In this document: positions 1-52,808 of the stretch, in pieces
How positions within the stretch are numbered: the stretch's first letter is position 1
How the letters are laid out: every line of letters begins with the position of its first letter
Source of the DNA: Polyangia bacterium
Lineage (GTDB): Bacteria > Myxococcota_A > Polyangia > Fen-1088
Direction of reading: 5' to 3'
Length of the DNA stretch: 52,808 nt
NCBI GenBank assembly: GCA_035544495.1
Contig: DATKEU010000418.1
Coordinates: 1-52,808 of the forward strand
Program-made: the position numbers and the translations under genes
The notes under the pieces: model-generated
Told to the model about the DNA's origin: nothing
The model's database searches: none
What the model saw: the letters and a program-made list of their open reading frames with translations, nothing else

Positions 1-1
1 C

Positions 2-1396
2 GCCTATGTCGATGCGCTGCGAACCATGGCCCAGGGCGTGGGGGCCGCGTACCGCCAGACTGTCGCCGCCCCGGCGTTCACCGCGGACTGCTTCGCCAGC
101 GACGAGGGGGCGCGCGCCTGCGCGGACAAGACCATCCGCGACCTGGGCAGGCGGGCCTTCCGGCGGACGATCGATGACCGCGAAGTGACGGCGCTGCTGG
201 CGGTCTACGACGCCGGGCGAGACACGGGGCCCGACGGGGACGTGGCCGGGCGCATGGCGGCCGGGATGGACTATACGGTTCGCGCGCTGGTGCAATCACC
301 GCACTTCATCTTCAGGACGGAGCTTGGACCCACGGACGTCACGTCGGGCCCGTCGTCGCTGACCCCGTTCGAGCTGGCGAGCGCGCTGTCCTACGGGATC
401 ATCGCCTCGCCGCCGGATGCGGACCTGCTGGCGGCGGCGGAGGGGAACCAGCTGGCGACGCCCGACCAGATCGGAGCCCAGGTCCGGCGCTTGATCGCGG
501 CGCGGCCGGATCGCTTCAAGGCGATGGTCAGTGACTTCGTCACCGAGTGGCTGAGCATCGACTTCGACAAGCCCGCGTGGACCAAGGACACCACGTTCTA
601 TCCGCTCTTCTCGACGGCCCTCAAGACCACCTTCCAGCAGGAGACGCAGGCCTTCCTCGGCGACTGGGTTGACGGAGGCAGCACGCTCTCCGCGCTGCTG
701 ACCAGCACGGATGGGTTCGTGAGCAGCGCCAACGCGCCCGTCTACGGGATGACGTCCTCGTCCGCGACGCTGCAGAAGACCCCGCTGCCCGCCGGACAGC
801 GCGCCGGGATTCTCACCCAGCCGAGCTTCCTCGGTTCGGCGGCGCACATCGACGGATCGTCGCCGGTCTACCGGGGGCTCGCCATCATGAGCCAGTTCCT
901 GTGCAAGGTCCCGCCCCCCGTGCCGGCCGTTGTTCCGCCCCTGCCGACCATCGACAAGTCGAACATCAAGACCACGCGGCAGCGCTATCAGCTGCACGCC
1001 ACGGCGGCGTTCTGCGCCGCTTGCCACAGCCAGTTCGATCCGATGGGCTTCACGTTCGAGAACTACGACGGCATCGGCGCCTGGCGCTCGCAGGAGAACG
1101 GCATGCCGATCGATTCGTCGGGCGCCATCGTCGGCTTGACCGGCGGCGATAAACCGGTCGCCAACGCCGTCGAGATGGCGCAGGCCCTGGCCGCCAGCCC
1201 GGACGTGCAGTCCTGCTTCGCGCGCCAGGTCTTCCGCTTCGACATCGGACGCACGGAGACGGACGCCGACTCCTGCGCGGTCGATCAGTACACGACCGCC
1301 TTCACCGACAAGGGCCTGGACCTGCGCGAGCTGCTGGTGGCCATCGCGTCCTCGCCCACGTTCCAGACGCGCACCGCGATCATGGGAGGACCGTAA
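2..1396 (+). CDS. DUF1592/DUF1588/DUF1585-family (planctomycete PSD/PSCyt-type) secreted protein; N-terminus cut off by the window edge
   Basis: The frame of ORF 26..1396 stays open back to base 2. It is collinear with the full-length paralogue at 13025..14728 ('LGRRAFRRTIDDRE' vs 'FGLRAFRRPVTPDE'; 'VQSPHFIFRTE' vs 'LISPFFLMRSE'). The C-terminus reads 'FCAACHSQFDPMGFTFENYDGIGAWR', with CxxCH at 1013-1027. A DUF1552-type partner gene follows 1 nt later. Confidence 0.7.
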   Translation, partial: AYVDALRTMAQGVGAAYRQTVAAPAFTADCFASDEGARACADKTIRDLGRRAFRRTIDDREVTALLAVYDAGRDTGPDGDVAGRMAAGMDYTVRALVQSPHFIFRTELGPTDVTSGPSSLTPFELASALSYGIIASPPDADLLAAAEGNQLATPDQIGAQVRRLIAARPDRFKAMVSDFVTEWLSIDFDKPAWTKDTTFYPLFSTALKTTFQQETQAFLGDWVDGGSTLSALLTSTDGFVSSANAPVYGMTSSSATLQKTPLPAGQRAGILTQPSFLGSAAHIDGSSPVYRGLAIMSQFLCKVPPPVPAVVPPLPTIDKSNIKTTRQRYQLHATAAFCAACHSQFDPMGFTFENYDGIGAWRSQENGMPIDSSGAIVGLTGGDKPVANAVEMAQALAASPDVQSCFARQVFRFDIGRTETDADSCAVDQYTTAFTDKGLDLRELLVAIASSPTFQTRTAIMGGP

Positions 1397-1397
1397 G

Positions 1398-2777
1398 ATG
1401 AGCCTTGGCACCGTGTCTCGCCGGAGCGTGCTCAAGACCTTCGCCGGTCTGGGCGCCGCCGCGCCGCTTTTCAAGGGCCTGCTCCGCGACGCGTTCGCGC
1501 AGACGGCGGCGACCGCCCCGCGGTTCATCGTGATCAGCAACCCGCACGGCATGGCGCCCGACTTCTGGCGGCCGCAAGCGCCAGGCGGCGGCGCCGCGGC
1601 GACCACCGGCTGGACGCTGAACTTCGACCCCGTCTCCTCGCTGGGCCCGCTCGAGCCCCACAAGGACTCGCTGCTCATCATCGAGGGGCTGGATCTGACC
1701 TGCAACTACGACATGGGCGGCTACCTCGGCCACAACGGCGGGGCCGTGGCGCCCCTGACCGGCAGGCACGCGCGCGCCGAGCAAGATGCCGACTCGATGC
1801 GGACCACCGGTCCGTCGATCGATTACTACCTGGCCAATCTGCTCAAGGTCGAGCCGTTCCTGTTCAAGCCCACCGGATACTCTGGCAACAGCCTGGGCAA
1901 CTCGTTCGACAGCGCCGGCGAGCGCGTCAACTTCGAGTACGACCTGCGCAGCAGCTTCACCAAGTGGTTCGGAAATTTTACCGCGCCGTCGTCGGCGGCG
2001 GCGGCGCCGGATCCGAAGGCGGCCGCGCGCGCCAAGGCCGAATCGGCGTCCCTCGACTACCTGAACGGCGAGGCCAAGCTGTTGCGGACGCGCCTGTCCG
2101 GCGCCGAGCGCCTGAAGCTGGACGGCCAGATCGACGGGCTGAACCTCATCGCCCAGAAGCTGTCGGGCACCAGCGCCGCGCCGACCAGGTCGTGCCAGAA
2201 GCCGGCCAGCCCGGGCTCCACCGCGGACAGCCAGACCCTGATCAAGATGGAGCTGCAGTTCGCCGCGCAGCTGCTGGCGTGCAACTTGACCCGCGTGATG
2301 AACCTGGACATCGATCCCGTGAACGGCGGCAAGATGCCCTGGCTTCCGGGGAGCCTGGCGACCATGGCCACCCACAACGACATCGCGCACGGCTTCCGCC
2401 CGGACGATCCGACGACCGGCCGCAACCTGTCGACGGTGCAGCGCTGGTACGCGCAGCAGGTGGCGGACTTCATTACCGCGCTCAAGGCCATCCCGGAAGG
2501 GAACGGCACGGTCTACGACAACACCATCATCCTGTGGATCAACGAGCTCGGCGATCCGGCGCGCCACATGAACAACAACCTGCCGTTCGTGCTGGCGGGC
2601 GGCGGCGGCACTTTCAAGCGCGGCCGCTACCTGAAGCTGGGGATCGGGCCCGAGTACTCCGACCCGCCCGATCCGCACACGCGCCTGCTGACGTCGCTGG
2701 TCAATCAGTTCGGCGCGGGCGCGACCGTCTTCGGCGATCCCCGTTACCCCGGCGAGCTGCCGAGCTTCCTCGGCTGA
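1398..2777 (+). CDS. DUF1552-family protein with twin-arginine signal
   Basis: The ATG lies 1 nt after the upstream TAA, with GGGAGGA 7 nt upstream. Tat-type signal 'VSRRSVLKTFAGLGAAAPL'. It is a paralogue of 14725..16185 (shared blocks 'TIILWINELGD'/'TIILHCSELGD' and 'LPFVLAGG'/'VPFVFIGG'). DUF1552 genes are the usual downstream partner of DUF1592-family genes. Confidence 0.7.
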   Translation: MSLGTVSRRSVLKTFAGLGAAAPLFKGLLRDAFAQTAATAPRFIVISNPHGMAPDFWRPQAPGGGAAATTGWTLNFDPVSSLGPLEPHKDSLLIIEGLDLTCNYDMGGYLGHNGGAVAPLTGRHARAEQDADSMRTTGPSIDYYLANLLKVEPFLFKPTGYSGNSLGNSFDSAGERVNFEYDLRSSFTKWFGNFTAPSSAAAAPDPKAAARAKAESASLDYLNGEAKLLRTRLSGAERLKLDGQIDGLNLIAQKLSGTSAAPTRSCQKPASPGSTADSQTLIKMELQFAAQLLACNLTRVMNLDIDPVNGGKMPWLPGSLATMATHNDIAHGFRPDDPTTGRNLSTVQRWYAQQVADFITALKAIPEGNGTVYDNTIILWINELGDPARHMNNNLPFVLAGGGGTFKRGRYLKLGIGPEYSDPPDPHTRLLTSLVNQFGAGATVFGDPRYPGELPSFLG

Positions 2778-2798
2778 GACCGATCGCGGGCGGCGCGG

Positions 2799-4694
2799 TT
2801 ACGGCACGGCGATCACGCTCGTCCACTGGGCGATGTGATTCGAGGTGCCGATGTCCTGGAACGGCAGGCAGAACGCGGCGGCGCTGGGATCCTCGCCGCG
2901 CGCGAGACGGCCGGTATCCACCGCCACCATCCAGATGAGCGTGCCGTTCGGCAACAGCTCGTGCGTCGACGCGGGCGGCGGCGACGGGCGCAAGCCATAC
3001 CGGCGCAGCGACGAGAACGTCAGCCACAAGATCTGGCTGTCGGCCGAGGTGTGAAACGAGAACGGGTTCCATTTCGGGTACGACGTGCCGAGATCCGGGA
3101 CGCCGCGGTCGGCAACGCCGGGCCGGTTGGCGGCGGCCAGCTCCACCGGCGTGGGAGCCGCCGCGCTGCCGAACGGGACCGCCCACAGCCGCGCGCTGGG
3201 ATCGGTGTCGGCGTTGCAGGTGCGGTCGTAGGTCTTTCCCGCCGGACAGGTCGACTCGTCGAAGACGACGAAGGCGCCGTCGGGCGCGATGGCCGGGTAA
3301 TACCGATTCTTCCCCGCCACCGATGGAACCAGCGCGCGCGGCGCCGACCAGACGCCGGCGCTGTCGCGTTCGACGTAGCTGATCGCGCCCTGTTCGGGCG
3401 CCTGATCGATGTGCGTGACGCCCACCTCCGTGAAGGCGATGCGGCTCCCGTCGAGGGACCAGTCCGGGTGGTCCGCCTGGATTCCGCCGAGCGGGATCGA
3501 ACCCGTGCGCGCGCCTGTGGCGCCGTCGAACAGCATCAGGTCCCTCTCGCCGCCATCGCCGAAGACGCCCACGAAGGCAGAGCCGTCCGGACCCCATGAC
3601 TCGAAGGTGCTGCGCTGGGCGAGCGGGAACGGCACGACCGGCGCGCGGCGCGCGACGTCGTACAACAGCGCGTCGCCGTCGATGCTGACGCTCGAGCCCG
3701 GGTTCATCTTGCTGGTGGTCAGCACCATCCTGGCGCCGTCGCGCGACAGCGCGTGACAGCCCACGCAGAACACCGTCGGATCGCCGCTGGCCTCCGGTCC
3801 CAGGAAGCGCTCTGCCTGGATGCGGGAGGCGTCGCCGAAATTCCAGCGCATGACCGCCGAGCCCTGCGACGTCGTCCAGTAGTAAAGCACGCCGCGCAGG
3901 TCGGCCGGCGCGAAGCGCAGCGACTGCATGGCGCTGGTGCCCACGGCCGTGCCCGCGTCGTCGGTCGCCCGGACCGCCAGCGCCAGCACCGAGCCGCCGC
4001 GGTTGGTCTCGGCCAGGCCCGTCCACACGTCACGCGTCGGCATGTACAAGCAGCCTGGATCGGCGTCGTTTCCGACCGGCGCGCAGCGGGTGTACGCGCG
4101 CACGTCGGTCAGATCGTTCGTGAACGCGACTTCGTAGAGCGTGTTGGCGGCGGCGCCGCTCCGGAAGTGCACCTCGATCTCGAACAGGTTCGGCGGCAGC
4201 AGCACGCCGTCGTTCGGGTAGACCAGCTCGGGGGCGCGCGCGGCGTCCGCCGGCCCCGTGAAGGCGCCGGCCGGCGCCGCCGGCAGCGGGGCCGCGCCCG
4301 CCGGCAGCGGGGCGTCCACGGCCAGGACGAAGCGCACGCGCAGGTGGGCCGTGGCCATCGCGCCTTGCCAGGTCACGCGAACCGTCGTCTCGCCCCCGAA
4401 GCGCGTGCCGGTGGTGGCGGCCCCGGTCGCGTCCACGCTCGCGAGCAGCGGGTTGTCGGAGCTCCAGGTCCCGGCGGTGGTCACGTCCGTCTCGTGGCCA
4501 CCGACGGTCCCGTAGGCGTGAAAGCGCGCCGTGGCGGGCGAGCCGTTCTGGATGCTCACCATCACCTCGGCCGGCTCCACCCGCAGGGCCGACGGCGCCG
4601 CGCCACCGACCACGAAGTCGGTCTTGCACGCGCCCAGACCGGCGGCGACGACCGCGCCCAGCGCGAGGGCCGCCGGATGCGGGCGCGCGCCCAT
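2799..4694 (-). CDS. Lipoprotein with an Ig-like (Big_2-type) N-domain, a single CxxCH motif and a PD40/TolB-like beta-propeller
   Basis: ORF 2799..4796 is trimmed to Met35 (4694). This gives the lipoprotein signal 'MGARPHPAALALGAVVAAGLGAC' and overlaps the upstream stop as TGATG (4692-4696). 'FCVGCHALSRDG' places CxxCH at 3753-3767. PD40-like repeats include 'WSLDGSRIAFTE' and 'YYPAIAPDGAFVVFDE'. Confidence 0.6.
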   Translation of the reverse strand: MGARPHPAALALGAVVAAGLGACKTDFVVGGAAPSALRVEPAEVMVSIQNGSPATARFHAYGTVGGHETDVTTAGTWSSDNPLLASVDATGAATTGTRFGGETTVRVTWQGAMATAHLRVRFVLAVDAPLPAGAAPLPAAPAGAFTGPADAARAPELVYPNDGVLLPPNLFEIEVHFRSGAAANTLYEVAFTNDLTDVRAYTRCAPVGNDADPGCLYMPTRDVWTGLAETNRGGSVLALAVRATDDAGTAVGTSAMQSLRFAPADLRGVLYYWTTSQGSAVMRWNFGDASRIQAERFLGPEASGDPTVFCVGCHALSRDGARMVLTTSKMNPGSSVSIDGDALLYDVARRAPVVPFPLAQRSTFESWGPDGSAFVGVFGDGGERDLMLFDGATGARTGSIPLGGIQADHPDWSLDGSRIAFTEVGVTHIDQAPEQGAISYVERDSAGVWSAPRALVPSVAGKNRYYPAIAPDGAFVVFDESTCPAGKTYDRTCNADTDPSARLWAVPFGSAAAPTPVELAAANRPGVADRGVPDLGTSYPKWNPFSFHTSADSQILWLTFSSLRRYGLRPSPPPASTHELLPNGTLIWMVAVDTGRLARGEDPSAAAFCLPFQDIGTSNHIAQWTSVIAVP

Positions 4695-5614
4695 CAGAAC
4701 CGCACCCCCGCCGTGGCGCCCAGCGAAAGCTCGACCCGCGGCAACGCGCGGACACCGACCGGCTCCGACGAGGTCACCAGGCGCTGGGCGGTCCACCCGA
4801 ACGCGGAGGCCCCCAGGCCCACCACCACCCGACCGCGCGTCCAGGTTCCGTCGAGTCCACCCGTCAGCCCCGGAGAAAGACCCGCCGTGGTCATGTCGCG
4901 CTCGAACCCGGTCCCCGACGCGAAGACGAGACCCAGGACCGGACCCGCGTGAAGGTCCAGCTGAAAGCGCCCCTCGGCGAAGCGCCGCGCGAGCTCCAGC
5001 GCCGCGCCGGCGCGCGCCCAGCGAGCGCGCCCGTCACCGAGATCGTTCTCCTGCGGCCACATGCCGAACAACAGCAGCCGCCCGCCGAGGCGCGGGCCCC
5101 ACAGACCAACGGTCAGGCGTGCCGACGGCGACAGCGCGCCGTCGGCCAGCGTGACCGCCGGGCCGACGGCGATCTCGATGGCAAGCGACGTCGGGGCGAC
5201 GACCGGAGGCGGAACCGCCACCACCACCGCGGCAGGCGGAGGGGCCGCGGCGGCGGGCGGCGGGCGCGCCGGCAGCGTGGGCGCCGGCACCCGCTGCGGT
5301 CGCTGCTGGGCCTCCCACGCCGCGATGACCACCGCCACCACGTTGGCCCGATCCGCGCACGACACGTCCAGCGTCAACACCCGCTCGCCGATCGGCGTCC
5401 CGTCGGCGGCAGTCAGGCGCACCCGCAGTCTGTTCCCTTCGGCGCTGATCGCCGCCCGCTCGCGCGCGGCGCTCTCGTCGGTCGGAGCCAGCAACGCGCC
5501 CAGGCGCGCCTCCACCTCCGTGGCCGACGGGCAAGCCGTTGCGCTCTCGACGGCGACGCGGCTGCCGCCCCCGCCCTGCAGGACGAAAAGGCCGAGGAGC
5601 GCGAGCTCAGTCAC
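4694..5614 (-). CDS. Putative outer-membrane beta-barrel protein with an N-terminal soluble domain and a Pro/Ala linker
   Basis: GTG 5614 overlaps the stop of the upstream gene (5607-5609) by 8 nt; ATG 5701 is an alternative start. A Pro/Ala-rich spacer 'PAPTLPARPPPAAAAPPPAAVVVAVPPPVV' is followed by an alternating-hydrophobic C-terminal half ending in an aromatic residue ('...SLGATAGVRF'). The signal peptide is weak, so the start and localisation are uncertain. Confidence 0.45.
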   Translation of the reverse strand: MTELALLGLFVLQGGGGSRVAVESATACPSATEVEARLGALLAPTDESAARERAAISAEGNRLRVRLTAADGTPIGERVLTLDVSCADRANVVAVVIAAWEAQQRPQRVPAPTLPARPPPAAAAPPPAAVVVAVPPPVVAPTSLAIEIAVGPAVTLADGALSPSARLTVGLWGPRLGGRLLLFGMWPQENDLGDGRARWARAGAALELARRFAEGRFQLDLHAGPVLGLVFASGTGFERDMTTAGLSPGLTGGLDGTWTRGRVVVGLGASAFGWTAQRLVTSSEPVGVRALPRVELSLGATAGVRF

Positions 5615-6578
5615 TGAGGGCGTGTCCCGCCGAGGCGGCGAACCGCCCGCGCGGGAACCGCCGCAGGTACTCTTCCAGATCTGCGCGGGCGCCCGTCTCA
5701 TCACCCAGGCGCGACCGGCACGAGCTGCGGCCGTAAAGCGCGCGCTCGACCACGATCCCCGTCGCCGACGGCGCGGCCAGTACCGCGTCGAAGTCCAGCG
5801 CGGCCCCCGCAGGATTGCCGCGCGCCGCGCGCAGCTCGCCACGCAGAAGCTGCATCTCCACCGTCCGCGGAAGGCGCGCGAGCGGCGCCGCTTCCAGCCG
5901 CGCCAGCGCCCGCCCCTTCCGCCCCAGCGCCAGCAGCGCGTCGATGCGGGCGGCGGTCGCCTCGGGCGCCAGCACGCCCTTCGGATAACGGTGGTCATAG
6001 CGATCCAGAACGCGAAGCGCGCGCCGGGGCGCCCGATCCTGTCGCAGCGCCTCGATCGCCCCGCCCAGCAAGCGCGACTCCGCCACCACCGGCTCGGGCA
6101 TCTCCGCCGGCGCCGGCTTCGGCGACAGGTGAACCCGCGCCCCGTGGACGGGCGCCGGCGCGGGCGAGGGCTCGGGAATCGGCTCTATCGTCACCGGCGA
6201 CGGCGACGGCGACGGCATGGCCGGCCCGCGGCGCTGGTCGCGCGCGGGAGCCCCGATCGGGTCGCGGAATCCCAGCCAGCGCTCGACCACCTGGCGCACG
6301 GGCACGAAACCCGTCACGCCGACCGCCGCCCCCACCGCGCTGCCCGCAAACAGGATCAAGGCGCCGACGGCTCCCACCGCCCACAGCCGCCACCCGCTGG
6401 CGCGCCCAACCACCACCGTGCGCCGCTCGATGCGGGCCGCGATCCGCGCCCGCGCCGACGGCGCCAGCCGTGGCGGCGCCGTGTTCAACAGACGAAGCAT
6501 GTGCGAGGCGGTGATCTCCGCCGGATCCTCGGTTGTCGCCCCCGCTGCCAACGGCCTTGGTGTCCCAAGCTCGATCAT
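5607..6578 (-). CDS. Anti-sigma-factor-like single-pass membrane protein with a TPR-like periplasmic domain
   Basis: ATG 6578 overlaps the sigma-factor stop as ATGA (6575-6578). It has about 60 cytoplasmic residues, one TM helix 'WRLWAVGAVGALILFAGSAVGAAVGV', a Pro-rich spacer 'PSPSPSPVTIEPIPEPSPAPAP' and a helical C-terminal domain. There is no HxxxCxxC zinc motif, so the call rests on position and topology only. Confidence 0.55.
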   Translation of the reverse strand: MIELGTPRPLAAGATTEDPAEITASHMLRLLNTAPPRLAPSARARIAARIERRTVVVGRASGWRLWAVGAVGALILFAGSAVGAAVGVTGFVPVRQVVERWLGFRDPIGAPARDQRRGPAMPSPSPSPVTIEPIPEPSPAPAPVHGARVHLSPKPAPAEMPEPVVAESRLLGGAIEALRQDRAPRRALRVLDRYDHRYPKGVLAPEATAARIDALLALGRKGRALARLEAAPLARLPRTVEMQLLRGELRAARGNPAGAALDFDAVLAAPSATGIVVERALYGRSSCRSRLGDETGARADLEEYLRRFPRGRFAASAGHALSD

Positions 6579-7156
6579 GACGCCTCCCCCCGCTCCTGCA
6601 TCGCGCGCAGCCGCTCGAGGAACCGCGCGCGGGCCCGGTGCAGTTGCACCCACACCGTGGCCAGCTTCGTCCCCGTCAGCGTCGCGATCTCCTCGCCCGA
6701 CAGACCCTCGATCTCGAACAGGACCAGCACCTCGCGTTGCTTGCGCTCCACTCCCTCCAGCGCCGCATAGACCGTCCGCGACGCCTGCTTGCGTTCCAGC
6801 TCCTCGACCGGCGTCGGCCGCGGCGTCGGGATGTCGCCAGCGAAGTCGCCGGTCAGACCCCGCAGCCAGCGCGTGATGCGCTGCTTGCGGCGCTGCCGGT
6901 GTACGACGCGCTCCGTGATTCGGTACAGCCACGTCGAGACCTTGGCCTGGGCGCGCCACTCCGGCAGCCGGCGCTGCACCACCATGAAGACGTCGTGAAC
7001 CACGTCCTCGGCGTCGATTGTGGGACCACCGAGGCGCATCACCCAGCGCTCCACCTGGACCGCGTAGGTCCGGTACAGCGAATCGATGTCCACCGCGGCC
7101 GGCGATGCATCGAGGAGTGGGTCGCGCTCGCTCTTCATGGCAACGGCAATCGACAT
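6575..7156 (-). CDS. ECF (group 4) RNA polymerase sigma-70 factor
   Basis: ORF 6575..7606 is trimmed to ATG 7156 (193 aa), with GAGG 5 nt upstream. Region 2 reads 'DAEDVVHDVFMVVQRRLPEW...STWLYRITERV'. Region 4 reads 'REVLVLFEIEGLSGEEIATLTGTKLATVWVQLHRARARF'. Confidence 0.85.
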   Translation of the reverse strand: MSIAVAMKSERDPLLDASPAAVDIDSLYRTYAVQVERWVMRLGGPTIDAEDVVHDVFMVVQRRLPEWRAQAKVSTWLYRITERVVHRQRRKQRITRWLRGLTGDFAGDIPTPRPTPVEELERKQASRTVYAALEGVERKQREVLVLFEIEGLSGEEIATLTGTKLATVWVQLHRARARFLERLRAMQERGEAS

Positions 7157-7301
7157 GTTAGCCTCAACCCAGTGCCGGGCGGGGCCGATTTCCTTACGTC
7201 GTGGGACAGGGAAGATTTGATTCTGACCCGCCGCGGCGTCTTCGCCAGTCCAGCGTGCGGAAAATGAAAGGTCCGGGTCTTCTCCGGAGACGAGGCCACG
7301 G

Positions 7302-9161
7302 ATGATCCGCACCGGTTTCCCGGACCGCTGCGTCCGATGTGTGCTGACCTGCGCCGCCGGGCTGGCCGCGCTGGCCGCGCTGGTGTGGCCGGCGCCGGCC
7401 GCCGCGCAGGGCTTCACCATCAGCGCGCAGTCGGGCCTGGACACCGTGCGCGCCGTGCGCGCCGCCGACTGGTGGCTGAGCGGCGTCGGGCTCATCGATC
7501 TCGACGGTGACGGCGACCTGGACGTCTTCCTCAGCTCGCACGGCTCGTACGGCGCTCTGGCGGCCGTCAACGACGGCAAGGGACACTTCACGGTCGCCGC
7601 CGGCACCTACCCGGACACCGAGCTGCTCTTGCCCTGCGATCTGGACGAGGACGGCAAGATCGATTTCGCCGCGACCTACTCCGACGGCGGCGCGAAGTGG
7701 TGGCTGAACCGAAGCACGCCGGGCGGCATGCTGTCGTTCCTGGGCACCATGGTCACGCGCGACGGAGGCCAGGCGCGCCAGCAGGCTCTGGTCGACATCG
7801 ACGGCGACGGCAAGCTGGACTGGTTGCGCGGCGCGGGCGCCGGCGTGCTGTTCGATCTCGGCGACGGCAAGGGCGGCTTCGCGGCCGCCAGCCGCACGCT
7901 GGCCAACCCGGGCGGCGAGGAGATCGCCGTCATCCCGGTGGACATCGACGGCGACGGCGACGAGGACCTGCTGGTCAACTTCGGTCGCTACGACACCTAC
8001 GGCCCCAACGGAGCCTCGCGCCTGTACCGCAACGACGGCGGCGGCACGTTCACCAACGTGACCACCCAGGCGGGGCTTTACGAGATCGGCCTGGCGGTGA
8101 AGGGCGTGGGCGACTTCGACCAGGACGGCGACACGGACATCATCGCCCTCGAGAAGCTCGCCTTCCCGCACACCATCTTCCTGAACGACGGCAAGGGCAA
8201 CTTCACCCGCAAGGCCGGCGCCGTCGACGGGCCGACCGGCACGGCCGAGTACGGATCGTGGGGCCTGGCCGCGATGACCGATCTCGACAACGATGGCCTG
8301 CCCGACATCGTCGTCGACGGGCGCAACTACCTGCACGTGCTGCGCGGGACGGGCGGCGGGTCGTTCTCGTACGTCAACAAGACCTGGGGCGGCATCGTCG
8401 ACATCGCGGAGGCCTCCGTGGACAACGGCTTCTCCTTCGGCGACATCGACGGGGACGGCGACCTGGATCTGATCGGGTACAAGACCATCGACCCGCGGCG
8501 CGACCTGAACGTCTACGTCAACAATCTGCCCGCCCAGAACTGGATCAACGTGCGGCCCGTCGGCGTCAGCGGCAACAAGGCCGCCGTGGGCGCTCAGATT
8601 CGCGTCTACGCCGCCGGCGGCGATCAGCTGCTGTGGTTCGAGGAGGTGGTCTTGTACAACAAGCAGGTCCAGCAGGCCTATTACGCGCGCGGCGAGACCG
8701 AGCGCCATTACGGCCTGGGCGCGCGCGCCTCGGTGGACGTGACAGTGACCTTCTCCCCGTCGCACAAGCAGGTCCGACAAAACGGCGTCGCGGCGGGGAC
8801 CACCGTGCGCATCAGTGAGGACGGCGCTGGCGTCGTCGTGCCGCCGCCGACCCCGGTGGCGGACGCGGGCACGCCGCCAACTCCCGGCGACGGGAGCGGC
8901 GGTGCCGCCGGGACAGGCGGCGGTGGCTCCGGCGGGTCAGGACCGGGCACCGGCGACATGCCCGCGACCGGCGCGCCCGGAACAAGCTCCGGAACCGGTG
9001 GATCGGCGGCCCGCCCACCGCAAGCGACCGGGACCGTGACCGGCGGATGCGCTTTGGGCGCCAGCGCCCACCGACCCGGCGCGATCGCTCCGTTGGTGGG
9101 CGCGCTGGCGTTGCTAGGCCTTGCGGCCCCGCGGCCCGCCCGGCGCCGGAGGCGGCGATGA
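7302..9161 (+). CDS. FG-GAP/VCBS-repeat plus ASPIC/UnbV-domain (CRTAC1-like) surface protein with a MYXO-CTERM-like tail
   Basis: Signal 'CAAGLAALAALVWPAPAAAQG'. Repeated 'DLDGDGDLDV', 'DIDGDGKLDW', 'DIDGDGDEDL', 'DFDQDGDTDI', 'DLDNDGLPDI' and 'DIDGDGDLDL' Ca-binding FG-GAP/VCBS loops. The ASPIC block reads 'NWINVRPVGVSGNKAAVGAQIRVY...ERHYGLG'. A Gly/Ser/Thr/Pro linker leads to 'GGCALGASA...LVGALALLGLAAPRPARRRRRR' (Cys codon 9048-9050). Confidence 0.75.
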   Translation: MIRTGFPDRCVRCVLTCAAGLAALAALVWPAPAAAQGFTISAQSGLDTVRAVRAADWWLSGVGLIDLDGDGDLDVFLSSHGSYGALAAVNDGKGHFTVAAGTYPDTELLLPCDLDEDGKIDFAATYSDGGAKWWLNRSTPGGMLSFLGTMVTRDGGQARQQALVDIDGDGKLDWLRGAGAGVLFDLGDGKGGFAAASRTLANPGGEEIAVIPVDIDGDGDEDLLVNFGRYDTYGPNGASRLYRNDGGGTFTNVTTQAGLYEIGLAVKGVGDFDQDGDTDIIALEKLAFPHTIFLNDGKGNFTRKAGAVDGPTGTAEYGSWGLAAMTDLDNDGLPDIVVDGRNYLHVLRGTGGGSFSYVNKTWGGIVDIAEASVDNGFSFGDIDGDGDLDLIGYKTIDPRRDLNVYVNNLPAQNWINVRPVGVSGNKAAVGAQIRVYAAGGDQLLWFEEVVLYNKQVQQAYYARGETERHYGLGARASVDVTVTFSPSHKQVRQNGVAAGTTVRISEDGAGVVVPPPTPVADAGTPPTPGDGSGGAAGTGGGGSGGSGPGTGDMPATGAPGTSSGTGGSAARPPQATGTVTGGCALGASAHRPGAIAPLVGALALLGLAAPRPARRRRRR

Positions 9162-11269
9162 GAGCCTTCGCGAGAGTGGCGCTGGTCCTGCCGCTGGCGA
9201 CGGTCGCGTGCGTCTCCAGCGAGATTGGCAATCCGCCCGGCGGTGGCGGCGCCGGCGCGTCCGCGACCGGCGCGGGCGGAACGACGATGGGTGGCACCGG
9301 CACCAGCGGCAGCGGCGGCGCCTCGGGCGCGGCGGGCGCCCCCGCCGGCGGGGGCATGCCGGAGAACACCAGCTTCGCTTCCGGCGTGCGCGTTCACCTG
9401 CAGCGCACGTACGGCGCGCCGAAGCTCGTCTCCTTCGGTCTGCCCGTTCCGCCGGGCGCCGTGAAGAACGCCTCCGACGTCCGCTTCAGCGTGAGCGGCG
9501 CCGCGACGACCGCCAGCGTGAAGGCGCTGCTCGCCGAGCACGACGCGAACGGCGCGCCGATCGGCGTGCGCGCGCTTCTGGTCCAGCTCCCGGCCACAAT
9601 CCTCGCCGGCGACAGCGCCGACGTGGACGTCACCTGGAGCGGCGGCGCCGGTGCCGCCGCCAGCGGCGCCATGACGCTGTTCGCGTCCGCCGACGTCAGC
9701 GCCGACGCGCCCGAAGTGGTCCCCACCGCGACCCGATCGATCACGTCAATGGGCGGCACGAACCTGCTGGTCGCCAGCACCCCCGTGATGAGGACCCTCT
9801 TCACCGGCCACGAACCGCGCGTGCTGGCGACGTTCCCCGACGGCTATCTCGCCGCCACCGGCCTGCTCGGGCACCAGGTCACCGACGGCGCCGCCGCGGC
9901 CCCCGACAGCGCCGGCCTGTCTTTTCTCTCCGACCAGGTCAAGCGGTTCGGCGCCTCCGCGATGTACGCCGAGGACTATCCCGTCAATCCCGACAGCATC
10001 GTCGATCCGGTGGTGAACTATGAAGGCTGGCTCTACGATCGCTGCGCCACCTTCCTGACGTTCTACACGCACACCGGCGACGCGCGCTTCCTTCGCCATG
10101 CGTACCGGAGCTGCTCGTACTACGCGAGCAAGATCGTGCTTGCGGGCGCGAACGCCGGCACCTTCAGCGGCAAGCCCGACCCCGACAGCAAGTACTCGCA
10201 CCTGCGCGGGCTCTACGCCTACTACGCCCTCACCGGCGACGAATCGGCGCTGGCCGCCGGCCAGGCCATCGCCGCGCTCTGGCTCCAGGACGACACGTTC
10301 GTCGGCCCTTATCGGATGGGTCACCTGCGCGGCGTCGACAAGCTCTGGACGGAGCGCCTCCTCGGGACCAGCCTCGAGGGCCTGTACTACGGACACCGCC
10401 TGACCGGCGACGTCCAGTACCTGGCGGCCTTCAAGCAGATGCTGGACACGGCCACCCGCCACATCACGGGTGACGCCGCCGCGCTCGCGTCCATCAACCC
10501 GGGTGTGGGCCCGTTCCCGCCGCAGAACTGCTTCATCCACTCCGCCCTCCAGCACGACGAGGGCGCCGCCACCGATCCCTGGTGCTCGATCTGGATGAGC
10601 GAGCTGACCATCGATTCGCTGCTGCAGTACCAGGCGCAGACGAAGGATCCGCGCGTCGACGAGATCTTCGTGCGGCTCGTCCGCTTCCTGCGCGACGTCG
10701 GCTCGCAGTACGTCGTCGCCGACGTCGAGGGCGACTCGTTCCTCAATCCCAAGTCCTGCTACGACCCGACCGCCGGCAACGTCCGCCGCCTCTCGCCGCT
10801 TTACGGCTCGGGCCTGGACGCGGCCCAGATGCGCCACAACTTCGGCCTCTCCGACGACGTCGAGCACTGCACGGACGCGACCGCGCTCACCGCCGCCGGC
10901 ATCCGCGCGCTGGTGCGCCAGGGAAAGTTCGCCGACAACCCGATCGGCCCCTTCGCCAGCGAGGGTGAATCGTTCGTGGCCCTGCACCACGAGTTCGCCG
11001 CCTGCGCCAAGCAGACCTTCGCCGATTGGACCCGGCCGCATCGCGATCCCGCCACCTGGACCAGCGCCGATCTGGCCCGCGGCCTCGCCGACCCGGCCAA
11101 GTTCGTCTCCGACAACTTGATCGGCTACCCGAAGTACGTGTCGACCCCGCAACGAAAGCTCTCCTGGTGGTTCAACATGTCGATGCTCCAGTTCGGCCTG
11201 CTGGCGGACGCGGGCGTGAAGATCCCGGCGCTGCAGCCCGGCCGCATCCAGCCCGCGGGCTGCAAGTGA
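9158..11269 (+). CDS. Lipoprotein of unknown function (703 aa)
   Basis: ATG 9158 overlaps the upstream stop as ATGA (9158-9161). Lipoprotein signal 'MRAFARVALVLPLATVAC' is followed by a Gly/Ser/Thr tether. Third-position GC is high throughout. I cannot name a family; the helix-rich centre ('YYASKIVLAG...LRGLYAYYALTGDESALAAGQAIAALW') might be an alpha/alpha-toroid glycan-active fold, but that is speculation. Confidence 0.6.
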   Translation: MRAFARVALVLPLATVACVSSEIGNPPGGGGAGASATGAGGTTMGGTGTSGSGGASGAAGAPAGGGMPENTSFASGVRVHLQRTYGAPKLVSFGLPVPPGAVKNASDVRFSVSGAATTASVKALLAEHDANGAPIGVRALLVQLPATILAGDSADVDVTWSGGAGAAASGAMTLFASADVSADAPEVVPTATRSITSMGGTNLLVASTPVMRTLFTGHEPRVLATFPDGYLAATGLLGHQVTDGAAAAPDSAGLSFLSDQVKRFGASAMYAEDYPVNPDSIVDPVVNYEGWLYDRCATFLTFYTHTGDARFLRHAYRSCSYYASKIVLAGANAGTFSGKPDPDSKYSHLRGLYAYYALTGDESALAAGQAIAALWLQDDTFVGPYRMGHLRGVDKLWTERLLGTSLEGLYYGHRLTGDVQYLAAFKQMLDTATRHITGDAAALASINPGVGPFPPQNCFIHSALQHDEGAATDPWCSIWMSELTIDSLLQYQAQTKDPRVDEIFVRLVRFLRDVGSQYVVADVEGDSFLNPKSCYDPTAGNVRRLSPLYGSGLDAAQMRHNFGLSDDVEHCTDATALTAAGIRALVRQGKFADNPIGPFASEGESFVALHHEFAACAKQTFADWTRPHRDPATWTSADLARGLADPAKFVSDNLIGYPKYVSTPQRKLSWWFNMSMLQFGLLADAGVKIPALQPGRIQPAGCK

Positions 11270-12837
11270 GCAAGCCCCGCCTCGCCGCCGCCACCGCCTT
11301 CCTCGCGCTCGCCATCTCGGCGGGACGTGCCGCGGCCACCGCCTACGTGGTCGCGCCCACGGGGGACGACAGCGCCGCCGGGAGCTCCGCCGCGCCCTGG
11401 AGGACGCTGCAGAAAGCAGCCGGCAAGGTGATGGCCGGCGACACGGTCACCGTGCGCGACGGGACCTACGCCGGATTCGCGTGCAACGGGCGCAGCGGAA
11501 CGGCCACGGCCCGCATCGTCTTCACGGCCGAGAACAAGGGCGGCCCGAAGATCACGTCGCCGGGAGTGGGTGCCGACGACCAGGACTTCATCCAGCTCGC
11601 ATCGTGCAGCTACGTGACCATCGACGGCTTCGAGGTCTCGGGCGCGCCGCGCTCGGGCATCGCGATCCTGGGCAATGCCAACGACGGCTCCGACGCGCGC
11701 GGCGTGGTGATCCAGAACAACCACAGCCACCACAACGGAGGGCCGGTCGCCCATGGCCGGCACGACGGCATCTTCAGCGGCTTCGCGCTCGACCTCACCA
11801 TCCAGAACAACGAGGTCCACGACAACAGCGAGCACGGCATCTACGTCTCGAACGCCGCCGACAACCCGATCATCCGCCGCAACCACGCGCACGACGTCGG
11901 CGTGAACTGCGTCCAGATCAACGCCGACCTCTCGACCGGCGGCGACGGGCTGATCTCCGGCTGGCTCATCGAGGACAACGTCGTCCACGGCTGCGGCTCC
12001 GCCGGTTTCAACCTGGACGGCGCGATCCGCGGCGTCATGCAGAACAACCTGGCGTACGACTGCGCGAAGGGCGGGGTCACGCTGTTCCAGGGCGACGGCG
12101 CCCAGGCCTCGCACGACAACCTCATCGTCAACAACACCATCTACAATCCCGGCGGATCGCGGGCGGCGTTGCAGGTCGCCAACGGCGCCAACAACAACGT
12201 CGTCTTCAACAACATTCTTTACGCGCAGGCGATCGGGCTCGAGATCCAGACGGTCACCGGGCTGGTGCACGACTACAACTTCGTCTCCAGCTACGCGGGC
12301 GGCGTCGCGGCGGCGCACGAGACGACGGCGGCTCCGGCGCTGCTGTTCATGAACGTCCCCGCCCGCAACCTGAGCCTCGCCCCGGCTTCCCCGGCGGTGG
12401 GCAGCGGCGTGGCCACGCTGGGGGGCAAGGCAGCGCCCGCCGTGGACATCGAAGGCAACGAGCGCCCAGCCGCCGGCGCCCCCGATCGCGGCTGCTTCGA
12501 GGGGAGCACGAACGGCCTCGGTCTCACGATCGGAGAAGGCCCGAGCAGCGGCGGAACCGACGCCGGGACCGGAACGGGTCGCGCGACGGGGGGCGGCGCC
12601 GTGACGAGCTCGGACGCGGCGACGATGACGAGCACACCACCGGGAACGAGCAGCTCACCCGGATCAGGTGGCGGCGCGACGGGAACGGGCGGTGCGGCGG
12701 CTGGCGCTGCCGCCGGGACCTCGGAGCTCACCGGCTGCGCCTGCCGCGCCTCCAAACCCGGAGCTCCGGGATCCTGGGCCGCGCTGGGCGTCATGGTGCT
12801 CGCCTTCGCGCGGCGCCGCCGGCGCGGCCAGCCGTAG
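11266..12837 (+). CDS. Right-handed parallel beta-helix (pectate-lyase fold) surface protein with a MYXO-CTERM-like tail
   Basis: GTG 11266 overlaps the upstream stop as GTGA. Signal 'VSKPRLAAATAFLALAISAGRAAA'. The N-cap reads 'YVVAPTGDDSAAGSSAAPWRTLQKAAGKVMAGDTVTVRDGTYAGF'. Stacked rungs include 'VVIQNNHSHHNGG', 'LTIQNNEVHDNSEHGIYV', 'IIRRNHAHDVG', 'WLIEDNVVHGCG', 'VMQNNLAYDC', 'LIVNNTIYNPG' and 'VVFNNILYAQ'. The tail reads 'LTGCACRAS...ALGVMVLAFARRRRRGQP' (Cys codon 12736-12738). Confidence 0.7.
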   Translation: MSKPRLAAATAFLALAISAGRAAATAYVVAPTGDDSAAGSSAAPWRTLQKAAGKVMAGDTVTVRDGTYAGFACNGRSGTATARIVFTAENKGGPKITSPGVGADDQDFIQLASCSYVTIDGFEVSGAPRSGIAILGNANDGSDARGVVIQNNHSHHNGGPVAHGRHDGIFSGFALDLTIQNNEVHDNSEHGIYVSNAADNPIIRRNHAHDVGVNCVQINADLSTGGDGLISGWLIEDNVVHGCGSAGFNLDGAIRGVMQNNLAYDCAKGGVTLFQGDGAQASHDNLIVNNTIYNPGGSRAALQVANGANNNVVFNNILYAQAIGLEIQTVTGLVHDYNFVSSYAGGVAAAHETTAAPALLFMNVPARNLSLAPASPAVGSGVATLGGKAAPAVDIEGNERPAAGAPDRGCFEGSTNGLGLTIGEGPSSGGTDAGTGTGRATGGGAVTSSDAATMTSTPPGTSSSPGSGGGATGTGGAAAGAAAGTSELTGCACRASKPGAPGSWAALGVMVLAFARRRRRGQP

Positions 12838-13024
12838 GCCGACCGAACCCCGCCCAGCGCTCACCACCCGCCTGACCGCGCGGTGGTCGTGCAAGTGCGC
12901 GAACGACCGAGGGAAGTCGTCATTGGCCCGACCCTGGCGGCGTTTTTAAATCGGCGGTCGGACCAATTGCCTTTTGATCACAACAGCTTGACCTATGTTA
13001 CCGGTATCGAGGTACATTAGGAAC

Positions 13025-14728
13025 ATGCGAGCAACGGCTCTTGGTCTGATGTTGATCGCAGCGGGTTGCTCCGGCGCGATCGGAGACTTTCCGAGCGGAC
13101 CCGGCTCTGAGCCTGGTGGCTCGGGGCCTGGCACCACGGGCGGCGGCGGTGGTCCGGTTGCGCCCGTCGGGCCCGGCGCCGAGATGCCCAGCCCGCGCCT
13201 GCTGCGACAGCTGACGCTCAGCGAGTACCGCAACACCGTCGGCGATCTGCTTCAGATCAGCAACCCCGACACGACCAATATTCCGGCCGACGTGCCCGTG
13301 CGCGGCTTCACCACCAATACCGCCAGCGCGTTCATCGATCAGAGCAACGTCGACCGCTACCAGTCGGTCGGCGGCGCCCTGGCCGACCGCGCGATCACGG
13401 AGTCCTTCGCGAAGCTGGTTCCCTGCCAGACGACGGACAGCGCCTGCGCCGGCAAGTTCGTCGAGACGTTCGGCCTGCGCGCCTTCCGCCGCCCGGTGAC
13501 CCCCGACGAGAAGACGCGCTACCTGGCGCTGTTCGATCCCACGCTGACCGGCGGCGACTTTCCGACCGGCGTCGGCCTGGTCATCAAGACCATGCTGATC
13601 TCGCCCTTTTTCCTGATGCGCAGCGAGCTCGGCGATCAGATGAACAACGGCCAGATCGTGTTGACGCCGTACGAAATCGCCAGCGCGCTGTCGTACGGTT
13701 ACACGGGCTCGATGCCCGACGACGCGCTCTTCGCCGCCGCGCAGAGCGGGGCGCTGGCGAGCAAGAGTGAGATCGAGACGCAGGCCCGCCGGTTGGTGGC
13801 GTCGGACCGCGGGCGGGCGCGCATCGCCGCCTTCGCCGGCGAGTGGATGGAGGCCTCGCGCGCGTTCGTCGCGACCAAGGATCCGATGACCTTCCCGGCG
13901 TTGAAGGACGCCGCGACCAGCGCCGCCATCGTCGACGCGATGAAGGCAGAGTCCGATGCCTTCTTCACCAGCGTCGCCTACGACGGGACGAAGAAGTGGG
14001 ACGAGCTGTTCTCGGCCAATTACACCTTCGCCAACGATCGCCTGGCGGCGTACTACGGGCTGCCGATGCCGGGGTCGCCGGACAAGGCCGTGAAGGTGAC
14101 GCTGCCGGCGGGATCGCCCCGCGGCGGGCTGCTGACGCTGGGGATGTTCCTGTTCGGCCACGCTCGCGCCGACCAGTCGTCGCCCACGCAGCGCGGGCAC
14201 GTCATCCGCGCCAACATCTTCTGCACCGACGTGGCGCCACCGCCGCCCGGCGTGGACGCCACCGTGAAGCCGGGCACGCCGGGCAACACCGGCCGCGAGC
14301 AGATCGAGGCGCTGACCGGATCGGGCAGCTGCAACGCCTGCCATAGCCTGATGAACCCCATCGGATATGGGCTGGAAGGCTTCGACGGCGCCGCGCAGGT
14401 GCGCACGATGGATCACGGGGAGATGGTCGACACCTCGGGCGTCATCAACGGCGTGTTCGCCCAGCCGCTCGCCTTCAACGGTCCTCGAGCGCTGTCGACG
14501 ATCGTCGCTGGCAACAAGGACGCGCAGGCCTGCCTGGCCAAGAACTATTACCGGTACGTGCGCGGGTTCGACCCGATACAGACCGGCGTCAGCGCGGACG
14601 GCAACGCCGTCGAGCTTTTGGGGCGGGACTTCGCCAGCGGCAACCTGGACATGACGGAGATGTTCGTGCGCGTGGCGCTGCAGAACTCGTTCACCGTTCG
14701 TCGGTCCGTGGAGGCTTTGAACCGATGA
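13025..14728 (+). CDS. DUF1592/DUF1587/DUF1588/DUF1585-family lipoprotein (full-length paralogue of 2..1396)
   Basis: ORF 12995 is trimmed to ATG 13025, giving the lipoprotein signal 'MRATALGLMLIAAGC' plus a Gly-rich tether. Family blocks include 'LRQLTLSEYRNTVGDLL', 'FGLRAFRRPVTPDE' and 'LISPFFLMRSE'. The C-terminus reads 'CNACHSLMNPIGYGLEGFDG', with CxxCH at 14330-14344. Confidence 0.7.
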   Translation: MRATALGLMLIAAGCSGAIGDFPSGPGSEPGGSGPGTTGGGGGPVAPVGPGAEMPSPRLLRQLTLSEYRNTVGDLLQISNPDTTNIPADVPVRGFTTNTASAFIDQSNVDRYQSVGGALADRAITESFAKLVPCQTTDSACAGKFVETFGLRAFRRPVTPDEKTRYLALFDPTLTGGDFPTGVGLVIKTMLISPFFLMRSELGDQMNNGQIVLTPYEIASALSYGYTGSMPDDALFAAAQSGALASKSEIETQARRLVASDRGRARIAAFAGEWMEASRAFVATKDPMTFPALKDAATSAAIVDAMKAESDAFFTSVAYDGTKKWDELFSANYTFANDRLAAYYGLPMPGSPDKAVKVTLPAGSPRGGLLTLGMFLFGHARADQSSPTQRGHVIRANIFCTDVAPPPPGVDATVKPGTPGNTGREQIEALTGSGSCNACHSLMNPIGYGLEGFDGAAQVRTMDHGEMVDTSGVINGVFAQPLAFNGPRALSTIVAGNKDAQACLAKNYYRYVRGFDPIQTGVSADGNAVELLGRDFASGNLDMTEMFVRVALQNSFTVRRSVEALNR

Positions 14729-16185
14729 CAAAGATCATCAGACGGCGGGGCATCCTGAAAGGCCTGGCGGCCAGCGGCCTCGCGGCGCCGCTGGGCCAGC
14801 TGTTCCGAATGCACACCGGACGCGCGGCGAGCGCGGCGCCGGTGCCGAAGGTGGTGTTCTTCTACACCCCGTGCGGCGTCGAGCTGCCGCTGTGGCACCC
14901 GACGCAGACCGGAACGACGTTCACGTTGCCGCGCCTGTCGGCGCCGCTGCAGCCGCTGGCATCGGAGTGCATCTTCATGGACGGCATCTCGATGGTGCCG
15001 CTGACCGATCACCAGGGCGGGTCGCAGCAGATGCTGGCCGGCGACGACAGGGACGTCAAGACGATCGACCTGCAGCTGGGAGATTTCCTGCAGCAGATGA
15101 CGCCGATCCGTTTTCTGGAGCTGGGCGTTCAATCGCGCATCAGCAAGGGCGGAACGCCCACGGTCCCGCACCCGCACTTCACGCGCGAGTCGCTGGCTCA
15201 CGAGATCTTCGCCGAGGACAACCCGCTGGCCGCCTTCGGTTCGACGTTCATGAGCGGCGCGACCAGCAGCACGCCGAGCACGACGCCCGACGCGATGGCG
15301 GCCGTGATGCGGCTGGCGAAGCAGCGCAAGAGCATGCTGGACATCGCCACCGCGGATCTCGGGTCGCTGTCCAGCAAGCTGCCGAACTCGGAGAAGAACA
15401 AGATCGCGTCGTACACCGACGCGATCCGGTCGCTGGAGATGCGGCTCACCGATCCGGCCAACCTGCCCAACACGGCGATGTGCACGGATTTCTCCAGCTT
15501 CAACCCGACCATGTTCACCGTCCCGCCGGTGGGCGATCCCAACCAGGCGAGCTATGAACAGACCGCCAGCCAGGGGACGGTCGCGGACCTGCAGATGGAG
15601 GTCGCGCGACTGGCGCTGGCCTGCGGCCGCACGCGCGTGGTGACCTTGCTGTACGGGCACACCAACGCGCACAACCCGATCCAGGGGCTGGGGCCGTTCG
15701 GCGTGCACGACGCTTCTCACTACAATGCCCCGCCCGGACAGCTGACGGGCAACGCCACGCCGGAGCAGGTCAACGCCAAGCTGACCGCCTGGCGCAACTA
15801 CCGCGAGTGGTACGCGCAGAAGCTGGCGCAGTTCGTGACGGCGATGAAGAACACACCCGATCCGATGGGCGGCTCGCTGCTGGACACGACGATCATCCTG
15901 CACTGCTCGGAGCTGGGCGACGGCGGCCCGCACAAGACCGATCGCGTGCCGTTCGTGTTCATCGGCGGCCGCGCCTATGGGTTCAAGCTGGGCCAGGCGC
16001 TGAACTTCAACGGCGCCGTGCCGGCGTACACCGCGGGCGCGCACAGCGGGCAGCGCTATATGTCGCACTCGCCGCTGCTGACCATCGTCGCGCAGAAGAT
16101 GGGCCTGCCGCTGACGGGCAAGTTCTTCGGGTTCTCCGGCCCGCAGGCACTGGACCCGGCTGGCCTGAACATCCTCTCCAGCTAG
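14725..16185 (+). CDS. DUF1552-family protein with twin-arginine signal (paralogue of 1398..2777)
   Basis: The ATG overlaps the upstream stop as ATGA (14725-14728). Tat-type signal 'IIRRRGILKGLAASGLAAPL'. It is collinear with 1398..2777. Confidence 0.75.
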   Translation: MTKIIRRRGILKGLAASGLAAPLGQLFRMHTGRAASAAPVPKVVFFYTPCGVELPLWHPTQTGTTFTLPRLSAPLQPLASECIFMDGISMVPLTDHQGGSQQMLAGDDRDVKTIDLQLGDFLQQMTPIRFLELGVQSRISKGGTPTVPHPHFTRESLAHEIFAEDNPLAAFGSTFMSGATSSTPSTTPDAMAAVMRLAKQRKSMLDIATADLGSLSSKLPNSEKNKIASYTDAIRSLEMRLTDPANLPNTAMCTDFSSFNPTMFTVPPVGDPNQASYEQTASQGTVADLQMEVARLALACGRTRVVTLLYGHTNAHNPIQGLGPFGVHDASHYNAPPGQLTGNATPEQVNAKLTAWRNYREWYAQKLAQFVTAMKNTPDPMGGSLLDTTIILHCSELGDGGPHKTDRVPFVFIGGRAYGFKLGQALNFNGAVPAYTAGAHSGQRYMSHSPLLTIVAQKMGLPLTGKFFGFSGPQALDPAGLNILSS

Positions 16186-16290
16186 CTCGCGAGCTGTTCC
16201 TTCACGTTCCGTCGCGAGCTCTCTCGCACGCTGACAGCGCGGCGGCCTGCATCGGCACACCGCCCGTTACCGCAGCGCGGAGCTCGCGAC
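16184..16290. repeat. Cluster of AGCTCGCG-type palindromes and inverted repeats in an intergenic region
   Basis: A perfect 12-nt palindrome 'agctcgcgagct' sits at 16184-16195 and overlaps the TAG stop. 'gtcgcgagctc' (16211-16221) and its exact reverse complement 'gagctcgcgac' (16280-16290) are 58 nt apart. The direct repeat 'cagcgcgg' occurs twice inside. Confidence 0.8.
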
Positions 16291-16364
16291 TGACTCTGGA
16301 TCGCGCGGCGCCGCCGAGGAGATCTTCTCCGCGCATCGTGCGTCTGCAGGCTCCGGAGGTCGCC

Positions 16365-16988
16365 ATGAAACGTCCCATCTTCGAGCTGTTTGTCGCCGCC
16401 CTTTGCCTGTCCCTGCCTTTGTCCCGCGCCGCCACCGCCGCCGATGACTTCAACCGGCTGCCCACCGTCAAGGGCGACGCGCCGAGCCCACTGCTGCTCC
16501 GGATCGTGAAGTACGAGGGATCCACCAACGGCTCGATCACCGTCGACGTCAAGAACCCCACCGGCCAGCCCCAGGATTTTTCGGCCAAAGGCGTCTACTT
16601 CGTCCCCCAGGGCAACGCCAACGACGCCCCCCAGCGCCTGGGCGCCGTCGGTCCCTTCAAGGTGCTCGGTGAACGCGGCGCCGAGCGGCGCGAAGAGATC
16701 ACCATCGCGCCGGGCGCAGTCGAGCGGATGGCCCTGGACGTCTACTGCATCGACTCGCACAGGGCGAGCCCGGGCCCGGCGACTTCGTTCCGCGTCGCCA
16801 AGGACCGCGTCCCCCCGGTGCTGATGCGGGCCATCGACAGCGACGCCACGCACGCGGCCAGCGCCTATGGAGGCGTGTCGGCGGCGCGGGCCAAAGCGGC
16901 AGTGCAATCGGAGGTCTGGAAGAACCGCGACAAGCAGTGGATCGAGCTCGACGGAGAGGGCCGGCAGGAGACCGGCAAGCGGCGCTGA
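16365..16988 (+). CDS. Secreted protein of unknown function (207 aa)
   Basis: ATG 16365 has GGAGG 5 nt upstream. Sec signal 'MKRPIFELFVAALCLSLPLSRAATA'. Third-position GC is high. No recognisable motif. Confidence 0.55.
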   Translation: MKRPIFELFVAALCLSLPLSRAATAADDFNRLPTVKGDAPSPLLLRIVKYEGSTNGSITVDVKNPTGQPQDFSAKGVYFVPQGNANDAPQRLGAVGPFKVLGERGAERREEITIAPGAVERMALDVYCIDSHRASPGPATSFRVAKDRVPPVLMRAIDSDATHAASAYGGVSAARAKAAVQSEVWKNRDKQWIELDGEGRQETGKRR

Positions 16989-17043
16989 CGGGTCGGCCCA
17001 CTTCCATCCGGCTGGTTAGTTCGCTATCGTCCGAACGGCGAGG

Positions 17044-18822
17044 ATGTGGAGTGAGCCGCGTTTTTCAATCACCGGGCTGGCGATCGTGCTGGCGGCCGTG
17101 GGTGCGCTTGGTTGCGGCAAGGGCTGGGGCGGGCGCTGCGCGGCCGGCGACGACTGTCTCTACTCGCGCGACGAGTGGACGCTGATCCAGTCGCTGGCCA
17201 ACGTATCGAAGGACCCGCCACCCGCCGACGATTCGAACGAGCTGCTCGCGCGCGTGCTCAACGGTGATGCGGGAGGCGTGGCGGGGACGGACCAGATCCG
17301 AGCCGTTTGGGACGGCGTCCAGGCGGCGAGCAGCTCCGACGAATTGCCAGCCATCGTCCGCCTCGGCTGGCGCCTCTATCACGATCCGCGATTCTCCGGC
17401 GACGGCAACACGCCCAAGGACTCTGTCGGACGCGAGACCCTCCCGCCGCGCGGCACCGGGCAGATTGGCGTCTCCTGCGCCTCCTGCCACGATCCGGCCC
17501 GCTATGGCGCGGATTTCACCTCGCTGCCGCCGAACGTATCGAACGGCGCCGGCTACTACGACGTCAACGGGCAGCAGACTCTGAACGTCGCCCGATTCTT
17601 CCCGGTCTATTACTGGAACGGGCGCGCCGATTCGCTGTGGTCGCAGGCCGCGCAGGTGATGGAGAGCGCGGTCTCGATGCACGGGCGCCGGGAGAAGACG
17701 CTGTGGCTGATCGCGCAGTGCTATTCGAACACCCTGGATTTCGTCCAGGCATTCGCCGACGAACCGGACATGCGGCCGTCAATCGATCACGTCACGATCG
17801 ACGAGATCACGGCGGCGGCCCCCTTCTTCGTCGTGCCGTCGCCGGCGATGGCCACGACCGTCGAATTCCAGAATAGCTACAGCCTGGCGCGGACCTGCAA
17901 TTCAAGGATCGCGAATGACCTGGCCGAGCGCGTGCATCGGAAGGTCGCCAAGGCGATCGCGGCGTACGAGTGGTTTCTGACCAGCGACGGCTCGCGCTTC
18001 GATCGCTTCGTCGCGGCCGGACCATCGTCAGCGCTGTTGACGGCGTCGGAAAGGCGCGGGCTCAAGCTGTTCGTCGGCCACGCGGGCTGCGTGAACTGTC
18101 ACAACACCAGCCTGTTCTCCGACCGCAAGTTCCACAACATCGGCGTGGGTCAGACCGGCGATCACGTGCCGACGGTGGCGGTCTGCACCAAGGGCCGGGA
18201 CTGCGACTGCAGCCCGACCGCGCCGCCTGGCGACGACGGGGGCGTGCCGGACGCGGGTGCGACAGGCGCCCCCGACAGCCTGGCCGTGGGCGGCAAGTGC
18301 CTGCCAGCGGGGGCCTATGCCGGTATGCAGAGGCTGCACGCGGACAACACCGTCGACAAGATGTCCCCTACCATCTTCCGCCGTTGCTCCGATCCCGGCG
18401 ATCCCCAGCAACGCTACGGCTGCCAGGTCGAGAACGGACCCAACGACTATCCCAACCCCGGCGTCGACCGCCCGCCGGCCCGCTGGCTGGGGGCGTGGCG
18501 CACGCCCAGCCTGCGCGACGTCGCCATGACCGCGCCATACATGCACGACGGGTCGCTGGAATCGCTCTCCGACGTGGTCTGGCACTATGACCAGGCCGCG
18601 GCCGGTGAGGGGATGGGGACATCCGAGCTGGCGCCGCTGAACCTCACCCAGCAAGATCGCGCGGATCTGGTGGCGTTCCTCGGCACGCTGACGGGACAAC
18701 CGGGCCCTTCGCTGCTCGTGTCTCCGCCCGACGCGGCGCCCAGCTGCCCGGCCGTCGCTGTCGACGCCGGTCCCAGTTGCGCAAACGACGCCGGCTCGGA
18801 CGCCGGGACGGACGGTCCGTGA
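17044..18822 (+). CDS. Di-haem cytochrome c peroxidase / MauG-family lipoprotein with a Cys-rich insertion
   Basis: There are two CxxCH motifs: 'CASCH' at 17475-17489 and 'CVNCH' at 18088-18102. Family boxes 'LFSDRKFHNIGV' and 'WRTPSLRDVAMTAPYMHDGS' are present. Lipoprotein signal 'LAAVGALGC'. Confidence 0.8.
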   Translation: MWSEPRFSITGLAIVLAAVGALGCGKGWGGRCAAGDDCLYSRDEWTLIQSLANVSKDPPPADDSNELLARVLNGDAGGVAGTDQIRAVWDGVQAASSSDELPAIVRLGWRLYHDPRFSGDGNTPKDSVGRETLPPRGTGQIGVSCASCHDPARYGADFTSLPPNVSNGAGYYDVNGQQTLNVARFFPVYYWNGRADSLWSQAAQVMESAVSMHGRREKTLWLIAQCYSNTLDFVQAFADEPDMRPSIDHVTIDEITAAAPFFVVPSPAMATTVEFQNSYSLARTCNSRIANDLAERVHRKVAKAIAAYEWFLTSDGSRFDRFVAAGPSSALLTASERRGLKLFVGHAGCVNCHNTSLFSDRKFHNIGVGQTGDHVPTVAVCTKGRDCDCSPTAPPGDDGGVPDAGATGAPDSLAVGGKCLPAGAYAGMQRLHADNTVDKMSPTIFRRCSDPGDPQQRYGCQVENGPNDYPNPGVDRPPARWLGAWRTPSLRDVAMTAPYMHDGSLESLSDVVWHYDQAAAGEGMGTSELAPLNLTQQDRADLVAFLGTLTGQPGPSLLVSPPDAAPSCPAVAVDAGPSCANDAGSDAGTDGP

Positions 18823-20183
18823 GGCGCCGGCCGACAGCGCCGTTGCCGGCCGGTCGCCCGACGGCGCTGGCCGTCGTGGCGGTTCTCATCGCGGCCGGCG
18901 CCGGGCGGGCGGCGCACGCGCAACGATCGCCGCCGCCCCTTCCACCGCCTGCTGCTCCGGCCTTCGCCGAGGATTCGACCCCGCCCGAGGAAGACCCGCT
19001 GGCGGCGCAGATCCGCCAGAACGAGGAGCTGGCGGCACGCCGCCGCCCGACGGTGACTTTGAACGGCTACGTCGACTTCGGGTTCTACGCCGTCGAGGGC
19101 GACGGCAGCGGCGTGCGCCAGGATGTGCTGCACACGTATCCTGGGTACCCGGGCTACGCGTGGGTGTTCCCGGGCGACCTGCTGGCACCCGCGATCAACA
19201 CGCGCGGCGAGGTGGCGAACCTGGGTGACCTGCCCGGCGTCGATCGCTATGACCCGATCCACTCCGGCGCGCCGGGCTTCATCGTCAACGAGCTCAACCT
19301 GCGGCTGCGCGCATCCCCGGTGCCCACCGCGATCATCACCGGCAGCTTGAACTTCACGCCCCGCACCGGCGGCAACTTCGCGCTGGGCGACATGTTCGAC
19401 GTCGATCTGGCGCAGCTGGAATGGCTGCCCACGGAATCGCAGCGCACGTCGATCTTCGTCGGCAAGATCGAGTCGGTGCTGGGGATCGAGTATCGCCAGC
19501 GCAAGTCCGACCAGCGCTTCGGCGTCACCCCGTCGCTGATCGCGCGCTATACCACCGGCACCGCGCTGGGGGTCAAGGTGCGCAGCAAGTTCGGCGACGA
19601 CGACTGGCTGGTGATCGCCGCCGCGCTGACCAATGGGTCGAACACCACGGAGCAGTTTTTCTTCTACGACGAGACCGCCCGCCACGCCTGGAAGACCGGC
19701 AGCGCGCGTCTCTCGGTCCGCCTGCCCCTGCCCTTCACGCTGGAGCTGGGCGCGTCGGGCAGCTACGGCGCCCAGGACCGCACCAGCAGCGATCAGCACC
19801 GGATGTGGTTCGCGGGGATCGACCTTCAGGCTCACGTTGGCCCGGTCGACGTGCTGGCGCAGTGGCTGACGGGCCGCGCGCCGGGCGACGTGACCGAGAA
19901 CGCCTACTCGCTGGACTTGCACGGCGGCGGATACGTCGAGGTCCACGCCATGCTGACGTCCTCGTGGGGCGTGCTGGGCAGCGTCGGCTATCGCAGCGCG
20001 GACATCACGCTGCCCACGACGCGGGCGTATCCCAGCCGGAACTGGCGCGGCACCGTCGGCGTGCGCTGGATGATCGACACCTGGGCGATATTGAAGGCAG
20101 AATATCTGCACAACGGCGAGTACGGCGACGTCCCCACCATCCCCGACGACGTCTTCACCAGCAGCCTGGTGCTGACCTATTGA
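18819..20183 (+). CDS. Porin-like outer-membrane beta-barrel protein (family not identified)
   Basis: GTG 18819 overlaps the peroxidase stop as GTGA (18819-18822). Signal 'RRRPTAPLPAGRPTALAVVAVLIAAGAGRAAHA'. Many short amphipathic strands are present, and the C-terminus is aromatic ('...FTSSLVLTY'). Confidence 0.5.
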   Translation: MRRRPTAPLPAGRPTALAVVAVLIAAGAGRAAHAQRSPPPLPPPAAPAFAEDSTPPEEDPLAAQIRQNEELAARRRPTVTLNGYVDFGFYAVEGDGSGVRQDVLHTYPGYPGYAWVFPGDLLAPAINTRGEVANLGDLPGVDRYDPIHSGAPGFIVNELNLRLRASPVPTAIITGSLNFTPRTGGNFALGDMFDVDLAQLEWLPTESQRTSIFVGKIESVLGIEYRQRKSDQRFGVTPSLIARYTTGTALGVKVRSKFGDDDWLVIAAALTNGSNTTEQFFFYDETARHAWKTGSARLSVRLPLPFTLELGASGSYGAQDRTSSDQHRMWFAGIDLQAHVGPVDVLAQWLTGRAPGDVTENAYSLDLHGGGYVEVHAMLTSSWGVLGSVGYRSADITLPTTRAYPSRNWRGTVGVRWMIDTWAILKAEYLHNGEYGDVPTIPDDVFTSSLVLTY

Positions 20184-20200
20184 ACCCGAAAGGACCACGG

Positions 20201-21109
20201 ATGAAACATCGGCGCTGGATCGGGGGGCTGTCGCTGCTGGCCTGGCTGGCCTCGCCCCTGGCGCCGGCGCAGGCCGCGGACGCCGCGCCCACCGCCGCCG
20301 ACATCACGCGCCTGGATGGGGAGATCGCGCGCCTGCAACAGGAGCTGCGCGACCAGCGCCAGCTGGTGCTGCAGCTGATGCAGATGCAGGAAGCCTTGAT
20401 GCACTACCTGCACGCCGGGGGGCCCCCGCCAGGACCGCTGCCGTCCGTGCCCGGCGCGGCCCCCTCCGCGACGCCGCCATCGGGACCGGGCGTGGCCAAG
20501 GCGGGAGCGCCCGACCGGGCCGCCCTCAATCCGACCGCCTCCGTCACGGGCCGGATCCAGATCAGCGGGAAATTTCCCGCCGAGGCGTACGTTTACCTGG
20601 AGGGACCCCGTGCCGTCAGCGCCCACCCTCCCACCATCGAGATCAAGCAGAAAGACCGCCAGTTCGTGCCGGCCGTGGCGGTGGTGCCGCTGGGGGCGCA
20701 CGTGCTGTTCCCCAACCAGGACCTCATCCTTCACAACGTCTTCTCCAACACGCCCGGCGACGCGTTCGACGCTGGACCGGTCAAGGCCGGACAGACGCCG
20801 AAGCCGGTCACGCTGCTCAAACCCGGGCACGTCGAGATCTTTTGCAACATCCACTCGCGCATGCGGGCGGACGTGCTGGTGGTGCCGAACGCGCACTATA
20901 CGCGGGTGCGCCCCGATGGGACCTTTCACCTGCCCGGCGTTCCGGTCGGCAGCCGCCGCATCGTCCTGTGGGCCCCCGACATCAAGCCTGTCGCGCAGAC
21001 GGTGGAGGTATCGCCCGACGGTGCCACCGTGAACCTGACGGCCGAGCGGCGGCCCTCGTCGCCGCACACCAACAAGCAAGGGGGCGCCTACGGCTCGTAT
21101 GAGGACTGA
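20201..21109 (+). CDS. Periplasmic cupredoxin-like (amicyanin-type ligand pattern) protein with an N-terminal coiled coil and a C-terminal CarboxypepD_reg-like domain
   Basis: Sec signal 'MKHRRWIGGLSLLAWLASPLAPAQA'. Coiled coil 'ITRLDGEIARLQQELRDQRQLVLQLMQMQ'. 'VLFPNQDLILHNVFS' and 'HVEIFCNIHSRM' give His ... Cys-x2-His-x2-Met, as in amicyanin 'PHNV ... CTPHPFM'. A beta-sandwich follows ('VRPDGTFHLPGVPVGSRRIVLWAP'). Confidence 0.65.
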   Translation: MKHRRWIGGLSLLAWLASPLAPAQAADAAPTAADITRLDGEIARLQQELRDQRQLVLQLMQMQEALMHYLHAGGPPPGPLPSVPGAAPSATPPSGPGVAKAGAPDRAALNPTASVTGRIQISGKFPAEAYVYLEGPRAVSAHPPTIEIKQKDRQFVPAVAVVPLGAHVLFPNQDLILHNVFSNTPGDAFDAGPVKAGQTPKPVTLLKPGHVEIFCNIHSRMRADVLVVPNAHYTRVRPDGTFHLPGVPVGSRRIVLWAPDIKPVAQTVEVSPDGATVNLTAERRPSSPHTNKQGGAYGSYED

Positions 21110-23165
21110 CGGCGCGCGCCCCTCGCCGCTGCGATACGCGGTGATCTTGGCCGGCCTGGGGCTGGTGGGCGTGGGCCTGTGGCAACTGGCAGCCCGGCGC
21201 CCGCCCCCGGTCGACGTCGAGAGCGAGGCGGCCGAGGTTCGGACGCGCGTCGAGCACGCCCTGCGCGCGGCGGCCGCTGGTCTCGAGCCCGCCGCCCGGA
21301 CCGCCGCCGGCCTTCCGGAGCTGCGCTCTGCCTGGAAGATGGGCGCCGATCGGACGACGTTTCAGGACCTGATCGACAACGAGGATTGGTGGTCGCCGTA
21401 CCGCTCCGGCTTCACGCTCTCCGCCATCGTCACCGACGGCGGCGTGGTGGCGACGCGCGGGGCCCACGTCAGCGACGCCAGCGCCAGCGCGCTGGTCACG
21501 GAGGCGCGGGCGCGCGGCGTGGCGAGCGGCGTGGTCGACAGCGCGGAGGGCCGGGCGTTCATCAGCGCGGCCGCGCGCCTGGCGCCGGGCAAGGCCGGCA
21601 ACGACCAGGCGACCGGCGCCCTTCCGGTCGTGTTGCTGGGCGCGCCGCTGGATCAGGCCGTCCTGCAGCGCGCGGCGGGCGAGACCGGTGACGTCGTCGG
21701 CCTGTCGAATGGCGCCGCGCTGATAGCGGTCAGTGGTCCATCGGCGGCGCGCGCCCTGGCCGAGCCGTTGATCGGACACGAGCGCGACGGCCCGCGGTCG
21801 CTAGCCGACGGGCGGATCGCCGCCGTTTGGCAGCTGGGCCAGCGCGCGTGGCTGATCGCCGTCTCGCCGCCCTCTGCAGCGGCGCCGCGCGACCTGGGCG
21901 GCTTGTGGCTGGCGCTGGCCGGCGCCGCGATGGCGGTGGCGGCGGCGCTGCTCCGCCGGAGGCCGGCGCAGGAGACACCCGAAGCAGGCGCGCCGGTGCC
22001 TGGCCCGGAGCCTTCGGAGAGCTCCTGGCCCGCGCAACGCTCGTCGTCGGTGCCGACCTCGTCCGGCCGCGCGGCCGCGGCGCGGCCAGTCTCCGAGACG
22101 CGAGCGCTGCCGACCGCCCTGGCCAACGAAGACAACCGGGATAGCGGCGGCGACCGGGCGAGCCCCTCCTCGGTGGCCCTGGCGGCCCAGGAGCCGGCGG
22201 CGTCCGGCGGCCCGATCCGCATGGGCCGGTATCGCCTGATCGAACGCATCGGCGAGGGCGGCATGGCCGAGATCTTCTTCGCCGCCGCCTACGGCGCCGA
22301 GAACTTCGTGCGGCACTTCGTGGTCAAGCGGATGCACCCGCACCTGTCCGGCAACCGCGAAGTCGTCAACCAGTTCATCGACGAGGCGCGGTTGCAGGCG
22401 GGCCTGGTGCATTCGAACATCGTGCCCGTGTTCGACTTCGGCAAGGCCGGCCAGGAGTACTACCTGGCCCTGGAGTACATCCACGGCCGGGATCTCGGTC
22501 GCATCGTGCAACGGCACGTCGAGCTGCGCGGCGTGCCTCTGCCGGACGCCATCGCCTTCTACATCGTGCACGAGGTGCTGGACGCGCTGGCCTTCGCGCA
22601 CGCGCAGACCGGCCCCGACGGACGGCCGATGGAGATCGTCCACCGCGACGTCGCGCCCGGCAACATCCTGATCTCGTACCGCGGCGAGGTGAAGTTGACC
22701 GACTTCGGGATCGCCAAGGCCGAACGCCGGGTCAGCCGCACCGAGGTCGGGATGGTCAAGGGCAACGCCAGCTTCATGTCGCCGGAGCAGGCGCGCGGCG
22801 AGATCGTCGACGCGCGCAGCGACGTCTTTTCGGCCGGGCTCGTGCTGTTCTACGCGCTGACCGGGAGGTTCTTCTATCACGGCGAGACCACGCTGAACCG
22901 GCTGATGCGCGCCGCGGTCGGCCCGGCCACGGAGCAGTTCCAGCACATCGAGCAGCTCTCGCAGATGGCCGGCAACATCCTCCGGCGCGCGCTGGCCATC
23001 GACAGCAGCCAGCGCTTCGCCACCGCCGACGCCTTCAAGCGCGATCTGGCCCCGTACGTCGGCGCCGGGACGCGCCGCGAGCTGGCCGACCTGATGGACG
23101 CGCTGTTCCCGACGTCGCAGCGGCGCGATCTGCGCGCGCAGCCCGAACAGCCGACCACGCGCTGA
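21099..23165 (+). CDS. Receptor-type Hanks Ser/Thr protein kinase: TM, extracytoplasmic domain, TM, linker, kinase
   Basis: ATG 21099 overlaps the cupredoxin gene by 11 nt. TM1 is 'YAVILAGLGLVGVGLWQL' and TM2 is 'LGGLWLALAGAAMAVAAALL'. Kinase motifs are 'IGEGGMAEIF', 'FVVKRM', 'HRDVAPGNIL', 'LTDFGIAK' and 'SFMSPEQ'. Confidence 0.85.
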   Translation: MRTDGARPSPLRYAVILAGLGLVGVGLWQLAARRPPPVDVESEAAEVRTRVEHALRAAAAGLEPAARTAAGLPELRSAWKMGADRTTFQDLIDNEDWWSPYRSGFTLSAIVTDGGVVATRGAHVSDASASALVTEARARGVASGVVDSAEGRAFISAAARLAPGKAGNDQATGALPVVLLGAPLDQAVLQRAAGETGDVVGLSNGAALIAVSGPSAARALAEPLIGHERDGPRSLADGRIAAVWQLGQRAWLIAVSPPSAAAPRDLGGLWLALAGAAMAVAAALLRRRPAQETPEAGAPVPGPEPSESSWPAQRSSSVPTSSGRAAAARPVSETRALPTALANEDNRDSGGDRASPSSVALAAQEPAASGGPIRMGRYRLIERIGEGGMAEIFFAAAYGAENFVRHFVVKRMHPHLSGNREVVNQFIDEARLQAGLVHSNIVPVFDFGKAGQEYYLALEYIHGRDLGRIVQRHVELRGVPLPDAIAFYIVHEVLDALAFAHAQTGPDGRPMEIVHRDVAPGNILISYRGEVKLTDFGIAKAERRVSRTEVGMVKGNASFMSPEQARGEIVDARSDVFSAGLVLFYALTGRFFYHGETTLNRLMRAAVGPATEQFQHIEQLSQMAGNILRRALAIDSSQRFATADAFKRDLAPYVGAGTRRELADLMDALFPTSQRRDLRAQPEQPTTR

Positions 23166-23174
23166 CGACCGCGC

Positions 23175-25556
23175 TCAGTTGCCGGTGATCGTCACCGTGT
23201 CGGTCACCATCTTGCCGTTCACCATCGCCGTCGCCTGCAGCGTGTTGGCGCCCGCGCCCAGCATGACACCGGGCCAGATGAAGATGTGGTCGGTCGCCGT
23301 CTTCGCCGGCTGCGCCGTGCCGTTCACGGTCAGGTTGGCCGCCGTTCCGTTCGAGTAGACCTTGACCTGGTACATCCCGGCCGGCCGCGTCGCCCAGCGC
23401 CGTTCGGTGATGTACACGAACGGCTCCGACGACCAGTTCGCCTTGTAGAAGAAGAAGGCGTCCTTCTTCGTCTTGCGGTCGTACGTCACCAGGCCCTTGT
23501 CGTTGCGGCCGGGCGTGTCGCCCTCGTTGCGGCTGTCGACGGCGAAGTCGAACAGGTTCCACAGCAGCGATCCCCACAAGAAAGGCCGCGTGCTGATCGC
23601 CTTCCAGTGAATCTCGTGGAGCAGGCACTGGTACTCCTCGGAGTGATCCATCACCTTGGGAGTGGCCGTGTGGATGGTGATGCCGGCGCCGGCGCCGTAC
23701 TCGCTGATCCCGAGCGGCCGCCCCGCCACCGCGTGGGCCGCGTCGACGTCGCCCGCGAACTGCGCCGCCGTGCCGCCGTACCAGCCAAAGTAGCGGTTGA
23801 TGCCCAAGAGATTGGTCGTCTTGGTGATCGCCCCGTTGGGGGCGTGGTTGGTCGCCAGCGTCGTCGGCCGCGACGGGTCCTCCGTGTGGGCCAGCGTGGC
23901 CATGTCGGTCATCAGCGGGACCACGGGCGCGCCGTCGGCCACCTCGTTGCTGAGGCTCCACATCACGATCGCCGGGTGGTTGGCGCTCTGGCGGATGAGC
24001 TCGGTCAGCTGTTGCTTGGCGTTGTTGGCGAAGGCCGCGCCCGCGGTGACGGAGTTCACCACCGGCACCTCCGCCCACACGATCACGCCGTTGCGATCGC
24101 ACAGGTCGTAGAAATGCTGGGCGTGCTGATAGTGCGCCAGGCGCAGCGCCGTCGCGCCCAGATCGCGCACGATGGCCATGTCCTCGTCGAGATCGGCGTC
24201 CGTGACCGCCCAGCCCTTGTTCAGCCGATCCTGGTGCTTGTTGGCGCCGTAGAGGCCCAGGTGCGCGCCGTTCAGCGAGAAGCCGGTGTTCTCGTCGAAG
24301 GTGAAGAACCGCAGGCCCAGCGGCTCCTCGACACCGTCGACGACGGCGCCGCCGACCTTGACGTCGACCTGCAGCCGGTAAAGGTACGGATCAGCCAGGC
24401 CGTTCCACAGGTGCGGGTTGGCGAACGTCAGGTTCACGGTCGCGTCGGTCGTGGCCCCCGCCGCCACCATCACGTCAGCGCTGCCCATCTGCGCGACGCT
24501 GCCGTCGGCGGCCACCGCGCGCACCGCGACGGTGGCCGTGGCCGCCGCGGCGCCGGCGTTGGTCACCGACGCGCGCACGGCCAGGTTCGCGCTCTGCTTG
24601 CTGACGTTGCTGGGCGTGCCCAGCACGCCCGACGAGCCGAAGTGGTCCAGGTCCAGGTGAACCGGGTCCACGCTGACCACGCGCGCCTGCCGATAGAGCC
24701 CGCCGAAGAAGGTGAAGTCCGCCGACACGGGGGGAATATTCGCCGACAGCGCGGCGGCGTTGCTGACCTGCACGGCGACGACGTTGTCGGCGCCGATCTT
24801 CAGCTTGTCGGTGACGTCGAAACGAAAGCGGGCGAAGCCGCCCTGGTGCTGCCCCGCCATCATGCCGTTGACGAACACGGTCGTGGCGATGTTGGCGCCG
24901 TCGAACTCGACGTATAGGCGCCGGCCGGCCTCGGCGGCGGGGATCATGACGTGCGTCCGGTACCAGCCGATGCCGCGGTAGTAATTGCTGCCGCCGTCCT
25001 GGCCGTCCATGTTGTTCCAGGTGTGCGGCAGCGAGGTGGCCGTCCAGGCGCTGTCGTCGAAGGCCGTCGCCTGCGCGCCGGCGACGTCCATCCTGATGAA
25101 CTTCCACCCGTCGGTGAGGGCGATGGTCCGCCGCGAGGTGGTCTCGGGCGGGACGGACACCGGTACGTCGGCGCCTGCGTCCGGGGGGCCTCCGTCCAGG
25201 GCAGGCGCGCCGCCGCTGCCAGGCCCCACGTTGTTGCCGCCACTGCCGCCGACGGCGTTGCCGCCAGCGCCACCCTCCACGTTGTTGCCGCCGCTGCCGG
25301 GCGCCACGTTGTCGCCGCCGCTGCCGCCGGCGGCGTTGCCACCGCCGCTGCCACTGCCACTGCCGCCCGCGCCTCCGCCGCCCGCGCCCCCGCTGCCGCC
25401 GCCCATCGTTGCTCCGGCGCCGCCCGAGCCCCCGCCGCTGGAATTGCTGCTGTCGCCGCCACACGCCAAGAACCCCGCGACCCCCAGCAACGCAGCCCAC
25501 CCGCCGACCGCCCGGACCCGCACCCGCAGCCGCACCGATCGAAGATTCGCCATCAT
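23175..25556 (-). CDS. Glycoside hydrolase family 2 lipoprotein (beta-galactosidase / beta-mannosidase / beta-glucuronidase type)
   Basis: ORF 23175..26105 is trimmed to ATG 25556, giving the lipoprotein signal 'MMANLRSVRLRVRVRAVGGWAALLGVAGFLAC' and an ~80-aa Gly-rich tether. The GH2 N-domain reads 'WTATSLPHTWN...YYRGIGWYRTHV...LYVEFDGANIATTVFVNGMMAGQHQGGFARFRFDVT'. The TIM barrel has 'HPAIVMWSLSNEV' (acid/base region) and 'PLGISEYGAGA' (nucleophile region). Confidence 0.85.
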   Translation of the reverse strand: MMANLRSVRLRVRVRAVGGWAALLGVAGFLACGGDSSNSSGGGSGGAGATMGGGSGGAGGGGAGGSGSGSGGGNAAGGSGGDNVAPGSGGNNVEGGAGGNAVGGSGGNNVGPGSGGAPALDGGPPDAGADVPVSVPPETTSRRTIALTDGWKFIRMDVAGAQATAFDDSAWTATSLPHTWNNMDGQDGGSNYYRGIGWYRTHVMIPAAEAGRRLYVEFDGANIATTVFVNGMMAGQHQGGFARFRFDVTDKLKIGADNVVAVQVSNAAALSANIPPVSADFTFFGGLYRQARVVSVDPVHLDLDHFGSSGVLGTPSNVSKQSANLAVRASVTNAGAAAATATVAVRAVAADGSVAQMGSADVMVAAGATTDATVNLTFANPHLWNGLADPYLYRLQVDVKVGGAVVDGVEEPLGLRFFTFDENTGFSLNGAHLGLYGANKHQDRLNKGWAVTDADLDEDMAIVRDLGATALRLAHYQHAQHFYDLCDRNGVIVWAEVPVVNSVTAGAAFANNAKQQLTELIRQSANHPAIVMWSLSNEVADGAPVVPLMTDMATLAHTEDPSRPTTLATNHAPNGAITKTTNLLGINRYFGWYGGTAAQFAGDVDAAHAVAGRPLGISEYGAGAGITIHTATPKVMDHSEEYQCLLHEIHWKAISTRPFLWGSLLWNLFDFAVDSRNEGDTPGRNDKGLVTYDRKTKKDAFFFYKANWSSEPFVYITERRWATRPAGMYQVKVYSNGTAANLTVNGTAQPAKTATDHIFIWPGVMLGAGANTLQATAMVNGKMVTDTVTITGN

Positions 25557-25764
25557 GGTCCCCCTCGAGCTGTTTAGAGTGTCTGAGGCCTTCGAAATCT
25601 TTCGCAACCCCAACGACGAGCGACCGGGACCTTCCTGCAGCCCGGCGCGCCGGTGCAGCAAATGACGGGCCTTCCTTAGCATGGCGCGTACAAGAGGGGA
25701 TAGGTTCGGCGCGTCGGGCTTTTGGCCATGGTCATGCCCGGCGGATTGGGTATTATCGCCGGCC

Positions 25765-26517
25765 ATGCAGTACCTCGGCCGCGGGCAGACGAGGGGCCTC
25801 GGTTTCGTGCTCGCCGGCTGTCTGTTGATGGTCGGTTCCGCATGTAGCTCCACCAGCAGCGAGAGCCCGAAGACCTCGGGCAGCGGCGGCGGAGGTGGGG
25901 CGCCGGGCACGGGTGGCGCGGCCGGAATGGGCAGCGGGGGCACCCCCTCCACCGGCGGTAACAGCGGCAGCGGCGGCAGCGTCGGCCCTGGTCCCGGCGA
26001 CGCCAGCGCCGACCAGGGCCCGGAGGTCGCCAGCGGCGGAGACGCCGCCAGCGATCCGCCGGGCGCGAACGTGGAGGTCAATCCCACCAGCGCGAACCTT
26101 TTCATGAACGCGGATTTCGCGACGGGTCTTCAGGGCTGGCAGACCACTGTCGAGCTCAAAGGCGATTCGATCATGAAGTCGGGGGCGGGCACGATCCTGA
26201 TTCACGGTGACGACGCCGTCGCCGCGGAGCGCGCGCTGGATCTGTTCCAGACGCAGATGGCGAACGGCAAGCCGTACCTGGTCTCGTTCGAGTTCGTGCG
26301 CCGCAACGCCCAGGGCACCCGTCCCGCTCAGGTGTACTGCCAGCAGTCGGACGGGGCGAAGACGGTCTATGGGCTGTCCACCTGCACCGTGACCAACGTC
26401 AAGGCGACCTGTCAGGCGACCTGCGCGCCTCCCGCCGGCGCCATGGTGAGCTTCGGGATTCACGCGGGCCAGAGCTTCCTCGACTTCTACGTCGACATGG
26501 CCAGCCTGCGGCAGTGA
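25765..26517 (+). CDS. Lipoprotein with a CBM4/9/22-like jelly-roll domain
   Basis: ORF 25681 is trimmed to ATG 25765, giving 'MQYLGRGQTRGLGFVLAGC' (lipobox LAGC) and a Gly-rich tether. The C-terminal ~140 aa begin 'NLFMNADFATGLQGWQ', a typical CBM_4_9-type opening. The assignment is tentative. Confidence 0.5.
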   Translation: MQYLGRGQTRGLGFVLAGCLLMVGSACSSTSSESPKTSGSGGGGGAPGTGGAAGMGSGGTPSTGGNSGSGGSVGPGPGDASADQGPEVASGGDAASDPPGANVEVNPTSANLFMNADFATGLQGWQTTVELKGDSIMKSGAGTILIHGDDAVAAERALDLFQTQMANGKPYLVSFEFVRRNAQGTRPAQVYCQQSDGAKTVYGLSTCTVTNVKATCQATCAPPAGAMVSFGIHAGQSFLDFYVDMASLRQ

Positions 26518-26548
26518 AGGCGGCCCGCCATCGCCGCCGGCGACCGCG

Positions 26549-28741
26549 TCAGCGCAGCGAGTAGAGCCGCGCCGAGCCGGCCGCCACGGTGGCGGGAAGC
26601 GCCTGCCGGGCGGTCGAGGCCTCGCCGCTCCAGAGATCGATGACGGCGTAGTCCGTCGCCCCATCGAGGCCGGCGCGGGCGAGATCGATCGATTCGTTCG
26701 CCGCGTTCGCTGCGAAGTTGAAGACGGCGACGTAGTGGACGTCGCCGTCGTGCAACACCAGCACGTTCGAGGGATCGGTGCCGGTGTTCCCCTCGACCGG
26801 ACGGAACGCCTTGCCCAGGCGCGCGACGGCGTTGATTCGCTCGTTGGTCAGGTTCGCGCGCGCGAGCGCCTGGGCCGGCGCCTGCGTCAGGTCGTCGCCG
26901 ATCAAGAAGACGGTGCCCGAAACGACCCCGGAGATCAGGCGCGACATGTTGTCCGTCGGTGTGAATCCCTCGAACACCATCTCGTCCGGATCGTTGAACC
27001 GGTAGATCGTCCCGTTCATCCACCAGCCGTACGTCGCCGAGTTCATCTGGTAGTGCGTGCTGAGAAGCCCGTTGGCGGCGCCGTAGGTGTCGCAGGCGAC
27101 GCGGCGAGAGTGCGCATAGCCGTAGGGGAACAGCGGCGCGATCGAGGCGCTGATGAACATCGTGCCGCCGATGCGGTCGACGATGTACTGCATCCCCTGA
27201 TTGAAGGCCTGGATCCCCGTCTGGACTTTCGCGTCGAAGCGCACGCTGCTCTCGAGGGAGCCGTGAGTGAGAAAATCGAGCTTCACGTACTCGAAGCCAC
27301 GCCGCCGGAAATCGTCGATGAACTTGTCGATGCGCCCTTTCGTCCCCGGGTGCGTCGGATCGATGGCGTAGGCCGTATCCAGCTCGATGGGTTTGCCGGC
27401 CGCATCGCGCAGCCACACGTCGCTGTAGACATACTTGGTCCCGTCGACCTGCGAGGTGCCGGTCTTTCCCCAGTCGACGAACGGGCTCCAGTAGATCCCC
27501 GCCTTCTGACCGTTGGCGTGGCAGTGCGCGACGAAGGCGTCCAGCTGCGCGCTGGAAAGGTTGTCCCAGTACGAGTCGAGGTTGATGTAGACGGTGCCGT
27601 CGCTGGAAAAGCCGGTGCTCTGCAGGTTTTGCTTGATGAAGTCGGCGACGCCGATCGCCTTGTCGAAGCTGACCTTGGTCTGCAGCTGGCCCCAGCTGTT
27701 CCAGCCGAAAGGAACGCCGCCGCTCCAGGGCAGCGCCGGCCGCACGGCCAGGTTCGCTTGCGCGTACTCCTCCATCAGGTCGCGCCAGTCGGGCGCGTAG
27801 CCCACGAAGACGGTGGGCGACGAGATCGCGTCGCCCTTCACCTTGCCGTGCGGAAGGACGTCGCGCGTGTGGCCCTTGTCGCTGGCGCCCCCGAACACGG
27901 TCAGGGCGTCGAGGCGGTCGTTCGAGCCGGCGTGAGAGATGCCGGTCTTCCAGGTGTCGTGCGTGACGGAACCAACCACGATCCCGTTTCGCGTCTGATT
28001 GTCGTAGACGGCCGACACTTCATACGACGTGCCGGCGGCGGCGATCGGGTGGGCGTCATAGGCGATCCAGGCGTCGTTGTCGAACGGCACGTCGAGCACG
28101 CGAACGTCACCGGCTCCAGCGCCGGCGACGTCGACGCCGCCGGCGGTGTCCATCACCACGGGCGAGATCCAGTTGGTGGCGAGGCCCGCGCCCTTGACCG
28201 TCAGTCGGGCCAAAAACTTGTCGCCGCCGTCCAGCACGAACGACTGTTCCAGCGTGGGAAGCCCGTCGCCGGTGCTGGTGACGACACTTTCGTCGCCGCG
28301 CACCACGCAGGCGCGCGTCCGGTACATCGTCGTCTTCGCGCGCGCCGGAAGGTCGACGGCGGCGTAGAAATCCGCGACCTTCCTGACGCCGTCGTAGAAG
28401 AAAGACGCCGTCCCGCGGACGAGATCGTAGTCGAGCCGGACCTTCCCGCGCGTCCAGGTGACGACGTCCCCGGCCGGCGCGCAGGGGATCGGCGGCCCGT
28501 CTGCGCTGGCATCGGCCGATGAGGGGAAGCCCCCGCCCTCCTCGCCCGCCGCCGCGTCGCCGGGCTGGCCTGCGTCGCCCGCGGAGCCGGACGTGTCGCC
28601 AGGAAGTCCCGCCCCGTCGGACGCAACATCGCCGGGCGCGGCGTCCCGAGCCCCCGCGCGTGGCGACAGGGCACCGGAACAGGCGATCAGGTCAAGGGCA
28701 ATGCCAATGCCGGCGACGAGAGCGATGGGCGCGCGATGCAC
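26549..28741 (-). CDS. Clan GH-D (GH27/GH36-like, alpha-galactosidase/melibiase-type) glycoside hydrolase lipoprotein with a ~330-aa N-terminal extension
   Basis: ORF 26549..28891 is trimmed to GTG 28741, with GGAGGGAGG 11 nt upstream. Lipoprotein signal 'VHRAPIALVAGIGIALDLIAC'. The catalytic region reads 'VPFGWNSWGQL...VYINLDSYWDN...GQKAGIYWSPF...RRGFEYVKLDFL', which parallels GH27 'GWNSW ... DDCW ... GIY ... YLKYD'. ATG 28795 or 28780 are alternative starts. Confidence 0.65.
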   Translation of the reverse strand: MHRAPIALVAGIGIALDLIACSGALSPRAGARDAAPGDVASDGAGLPGDTSGSAGDAGQPGDAAAGEEGGGFPSSADASADGPPIPCAPAGDVVTWTRGKVRLDYDLVRGTASFFYDGVRKVADFYAAVDLPARAKTTMYRTRACVVRGDESVVTSTGDGLPTLEQSFVLDGGDKFLARLTVKGAGLATNWISPVVMDTAGGVDVAGAGAGDVRVLDVPFDNDAWIAYDAHPIAAAGTSYEVSAVYDNQTRNGIVVGSVTHDTWKTGISHAGSNDRLDALTVFGGASDKGHTRDVLPHGKVKGDAISSPTVFVGYAPDWRDLMEEYAQANLAVRPALPWSGGVPFGWNSWGQLQTKVSFDKAIGVADFIKQNLQSTGFSSDGTVYINLDSYWDNLSSAQLDAFVAHCHANGQKAGIYWSPFVDWGKTGTSQVDGTKYVYSDVWLRDAAGKPIELDTAYAIDPTHPGTKGRIDKFIDDFRRRGFEYVKLDFLTHGSLESSVRFDAKVQTGIQAFNQGMQYIVDRIGGTMFISASIAPLFPYGYAHSRRVACDTYGAANGLLSTHYQMNSATYGWWMNGTIYRFNDPDEMVFEGFTPTDNMSRLISGVVSGTVFLIGDDLTQAPAQALARANLTNERINAVARLGKAFRPVEGNTGTDPSNVLVLHDGDVHYVAVFNFAANAANESIDLARAGLDGATDYAVIDLWSGEASTARQALPATVAAGSARLYSLR

Positions 28742-28876
28742 GGGAAGGGGGACCTCCCTCCGGGAACCGAACACTACCATCAATGGCGCCCGCATTTCTG
28801 CGGACTTCGCGCAGTCAGTCGCGATTGATGGCGACGCCGCGGCTGCTGGGGCGCCGCCGCGTTTTCGGCGCTCAGG

Positions 28877-28892
28877 AATCCACAAATCCACA
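28877..28892. repeat. Tandem direct 8-mer AATCCACA x2 in a divergent promoter region
   Basis: 'aatccacaaatccaca' was read directly. It lies in the lower-GC 517-nt gap between the GH27/36-like and CE4 genes. Confidence 0.85.
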
Positions 28893-29016
28893 AAACTTGC
28901 CGCTGACAGTCCTTGGCAACCCGTACCGCCAGCGGCGCCAGGAAAATGACGGTCGACGACGCCACTGTCGGCCGCTGCGACGCGCTCAATGCGTGAAGTC
29001 GCGAATTCAATGCAAA

Positions 29017-29040
29017 GAAGACGGTCTTCCTCGTTATACT
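29017..29040 (+). promoter_or_regulatory. Palindrome GAAGAC-g-GTCTTC followed by a -10-like TATACT (candidate operator/promoter)
   Basis: 'gaagacggtcttc' (29017-29029) is a perfect 6+1+6 palindrome. 'tatact' follows at 29035-29040. Only a weak -35 ('tgcaaa') is present. The orientation and the gene served are unknown. Confidence 0.25.
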
Positions 29041-29258
29041 AATGCTGTGACCGACGCGGACGCATTCATCCCCCGAGATGTGGTTCGACCGTCCACCTCG
29101 ACTCCGGTGTCGCGTCTTTCGCCAGCCGCGACTGGGGCACTGTCAGAGTCGTCGTCGATGAACGACGAGGCCGGTCTCTTTCACTCAAGGGCGAGACAGT
29201 TCATCGCGCGCCGGTCGGACCCGTGCCGGGCGCGCCCGGGCACTCGGGGAGAACCTTG

Positions 29259-30269
29259 ATGTCGAAGCGCGAGCAGGCCGCCCACCTCCTGGCCAAGACA
29301 GGCCTCGGGCGGCTTCTCTCCTGGCTGGGCCGCTGGGAAGGCCTTTTGGTGATGAACTACCATCGCATCGGCGACAGCCGGGGAACCGAGGACGACGAGG
29401 CGTTGTTCAGCGCGACGGCCGAGGCGTTCGACTCCCAGCTGCAGTCGCTGGCGGCCAACTGCGACGTCATCGGTTCCGAGGATCTGGATCTGGTTCTGGC
29501 CGGCGGGCGCCGCGGCCGCTTCGTGCACATCACGTTCGACGACGGCTACCGGGACAACTTCACGCTGGCGCTGCCGCTTCTGCGGGCCCGGGGCCTGGGA
29601 GCCACGTTCTTCGTCACCACCGACTTCATCGATCAGCGGGGGGGCGCGTGGTGGGACGAGATAGCCTGGATGGCCAGGCACAGCGCCCGCCCCGTCATCG
29701 AGCCAAACGACTTCTTCAGCGAGCCGGTGCGCCTGGGCCCGGGAGCGAACACGCTGCTGATGGCCATCCACTTCTTGCTGGGCGTGTACAAGCGCATGAA
29801 GGCGGCGGACACGGAGCGCTTCGTCGACTTCCTGGCCGAAGCGACCGGCGCCGGCCGCCGCCCCACGGGGACACACGAGTCGACCTGGATGACGTGGAAG
29901 ATGCTACGCGAGGCGGCCTCCGCCGGCATCGGGATCGGCGGCCATACGGTCACGCATCCGGTGCTGACGCGTCTGCCGCCGGAGCAACAGGTGTGGCAGA
30001 TCGAGCAGTGCCGCTCGCGCATCGAGCAGGAGGTCGGACGGCCGATGCGTCTGTTCAGCTATCCGACCGGCGGTCGCGGCTCGTTCGACGATCACACGCG
30101 CGCGTCGCTGGCGCGCAACGACGTGCGCTATGCCTTCAGCTACTATGGGGGCTACCAGTCCACGCGCCGCTGGGACCGGTTCGACATCAGGCGCGTGGCC
30201 GTCGAGGCGGCGCTGGACCCCCATTCGTTCGAAAGCCTGTTTCGCCTGCCGCAGCTGTTCGCCAGCTGA
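29259..30269 (+). CDS. Polysaccharide deacetylase (carbohydrate esterase family 4, NodB homology domain)
   Basis: ATG 29259 has GGGGAGA 6 nt upstream. CE4 motif 1 is 'HITFDDGYRDN', motif 2 is 'GGHTVTHPVL' and 'FSYPTG' is also present. No obvious signal peptide. Confidence 0.8.
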   Translation: MSKREQAAHLLAKTGLGRLLSWLGRWEGLLVMNYHRIGDSRGTEDDEALFSATAEAFDSQLQSLAANCDVIGSEDLDLVLAGGRRGRFVHITFDDGYRDNFTLALPLLRARGLGATFFVTTDFIDQRGGAWWDEIAWMARHSARPVIEPNDFFSEPVRLGPGANTLLMAIHFLLGVYKRMKAADTERFVDFLAEATGAGRRPTGTHESTWMTWKMLREAASAGIGIGGHTVTHPVLTRLPPEQQVWQIEQCRSRIEQEVGRPMRLFSYPTGGRGSFDDHTRASLARNDVRYAFSYYGGYQSTRRWDRFDIRRVAVEAALDPHSFESLFRLPQLFAS

Positions 30270-30326
30270 GGCGTCCATGATGGCGGCGGCGCCGGTCGGC
30301 GGCGCCGGGCGAAAAACGCCGGCCGA

Positions 30327-30356
30327 TTGACCCGCCAAGGGCGGGCTCGATACTCT
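30327..30356 (+). promoter_or_regulatory. Candidate sigma-70-type promoter for the PNGase F-like gene
   Basis: TTGACC (30327-30332), an 18-nt spacer, then TACTCT (30351-30356), about 30 nt upstream of the start. It was matched by eye only, and myxobacterial promoters often deviate from the E. coli consensus. Confidence 0.3.
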
Positions 30357-30388
30357 CTCCGCGGCCCCCCCGGCAAGGAGTGTCGGCC

Positions 30389-31633
30389 GTGCATCGCCCC
30401 GAACCTGTTCGCTGGTCCGCGCGTCAACTGTCGTCCTGGCTGAGCTGCCTGGCAGCCGCGGCTGCGTTCGGGTTGCTGGCCTGTTCGTCCGCGACACCGG
30501 CCGGTGGAGACGGCAGCGGCGGTGCGCCGGCGGTCACCACCGGAAGCGGCGGCGCACCCGGCGGCACGGGCAGCGGCGGGGCCGCCACCGGCAGCGGCGG
30601 TGCGCCGGGCGGGAGCGGCGGCGGCCTTGGGCTTGACGGCGGCGCGGAGGTGGGCGCGAACGGCGGCAACCCCGGGCCCAGCATGACGGTCACGGCGTTC
30701 CAGGGCACCTACGTCTACTTCACCCCGACGGACAACAAGCGGATCATCGACGCGCCGGTGACGTTCCCGGAGATGCCGGCCACGTTTCAGCAGATCATGT
30801 TGAACCTGGCCCTGCGCTGCCCGCCCGCCGGCGGCTGCGACTTCTGGGACCGCCGCGCCTTCATCGGCATCGTGAACGGCAGCGGCGACGGAGCCACCGT
30901 CACCGAGATCGCCCGCTTCATGACCCCCTACCGGGTGTCGGCCAGCTGGACGCTGGACGTGACCGCGCTGCGCCCGCTGCTGTCGGGCACGATCACGATG
31001 CGCGTGTTCATCGATACCTGGGTCGGCCCGATGAACGCGCAGGGGGGCGGCTGGCTGGTCGACGCCAGCTTCGACATGAAGGGCGGCGTCCCGGCCAAGG
31101 AGCCGCTGGCCGTGATCCGGCTGTGGGACGAGACCGCCGTCGACTATGGCGATCCGGCCAAGCCCACCACCGGCGCCGCGCCCGACCGCATGATCACCAT
31201 CCCGCCGGAGGCCACGTCGGTCGAGCTGCGATCGTTCATCACCGGCCACGGCCAGGGCAACGCCGAGAACTGCGCCGAATTCTGCGGCAAGAGCCACACC
31301 TTCACCGTCGGCGGCGTGCCCGTCCAGCGGCTGGTCTGGCGAACGGATTGCGCGACCACCGCCGTCCGCGGCCAGGCCGGGACCTATCAGTATCCGCGCG
31401 CCGGCTGGTGCCCCGGCGCGATGGTCGCGCCCTGGGTCGCGGACGTCACCGCCGCCGCCCAGCCCGGCGCGCAGATCCCGATCGCCTATTCGATCGCCGC
31501 CTACGAAAACACCTGCCGGCCCGACGCGCCGATGTGCAGCGGGTGCACCCTGGGCGGAACCTGCGCCTACGACGGCGGCGGACACACCGCCCCGTTCTTC
31601 GATCTGTCCGCCGTGCTGATCGCGTATCGCTGA
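30389..31633 (+). CDS. Peptide-N4-(N-acetyl-beta-glucosaminyl)asparagine amidase F (PNGase F) family lipoprotein
   Basis: GTG 30389 lies 8 nt after AAGGAG. Lipoprotein signal '...AAAAFGLLAC' plus a Gly-rich tether. Blockwise match to Elizabethkingia PNGase F as I recall it: 'CDFWDRRAFIGIV' (CDEWDRYANVYV), 'IARFMTPYRVS' (IGRFITPYWVG), 'DVTALRPLLSGTITMRVFIDTWV' (DVTDFKSLLSGNTELKIYTETWL), 'ITGHGQGNAENCAEFCGKSHTF' (ISGWGHA...GCAEWCFRTHTI), 'RAGWCPGAMVAP' (RAGWCPGMAVPT). Confidence 0.8.
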   Translation: MHRPEPVRWSARQLSSWLSCLAAAAAFGLLACSSATPAGGDGSGGAPAVTTGSGGAPGGTGSGGAATGSGGAPGGSGGGLGLDGGAEVGANGGNPGPSMTVTAFQGTYVYFTPTDNKRIIDAPVTFPEMPATFQQIMLNLALRCPPAGGCDFWDRRAFIGIVNGSGDGATVTEIARFMTPYRVSASWTLDVTALRPLLSGTITMRVFIDTWVGPMNAQGGGWLVDASFDMKGGVPAKEPLAVIRLWDETAVDYGDPAKPTTGAAPDRMITIPPEATSVELRSFITGHGQGNAENCAEFCGKSHTFTVGGVPVQRLVWRTDCATTAVRGQAGTYQYPRAGWCPGAMVAPWVADVTAAAQPGAQIPIAYSIAAYENTCRPDAPMCSGCTLGGTCAYDGGGHTAPFFDLSAVLIAYR

Positions 31634-31639
31634 GCGCGA

Positions 31640-32336
<697 letters not shown>

Positions 32337-32344
<8 letters not shown>

Positions 32345-33107
32345 CGCGCGCCTGCCCATAGCGCCGGCCGAGGTACGCCGACACCACCGACGGGTGGTGC
32401 AGCACCTCGTCGGGCGAGCCCTGGGTCAGCACCTGGCCGCCGGCGAGCACGACCACGCGATCGCACAGGCTGCGGATGGCCTTCATGACGTGCTCGATGA
32501 CCACCACGGTGACGCCGCCGGCGCGGATGCGCTTGACCAGCGCCACCGCCTCGTCGATCTCGCCGCTGTTCAGCCCGGCCATCACCTCGTCGAGGAACAG
32601 CAGCACAGGGCGCATGGCCAGCGCGCGCGCCAGCTCGAGGCGCTTGCGCTCCGGGACGTTCAGGCTCTCGGCGAGGGCGGCGGCGCGATGCTCGAGGCCG
32701 CACAGGGCCAGCGTCTCGGCGGCGCGCGCGCGGGCGGAGGCGATGTCGCGGGGCCCGCCCGCGCGGCCGAACAGGCCGCCCACCATCACGTTCTCCAGCA
32801 CCGTCAGCGACGGGAATGGCTTCACCACCTGGAATGTCCGCGCGATCCCCAGGCGGCTGATCTCGTACGGGGCCAGCCCCGCCAGCGGCCGGCCGCCGAG
32901 CGCGGCCGTCCCCGCCGAATATGGCAGCGCGCCCGTGAGCACGTTCACCAGCGTCGTCTTGCCCGATCCGTTCGGGCCGATGATTCCCAGGATCTCGCCG
33001 GCGCGCAGCGCGAAGCTGACGTTCGACACGGCGGCCAGGCCCCCGAAGCGCTTGCTCACGCCGCGCGCCTCGAACAGGACGTCGTTTGCCGCCGCCGCCT
33101 CAGACAC
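32337..33107 (-). CDS. livG: Branched-chain amino-acid (HAAT family) ABC transporter ATP-binding protein
   Basis: The GTG start overlaps the livM stop by 8 nt. Motifs are 'LFEARGVSKRFGGLAAV', Walker A 'GPNGSGKTT' and Walker B 'LLFLDEVMAGL'. Confidence 0.85.
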
Positions 33108-34059
33108 GGTACTGCCGCACGTTCGCCAGGAGCTTGCGCGGTGACAGCTGCCGGCGCACCAGCGCGTCCAGCAGCCCCTTGGGCAAGAACAGCACCACCG
33201 CGATCACCACCAGGCCGTTGCCGAGCTCGGCCAGCGTCTCGAGGTGCGTCGACAGCCCCTCGAAGATCGACACCAGCACGGCGGCGCCGAGCAGCGGCCC
33301 CAGCACGGTGCCCACGCCGCCGAACACGGCGATGATGATCATGCGGATGGTCCAGGAGACCTTGAAGACCTCGCCGGGATCGAGAAACGTGATCCAGTAG
33401 CCGTAGACGCCGCCCGCCAGGCCCGCCAGGCCGCCGCTGAGCGCGAAGGCCGCCGTCTTGTAGCGCGCGGCCGGGATGCCCAGCGCCGACGCCGCGTCCT
33501 CGTCCTCGCGGATGGCGCGCAGGCCGTAGCCGAAGCGCGCGCGCGCGATCCAGGCGTTGGCCAGCACCGCCAGCGCCAGCACCGCCAGCATCAGGTAGAA
33601 GAACGGCAGCGGGCTGCGCACCATCGGCAGGTTCAGGCCGCCGCCGCCGCCGGTGACGGACAGGTTGGTGACGATCTCGCGCGTGGTCTCGGTGACGCCC
33701 AGGGTGGCGATGGCGAAGTACTGGCCGCGCAGGCGCAGCACGGCCGTCCCGACGAGCGCCGCGAACGCCATCGCCGCCGCGCCGCCCGCTGGCAGCGCCA
33801 GCGCGAACGGCCAGCGCGCCGCCACCAGCAACACGCCCGTGGTGTACGCGCCGACGCCGAAGAAGCCGGCGTTGCCGAACGACGCGTAGCCGGTGAACCC
33901 GCCGATGATGTTCCAGCTCTCGGCCAGGATGGCCAGCATGAAGAAGTTGATGAGGAACTGGACCAGGAACGGCGAGACCAGCGCCGGCGCCGCAACCAGG
34001 AGCGCGCAGCCCGCGATGCCCAGCGCGACGGCGACGCGCCGGCCGCCGCGCGCGCTCAC
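33100..34059 (-). CDS. livM: Branched-chain amino-acid ABC transporter permease
   Basis: ORF 33100..34302 is trimmed to GTG 34059, which overlaps the livH stop as GTGA. It is polytopic, with 'ESWNIIGGFTGYASFGNAGFFGVGAYT' typical of LivM-type permeases. Confidence 0.8.
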   Translation of the reverse strand: MSARGGRRVAVALGIAGCALLVAAPALVSPFLVQFLINFFMLAILAESWNIIGGFTGYASFGNAGFFGVGAYTTGVLLVAARWPFALALPAGGAAAMAFAALVGTAVLRLRGQYFAIATLGVTETTREIVTNLSVTGGGGGLNLPMVRSPLPFFYLMLAVLALAVLANAWIARARFGYGLRAIREDEDAASALGIPAARYKTAAFALSGGLAGLAGGVYGYWITFLDPGEVFKVSWTIRMIIIAVFGGVGTVLGPLLGAAVLVSIFEGLSTHLETLAELGNGLVVIAVVLFLPKGLLDALVRRQLSPRKLLANVRQYRV

Positions 34060-34916
34060 GGGGCTCTCCCCAGCAAACCGGTCGGGCGGATGCTGAGCAC
34101 CAGGACCAGCAGCCCGAAGCTGAAGACGTTGGCGTAAGTCGGGCCGAGGTACGTCGACGCGAACGCCTCGATCACGCCCAGCACCACGCCCCCGACCAGC
34201 GGCCCCAGCATCGTCCCCAGCCCGCCCAGCACGTTGACGGCGAACGCCTTCAGCGTCAGCGGCCCGCCCATGGTCGGCGTGATCGGGAACAGCGTCCCCC
34301 ACAGCGCGCCCGCCGCCCCCGCCAGCGCCGCGCCCAGCCCGAAGGTCACCGCGTAGATGTGCGCCACCGGGATGCCGGACAGGCGCGCCGCGCGCAGGTC
34401 CTGGGCCGTGGCGCGGATCGCGCGGCCGAGGCGCGTGCGTTCGATGACCAGCAGGAACAGCGCGGACAGGGCCGCCGCGGTGAAGAAGACGCCCAGCCGC
34501 ACGTGCGGGATGGTCAAGCCGGCGACGTCCAGGTGTGCCCCCTGATAGCGCGGCGTCACCTGGCGCAGGTCCGACGACCAGAGCAGCCGGGCCAGGTTCT
34601 CCATCACGACGCCGATGCCGAAGGTGACGAGCAGGGTTGAAAACAGCTGCGCGCGCACGATCAGGTTCAGCAGAAAGCGCTGGACGAGATAGCCGAGCGC
34701 GAAGAAGGCGGCCAGGGTCACCGGCAGCGCCAGGAACGGATCCCAGCCGAGCAGCGTGAAGGTCCAGAAGCCGAAGTACGCGCCCAGCATGATGAGGGCG
34801 CCGTGCGCGATGTTGATGATTTTCATCACCCCCCAGATCAGCGACATGCCGAGGGCCATGATCCCGTACACGCCTCCGAGGAGGACGCCGTTCACCAGGA
34901 CCTGGACGGCCAGCAT
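34056..34916 (-). CDS. livH: Branched-chain amino-acid ABC transporter permease
   Basis: 'MLAVQVLVNGVLLGGVYGIMALGMSLIWGVMKIINIAHG' is the typical LivH N-terminus. The protein is polytopic. Confidence 0.85.
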   Translation of the reverse strand: MLAVQVLVNGVLLGGVYGIMALGMSLIWGVMKIINIAHGALIMLGAYFGFWTFTLLGWDPFLALPVTLAAFFALGYLVQRFLLNLIVRAQLFSTLLVTFGIGVVMENLARLLWSSDLRQVTPRYQGAHLDVAGLTIPHVRLGVFFTAAALSALFLLVIERTRLGRAIRATAQDLRAARLSGIPVAHIYAVTFGLGAALAGAAGALWGTLFPITPTMGGPLTLKAFAVNVLGGLGTMLGPLVGGVVLGVIEAFASTYLGPTYANVFSFGLLVLVLSIRPTGLLGRAP

Positions 34917-34941
34917 GGGCGCGCGCCGCTGCTTCGCGCGG

Positions 34942-36141
34942 TCAGCGCTTGCTCCACGGGGGCGTCGGATACAGGGCCTTGCCCAGCGTCTTTCCGCCCG
35001 CGTAGAGCGGCACCAGCCGCCCGTTCTGGATCTGGATCAGCGTCTGCGGCAGCTCGATCTGGCCGCCCGGGTTGAACTTGATCCGCCCGTACAGCGTCGG
35101 CGCGTCCAGGGCCGCCAGCGCGTCGCGCACCTTCTTCGGATCCAGCGTGCCGGCCTTCTCGATGGCGATCTTGTAGGCCAGCACGTCGGCCACGCCGGAG
35201 GCGACGTGATAGTCGGGCTCGTAGCCGAAGCGATCCTGAAACTGCCGCGCGAACTTGGGCGCCGAGCCAAACACGGCGTCGGGCAGATCCATGTCGGGCA
35301 GCCAGGTGGTGATGCCATAGACGTACTCGGCGGCCTTGCCCAGCGTCTTGCGGAAGTCACCGGTGGGCGGGCCGACGGTGAAGGCCGCCATCCGCGGGTT
35401 GACGTCGGCCGCTTGCGACTGGCGGATGAACGCCAGCGAGTTCTCCTCGTGACCGGCCACCAGCACCAGGTCCGGGTTCTTGCTCTTGATGACGGTGAGG
35501 ATCGAGCTGAAGTCCTGGTTGGCGGGCTGGTACTCCTCGTCGTAGACGAGCTCGATCCTCGCCTGCTGAAGCCATCTGCGCGTCCCCTTGGCCACCGCCT
35601 TGTCGAACGCCTCGTTCGAGAACAGCAGCGCGGCGGTGCGCACGGGGGGCGTGCTCTTGGCGGCCAGCTCGACGGCGGGCTGGAAGTACAGCTCGGCGTT
35701 GGCCAGCGTGCCGAAGATGTACTTGTAACCGTGGTCGAAGATGTTGCCGGCGGCGCCGCCCCCTTCGACCATCGGGACCTCGTACTTCTCCGCGACCGCG
35801 CTGGCGGCGATGGCGATGCCGCTGGTGTACGGCCCCAGCAAGAAATTCACCTTGTCGGACGTGACCAGCTTGGTGCAGAGGCGCGCCGCCAGGGCCGGAT
35901 CGCTCTGATCGTCGTAGAGCTTGAGGTCCAGCTTGCGGCTCTTGCCGCCCACCTTCACGCCGCCCGCCTTGTTCACGGCGTCGACGCCGATGGTGTACGC
36001 GTCGACGTAGAACTTTCCTTCGCGGGCGTATTTCCCGGATTGCGAGATGGCCGCGCCCAGCACGATGACGTCGTCGGCGGCGAACGCCGATCCCGTCGCC
36101 ACGCCCGCCGCCAGCCACGCCGCCATGAGGATCTGTTTCAT
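34942..36141 (-). CDS. Periplasmic substrate-binding protein of the Leu/Ile/Val-binding (Peripla_BP_6) family
   Basis: ATG 36141 has GGAGAAGG 2 nt upstream. Signal 'MKQILMAAWLAAGVATGSAFA'. 'VIVLGAAISQSGKYA' and the overall layout are typical of this family. It is the first gene of the liv-like operon. Ligand specificity cannot be read from the sequence. Confidence 0.8.
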   Translation of the reverse strand: MKQILMAAWLAAGVATGSAFAADDVIVLGAAISQSGKYAREGKFYVDAYTIGVDAVNKAGGVKVGGKSRKLDLKLYDDQSDPALAARLCTKLVTSDKVNFLLGPYTSGIAIAASAVAEKYEVPMVEGGGAAGNIFDHGYKYIFGTLANAELYFQPAVELAAKSTPPVRTAALLFSNEAFDKAVAKGTRRWLQQARIELVYDEEYQPANQDFSSILTVIKSKNPDLVLVAGHEENSLAFIRQSQAADVNPRMAAFTVGPPTGDFRKTLGKAAEYVYGITTWLPDMDLPDAVFGSAPKFARQFQDRFGYEPDYHVASGVADVLAYKIAIEKAGTLDPKKVRDALAALDAPTLYGRIKFNPGGQIELPQTLIQIQNGRLVPLYAGGKTLGKALYPTPPWSKR

Positions 36142-36160
36142 GACCTTCTCCGTCGGTGTG

Positions 36161-36281
36161 AAAGTGAGCTGACCAGGCTTTCGTCTCTTTTACAATGATA
36201 GCCGGACCGGCGGCGGGCCGAAAGCGCGAGCATCCAGGCAGCTGGCTGGACGGCGCGAACCGCCCGCGGCGAGCTCACTTT
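36161..36281. repeat. 10-nt inverted repeat pair upstream of the liv-like operon
   Basis: 'aaagtgagct' (36161-36170) and 'agctcacttt' (36272-36281) are exact reverse complements 101 nt apart. They flank the lower-GC stretch 'tcttttacaatgatag'. Confidence 0.75.
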
Positions 36282-36604
36282 TGCAGCGTCCGCGAAGCCC
36301 GGCCGCGCCGGAGAAGCGCGACGCGGGCGCGAACGAGAGGCGCTGGAAGAAGAAGAGATTCGTGAAGAGCGCGATCAGCGCCAGCGCGGCGCTCAGCCGG
36401 CCCTGCGCGGCGGCCGGCGCCCGGGAGAGGAGCGCGCGCCCGGCCGGGGTCAGCGACACCTCGACGCGGGACAAGCCCCCGCGACGGCGGGGGCGCTGGA
36501 CGCGCGTCGGCCCGGGGCCGGCGCTATACTTCGGCCCGGTGGCTGGCGGAGCAACTCGATCCCGGTTCTGTCGATCCTGGTGGCCGCGATCGCTTTCGCG
36601 CCGG

Positions 36605-36838
36605 GTGCTCGGCGCCGCGCTGGCCGCGGCGGCGCTGCTGCTGGCGAGCGAGACCGGCTGCGGGGACGGATCCTTCGACTGCTGCGAGTGCACGTTCATG
36701 GGCCCGGATTGCTCCGGTCACTTCGGCCCGCAGATGTTCCCGAACGGCATCACCCGCAGCGCCTGCGCCATGGTCTGCGCCAGCCAGAGCACCTGCCCCG
36801 TCGCTGAGGTCTCAGTCAGCAACGGGTGCCTGGACTGA
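36605..36838 (+). CDS. Small secreted Cys-rich protein (about 77 aa precursor; 9 Cys in a ~58-aa mature part)
   Basis: Third-position GC is very high, and from about 36700 to 36838 this is the only open frame. The sequence is 'VLGAALAAAALLLASETGCGDGSFDCCECTFMGPDCSGHFGPQMFPNGITRSACAMVCASQSTCPVAEVSVSNGCLD'. The start is uncertain: GTG 36605, or GTG 36539, which would add 'AGGATRSRFCRSWWPRSLSRR' (a possible Tat-like SRR). The last 27 nt overlap the convergent mdtC-like gene. Confidence 0.45.
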   Translation: MLGAALAAAALLLASETGCGDGSFDCCECTFMGPDCSGHFGPQMFPNGITRSACAMVCASQSTCPVAEVSVSNGCLD

Positions 36839-39800
36839 CCGCGCCAGGACCGGCTCGCCGCGCCGCTGCCCCCGCTCATGCTGCCCGCGGTGGCGCGGGC
36901 GCAGGCGATCCAGGAACAGGTAGATGACCGGCGTCGTGAACAGGTTGAGCAGCTGAGAGACCGCCAGTCCGCCCACGATGGCGATGCCGAGCGGGCGGCG
37001 CAGCTCGGAGCCGGCGCCGAGGCCGACGGCGAGCGGGATGGCGCCGAAGAGCGCCGCCAGCGTGGTCATCAAGATGGGGCGGAAGCGCAGCAGGCAGGCG
37101 CGGTGGATCGCCTCCTTGGGGTCGAGGCCCTCGGCGCGCTCGGCCTCCAGCGCGAAGTCGATCATCATGATGGCGTTCTTCTTGACGATGCCGAGCAGCA
37201 GGATGACGCCGATGAGGGCGATGATGCTGAAGTCCAGGCCCGTGATCAGCAGCGCCAGCAACGCCCCGACGGCGGCCGACGGCAGCGTGGAGAGGATGGT
37301 GATCGGGTGGATCAGGCTCTCGTACAAGATCCCCAGCACGATGTAGACGCAGATCAGCGCCGCCAGGATCAGCCAGGGCTCGCTGGCCAGCGACGAGCTG
37401 AAGGCCTGGGCCGTCCCCTGAAAACCGGCGTTGATGCTGGCCGGCATGCCGATCTGGGCCTCGATGCGCTGGATGGCCGGCAGCGCCTGCGACAGCGCCA
37501 CGCCGGGCGCCAGATTGAAAGACAGCGTGACCGAAGGGAACTGCCCCTGGTGCGTGATCCCGAGCGGCATCAGGCCGGTGCCGAAGCTGGCCACCGACGA
37601 CAGCGGCACCACCGCGCCGCTGGCCGCGCGCACGTAGATGCGCGAGAGCTGGTCGGGGCCGCGCTGGTAGTCGGGCGTCGCCTCCAGCACCACGCGGTAA
37701 TAGTTCTGCGCCGTGAACGACGTCGCCACCTGGCGCTGGCCATAGGCGTCGTAGAGCGCGTCGTCGATGTTCTGCGGCGTGATCCCCAGGCGCGCGGAGC
37801 TGTCGCGGTCGATGTTCACCTGCAGCTCGAGTCCCGCGGTCTGCTGGTCGGTGTTCACGTCGCGCAGCATGGGCAGCTTGCGCAGGGCCTCTAGCACGCG
37901 CGGCGCCCAGGTGCGCAGCTCGTCCAGGTTCGCGTCCTGCAGCGTGTACTGGTACTGCGTGCGCGAGCCGCGGCCGCCGACGCGCATGTCCTGCACCGAC
38001 TGCAGAAACAGGGTGATGCCCGGGATGCGCGCCAGCTTGGGGCGCAGGCGGGCGATGATCTGGTCGGCGGTCGCCTTGCGCTGGCTGTAAGGTTTCAGCG
38101 TGACGAAGACCGTGCCGGTGTTGCCCGAGTTCTGCCCACCGCCCACGAAGCAGACGACGTGGTCCACGTCGGGATCCGCCAGCACGGCGGCGTTCACCTT
38201 CTCTTGCAGGCCGCGCATCGCCGCCGACGAGATGTCCTGTGACGCCTCGGAGAATCCGGAGATGAGGCCGGTGTCCTGCTGCGGGAACAGCCCCTTGGGG
38301 ACGATCGCCGCCAGATAGACCGTCACGCCGACGGTGGCGACGGTCAGGACCAGCATCAGCACCGCGTGGTCGAGCACCCAGGTGATGCCACGATCGTACG
38401 CGCGCGCCATGGCGGCGAACATCCGCTCGGAGCCGCGGTGAAACCGGCCGGGCGGCGCCTCGGCCGCCGGGCGCAGCAGATAGGCTGTCATCGTCGGCGT
38501 CACGGTCAGCGACACCACCGCGGACAGCGCGATGGCGATGCTCAGCGTGACCGCGAACTCGCGGAACAGCCGCCCGACGATCCCGCCCATGAAAAGGATG
38601 GGGATGAACACCGCGATCAGCGAGACGGTGATCGACACGATGGTGAAGCCGATCTGGCGCGCGCCCGCCAGGGCCGCTCGAAAAGGCGGCGTCCCCGATT
38701 CGATCAGGCGGGCGATGTTCTCGGTGACGACGATGGCGTCGTCGACCACGAAGCCGGTCGAGATGGTGAGCGCCATCAGCGACAGGTTGTCGACGCTGTA
38801 GCCGCACAGGTACATGAGGCCGAACGTCCCCACCAGCGACAGCGGCACGGCCACGCTGGGGATGACGGTGGCGCGCGCGCTGCGCAGGAACACGAAGACA
38901 ACGATCGTCACCAGCACGACGCTGAGGAGCAGCGTCAGCTCGACGTCGCGCACGGAGGCGCGGATGGTCTCCGTGCGGTCCATGCCCACCGTGACCTCGA
39001 TGGCGGGCGAGATCGAATCCTTGAGGCGCGGCAGCTCGGTCTTGATCCGATCGATCGTCTCGAGGATGTTCGCCCCCGGCTCGCGCCGGATGATCATCAG
39101 CACCGACCGCTTGCCGTCGATCCAGGCGGCCAGGCGGTTGTTCTCGACGTCGTCGAAGACGCGCGCCACGTCGCCCAGGCGCACGCCGGCGCCGTTCACG
39201 TAGCCGATGACCAGCTGGCGGTAGGCGTCGGCGCCGATCAGCTGGTCGTTGGCGGCCACGGTGTACGACGCGCGCGGGCCGCTGATCATCCCCTTCGGCT
39301 GGTTGGCGGTCGACGCCGCCAGCGCGGCGCGCACGTCGGCGCTGGACAGGCCCATTCCGGCCAGCGCCTCGCCGTCGACCTGCACGCGCACCGCCGGCTG
39401 CTGGCCGCCGCCGACGAACACCTGCCCCACCCCGTTTATCTGCGACATCTTCTGAGCCAAGATGCTGTTGGCGGCGTCGAAGACCTGGGCCAGCGGCACG
39501 GTGTCCGACCGCAAGGACAGGATCAGGACCGGCGAGTCGGCCGGGTTGACCTTGCGGAAGTTCGGGCGCGTCGGCAGGTTGGGCGGCAGCTCGCCGCCGG
39601 CGGCGTTGATGGCCGCCTGCACGTCGCGCGCGGCGGCGTCGACGTCGCGGTCGAGATCGAACTGCAGCGTGATGCTGGTCGATCCGAGCGCGCTGGTCGA
39701 CGTCATCTCGGTCAGCCCGGCGATGCGGCCGAATCGCCGCTCGAGCGGCGTCGCCACCGACGAGGACATGGTGTCGGGGCTGGCGCCGGGGAGGCTGGCG

Positions 39801-39994
39801 TTCACCGAGATGGTGGGAAAGTCCACGCGCGGCAGCGGCGCCACGGGCAGCTGGAAGAACGCCGCCATCCCCGAGAGCAGGACGGCCGCCGCCAGCAGCG
39901 ACGTCGCCACCGGGCGGCGGATGAACGGCGCCGAAATCCCGGAGGCGCGCTCGCCACCGCCACCGTCGGCGTCGCCGCCGCCGGCCGCGGTCAT
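36812..39994 (-). CDS. mdtC: RND multidrug efflux transporter, MdtC-like
   Basis: ORF 36812..41665 is trimmed to ATG 39994, which overlaps the mdtB-like stop as ATGA (39991-39994). The N-terminus 'FIRRPVATSLLAAAVLLSGMAAFFQLPVAPLPRVDFPTISVNASLPGASPDTMSSSVATPLERRFGRIAG' closely parallels E. coli MdtC. Confidence 0.85.
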   Translation of the reverse strand: MTAAGGGDADGGGGERASGISAPFIRRPVATSLLAAAVLLSGMAAFFQLPVAPLPRVDFPTISVNASLPGASPDTMSSSVATPLERRFGRIAGLTEMTSTSALGSTSITLQFDLDRDVDAAARDVQAAINAAGGELPPNLPTRPNFRKVNPADSPVLILSLRSDTVPLAQVFDAANSILAQKMSQINGVGQVFVGGGQQPAVRVQVDGEALAGMGLSSADVRAALAASTANQPKGMISGPRASYTVAANDQLIGADAYRQLVIGYVNGAGVRLGDVARVFDDVENNRLAAWIDGKRSVLMIIRREPGANILETIDRIKTELPRLKDSISPAIEVTVGMDRTETIRASVRDVELTLLLSVVLVTIVVFVFLRSARATVIPSVAVPLSLVGTFGLMYLCGYSVDNLSLMALTISTGFVVDDAIVVTENIARLIESGTPPFRAALAGARQIGFTIVSITVSLIAVFIPILFMGGIVGRLFREFAVTLSIAIALSAVVSLTVTPTMTAYLLRPAAEAPPGRFHRGSERMFAAMARAYDRGITWVLDHAVLMLVLTVATVGVTVYLAAIVPKGLFPQQDTGLISGFSEASQDISSAAMRGLQEKVNAAVLADPDVDHVVCFVGGGQNSGNTGTVFVTLKPYSQRKATADQIIARLRPKLARIPGITLFLQSVQDMRVGGRGSRTQYQYTLQDANLDELRTWAPRVLEALRKLPMLRDVNTDQQTAGLELQVNIDRDSSARLGITPQNIDDALYDAYGQRQVATSFTAQNYYRVVLEATPDYQRGPDQLSRIYVRAASGAVVPLSSVASFGTGLMPLGITHQGQFPSVTLSFNLAPGVALSQALPAIQRIEAQIGMPASINAGFQGTAQAFSSSLASEPWLILAALICVYIVLGILYESLIHPITILSTLPSAAVGALLALLITGLDFSIIALIGVILLLGIVKKNAIMMIDFALEAERAEGLDPKEAIHRACLLRFRPILMTTLAALFGAIPLAVGLGAGSELRRPLGIAIVGGLAVSQLLNLFTTPVIYLFLDRLRPRHRGQHERGQRRGEPVLARSVQAPVAD

Positions 39995-42900
39995 TCCGCC
40001 CCCTCGGAGCGCGCCGGCGCGGCGGCGGTCGCGACGCGCCGGCCGCGCCCGCGCACCCAGGCCGCGGCGCGCGTCATGTAGAGGTAGATCACCGGCGTCG
40101 TGAACAGCGTCAGCACCTGCGACAGCAGCAGGCCCCCGACGATGGTGATCCCCAGCGGGCGCCGCAGCTCCGACCCGATGCCCCGCCCCAGCGCCAGCGG
40201 CAGCCCCCCCAGCAGCGCCGCCGCCGTCGTCATCATGATGGGCCGAAAGCGCAGCAGGCAGGCCTGGTGGATCGCCTCGCGCGGCGACTTCTTCTGGTCG
40301 CGCTCCGCCTCCAGGGCGAAGTCGATCATCATGATGGCGTTCTTCTTGACGATGCCGATGAGCAGGATGATCCCGATGAGGGCGATGATGCTGAACTCCT
40401 CGCCGGTGAGGAGCAGCGCCAGGAACGCCCCCACGCCCGCCGACGGCAGCGTGCTGAGGATCGTCACCGGGTGGATGTAGCTCTCGTACAAGACGCCGAG
40501 CACGATGTAGACGGTGATGAGCGCGGCCAGGATCAAGAGCGGCTCGCTGGTCAGCGAGTCGCTGAACGCGCGCGCCGCGCCCTGGAAATCCCCGTGCAGG
40601 CCGGCCGGCGCGCCCAGGGCCGCGAACTCCGCCTCCACCGCCTTGACCGCGTGCCCCAGCGAGGCGCCGCCCGTCAGGTTGAACGACAGCGTGACGGCGG
40701 GGAACTGCCCCTCGTGGGCGATCGACAGCGCCACCTCGCGCCGTTCGAAGTGGGCGAACGACGACAGCGGCACGGCGCCGCCGGTCTGCGACCGCACGTA
40801 GACCTGATCCAGCGCTTGCGGGTTCTGCTGGTACGCCGGAGCGACCTCCAGGATCACGCGATAGAGGTTGAGCTGCGTGAAGATGGTGGTCACCGGCCGC
40901 TGCCCGAAGGCGTCGTACAGCGTGTCGTCGATGACCTGCGCCGTGACGCCCAGGCGCGAGGCGGTGTCGCGATCGACCACCAGCGACAGCTGCAGCCCGC
41001 CCGACTGCTGATCGCTGGCCACGTCGGTCAGCTCGGAGCGCGCGCGCAGCCGTTCCAGCAGGCGCGGCGCCCAGACGGCCAGCTCGGCCGGGTCGGCGTC
41101 CTCCAGCGTGTACTGGTACTGCGTGCGGCTGGTCCGCGTCTCGATCTGCAGATCTTGCACCGCCTGCAGGTAGACGTCGACGCCCGGAACGTCGCCCAGG
41201 TTGGCGCCGAGGCGCCGGATGATCTCGGCCGCGCTGCTCTGGCGATCGCCGCGCGGCTTCAAGCTGATCGACAGCCGCCCGCTGTTCAGCGTGGGGTTCG
41301 TGCCGTCGGCGCCGATGAACGACGCCACCGTCGCCACGTCGGGATCGGCGCGCACCACGTCGGCAACCGCGCGCTGGCGCTCGCTCATGGCGGTGAACGA
41401 CACGTCCGGCGGCGCCTCGGTCACCCCCAGCAGAAGGCCCGTGTCCTGCTGCGGAAACAGCCCCTTTGGGACGACGAAGGCCAGCAGCACCGTCAGCAGC
41501 ACCGTCGCCCCGGTGGCGGCCAGCGTGGTCGACTGATGATCCAGCACCCAGCCGAGACCGCGGTCGTACCACTCCACCGCCCGCTGCCACACGCGCTCGG
41601 AGGCCCGCGCCACCACGTTCGGGCGCTCGGCTTTCGCCGCGCGCGGTTTCAAGATGTGCGCGCACATCATCGCCGTCAGCGTCAGCGAGACGAACGCCGA
41701 CGCCACGATGGCCGTGCTCAGCGTGACCGCGAACTCGCGGAACAGCCGCCCGATGATCCCGCCCATGAACAGCAGCGGGATCAGCACCGCCACCAGCGAC
41801 ACCGTCAGCGACATGATCGTGAACCCAATCTCCTTCGCGCCCTCCAGCGCGGCGTCGAAGGGCTTCTTTCCCTCCTCGATGTGGCGGGCGATGTTCTCGA
41901 TCATCACGATGGCGTCGTCGACCACGAACCCGGTCGAGATGGTCAGCGCCATCAGCGTCAGGTTGTTCAGGCTGTAACCGGCCAGCAGCATCACGCCGAA
42001 CGTCGCCACCAGCGACAGCGGCACCGCCACGCCGGGGATGATGGTGGCGCGCACGCTGTGCAGAAACAGGTAGATCACCGCCACCACCAGCGCGATGGTC
42101 AGCACCAGCGTGAACTTGACGTCGTCCACCGACGCGCGGACGGTCTCTGTCCGATCGCTGAGGACGCGCACGTCGATCCCGCGCGGCAGCGACGCCGCCA
42201 GCTGGGGAATCAGCGCCTTGACCCGCTCGGCCACCTCGATCAGGTTCGCGCCCGGCTGGCGCTGCACATTGATGATCACCGCCCGGTGCGCGCCCGCCCA
42301 GCCGGCCAGCTCGGAGTTCTCGACGCCGTCCAGCACCTTGGCCACGTCGCCCAGGCGCACCGGCGCGCCGTTGTTGTAGGCGACGATCAGCGGCGCGTAT
42401 CCCTTGGCGTCGGTCAGCTGATCGTTCGCCGCCACCGTGTAGTTCTGTCGCGGCCCGTCCAGGTTCCCCTTCGGCTGGTTGACGTTGGCCGCCGCCAGCG
42501 TGGCCCGCACGTCCTCCAGCGTGAGGCCCCGCCCGGCCAGCGCCACCGGATCCACCTGCACGCGCACCGCCGGCCGCTGCCCGCCGTTCAACGTCACCAG
42601 CCCGACGCCCGACACCTGCGACAGCTTCTGCGCCAGGATCGAATCGGCGTAGTCGTCGACCTGCGACAGCGGCACGGTGTCCGAGCTGACGGAGAAGGCG
42701 ATCACCGGCACGTCGGCGGGGTTGCTCTTGCTGTACGTCGGCGGCGTGGGCAGCGTGCGCGGCAAGAGGTTCGACGCCGCGTTGATCGCCGCCTGCACGT
42801 CCTGCTCGGCGGCGTCGATGCTGCGGTCCAGGTTGAACTGCAGCGTGATCTGCGAGCTGGCGGCGCTGGAGACCGACGTCAGCTGCGCCAGCGACGGGAT

Positions 42901-43119
42901 CTGCCCCAGCTGCCGCTCGAGCGGCGTGGTCACCGCCGACACCATCGTCTCGGCGCTGGCCCCCGGCAGCAGCGTCGAGACGACGATGGTCGGGTAATCG
43001 ACCTGCGGCAGCGCCGACACCGGCAGCTGCCGGTAGCCGACCAACCCGGCGATGGCCACGCCCACCATCAGCAGCGCCGTTCCCACCGGGCGGCGGATGA
43101 AGGGGCCGGAGATGCTCAT
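39991..43119 (-). CDS. mdtB: RND multidrug efflux transporter, MdtB-like
   Basis: 'FIRRPVGTALLMVGVAIAGLVGYRQLPVSALPQVDYPTIVVSTLLPGASAETMVSAVTTPLERQLGQIP' closely parallels E. coli MdtB. It is 1042 aa long and has the 12-TM RND layout. Confidence 0.9.
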   Translation of the reverse strand: MSISGPFIRRPVGTALLMVGVAIAGLVGYRQLPVSALPQVDYPTIVVSTLLPGASAETMVSAVTTPLERQLGQIPSLAQLTSVSSAASSQITLQFNLDRSIDAAEQDVQAAINAASNLLPRTLPTPPTYSKSNPADVPVIAFSVSSDTVPLSQVDDYADSILAQKLSQVSGVGLVTLNGGQRPAVRVQVDPVALAGRGLTLEDVRATLAAANVNQPKGNLDGPRQNYTVAANDQLTDAKGYAPLIVAYNNGAPVRLGDVAKVLDGVENSELAGWAGAHRAVIINVQRQPGANLIEVAERVKALIPQLAASLPRGIDVRVLSDRTETVRASVDDVKFTLVLTIALVVAVIYLFLHSVRATIIPGVAVPLSLVATFGVMLLAGYSLNNLTLMALTISTGFVVDDAIVMIENIARHIEEGKKPFDAALEGAKEIGFTIMSLTVSLVAVLIPLLFMGGIIGRLFREFAVTLSTAIVASAFVSLTLTAMMCAHILKPRAAKAERPNVVARASERVWQRAVEWYDRGLGWVLDHQSTTLAATGATVLLTVLLAFVVPKGLFPQQDTGLLLGVTEAPPDVSFTAMSERQRAVADVVRADPDVATVASFIGADGTNPTLNSGRLSISLKPRGDRQSSAAEIIRRLGANLGDVPGVDVYLQAVQDLQIETRTSRTQYQYTLEDADPAELAVWAPRLLERLRARSELTDVASDQQSGGLQLSLVVDRDTASRLGVTAQVIDDTLYDAFGQRPVTTIFTQLNLYRVILEVAPAYQQNPQALDQVYVRSQTGGAVPLSSFAHFERREVALSIAHEGQFPAVTLSFNLTGGASLGHAVKAVEAEFAALGAPAGLHGDFQGAARAFSDSLTSEPLLILAALITVYIVLGVLYESYIHPVTILSTLPSAGVGAFLALLLTGEEFSIIALIGIILLIGIVKKNAIMMIDFALEAERDQKKSPREAIHQACLLRFRPIMMTTAAALLGGLPLALGRGIGSELRRPLGITIVGGLLLSQVLTLFTTPVIYLYMTRAAAWVRGRGRRVATAAAPARSEGAE

Positions 43120-43170
43120 GACGTCATCGCCTCACGGCTCACGGCCTCGAAGCCTGATGACCCGATGCCC

Positions 43171-44469
43171 TCACGGCTTCCCGGAGGCCGGCGCCCGCAT
43201 CGCCACGCGCGCGCCCGGCCGCAGCTGGTTCTGGCCCTCGATCACCACCGCTTCGCCCGGTTGCACGCCCTTGGCCAGCAGCGCATCGTCGCCCTGCAGG
43301 ACGTCGATGGTGATCGGCCGAACGGCGGCCTTCTCGTCGCTGCCCACGACGTAGACGAACGTCCCCTGCGGCCCGCGCTGCACCGCCACCGCCGGGATCA
43401 CCAGCACCCCCTTGCGCATCGCCAGCCGAAGGCGCGCCTTGACGAATTGATTCGGCCACAGGGCATACTGCGGCTTCGGTGGATTGGGGAAGATCGCCTT
43501 CAGACGGATGGTCGCCGTGGTCTGGTTGATCTGGTTGTCGACGACCTCCAGCTTACCGGTGCCGAGCGGCTGGTTGCCGTCGCGGCTGAGCGCGTCCACC
43601 ACCAGCGCGCCGCCCGCCTGCGCGCGCGCCACGCGCGGCAGGTCGTCCTCCGACAGCGTGAAGATCACGGCGATCGGATCCAGCTGGGTGACGACGACGA
43701 TGCCGTTCGCGTCGGAGGCGTGCACCACGTTGCCCGGGTCGACCTGGCGCACGCCGGTGACGCCGTCGATGGGCGACTTGATGCGCGCGTAATCCAGCTG
43801 TAGGCGCGCGCTCTCGATCTGCGCCTGGTCGGACTGCACGGAGCCCTGCAGCTGCTCGACCATGGCGCGCTGATCGTCGACTTGCTGCTGCGGGATCAGC
43901 TGCTGGGTGACGACGTCTTGATAGCGCACCAGGTTGCGCTGAGCGCCGTGCAACTGCGCCTGATCGCGGGCCAGCGCCGCCTGCGCCTGGTGCAGCTGGA
44001 TCTGGAACGGGCGCGGATCGATCTCTGCCAGCAGCTCGCCGGTCTTGACGGTCTGGCCCTCGCGGAAATCGACGCGAATCAGGCGCCCGTCGACCTGCGG
44101 GTGCACGTTGACCGTCTTGTACGCCGTGACGCTGCCCAGCCCCTCCAGCGTGATCGGCACGTCGCGCGCCGCCGCCGTCGCCGTCAGCACCGGCACCGGA
44201 CGATCCGCCGCGTTGCCGCCGCCGCTGCCCCGCGCGCCGGCGCGCGCGCCGGCGCCCTCTGCGCTGGACGCCGCCTGGCCCCCTGGCTGCGCGTGCGCGC
44301 CGAAGCGCGCCCGTATCAGCAGAACCGCGACGATCGCCGCCGCCACGCCGGCGGCCACCCACCACCAGCGGCGCGTCGCCGGCGCTCGGGCTTCGGCCGG
44401 GTGGATCTCCTCGCGCGGGGGCTCGGGAACCCTCGCCTGCTTCACGCTCGATCGATCTGGCGGGCTCAT
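43171..44469 (-). CDS. mdtA: RND periplasmic adaptor (membrane fusion protein), MdtA-like
   Basis: The ATG overlaps the OMF stop as ATGA (44466-44469). 'VDGRLIRVDFREGQTVKTGELLAEIDPRPFQIQLHQAQAALARDQAQL' and 'ARIKSPIDGVTGVRQVDPGNVV' parallel E. coli MdtA. Confidence 0.85.
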   Translation of the reverse strand: MSPPDRSSVKQARVPEPPREEIHPAEARAPATRRWWWVAAGVAAAIVAVLLIRARFGAHAQPGGQAASSAEGAGARAGARGSGGGNAADRPVPVLTATAAARDVPITLEGLGSVTAYKTVNVHPQVDGRLIRVDFREGQTVKTGELLAEIDPRPFQIQLHQAQAALARDQAQLHGAQRNLVRYQDVVTQQLIPQQQVDDQRAMVEQLQGSVQSDQAQIESARLQLDYARIKSPIDGVTGVRQVDPGNVVHASDANGIVVVTQLDPIAVIFTLSEDDLPRVARAQAGGALVVDALSRDGNQPLGTGKLEVVDNQINQTTATIRLKAIFPNPPKPQYALWPNQFVKARLRLAMRKGVLVIPAVAVQRGPQGTFVYVVGSDEKAAVRPITIDVLQGDDALLAKGVQPGEAVVIEGQNQLRPGARVAMRAPASGKP

Positions 44470-45833
44470 CGCGTCCCCAGCGCCGCCAGAAGTTGCGCCC
44501 GCGCCGCGTCCACGTTGTAGCGCGCCGAGACCTCCTGCGCTGCCGCCGTCGTGTACGCCACCTGCGCGTCGGCCAGCTCGATCACGCTGCCCAGGCCGGT
44601 GCGGTAGCGACCCTCGGCCAAGCGCAGCTGCTCGCGCGCGTTGGTCAGCGCCTCCTCGGCGCCGTCGATGGTGGCCTTGGCGGCGCGAACGGCCAGGCGG
44701 GCCTGTTCGACGTCGGTCCCCACCTGCAGGCGCACGGCATCGACCTGCGCCGCCAGCGCGGAGAGCGTGCCGTTGGCCTCGTGAATCTGCCCGCGCGTCA
44801 GCCCGCCCTGCAGGATCGCCCAGCTGGCGCTCAGGCCCACGAACCAGTTCGGCGTCAGGTGCGTCGTGCCCGTGTCGGTCAACCCTCCGGTGGCCGACAG
44901 CGCCGGTCCGTAGTTGCCGCGGAACGCCGACACCGTCAGCTCCTGCGCGCGGCGCTGCTCCTCGGCGGCGGCGATCTCCGGGCGCGCGCGCAGCGCGATC
45001 TGGATCAGCTCGGCGCTGGCGCCATCCTCGCCCGGCACGGGCGGCTCGTCGCCATCGGTCAGCTGGTAGGTGGTGGTCTCGGGCACGCCCATCGCCTGGT
45101 TCAGGATCGCGCGCGCCGACGCCTCTGCGTTGTCGGCGGTCACCATCTGCACGCGCGCGTTGGCCACCGCGGTGCGCGCCGTGGCGAGATCGATCTGCGA
45201 TCGGATCCCGGCGCGCACGAAGGCCTGGATCTGCTCCAGGTGGCGTTGTTGATTCTCCAGCGCCTCGGCGGCCACGCGCGCCAGGTCGCGCTGGGCCAGG
45301 GCCTGGAAGTACGCGCGCCGGACCGCCAGCAGCGCCTGTGTCTCGGACGCGTGTGTGCTGGCCACGGCGGCGTCGTATCCGGCGGAGGCGGAGCGCCAGC
45401 GATCGGCGGTGCTGTTGAAGTCATAAATGAGCTGCGACGCAGACACCCCGAGCGTCCAATAGTTAAAGGTCGGTGTCCAGACGACCGTCGACGTTGTGCC
45501 AGCGGCTGCGATCATTCCTGCCGCCATCCCCCCGACCGTTCCGGTTGAAGTCTGCACCACCGCCCCGGGGCGCGCCGAGAAGTTCCCGGTTGTGCGCTGG
45601 TACGCCGCCGTGGCGGTGACCTGGGGCAGATACCCGGAGCGCGCCTCTTCCACGCGGCCGGCGGCGGCCTCCGCCTGGCCCTGGGCCTGGCGGATGGTGG
45701 GCTGCTGGCGCAGCGCCAGTTGCTCGGCCTGGGCCAGCGACAGCGCGGGTCGACCCGGATCGGGCGGCGAGCTCGTTGCCGGCGCGTCGGCGAACGCGGC
45801 GGCGGTCCAGAAGATGATCAGACGAAATGGCAT
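44466..45833 (-). CDS. TolC-family outer-membrane efflux protein (OMF)
   Basis: ORF 44466..45908 is trimmed to ATG 45833, giving the signal 'MPFRLIIFWTAAAFADA'. 'LSLAQAEQLALRQQPTIRQAQGQAEAAAGRVEEARSGYLPQV' is a typical OEP repeat opening. The two-repeat coiled architecture is present. Confidence 0.8.
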   Translation of the reverse strand: MPFRLIIFWTAAAFADAPATSSPPDPGRPALSLAQAEQLALRQQPTIRQAQGQAEAAAGRVEEARSGYLPQVTATAAYQRTTGNFSARPGAVVQTSTGTVGGMAAGMIAAAGTTSTVVWTPTFNYWTLGVSASQLIYDFNSTADRWRSASAGYDAAVASTHASETQALLAVRRAYFQALAQRDLARVAAEALENQQRHLEQIQAFVRAGIRSQIDLATARTAVANARVQMVTADNAEASARAILNQAMGVPETTTYQLTDGDEPPVPGEDGASAELIQIALRARPEIAAAEEQRRAQELTVSAFRGNYGPALSATGGLTDTGTTHLTPNWFVGLSASWAILQGGLTRGQIHEANGTLSALAAQVDAVRLQVGTDVEQARLAVRAAKATIDGAEEALTNAREQLRLAEGRYRTGLGSVIELADAQVAYTTAAAQEVSARYNVDAARAQLLAALGTR

Positions 45834-45958
45834 GGCGCGGATGATAGCCTGGGCATGGTTCCAGGACAGACCAGGTCCAGTCCCCGGTTGGTTAGGCGCG
45901 GGAACCAAATCGGGTTCACTTCATCCCAACCGCCAGGCCAACACTCCGGAGGAAAACA

Positions 45959-46846
45959 ATGACGATCACGGTCCTGGGCGCATCGGGAAAAACAGGCGGC
46001 GCTGTCGCCGGCCGACTGCTGGCGGCGGGCGTATCGGTCCGCGCCGTGGCGCGGTCGCGCGACAGGCTGGCGAGCCTGACCGCGAAGGGCGCCGCGGCCG
46101 TGGCCGCCGACATCGCGGATGCCGGCGCGCTGGCGCGCGCGCTCGAGGGCAGCGACGCCGTGTACGCGATGATCCCGGGCGACTACACCAGGCCCGATCT
46201 GCTGGGACAGTACGCCCGTGGGGCCAGCGGCATCGCCGGCGCCATCCGGGCGGCGCGCGTCAGGCGGGTCGTGTTCCTCAGCAGCCTGGGCGCCGAGCTT
46301 CCGTCGGGGACGGGGCCCATCGCCGGGCTGCATGGCGCCGAGCAGGCGTTGCGCGCGATCCCCGGGCTGGAGCTGCTGGTGCTGCGGCCCGGGTATTTTT
46401 ACGAGAACCAATACGGAACGCTGGGCCTTATCAAGCAGCAGGGAATCAACGGGGGCGCGATCGCCCCGGACGCCGCCATGACGATGATCGCCGCGCGCGA
46501 TATCGGCGAGGCGGCGGCCGATGCGCTGCTGAAGAACGATTTCTCCGGCGTCCGCGTGCGCGACATGGGCGGCCCGCGCCGCCTGACCATGACCGAAGCG
46601 ACGCGCATCATCGGTCGCGCCATCGGCAAGCCCGACCTGCCCTACGTGCAATTTCCGCCCGACGGGTTCGTCACCGGCCTCAAGAGCAATGGCTTCACCG
46701 ACGACGCCGCGCGCCTGTTCGCCGAGATGTCGGACGCCTTCAACCGCGGCCTGATCAAGCCGCAGCCCGGCAACGATTTCGTGTCGACGCCGACGACGTT
46801 CGAAGCGTTCGCCGAGGAGTTCGCGCGGGCGTTCCAGGCCGCCTGA
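45959..46846 (+). CDS. NmrA-like / atypical SDR NAD(P)-binding protein
   Basis: GGAGG lies 6 nt upstream. The Rossmann motif is 'MTITVLGASGKTGGAVAGRLLAAG'. Length and layout fit the NmrA/NAD(P)H-binding family. Confidence 0.75.
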   Translation: MTITVLGASGKTGGAVAGRLLAAGVSVRAVARSRDRLASLTAKGAAAVAADIADAGALARALEGSDAVYAMIPGDYTRPDLLGQYARGASGIAGAIRAARVRRVVFLSSLGAELPSGTGPIAGLHGAEQALRAIPGLELLVLRPGYFYENQYGTLGLIKQQGINGGAIAPDAAMTMIAARDIGEAAADALLKNDFSGVRVRDMGGPRRLTMTEATRIIGRAIGKPDLPYVQFPPDGFVTGLKSNGFTDDAARLFAEMSDAFNRGLIKPQPGNDFVSTPTTFEAFAEEFARAFQAA

Positions 46847-46974
46847 CGCCTGCCGCCTGCCGCGCTCCGAAAAAAAGCGACGATTTTTTCATTGGCCTGT
46901 CGATTTCGCCTGATCTCGTTCGTCGTCCCGGGGAAGGCGGAAAAGAAAGCAACCCCGGACCAAGGAGAGTGATC

Positions 46975-47343
46975 ATGCGCTACATCAGTCTTTTCACCCA
47001 CGAAGCGAAGCACAACGTCCCCCCGACGCCGGCCGAGATGGAGACCATGGGGAAGCTCATCGAGGAGGGCATGAAGGCGGGCTGGCTGATCGCGACCGAG
47101 GGTGTCCAGTTCGGACGCGAAGGCCTGCGCGTGCACAAGGACACGGGCGGCGACATCATCGTCACCGACGGACCCTTCGCCGAGGCCAAGGAGGTGATCG
47201 GCGGCTACGCCCTCTTGCGCGCCGGCTCGAAGGCGGAGGTGATCGAGCTCTGCCGGCGGTTCCTCAAGGTCGTCGGCCAGGGGACCTGCGAGGTGCACGA
47301 GCTCTTCGAACAGCCAGCGTCGGGCAGCCAGGCGCGGCACTGA
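46975..47343 (+). CDS. YCII-related (DGPF) domain protein
   Basis: ATG 46975 has AAGGAGAG 5 nt upstream. 'DGPFAEAKEVIGGYALLRAGSKAEVIELCRRF' is the hallmark YCII/DGPF motif. Confidence 0.8.
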   Translation: MRYISLFTHEAKHNVPPTPAEMETMGKLIEEGMKAGWLIATEGVQFGREGLRVHKDTGGDIIVTDGPFAEAKEVIGGYALLRAGSKAEVIELCRRFLKVVGQGTCEVHELFEQPASGSQARH

Positions 47344-47375
47344 GCCGAAGACGGCGAAAGAGTCGAGCCGCTGAA

Positions 47376-47403
47376 GAGCCACTTTCAGTGGCCTCGATTT
47401 TTT
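47376..47403 (+). terminator. Candidate intrinsic terminator after the YCII-like gene
   Basis: Hairpin 'gagccact-ttc-agtggcctc' (6 bp, a bulge, then 2 bp) followed by 'ga' and a T6 run (47398-47403). The stem is short and the loop is tight, so confidence is moderate. Confidence 0.45.
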
Positions 47404-47444
47404 AGCCTGCACCTTACAAAATTTTCGGTGTATATCGGTTGGCC

Positions 47445-49055
47445 ATGTCGCTGGCCAATCAAGGTCGAAGCAGGTTGCCGTGGGTCATCGCGATCGGGCT
47501 CGCCGGGCTGTGCGTCGCCGGGACCGTCGCCGCAAAGAACAAGGCCGCCGCCACCCTGGTGATCGGCCTTGACATCAGTGACACGACGACGCTGGATCCC
47601 GCGCGCGGCACCGGCTACAGCTCGCCGGCGTCGATCCACGCCGCCTACGACTGTCTGGTCACGATGACCCCGGAGAGCGGGTCGCGCCCGGTGGCCGCGC
47701 TGGCCACCAGCTGGGCGAAGACTCCCGACGGCAACGGCCTGCGGTTCAAGCTGCGCGCCGGCGTGAAGTTCGCCAGCGGCAACGTAATGACCGCCGACGA
47801 CGTCAAGTGGTCTCTGGACCGCGTGCTGCGCATCAAGGACCAACCCGCGCAGTACGCCCAGAACGTCACCGAGGTGCGGGTCGTCGATCCGTCGACGATC
47901 GACGTCGTGCTGAAGGATCCCAAGCAGCCGATCATCTCCATCCTGGCCGCGCCCGCCTTCGCGGTGCTGGACAGCGCGACGGTGAAGGCCCAGGGCGGCA
48001 GCGCCGAACCCAACGCCAAGGAGGCCGACAAGGCGACCGCCTGGCTGAACCAGCACTCGGCGGGAACCGGGCCCTTCGTGGTCGTCGGCTGGGAGCGCAA
48101 CAACTCGATCACGCTGCAGCGCAACCCCAACGACTGGCGCGGCAAATCCGGTTACGAACGGGTCGTCATCAGGCACATGAGCGACAGCGCCGCCCAGGTG
48201 CTGGCGGTCAAGCGCGGCGACATCGACGCCGCCTTCAACCTGATCCCCGAGCAGATAGCCTCGCTGAAGGGCAACGGCGACATCAACGTGAAGTCGCAGC
48301 TGAGCCTGGACTTCATCTACATGACACTGACCAGCGGGGCCGAGCTGAACCCGTCGCTGGCGAAGAAGCCGGCGCGCCAGGCGGTGGCCAGCGCCATCGA
48401 CTACGACGGCATTCGCGATTCGCTGCTGGGCGGCGCGGCCCAGCGTCCGCCCGCGTTCCTGCCCATCGGCGTCGGCGGCGTGACGGCCGCCGACACCAAG
48501 GCGTTCGGCCACCGCCAGGATCTCGCCCGCGCGAAGAAGCTCCTCGGCGAGGCGGGCCTGCCGGATGGGTTCGCGTTCGATCTGTCGTACGGCAACGCGT
48601 CCATCGCCGGCATCTCGTACCAGCTGCTGGCGCAGAAGATCCAGGCGGATCTCGGCCGGGTGGGCATCAAGGTCAACCTGCAGCCGATGGATCAGGTGAA
48701 CCTGCGGACCCAGTACAGCGGCGGCAAATCGTCGTCGGTGCTGACGTTCTGGAACCCGCCCGCGGTAGAGACGCAGCTGTGGGCCGCGGCCTCGATCGAA
48801 CGGGTCGCCAAGCGCGTGCACTGGACGCCGCCGCCGGAGCTGGCCCCGCTGGTGGCCGAGGCCGCCGGCGAGGAGAAGCCCGCCAAGCAGGCCGAGCTGT
48901 GGCGCGAGTACGAGAAGCGCATCGTCGACGAATCGAATTACCTGGTGCTGGTGCAGCCGATCTACCGGGTGGCCATCCGCAAGAACGTCAGCGGCCTGAA
49001 CCTGACGGCGGCGGGCTGGACCTTCGAGCTGTCCGGGGCCAAGCCGGCGTCATAG
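47445..49055 (+). CDS. ABC transporter substrate-binding protein, family 5 (peptide/nickel/glutathione type)
   Basis: The ORF starts at TTG 47439, but ATG 47445 is preferred. Signal 'MSLANQGRSRLPWVIAIGLAGLCVAGTVAA'. Size (536 aa) and blocks 'LVTMTPESG...VAALATSWAKTPDGNGLRFKLRAGVKFASGNVMTADDVKWSLDR' are typical of SBP_bac_5. Confidence 0.8.
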   Translation: MSLANQGRSRLPWVIAIGLAGLCVAGTVAAKNKAAATLVIGLDISDTTTLDPARGTGYSSPASIHAAYDCLVTMTPESGSRPVAALATSWAKTPDGNGLRFKLRAGVKFASGNVMTADDVKWSLDRVLRIKDQPAQYAQNVTEVRVVDPSTIDVVLKDPKQPIISILAAPAFAVLDSATVKAQGGSAEPNAKEADKATAWLNQHSAGTGPFVVVGWERNNSITLQRNPNDWRGKSGYERVVIRHMSDSAAQVLAVKRGDIDAAFNLIPEQIASLKGNGDINVKSQLSLDFIYMTLTSGAELNPSLAKKPARQAVASAIDYDGIRDSLLGGAAQRPPAFLPIGVGGVTAADTKAFGHRQDLARAKKLLGEAGLPDGFAFDLSYGNASIAGISYQLLAQKIQADLGRVGIKVNLQPMDQVNLRTQYSGGKSSSVLTFWNPPAVETQLWAAASIERVAKRVHWTPPPELAPLVAEAAGEEKPAKQAELWREYEKRIVDESNYLVLVQPIYRVAIRKNVSGLNLTAAGWTFELSGAKPAS

Positions 49056-49082
49056 CGCCCGCGGGCGCGGCCGGCGATCGCC

Positions 49083-50096
49083 ATGGTCTTGTATCTGGTC
49101 CGGCGGGTCGGCAGCGCCGTCCTGATGACGGCCCTGGCGACGGTGATGGTCTTCCTCATCGCCAACCAGGTCCCGGGCGATCCGGTGCTGGCCCAGCTCG
49201 GCGATCTGGCGGCGTCGGATCCGGCGTTCGTCGCCGAGTTCCGCGCCCTGCATCACCTGGATCGGCCGCTGCCGGAGCGCTACTGGATCTTCCTCGAGGG
49301 CCTCGTGCACGGCGATCTGGGGATGTCGATCGCCACCCAGCGGCCGGTGCTGGACGACATCGTGCAATACGCGCCCGCGACGGTCGAGCTGGCGACGGCG
49401 GCGTTCGTGCTGTCGCTGGCGATCGGCATCCCGCTCGGCGTGCTGGCGGCGGTGCGCCGGGACAGCTGGATCGATCACGTGGCGCGCGCGCTGTCTCTGG
49501 TCGGCGTGTCGTCGCCGACGTTCTGGCTGGCGTTCGTCGTCCTGGCGGTGTTCTACGGCGGGCTGCAGATCGCGCCCGGCCCCGGCCGTCTGGATCCGAG
49601 CGCGCTGGCGCCGCCGACGGTGACCGGGCTTTTCGTCATCGACAGCGTGGTCGCGCGCGACTGGGAGACCCTGGGCGCGGCGCTGGCGCACCTGGTGCTT
49701 CCGTCGCTGGTGCTGGCGGCGGCGACGCTGGGCCTGATCACGCGGACCACGCGCGCGGCGGTGCTGGATTCGCTGGGCCAGGATTACGTGCGCACGGCGC
49801 GCGCCAAGGGGCTGACCGAGTGGGCGGTGGTGATCCGGCACGCGCTGCGGAACGCGTGGATCCCCATCGTCACGCTGGGCGGGCTGGCGTATGCCAATCT
49901 ACTGACCGGCGCGGTCATGACCGAGACGGTGTTCTCCTGGCCCGGCCTCGGGCGCTACACCTTTCGCAGCGCGGTCGCCGTCGACTTCCCGGCGATCCTG
50001 GGCATCACGCTCCTGGTGGCGGTGGTCTACGTGGCGATCAATTTGATCATCGACCTGTCGTACGCGCTGCTGGATCCGCGGGTGCTCCGTTCATGA
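49083..50096 (+). CDS. ABC transporter permease (DppB/OppB/GsiC type)
   Basis: '[35 protein letters not shown]' is the typical N-terminus. The EAA-loop region reads '[25 protein letters not shown]'. Confidence 0.85.
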
Positions 50097-50986
50097 CGGC
50101 CGCCGCGCCGGTGCCGGCCGCGCCGCTGGATGGATGGCCCGCCGAGGGGCAACCTCGGGCGATCGCGAAGCGGCTTCTGCGCCGGTATGGCCTGGCGCTG
50201 GCGGGTGGGGCGATCGTCGCCGCCTGGCTCGGGGTGGCGCTGCTGGCGCGGCACCTGGCGCCCTACCCCTCCGACGCCGTCGACGTCGTGCAACGGCTGG
50301 CGCCGCCGTCGCGGGCGCACTGGCTGGGGACCGACGCCCTGGGGCGCGACGTGCTGTCGCGGGTGCTGGTGGGATCGCGGGTGTCGCTGCTGGCGGGGTT
50401 CACCGTCGTCCTGATCGGCGGCCTTCTGGGGACGCTCGTCGGCGCGGTGGCCGGTTACGCTGGAGGGCGCATCGAGGAGCTCCTGATGCGTGTGACCGAC
50501 CTCGTCCTCTGCTTTCCGCCGATCATCCTGGCGATGGCGATCGCGGCGGCGCTGGGCATCGGCGTGCGCAACACCATCATCGCCATGCTGGCGGTCTGGT
50601 GGCCGAAGTTCGCGCGCCTGGGACGCAGCCTGGTGCTGGTGCAGCGCAATCAGGAGTACGTCGAGGCGGCGCGCGTGGTGGGCCTGTCGCCGGCGACGAT
50701 CCTGTTTCGCCACATCATGCCCAACGCGCTGGGGCCGCTGGTCGTCCTGATCACGCTGGACATGGGCAACGCGATCATCACCTTCGCCGGGCTCAGCTTC
50801 CTGGGGCTCGGCGTCGTGCCGCCCACGCCCGAGTGGGGCGCCATGGTCGCCGAGGGGCGCGAGCTGGTCGAGCAGTGGTGGGTGGCGGCGTTCCCCGGCG
50901 TGGCGATCCTGTCGGTGGTGATGGCGTTCAACTTCATGGGCGACGGCTTCCGGGACTGGCTGGATCCCCGGTCGCGCGCGCAATGA
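50093..50986 (+). CDS. ABC transporter permease (DppC/OppC/GsiD type)
   Basis: The ATG overlaps the upstream stop as ATGA (50093-50096). Family blocks are '[24 protein letters not shown]' and '[25 protein letters not shown]'. Only the last 297 codons of track ORF 47807..50986 are coding. Confidence 0.85.
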
Positions 50987-52808
50987 GCACGTCCGTCCCC
51001 GTCCCCGCGCCAGCGACGACCGCTCCCGATCCGTCGCGGGCGCTGCTCGAGGTGCGCGACCTGCGCGTCGGCTTCGCCACCGACGCGGGCCTCGTGCGCG
51101 CCGTCGACGGCGTCAGCTTCGACGTCGCGGCCGGGGCCACGCTGGGCATCGTGGGCGAATCCGGCTGCGGCAAGACCGTCACCGCGCTGTCGATCATGCG
51201 CTTGCTCAACCAGCCGAACCAGGTCGTCCGTGGCAAAGTCCGTTTTCGCGGGCGCGACGTGCTGGGCATGGCGGGCGCCGAGCTGCGCGCCCTGCGCGGC
51301 GGTCAGGTGGCGATGGTCTTTCAGGATCCGATGACGTCGCTGAACCCGGTGACGCGCATCCTGGCGCAGCTGACCGAGGCGATGCGCGCCCACGGCAAGC
51401 GCACCGAGCTGGAGGCGCGCGGCCGCGCGACCGCGCTGCTGCGGCGAATGGGCATCGCCGCGCCGGAGCGCCTGGTCGCCAGCTACCCGCATCAGCTGTC
51501 GGGCGGCATGCGCCAGCGCGTGATGCTGGCCATGGGGTTCTCGAACGATCCGTCGCTGCTGATCGCCGACGAGCCGACGACCGCGCTGGACGTCACCGTG
51601 CAGGCGCAGATCCTGGCGTTGCTGCGCGAGCTCAACGCCAGCTTCGGGACGGCGATCGTCCTCATCAGCCACAACCTGGGCGTCATCGCCAGCCTGTGCG
51701 CGCGCCTGCTGGTCATGTACGCCGGCGAGGTGGTGGAGGAAGGGCCGACCGCGGAGGTGCTGGCCGATCCGCGCCACCCGTACACCTGGGCGCTGCTCAA
51801 CGCCGCGCCGACGCTGGATGGGGCGAAGGCGCGCGGCCAGCGTCTCGTTACCATCGAGGGGACGCCGCCCGATCTCCTCCGCCCGCCGGCGGGGTGCCGG
51901 TTCCAGGAGCGCTGTCCGTTCAAGATCGCCCGCTGCGCGGAGCATCCGCGGCTCGATCCGGTAGGCGGCGGCGGCGGGCGGATGGCGCGCTGCTGGGTCA
52001 CGCAGGATGGCGGGGCGCTCCCGCGCGGCAACGGCGGCGGGGCTGTCGTTTCGACTATCGGCAAAGCGGCGGCGGCCCCAGGCGGCGCCGGCGAGGGGGC
52101 GCTCTTACGCGTGCGCCAGCTGCGGAAGGTGTTTCCCGTCGGGCGGCGCACGATGTTCGGCGCGCGCCCGACGATGACCGCGCTGGATGACGTCGACCTC
52201 GACGTCCACCGCGGCGAGACCGTGGGGCTGGTGGGCGAATCGGGCAGCGGGAAGTCGACGCTGGCGCGCCTGATCGTCCGCCTGCAACAGCCGACGGCCG
52301 GCACGATCCACTTCGCCGAGCACGACATCACGCACGCCCGCAACCGCGACATCCGCCCGCTGCGGCGCCGCATGCAGATGATCTTCCAGGATCCGCACTC
52401 GTCGCTGAACCCGCGCATGCGCGTGGGCGACACCCTGGCCGAGCCGCTGCGCCTGCACCGCCTGACCGAGGGACCGGCGGCGACGGCGGCGCGCGTGGCC
52501 GAGCTGCTGGCGCTGGTGGGGCTGCCCGCCAGCGCGGCGTCCAAGCACCCGCACGAGTTCTCGGGCGGCCAGCGGCAGCGCATCGCCATCGCCCGCGCGC
52601 TGGCCGTCGAGCCGGAGCTGATCGTCGCCGACGAGCCGGTGTCGTCGCTGGACGTGAACGTGCAGGGGCAGATCATCAACCTGCTCGGCGACCTGCAGCG
52701 GCGCCTGGGCCTGACGTATCTTTTCATCGCGCACGATCTGGCGGTGGTGCGCCACATCTCCGATCGGGTGGTGATCCTCTATCGCGGCCAGGTGATGGAG
52801 ACCGGCCG
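50983..52808 (+). CDS. Fused double ABC ATPase (DppD-DppF in one polypeptide, GsiA-like); 3' end beyond the window
   Basis: This gene is not in the ORF track because no stop is reached. The ATG overlaps the upstream stop as ATGA (50983-50986). I translated it by hand. Domain 1 has 'GESGCGKT', 'LSGGMRQR' and '[12 protein letters not shown]'. A Gly/Ala linker follows ('[24 protein letters not shown]'). Domain 2, from about 52090, has 'GESGSGKST', 'FSGGQRQR' and '[12 protein letters not shown]'. The frame is still open at 52808. Confidence 0.85.

Follow-up and report, generated by a model that had tools for sequence, protein, structure and literature searches.

Our analysis of a 52,808-nucleotide stretch of DNA from a Polyangia bacterium (the window) revealed an operon of four overlapping genes, coding for an ECF sigma factor, an anti-sigma-like protein, an outer membrane barrel protein (G3) and a lipoprotein (G4). 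On balance, we consider this locus to be a member of a large cassette family of Polyangia (Myxococcota), in which G3 and the anti-sigma-like protein would bridge the cell envelope and thereby control a cargo. These cassette switches appear to control lipoproteins that bear a common tag; the contacts between the proteins and the signal are what we infer. ECF sigma factors constitute the third main signalling mode of bacteria. To our knowledge, outer membrane input to them has been described for TonB-dependent transducers and, from 2024 on, for the Dma proteins of Bacteroidota, but for no other system.

The four-gene operon

The locus and its divergently transcribed neighbours comprise the following features:

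2799..4694, minus strand: G4, putative cargo lipoprotein, 631 aa (AF2, Foldseek, Myxococcota homologues)
3753..3767, minus strand: CVGCH motif, G4 residues 310-314
4605..4628, minus strand: lipobox Cys23 and tag KTDFVVG, residues 23-30 of G4
4694..5614, minus strand: G3, predicted outer membrane protein, 306 aa (AF2, Foldseek, HMM family)
5607..6578, minus strand: anti-sigma-like protein, 323 aa (start overlaps sigma stop; family homology; weak TPR)
6575..7156, minus strand: ECF sigma factor, 193 aa (Pfam Sigma70_r2 and r4_2; TIGR02937)
7172..7197, minus strand: candidate sigma-operon promoter GTAAGG-N17-CAC, 15 nt before the ATG
7266..7291, plus strand: candidate divergent-operon promoter GAAAGG-N17-GAC, 10 nt before the ATG at 7302
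7302..9161, plus strand: FG-GAP/UnbV_ASPIC secreted protein, first divergent gene (Pfam FG-GAP_3, 3e-32)
9158..11269, plus strand: lipoprotein of about 700 aa, family not recognised (start overlaps the FG-GAP stop as ATGA)
11266..12837, plus strand: right-handed beta-helix protein with MYXO-CTERM anchor (Pfam Beta_helix, 3e-19; TIGR03901)

The four minus-strand genes (6575-7156, 5607-6578, 4694-5614 and 2799-4694) overlap in one chain. Stop and start codons share ATGA between sigma factor and anti-sigma (6575-6578), GTGACTGA between anti-sigma and barrel (5607-5614) and TGATG between barrel and lipoprotein (4692-4696), which places the lipoprotein ATG at 4694-4692. The orthologues of this locus, L003, L088 and L170, have similar overlaps, except for a 5-nt gap between barrel and lipoprotein in L088. 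The four-gene operon is real: an earlier sequence-only reading of the window had reported all three junctions, and each is found in the sequence as it described. Its calls of an ECF sigma factor, a barrel ending in Phe and a CxxCH lipoprotein were likewise borne out by Pfam/NCBIfam, AF2/Foldseek and the lipobox. Neighbouring genes were called with a GC3-based gene caller, which performs poorly on overlapping genes, and HMM searches served to check the key calls.

The sigma factor matched Sigma70_r2 (5e-13) and r4_2 (7e-14) in Pfam and scored 80 bits against TIGR02937 (cutoff 42.9), with every NCBIfam equivalog scoring under its cutoff. With sigma-2 and sigma-4 domains only and 193 aa (about 190 aa expected), it has the architecture of ECF (group 4) sigma factors; SigE and CnrH were the closest solved structures.

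The second gene encodes a cytoplasmic N-terminal region of about 60 aa, one transmembrane helix, a Pro-rich linker and a TPR-like C-terminal domain. A Pro-rich spacer and a TPR-like periplasmic domain had been anticipated; the linker is present, and the TPR matches are weak (TPR_16, E 1.4e-4; YbgF, 3.6e-4; the PDB TPR protein 4r7s, 1.4e-4). Pfam/NCBIfam searches gave neither zf-HC2 nor FecR, in agreement with the earlier remark that zinc-binding and FecR-like features are lacking, and the HxxxCxxC motif of ZAS proteins is absent from the cytoplasmic N-region, which contains no Cys and no zf-HC2 match. Searching PDB with a profile (alignment A8) returned one weak TPR match and low-complexity histone noise, nothing else; that is, neither Pfam nor this profile detected a known anti-sigma domain. 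In every related locus, the gene following sigma was a homologue of the window protein (phmmer 1e-24 to 1e-87). We infer an anti-sigma function solely from position, topology and conservation.

The predicted outer membrane protein G3

The hydrophobic N-terminus of G3 is followed by an alpha/beta N-domain, in which two Cys (C28 and C86) are invariant, a Pro-rich linker and a small C-terminal beta-barrel. In the AF2 monomer model (pLDDT 85), residues 145-306 form the barrel, for which Foldseek returned OmpA-TM, OmpX, Ail, NspA and OmpW (probability 1.0, E 1e-8 to 1e-4). This fold, together with the C-terminal F of the window protein, identifies a small barrel of the OmpA/OmpX type. The window protein ends in ...GVRF, and a terminal Phe or other aromatic residue is not kept across the wider family. 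The N-terminus is hydrophobic yet free of basic residues, and export is therefore predicted from the barrel fold.

An exhaustive HMM search placed 2067 cluster representatives in the G3 family. A word-seeded search had yielded 37 matches only, and the idea of G3 as a rare protein was dropped. None of 40 members gave a Pfam match, and no OMP barrel model, including OMP_b-brl_2, was significant; likewise, no Pfam or NCBIfam model covers the family. Profile searches with the N-domain against PDB and Pfam produced no credible match, and homology between G3 and an Archangium caspase-barrel protein was not detectable. An apparent G3-G4 fusion (P0157, 462 aa) reads as a frameshifted assembly instead.

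Conserved linkage of sigma factor, anti-sigma and G3

The sigma gene directly follows G3 in 53 of 55 loci; in the exceptions, L127 and L128, GH8 comes directly after G3 and sigma is missing. Once G3 proteins were clustered at 90% identity, sigma adjoined in all 42 clusters with enough flank and the anti-sigma in 30 of 30. Two gene orders occur. The window order (sigma, anti-sigma, G3, cargo) was also found in L003, L088, L169, L170 and the P0142 locus; a distant branch, with barrels 30-37% identical to the window G3, has the order G3, sigma, anti-sigma, cargo. The anti-sigmas from both orders are homologues, G3 and anti-sigma are separate genes in every locus examined, and the hosts of the module are Polyangia MAGs. 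In silico, sigma factor, anti-sigma and G3 were thereby shown to be inseparable across both gene orders.

This outcome divides a proposal of the sequence-only reading, a non-TonB signalling module formed with barrel and lipoprotein, whose four genes should be checked for co-occurrence. The barrel stood as a constant partner, as the cluster counts demonstrate, and stays together with sigma and anti-sigma; the CxxCH lipoprotein is not a conserved sensor partner, as only its nearest orthologues among the 80 loci examined adjoin the module and unrelated families fill its slot in the distant branch.

Cargo lipoproteins and their N-terminal tag

G4 has the lipobox LGAC with Cys23. Its AF2 monomer model (pLDDT 87, pTM 0.86) comprises a Big_2-like Ig domain, a beta-sandwich and a TolB-like propeller, and the best Foldseek match was TolB (E 1e-13, TM about 0.5 on target). 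At least 769 homologues were found in Myxococcota, some of which carry PD40 repeats. C310, C313 and H314 of the CVGCH motif are invariant in 35 homologues; the motif fits the c-type CxxCH sequence pattern and may be a putative site of haem attachment.

The G4 family is multi-copy, with 318 relatives in the genome collection. G4 was rejected as a conserved partner, as the module was found only beside the nearest orthologues among 80 loci examined of these 318 relatives. In the distant branch, the cargo slot holds DUF1592/PSCyt3, PD40, FG-GAP, Kelch, GH8 or DUF4215 proteins. Overall, seven unrelated families occupy the slot and have an N-terminal tag, C-x(3-5)-ΦΦΦG, in common, which was present in 29 of 31 cargos versus 1 of 119 other lipoproteins. 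Within the G4 family, all module-linked orthologues carry the tag and unlinked paralogues miss it. The tag region of the G4 model is disordered (residues 1-32, pLDDT 36). From these sequence patterns, G4 looks like a target and cargo of the sigma factor that is joined to the module by its N-terminal tag.

Candidate promoters and the divergent operon

Before the sigma gene, about 48 distinct loci have a bipartite motif whose register is fixed at 22 nt and which reads TGTAAGG/TGAAAC-N17-CAC. In the 52.8-kb window, GWAAGG-N17-SAC has exactly two matches, which lie back to back within the 145 nt between the divergent operons. The sigma-proximal site is conserved in L003, L088 and L170. It has a low score (6.4 bits) with a matrix derived largely from distant-branch loci and was recognised via its clade-specific conservation. 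The divergent copy (TGAAAGGTC...GAC) keeps the same register and is conserved in L170/L171 and L088; it is absent from L003, where the neighbour is an alpha-amylase. Strict patterns (GGGTC...GTAAGG and GTAAGGA...GGSACTG) had met the sigma site only, which left the divergent operon seemingly devoid of a promoter, but the relaxed pattern combined with conservation found the second site. A sigma-70 consensus scan of the region gave no match.

In the distant branch, a second copy of the motif precedes the cargo, where the anti-sigma gene ends, and is visible in 32 of 34 loci; 20 of the 34 reach a PWM score of at least 10 (versus 0.019 expected per region). Sigma copy and cargo copy are of the same motif subtype within each locus. 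Before G3, the motif was not enriched (2 of 46 reached the 95th percentile of shuffles). Both sites in the window are candidate promoters that represent a conserved, family-specific, promoter-like motif. The two copies predict that sigma, anti-sigma, G3 and G4 are transcribed as one unit from 7172-7197 and the FG-GAP operon as another from 7266-7291.

The P0128 and P0142 loci have the same divergent FG-GAP neighbour. The lipoprotein encoded next has no Pfam match and is 77% identical to the product of a divergent 723-aa gene in L088, and the start of the beta-helix gene overlaps the preceding stop as GTGA. The guess that the divergent operon at 7302-12837 belongs to the regulon gained in silico support, as it is preceded by the second of the two motif copies in the window, conserved in L170/L171 and L088. 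Its membership in the regulon is plausible.

Comparison with known systems

Dma1 combines an anti-sigma domain, a transmembrane helix, a disordered linker and an 8-stranded outer membrane barrel in one chain, and its authors reported none outside Bacteroidota (PMC10927553). The cassette resembles Dma in the predicted TonB-independent control of an ECF sigma factor by way of a chain that leads from a sigma-binding segment in the cytoplasm through a helix in the inner membrane and a long, flexible linker in the periplasm to a small barrel in the outer membrane. However, Dma is one polypeptide, whereas barrel and anti-sigma are encoded here by two genes with a stop/start overlap, and each of the two proteins has an extra globular periplasmic domain (the Cys-pair N-domain and the TPR-like domain, respectively). 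In addition, Dma has an OMP_b-brl_2 barrel, an ECF21 partner and hosts among Bacteroidota, in contrast to 0 of 40 G3 members with OMP_b-brl_2 and a host from Myxococcota, and neither the cargo tag nor the promoter motif has a described Dma counterpart.

With TonB-dependent cell-surface signalling of the FecA/FecR/FecI type, which along with Dma comes nearest among known systems, the cassette shares an outer membrane protein, a single-pass anti-sigma, an ECF sigma factor and targets beside the regulators. Unlike that system, it showed no TonB-dependent transducer, Plug, STN or FecR domain in Pfam/NCBIfam searches of genes 2 and 3, and its barrel is of OmpA/OmpX size. The Pseudomonas SigX-CfrX-CmpX-OprF locus (ECF102) places an ECF sigma factor beside a putative anti-sigma and an OmpA-family outer membrane protein (PMC7826278), and this conserved neighbourhood is similar. 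But OprF, an abundant porin, has a peptidoglycan-binding domain, the N-domain of G3 differs and lacks a Pfam match, and the mechanosensitive channel is absent here. The likeness to TolB concerns G4 only, whose propeller gave the closest structural match. In contrast to TolB, G4 is a multi-copy lipoprotein that lies outside a tol-pal operon and also has an Ig domain, a beta-sandwich and the invariant CxxCH. From the set that defines TolB (TolA-binding N-domain and 6-bladed propeller, encoded in the tol-pal operon), only the propeller matches in G4.

Discussion

We propose that the cassette, consisting of an ECF sigma factor, a single-pass TPR-like anti-sigma and G3 with its periplasmic N-domain on a Pro-rich tether, would operate as follows. 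G3 and the anti-sigma would jointly bridge the envelope as two chains, the N-domain of G3 docking onto the TPR domain of the anti-sigma and both proteins spanning the periplasm via their Pro-rich linkers. Such a bridge would divide between two proteins what Dma anti-sigmas combine in one chain. The sigma factor would be released when something changes at the outer membrane or the cargo tag is engaged, and would in turn transcribe its own operon and the cargo genes. In its most specific form, which we put forward as a tentative possibility, a two-chain trans-envelope anti-sigma relay of Polyangia (outer membrane barrel with docking domain plus inner-membrane TPR anti-sigma) would read the short N-terminal tag of lipoproteins.

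G3 might instead be a dedicated outer membrane handler of tagged cargo (for anchoring, putative surface display or threading) rather than a sensor, with the TPR domain of the anti-sigma reading free tag as feedback on cargo traffic. We regard this as rather unlikely, although several points speak for it: the tag is specific for cargos (29/31 versus 1/119) and tracks module linkage inside one protein family, and it lies in a disordered region (pLDDT 36 for residues 1-32), as a linear docking motif would. TPR domains bind extended peptides, Slam of Neisseria, a TPR domain plus a barrel, exports lipoproteins, and E. coli RcsF threads through OMPs. However, a barrel of OmpA/OmpX size has scant lumen for transport, and G3 of the distant branch lacks a sigma promoter, so it would not be co-induced with its supposed client.

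The absence of a sigma promoter before distant-branch G3 bears also on the improbable case of an ordinary envelope-stress ECF pair, in which barrel and lipoprotein are mere regulon members with no role in signalling. Many ECF regulons include envelope proteins, and the four window genes, overlapping in one operon, have a single predicted promoter, as this case would have it. But in the distant branch G3 precedes the sigma promoter and is not part of the predicted sigma-dependent unit; moreover, G3 keeps to sigma and anti-sigma whatever the cargo, and the common cargo tag is left unexplained. The joint outer membrane sensor of a non-TonB system that the sequence-only reading saw in barrel and CxxCH propeller lipoprotein agrees with the adjacent, overlapping G3 and G4 genes of the window clade and with the module-specific tag of G4. 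We consider it highly improbable, because the G4 family is mostly unlinked to sigma (among 80 loci examined, the module accompanied nearest orthologues only), the slot is taken by seven unrelated families, and a separate copy of the sigma promoter precedes the slot gene in the distant branch, which is what one expects of a target.

The envelope-bridging cassette would constitute a third arrangement of outer membrane input to ECF sigma factors, an abundant one with 2067 cluster representatives and without a family model. Since its cognate promoter can be predicted, regulons may be read from sequence alone, and the tag common to unrelated lipoproteins offers a concrete experimental handle. The sets of sigma factor, anti-sigma and promoter may serve as orthogonal parts for synthetic circuits. 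With the cassette, the widespread DUF1592/PSCyt3 proteins and several propeller proteins of unassigned function also gain a predicted regulatory setting for the first time. If the tag-reading relay holds true, any cargo domain fused behind the tag would be under the control of its own ECF switch and also be reported to it, dual-membrane anti-sigma signalling would extend beyond Bacteroidota, and the tag would be a new recognition signal of lipoproteins.

Results

The window, of Myxococcota origin, has a G+C content of ~70%, encodes a MYXO-CTERM protein, and its proteins find their best matches in Polyangia MAGs. Gene 1 (6575-7156, minus strand) encodes a standard ECF sigma factor. The anti-sigma-like product of gene 2 (5607-6578, minus strand) consists of a ~60-residue N-terminal region, a single TM helix, a Pro-rich linker and a ~150-residue C-terminal domain with three independent TPR matches, all weak; as the sequence-only reading had stated, neither ZAS nor FecR features were detected in it. 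Gene 3 (G3; 4694-5614, minus strand) yielded zero Pfam or NCBIfam matches. In its AF2 model (pLDDT 85), an alpha/beta N-terminal domain that contains two invariant cysteines is joined by a Pro-rich linker to a barrel; structure comparison of this predicted model revealed resemblance of the barrel to OmpA-TM, OmpX, Ail and OmpW. Gene 4 (G4; 2799-4694, minus strand) encodes a lipoprotein that combines Ig-like domain, beta-sandwich and TolB-like propeller; its CVGCH motif is invariant. The four genes are chained by overlaps as claimed earlier, and the junctions could be read in the sequence:

Gene junctions, minus strand
6575-6578, ATGA, sigma / anti-sigma
5607-5614, GTGACTGA, anti-sigma / G3
4692-4696, TGATG, G3 / G4

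Similar overlaps are also found at the orthologous loci L003, L088 and L170 and so mark the operon as conserved and, probably, translationally coupled.

We then asked which of these genes stay linked. The G4 family is large and multi-copy in Myxococcota (769+ proteins; 318 relatives in the genome collection). Among 80 genome loci examined, only G4 orthologues 74-78% identical to that of the window adjoin sigma, gene 2 and G3. A word-seeded search had made G3 appear rare, a view overturned by an exhaustive HMM search (2067 cluster representatives, of which 441 reached E <= 1e-30). Another gene order, G3, sigma, anti-sigma, fourth gene, characterises 80 metagenomic loci of a distant branch of the G3 family, whose barrels share 30-37% identity with that of the window. 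Sigma was present in 53 of the 55 such loci with enough flank and, after clustering of G3 at 90% identity, in 42/42 clusters (anti-sigma: 30/30). The window-type order also occurs in L003, L088, L169, L170 and the P0142 locus, and the anti-sigmas of both orders are homologous. Sigma, anti-sigma and barrel thus make up the conserved core (hereafter the module): these three members of the proposed four-gene set are constant, while in the 80 genome loci examined only the nearest G4 orthologues accompany them. In L127 and L128, GH8 directly follows a G3 near-identical to that of L130, where sigma and anti-sigma lie between G3 and GH8; this looks like either natural loss of sigma and anti-sigma or a variant of the assembly.

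Among distant-branch loci, several unrelated proteins occupy the fourth slot, after the anti-sigma:

Occupants of the fourth (cargo) slot
DUF1592/1588/1585 proteins, PSCyt3 type (commonest)
PD40 propellers
FG-GAP propellers
Kelch propeller
NHL/SBBP protein
DUF4215 protein
GH8
G4 (window clade)

The cargo genes encode lipoproteins that share a motif directly after the lipidated Cys, C-x(3-5)-[L/F/S][L/I/V][I/V]G-[Q/D/E/N], with a Gly-rich linker behind it. This tag was found in 29 of 31 distinct cargos, spanning seven unrelated families, versus 1 of 119 other predicted lipoproteins of the same loci. It reads C23-KTDFVVG in the window's G4, where the monomer model leaves it disordered, and C[K/R]x[D/E][F/L][V/I]VG in all module-linked G4 orthologues, whereas unlinked paralogues have other N-termini. 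We read the tag as the link, physical or functional, between cargo and module. Unlinked paralogues (P0024-P0102, genome and metagenome loci) carry CTF[N/S]P[E/K]RPG after the lipobox Cys, then a Gly/Thr/Pro-rich linker, which may point to another lipoprotein tag; two copies ~19 kb apart occur in some genomes. The related modules of L087 and L098 (G3 57% identical) have cargos that resemble each other in signal peptide, tag and linker (CDSRVLIVGNNPDATG versus CDNHLLVGQNADAAG) and carry unrelated globular domains (PD40 versus DUF1592), suggesting that cargo was swapped at the Gly-rich linker. DUF1592-type proteins, the commonest distant-branch cargo, also occur in the window, in two DUF1592-type/DUF1552 pairs (26-2777 and 12995-16185; 33% and 26% identity between pairs). 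The pair convergent with G4 is kept in L003 and L170.

Immediately 5' of sigma, ~48 distinct loci share a two-part motif in which TGTAAGGTT, or alternatively TGAAACCTT, is followed after a fixed gap by (G)ACAC, with 22 nt from TAAG to CAC in every copy. The SigW ECF promoter is TGAAAC-N16-CGTA, and the motif's geometry fits ECF promoters of this kind. A second copy, overlapping the anti-sigma stop codon just 5' of the cargo gene, can be recognised in 32 of 34 distinct loci (PWM >= 10 in 20/34, versus 0.019 expected per region) and within each locus has the subtype of the sigma-proximal copy. Upstream of distant-branch G3, the motif was not enriched. We read it as a candidate cognate sigma promoter; the cargo would then be a direct target, and distant-branch G3 would be expressed independently of sigma. 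No copy was detected ahead of the DUF1592-type/DUF1552 pairs in those cases in which upstream DNA was present. At the G3/sigma and anti-sigma/cargo junctions of L085-L168, the upstream stop codon often lies inside the -35-like element (TAA within GTAAGG, TGA within TGAAAC), so gene end and next promoter overlap. By eye, many G3 genes of these loci have TAnnnT boxes (TATACT, TAGAGT, TAAGGT) only 6-15 nt before the start (0-40 nt inspected), which points to housekeeping-type promoters that yield leaderless or near-leaderless transcripts.

The clade pattern GWAAGG-N17-SAC occurs exactly twice in the 52.8 kb (0.67 expected), both times within the 145-nt divergent region, once per direction:

Candidate promoters
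7172-7197, minus strand, before sigma
7266-7291, plus strand, 10 nt 5' of the FG-GAP start at 7302

The plus-strand copy (TGAAAGGTC...GAC) is kept in the same register in L170/L171, next to FG-GAP, and in L088, next to a gene 77% identical to 9158-11269; it is absent from L003, where the neighbour is an alpha-amylase. The loci of P0128 and P0142 have the same divergent pair (FG-GAP and a ~720-aa gene). The earlier guess that the divergent operon (7302-12837, plus strand) belongs to the regulon is therefore supported in silico. Its genes overlap as follows:

Divergent-operon overlaps, plus strand
9158-9161, ATGA
11266-11269, GTGA

The spacer of the divergent candidate promoter contains an inverted repeat (TCCGGAGAAGACCCGGA, 7272-7288), flagged terminator-like by the scanner, which could be an operator or chance.

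Discussion

The Bacteroidota family Dma, which combines anti-sigma domain, TM helix, disordered linker and 8-stranded OM barrel in a single chain, offers the closest precedent; its authors found no Dma outside Bacteroidota (PMC10927553). With two chains, a host in Myxococcota and no OMP_b-brl_2 match for G3, the module lies outside the Dma family, though it may work in a Dma-like way. It also falls outside the definition of FecR/TonB signalling, as its genes had no FecR/TonB-type domain matches.

An analogous arrangement exists in L002 (Archangium violaceum, 3725-10352), and also in L045 and L067: a different ECF sigma and a ZAS anti-sigma with HPCEQC. These are followed by a Peptidase_C14 protein ending in GYRF, whose C-terminus looks barrel-like by eye, then by a CarboxypepD_reg lipoprotein and by a G4 homologue that carries a Cys-rich C-extension. 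Homology to G3 could not be detected.

What the in silico analysis shows is the triad, two candidate promoters and tagged cargo. We infer that G3 and the anti-sigma span the envelope as a two-chain bridge that gates sigma; the cargo tag would either act back on the TPR domain or serve to dock the cargo to G3. Rival explanations are that G3 is a handler of the cargo, that the genes form a plain stress regulon, or that barrel and lipoprotein together are the sensor, as the sequence-only reading proposed. That last interpretation held in part: the barrel is a constant partner and the regulon guess gained in silico support, but G4 did not emerge as a conserved partner in the 80 genome loci examined. 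With the two-chain bridge as our reading, the module would be a new form of trans-envelope ECF control.

Follow-up and report, generated by a model that had tools for sequence, protein, structure and literature searches.

The locus analyzed here raises the question of whether a group of envelope redox proteins forms a signaling unit with the receptor Ser/Thr kinase encoded beside them. It lies on contig DATKEU010000418.1 of a soil myxobacterium, a Polyangia bacterium (GCA_035544495.1); the window, to which all coordinates refer, is the whole stretch of 52,808 nucleotides (positions 1 to 52,808, forward strand). A sequence-only reading had proposed a unit of five genes at 16365-23165. All five open reading frames are present on the plus strand where it had placed them (Table 1), and third-position GC of 0.86-0.93 in genes A-E is coding-like. 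The junctions it described also proved exact: GTGA at 18819-18822 joins the B stop to the GTG start of C, a 17-nt gap (20184-20200) with AAGGA upstream of the D start separates C and D, and D and E overlap by 11 nt (21099-21109), an overlap that is identical in 10 other loci. These overlapping or close junctions suggest that B-C-D-E are co-transcribed. Likewise, the expected domains were recovered, namely CCP_MauG in B, Cupredoxin_1 and CarboxypepD_reg in D (both weak) and Pkinase in E. Gene A yielded zero matches in Pfam and NCBIfam searches, and its counterpart is absent from all 116 related loci. Consequently, the unit comprises four genes, B, C, D and E, and not five.

Table 1. Features of the locus, with positions in the window.
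Feature	Position	Strand	Basis
Gene A, 207 aa	16365..16988	+	signal peptide, coding-like composition
Gene B, 592-aa di-haem lipoprotein, CCP_MauG superfamily (MauG/MbnH-like)	17044..18822	+	Pfam CCP_MauG
B Cys24, lipobox cysteine (GALG-C)	17113..17115	+	sequence motif
B haem-binding motif 1, C145-A-S-C-H149	17476..17490	+	CxxCH motif
B haem-binding motif 2, C349-V-N-C-H353	18088..18102	+	CxxCH motif
B Tyr515, equivalent of MauG axial haem ligand Tyr294	18586..18588	+	phmmer alignment
Gene C, 454-aa outer-membrane beta-barrel, BBP2/OmpL-like	18819..20183	+	orthologue Pfam matches
Gene D, 302-aa secreted protein	20201..21109	+	Pfam, AF2 model, Foldseek
D residues 32-71, single long helix, candidate coiled coil	20294..20413	+	AF2 pLDDT 90-96
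D cupredoxin domain, about residues 140-228	20618..20884	+	Pfam Cupredoxin_1 at 140-227
D His178, Cys215, His218, Met221, candidate type-1 copper ligands	20732..20863	+	alignment
D C-terminal tail P-H-x-N-K-x-G-x-x-Y-G-S-Y-E-D	21062..21106	+	conserved alignment
Gene E, 688-aa receptor Ser/Thr kinase	21099..23165	+	Pfam Pkinase, hydrophobic segments
E periplasmic sensor, residues 34-265, LuxQ/CHASE4-like double PAS/Cache	21198..21893	+	AF2, Foldseek
E kinase domain, residues 378-647	22230..23039	+	Pkinase 8.9e-36, 124 bits

Linkage was counted in the 116 related loci, from genomes and metagenomes, with denominators that differ per gene. The B-C-D-E cassette stays together in about 100 related genomes. 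C lies upstream of D in 64 of 67 loci, the sensor-kinase downstream of D in 53 of 61, and 48 of 50 loci have a di-haem gene nearby; no other flanking family is conserved among the related loci. The C-D-E order recurs far beyond chance, and gene-order conservation, which the earlier reading had named as a test, is thus strong. In three loci the kinase gene has moved upstream of B and its domain order is permuted, the kinase coming first, followed by a TM and the same sensor motif; in Archangium a separately encoded membrane protein of 302 aa that resembles the sensor (hhalign E 3.7e-5) lies between a kinase and B. A mirror-tree comparison gave r 0.86-0.94 among the four envelope parts, against about 0.67 between these and the kinase domain; shared phylogeny and the non-independence of the pairs confound both values.

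B had been described as a CCP/MauG-type lipoprotein, and this holds: it matches Pfam CCP_MauG (79 bits, 7e-22) and carries two CxxCH motifs and a lipobox cysteine, which is kept in essentially all orthologues having an N-terminus. The best NCBIfam match is MauG (123 bits), and MbnH scores 100 bits, both far under the respective cut-offs (TIGR03791, 443.85; TIGR04039, 362.85). Tyr515 lies in a stretch that phmmer aligns without gaps to MauG 262-296 and to MbnH 6e1c, the latter also being the closest match of the C-terminal domain. This tyrosine is invariant in 28 orthologues, in which the Met position of bacterial cytochrome c peroxidases (bCCPs) is variable. Because Tyr515 is invariant and the bCCP Met is not conserved, B is MauG/MbnH-like and not a canonical peroxidase. 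Therefore, the proposed pair of a peroxidase and its electron donor stands as only one of two live readings, protein modification by B being the other.

In the plainest explanation, B would be a periplasmic peroxidase detoxifying its surroundings, D its electron donor, C an ordinary porin and the kinase gene merely a neighbor. Cupredoxins, pseudoazurin and lipid-modified azurin among them, are known electron donors of bCCPs, and B is a lipoprotein, as is the neisserial CCP. Paracoccus CCP-pseudoazurin and Neisseria CCP-Laz likewise pair a di-haem protein of the CCP_MauG fold with a small blue-copper protein, and B shares the inter-haem Trp (YWNGR, with a conserved Gln at +10) and two CxxCH motifs with bCCPs. 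However, the Met of the His/Met high-potential haem is not conserved in B, where a MauG-type Tyr is invariant, and those systems have no link to a barrel or kinase. Since the kinase stays linked although genes and domains were permuted and lineages diverged, the 11-nt overlap of D and E is conserved, and relatives of D are tied to receptors even without a peroxidase, we disfavor this explanation as very improbable.

In D, the signal peptide is followed by a long helix and a disordered linker; a CarboxypepD_reg-like sandwich with the cupredoxin inserted into it comes next, and a conserved tail forms the C-terminus. Foldseek searches with its AF2 model returned amicyanin, plastocyanin and pseudoazurin on top (prob 1.0, TM(target) 0.67-0.78). 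All 57 close and all 8 cross-phylum sequences keep the candidate copper ligands, which align with those of amicyanin and of the cupredoxin domain of a nitrite reductase and have the amicyanin spacing Cys-x2-His-x2-Met. The copper site, another named test, is therefore complete, and D is best described as a predicted amicyanin-like cupredoxin related to MauL. Indeed, MauL of Indioceanicola shares 30% identity with D (tblastn E 3e-7, plasmid collection) and the motifs FPN/H-x-(V/L)-F-S and C-x-I-H. In mau clusters, too, a MauG-type di-haem enzyme with a Tyr ligand adjoins a small D-related cupredoxin; this precedent is closer to the B-D pair than CCP-pseudoazurin, the pairing that the earlier reading had invoked. 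The adjacency of MauG and MauL in a genuine mau cluster indicates that the B-D pairing is old. Unlike mau clusters, B-C-D-E lacks genes for MADH, amicyanin and mauFEDJMN and adds a barrel and a kinase, and D exceeds MauL by the CarboxypepD_reg sandwich, the helix and the tail. Within the tail, H289, N291, K292, G294, Y297, S299 and Y300 are invariant.

These features invite the idea that B matures its neighbors: like MauG or MbnH, it would oxidize side chains of D or C with H2O2 or O2 and so yield a cofactor or cross-link; in D, a Trp or residues of the invariant His/Lys/Tyr tail are conceivable targets. The outcome would be an enzyme or copper-handling protein, and the kinase would only regulate or report on the product. 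The His/Tyr signature of B, typical of oxidizers of protein side chains, fits such maturation at least as well as sensing, and the retained inter-haem Trp and Gln also favor it. Known enzymes of the MauG family modify a protein encoded next door, and MauL follows MauG in the mau cluster. In the same vein, the copper protein MbnP owes its kynurenine to MbnH (PMC11951088). However, the type-1 ligand set of D is already complete and canonical, so that a new ligand is unneeded, and D stays linked to a receptor where the haem protein is a truncated globin (Proteobacteria) or no haem gene is adjacent (the L108 group). Moreover, BthA is a Tyr-ligated member of the family and yet a catalytic peroxidase (PMC6405878). 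Taken together, we regard maturation as rather unlikely.

The window copy of C gave only a weak Porin_4 match, while 23 of 26 orthologues match Pfam PF07642 BBP2 (OmpL-like porin; best E 3.7e-8). C carries a signal peptide, and its C-terminus reads SLVLTY, with an aromatic final residue; among the four proteins of the module it is the best conserved. Operons of the MbnT/MbnP/MbnH type combine an outer-membrane barrel, a copper protein and a MauG-like enzyme, and this triad is mirrored by C, D and B; the likeness of a MauG-like di-haem enzyme with a periplasmic copper-binding protein extends to MopE/CorA-type proteins. On this basis, the cassette might sense or acquire copper: C would admit the metal, D bind it, the kinase read copper-free versus loaded D, and B oxidize Cu(I) or recycle D. 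The invariant candidate ligands of D and a sensor in E devoid of metal ligands of its own agree with this. However, type-1 sites serve electron transfer and are normally loaded permanently, no copper or oxidative-stress genes were found near the module (no CopA, Cus, MCO, Sco or PCuAC), and the globin in the proteobacterial version suggests O2, NO or peroxide instead. Furthermore, MbnP does not belong to the cupredoxins and depends on a kynurenine made by MbnH, MbnT is a TonB-dependent transporter whereas C is porin-like, and Mbn systems have no Ser/Thr kinase. Thus, we judge copper sensing or acquisition quite unlikely.

As previously proposed, E is a kinase with an extracytoplasmic domain between two TM helices. 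The N-terminus is inside, followed by TM1, the sensor, TM2, a low-complexity linker and a Hanks kinase (hydrophobic stretches around residues 13-33 and 266-288). The kinase motifs GxGxxG/K/HRD/DFG/SPE are intact (G385-loop, K410, H515-R-D, D535-F-G, S561-P-E). The sensor, with the motif D84-x2-T-x2-D-L-x3-E-D-W-W-x3-R, was modeled confidently (pLDDT 91.7), and its top Foldseek matches are LuxQ (2hj9/3c30), CHASE4 (8wct/8z84) and dCache (7k5n). LuxQ, the best structural match, likewise has a double-PAS periplasmic receptor domain and signals through a partner protein, in support of a co-sensor. Separately encoded periplasmic proteins control the receptor in LuxP-LuxQ, NspS-MbaA, PruR-DcpA and YfiB-YfiR-YfiN. 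Their partners are solute-binding proteins or YfiR, whereas the predicted partner here, D, is a copper protein, and their outputs are a histidine kinase or c-di-GMP enzymes in place of a Hanks kinase. YfiBNR also includes an outer-membrane component (PMC2837407). An orthologue comparison of the E sensor revealed no conserved His, Cys or Met; hence E probably does not read the stimulus itself.

Our best explanation, to which we give roughly even chances, is that B-C-D-E form an envelope-spanning signaling cassette in which D is the co-sensor for E and B sets the state of D. The data establish which genes it holds, their folds and ligand signatures, the conserved linkage and the exchange of outputs and haem partners; its physical contacts, direction of electron flow and stimulus are predictions. 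D would be a secreted, MauL-like blue-copper protein serving E as LuxP serves LuxQ, and E would read its state, set either by the oxidation of the copper (Cu(I)/Cu(II)) or by whether copper is bound at all. B, as a MauG-type His/Tyr di-haem lipoprotein reacting with H2O2 or O2, would set this state, and C might admit the external stimulus or tether D under the outer membrane. The change in D would pass through TM2 to the kinase domain, leading to phosphorylation of cytoplasmic targets. Several points count against the co-sensor. Reduced and oxidized cupredoxins, Cu(I) and Cu(II), differ only slightly; one suggested way of reading the state is that the C-terminal His ligand flips as it does in amicyanin. 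A passive-pore role leaves the high conservation of C unexplained, and neither copper nor oxidative-stress genes were found near the module.

Relatives of D in other phyla always adjoin dCache/LuxQ-type receptors, whatever the output domain; a truncated globin of the periplasm and a barrel-like protein are frequent neighbors as well. In one distant group (L106-L116) the receptor is a HAMP-kinase; with L033 and L034 included, a kinase lies downstream in 10 of 11 loci with room. Another locus has a HAMP-adenylate/guanylate cyclase receptor. In the L108 group, D and receptor are linked with no adjacent haem gene, and the one case inspected, L108, has a divergent barrel-like gene. The D tail is present in kinase- and cyclase-linked relatives and missing from EAL-linked ones. 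All six two-domain proteobacterial cases inspected have a dCache_3-HAMP-GGDEF-EAL receptor, and in five of them DUF3034 and a truncated globin adjoin the D-like gene. This pair is divergently transcribed in L120; in L117 both proteins have signal peptides and the last residue of DUF3034 is aromatic. The Comamonas copy carries DUF4394 in place of DUF3034 and no globin. This uncharacterized operon, found in the present comparison, encodes DUF3034, a group 1 truncated haemoglobin, a 'methylamine utilization protein' (the PGAP name for proteobacterial D relatives) and the receptor. It follows the same four-part logic as B-C-D-E: a barrel-like protein and a haem protein of the periplasm are joined by a D-like cupredoxin/CarboxypepD_reg protein and by a receptor of the double-Cache kind. 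However, its haem protein is a globin, its barrel belongs to another family, its output is c-di-GMP turnover, and its D-like protein lacks helix and tail. The weak sequence similarity between the myxobacterial sensor and proteobacterial dCache_3 (hhalign prob 22%) counts against the co-sensor.

Since haem partners are exchanged or missing while the linkage is kept, the chemistry of B is not essential to the D-receptor pair. The constant pairing of D relatives with such receptors strengthens the core of the sequence-only reading, an envelope redox or copper module acting through a receptor Ser/Thr kinase, which the linkage and ligand set also support; gene A and a canonical peroxidase have dropped out of it. 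We found no published description of the B-C-D-E module. Because its distant versions feed other signaling enzymes, the cassette looks like an undescribed bacterial means of sensing oxidants or copper outside the cytoplasm.

The sequence-only reading had proposed a unit of five co-directional genes, here A to E, and all five forward-strand reading frames were found where it had placed them. The junctions proved exact as well, with a GTGA overlap between B and C (18819-18822), a 17-nt gap with AAGGA ahead of the D start, and an 11-nt overlap of D with E. Third-position GC is of the coding type in all five genes (0.86-0.93) in a window of about 70% GC throughout; a promoter and terminator scan of the window gave no usable signal at 70% GC. 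Pfam and NCBIfam searches returned the anticipated domains, namely CCP_MauG for B and Pkinase for E, together with weak Cupredoxin_1 and CarboxypepD_reg matches for D. Gene A matched no Pfam or NCBIfam family and has no counterpart in 116 related loci, that is, loci with relatives of D in other genomes and metagenomes (handles of the L001 type). A is therefore a lineage-specific orphan. Since A lacks a counterpart, the proposed unit held for B-C-D-E and had to give up its first gene.

Elsewhere in the window lie two copies of a gene pair for secreted proteins of the DUF1592/1588/1595 and DUF1552 (HXXSHH) families. A GH2-family glycosidase has an N-terminal extension of ~300 residues rich in Gly/Ser/Ala and Pro, and its annotated start may lie too far upstream. 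In an ECF-type sigma factor, regions 2 and 4 are confined to the C-terminal half and ~170 extra residues stand at the N-terminus, which reflects either a miscalled start or an unusual extension.

Coordinates of the genes and segments discussed in the text
Feature	Sequence	Positions	Strand	Remarks
First DUF1592/1588/1595-DUF1552 pair	window	26-2777	+	1-nt gap
ECF-type sigma factor	window	6575-7606	-	
Second DUF1592/1588/1595-DUF1552 pair	window	12995-16185	+	4-nt overlap
A, 207-aa protein with signal peptide	window	16365-16988	+	GC3 0.88; directly upstream of the module
B, CCP_MauG di-haem lipoprotein	window	17044-18822	+	
Cys-rich insertion of B (residues ~380-470)	window	18180-18460	+	
C, predicted outer-membrane barrel	window	18819-20183	+	
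D, cupredoxin-like protein	window	20201-21109	+	
E, receptor Ser/Thr kinase	window	21099-23165	+	
GH2-family glycosidase	window	23175-26105	-	
DUF3034, globin, D-like and dCache_3-HAMP-GGDEF-EAL set	L117	3572-7899		also L119, L120, L121, L124; Burkholderia, Caballeronia, Novosphingobium
mau cluster, MauL directly after MauG	L123, Indioceanicola profundi plasmid	3034-4384		

Protein D is identical to the MAG protein VMU50_17015. Its Cupredoxin_1 score is 20.6 bits against a cut-off of 27; a distant relative (L108) passes PF00127 with 22.3 against 21.2. HMM alignment placed the His...Cys-x2-His-x2-Met ligands on the cupredoxin domain of a nitrite reductase (9cck) and on the amicyanin ligands. 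The AF2 model (mean pLDDT 81, above 90 in the folded parts) comprises a helix of 40 residues and a beta domain along with a disordered Pro/Ala linker; in Foldseek it came closest to amicyanin 1id2, plastocyanin 1bxu and pseudoazurin (probability 1.0). None of the four ligands, H178, C215, H218 and M221, varies among 57 close and 8 cross-phylum sequences, so that the copper-type site read from the sequence was borne out on a cupredoxin fold. A C-terminal tail, P-H-x-N-K-x-G-x-x-Y-G-S-Y, is likewise invariant in the 57 sequences. By fold and ligand set, D is thus predicted to be an amicyanin-like type-1 cupredoxin with a candidate copper site. Its family comprises 6,934 cluster representatives (50% identity) at E<=1e-3 and 2,610 at E<=1e-10.

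B carries two haem-binding motifs, C145ASCH and C349VNCH, on a CCP_MauG fold (PF03150, 79 bits; cut-off 25.6). The lipobox Cys is conserved in essentially all orthologues, and the inter-haem Trp is invariant within a (Y/F)W(N/D)GR motif (YWNGR in the window copy). The earlier assignment of B as a canonical di-haem peroxidase did not survive the comparison with its relatives. A Met is aligned at the bCCP Met position in window B; the position is occupied by W, T, V, S, I and others in 27 orthologues, and across these 27 no conserved Met ligand for a His/Met high-potential haem was found in the C-terminal domain. Instead, Tyr515 aligns without gaps with Tyr294 of MauG and the equivalent Tyr of MbnH (6e1c). 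This Tyr is invariant in the orthologues of both B subclades, whereas canonical CCPs have Leu there. The scores of B lie far below the cut-offs of the MauG equivalog TIGR03791 (123 bits against 443.85) and of the MbnH family TIGR04039 (100 bits against 362.85). Because of the invariant Tyr515, the unconserved bCCP Met and these low scores, we assign B to a distinct MauG/MbnH/BthA-like clade and not to the canonical peroxidases. To our knowledge, MauG-type enzymes have hitherto been known only for making cofactors. In the first rival reading of the module, B would act as a MauG-like maturase on D or C. No mau genes providing a mauA/mauB substrate context were found in the window or the related loci, and no MbnP partner adjoins B, whose neighbours are the BBP2 barrel and the cupredoxin. 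BthA, a Tyr-ligated-type enzyme with a purple acid phosphatase as gene neighbour, is still able to turn over H2O2 (PMC6405878). B also has a Cys-rich insertion of ~90 residues that separates the second CxxCH from the C-terminal haem-ligand region; it is missing from MauG, MbnH and CCP structures and variable among orthologues.

Of the members of the module, protein C is conserved best. Besides a signal peptide and a short N-terminal segment of helix-like character, it bears an aromatic beta-signal at the C-terminus (SLVLTY in the window, ...SLVL(S/T)(Y/F) in the family). The window copy gave only a weak porin match in Pfam/NCBIfam and falls under the reporting limit for PF07642, BBP2 (OmpL-like porin), but 23 of 26 orthologues match this family, with a best E of 3.7e-8. 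A C profile found no meaningful match in the PDB. We predict C to be a BBP2/OmpL-like outer-membrane porin.

E is a Hanks-type Ser/Thr protein kinase that scores 124 bits for Pkinase (cut-off 31.7), and it has the catalytic motifs G385-loop, K410, H515RD, D535FG and S561PE, which its orthologues retain. Hydropathy placed membrane segments at residues ~13-33 and 266-288, in agreement with the extracytoplasmic domain between two TM helices that had been read from the sequence. No Pfam family covers this sensor (residues 34-265); one orthologue, P0221, has a precomputed CHASE4 match. AF2 modeled the first 300 residues with a pLDDT of 91.7 (47 orthologues) as TM1, a long helix, two PAS-like alpha/beta modules and TM2. 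Foldseek matched the sensor to the periplasmic domain of LuxQ, the CHASE4 domain of PA2072/IsmP and dCache (probability 1.0, TM(target) 0.44-0.52). A sensor-only homology search was swamped by low-complexity words, owing to the Ala-rich query, and returned one match; the full-length kinase search used instead yielded at least 408 E-family kinases at E<=1e-60. The conserved sensor residues are D84, T87, D90, E95, W97/W98 and R102. Since no conserved His, Cys or Met was found among the orthologues compared, direct copper binding by the sensor seems improbable. Copper-occupancy sensing, in which the copper-free or copper-loaded state of D would be the signal, ranks second among the rival readings. 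No copper or oxidative-stress genes were found in the module neighbourhood, and hence the cassette appears self-contained.

Conservation of the gene order was analyzed with a D alignment (A1, then A6), which was scanned against one genome per species (36 loci) and JGI metagenomes (80 loci). Linkage was counted in the core group by tblastn with the window proteins, using loci with enough sequence as denominators. C lies directly upstream of D in 64 of 67 loci, a sensor-kinase directly downstream of D in 53 of 61, and a CCP_MauG gene is within reach in 48 of 50 (33 co-directional and 15 divergent, the latter a separate subclade). The C-D-sensor-kinase order therefore recurs across the related loci, as the gene-neighbourhood check suggested earlier was meant to reveal, and 10 further loci share even the 11-nt D/E overlap unchanged. 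All-against-all clustering of the flanking ORFs of related loci found no further shared family. A chance adjacency of B-C-D-E is ruled out by these counts. The conservation data also oppose plain peroxide detoxification by the module with an unrelated kinase, which we disfavour and place last among the rivals.

The linkage to the kinase survives permutation of genes and domains, as the exceptions reveal. Three loci (L002, L016, L030) have the kinase upstream of B and in reversed domain order, with the kinase, one TM and a C-terminal periplasmic domain that carries the same D..TFxDL...EDWWxP motif. In Archangium (L029) the order is a kinase, then a separate membrane protein of 302 aa, which resembles the sensor in a marginal match (hhalign E 3.7e-5), and then B-C-D; in a Myxococcaceae MAG (L035) a TPR kinase lies ahead of B. 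An opposite-strand di-haem gene was seen beside C in L009, L010, L012-L015, L021 and ~10 metagenome loci. These divergent genes form a separate subclade (FWDGR...QALxPPEG) with ~32% identity to B, and two different CCP_MauG lineages were thus recruited to one C-D-E core. Where every part was present (22 loci), pairwise comparison of the distance matrices for B, C, D and the sensor gave r 0.86-0.94, highest for C-D, compared to r ~0.67 for each of them against the kinase domain. This co-variation fits an interacting envelope complex, with phylogeny as a confounder of the correlations.

Distant relatives of D keep the H...C-N-I-H-x2-M signature, and a receptor gene adjoins in all cases examined. 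In soil metagenomes (L106-L116) a sensor-HAMP-kinase follows D, with weak CHASE4 and dCache_3 matches of the sensors. Across the distant group (these loci plus L033 and L034), a kinase lies within 2.5 kb downstream in 10 of the 11 loci with room. The receptor is a HAMP-adenylate/guanylate cyclase in L036, while in a Verrucomicrobia MAG (L034) a 319-aa protein of no assigned family stands between D and the kinase. L108 has a divergent gene for a signal-peptide protein of barrel-like appearance ending in ...AAGYRF. Forward-strand ORFs that precede D in L108 and L110 were rejected as antisense artefacts, the real L108 gene being on the reverse strand. Sensor and barrel profiles gave nothing significant in hhalign against the L036 cyclase, the L034 ORFs, the L110 sensor or the L108 barrel, and the sensor profile matched L117 only marginally (E 1e-3).

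In Burkholderia, Caballeronia, Comamonas and Novosphingobium, the D relative lies on plasmids and chromids and is annotated as 'methylamine utilization protein'. A dCache_3-HAMP-GGDEF-EAL gene follows it immediately in all six two-domain cases inspected, and DUF3034 and group 1 truncated haemoglobin genes adjoin in five of the six (as a divergent pair in Novosphingobium, L120). The Comamonas copy has DUF4394 instead of DUF3034 and no globin. In the translated case (L117), DUF3034 and the globin both have signal peptides, and the DUF3034 C-terminus is aromatic and barrel-like. A periplasmic globin appears to be wired to c-di-GMP signalling in a seemingly uncharacterised arrangement. On the Indioceanicola profundi plasmid, the D match falls within a genuine mau cluster and is MauL itself, a one-domain relative of 108 aa annotated as 'hypothetical protein', with C-W-I-H-P-S-I-R-M in place of C-N-I-H-x2-M. 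We conclude from this survey that the cupredoxin-receptor pair stays constant and is combined with exchangeable haem partners, barrel families and output domains. In comparative genomics, such pairing of the same cupredoxin with kinases, cyclases and GGDEF-EAL proteins is the classic mark of a dedicated sensory partner.

The mechanism to which we commit is a co-sensor relay. It builds on the folds, ligand signatures, linkage and modularity observed, and from these we infer contacts, electron flow and a stimulus. D would report a redox or copper state set by the haem partner and would modulate the double-PAS domain of the receptor E; the barrel C would admit the stimulus or anchor D. More broadly, we tentatively propose, at somewhat less than even odds, that MauL-like cupredoxins are widespread periplasmic co-sensors. 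Through them, the redox chemistry of a haem protein, be it a secreted truncated globin or a di-haem enzyme of the MauG type, would be coupled to dCache/LuxQ-type receptors, which in turn drive Ser/Thr phosphorylation, cNMP synthesis or c-di-GMP turnover.

Among known systems, the parts come closest to MauG-MauL, MbnH-MbnP(-MbnT) and the CCP-cupredoxin donor pairs, and the nearest partner-receptor systems are of the LuxP-LuxQ type, along with YfiBNR, NspS-MbaA and PruR-DcpA. None of these combines the parts of B-C-D-E. Literature searches for a cupredoxin with a kinase, MauG-like proteins, DUF3034 or c-di-GMP retrieved no description of the module, in a coverage that excludes most subscription journals; this agrees with the initial impression that no system of such composition had been characterised. 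We rate partner-assisted transmembrane sensing as known, and a copper-protein partner with a MauG-type accessory as unprecedented.

Myxobacteria have receptor Ser/Thr kinases in abundance, almost none of which, as far as we know, has a known input. The module provides a conserved, defined and testable input apparatus for one family of these receptors. The finding extends to Burkholderia, Caballeronia, Comamonas and Novosphingobium, which can be cultured and are readily accessible to genetics. It places MauG-type enzymes in a signalling context and links mauL, an orphan gene for 30 years, to a large protein family. If the proposal is true, the redox state of a copper protein would be a new input currency of bacterial transmembrane signalling, and the family would offer a lead on the role of MauL.
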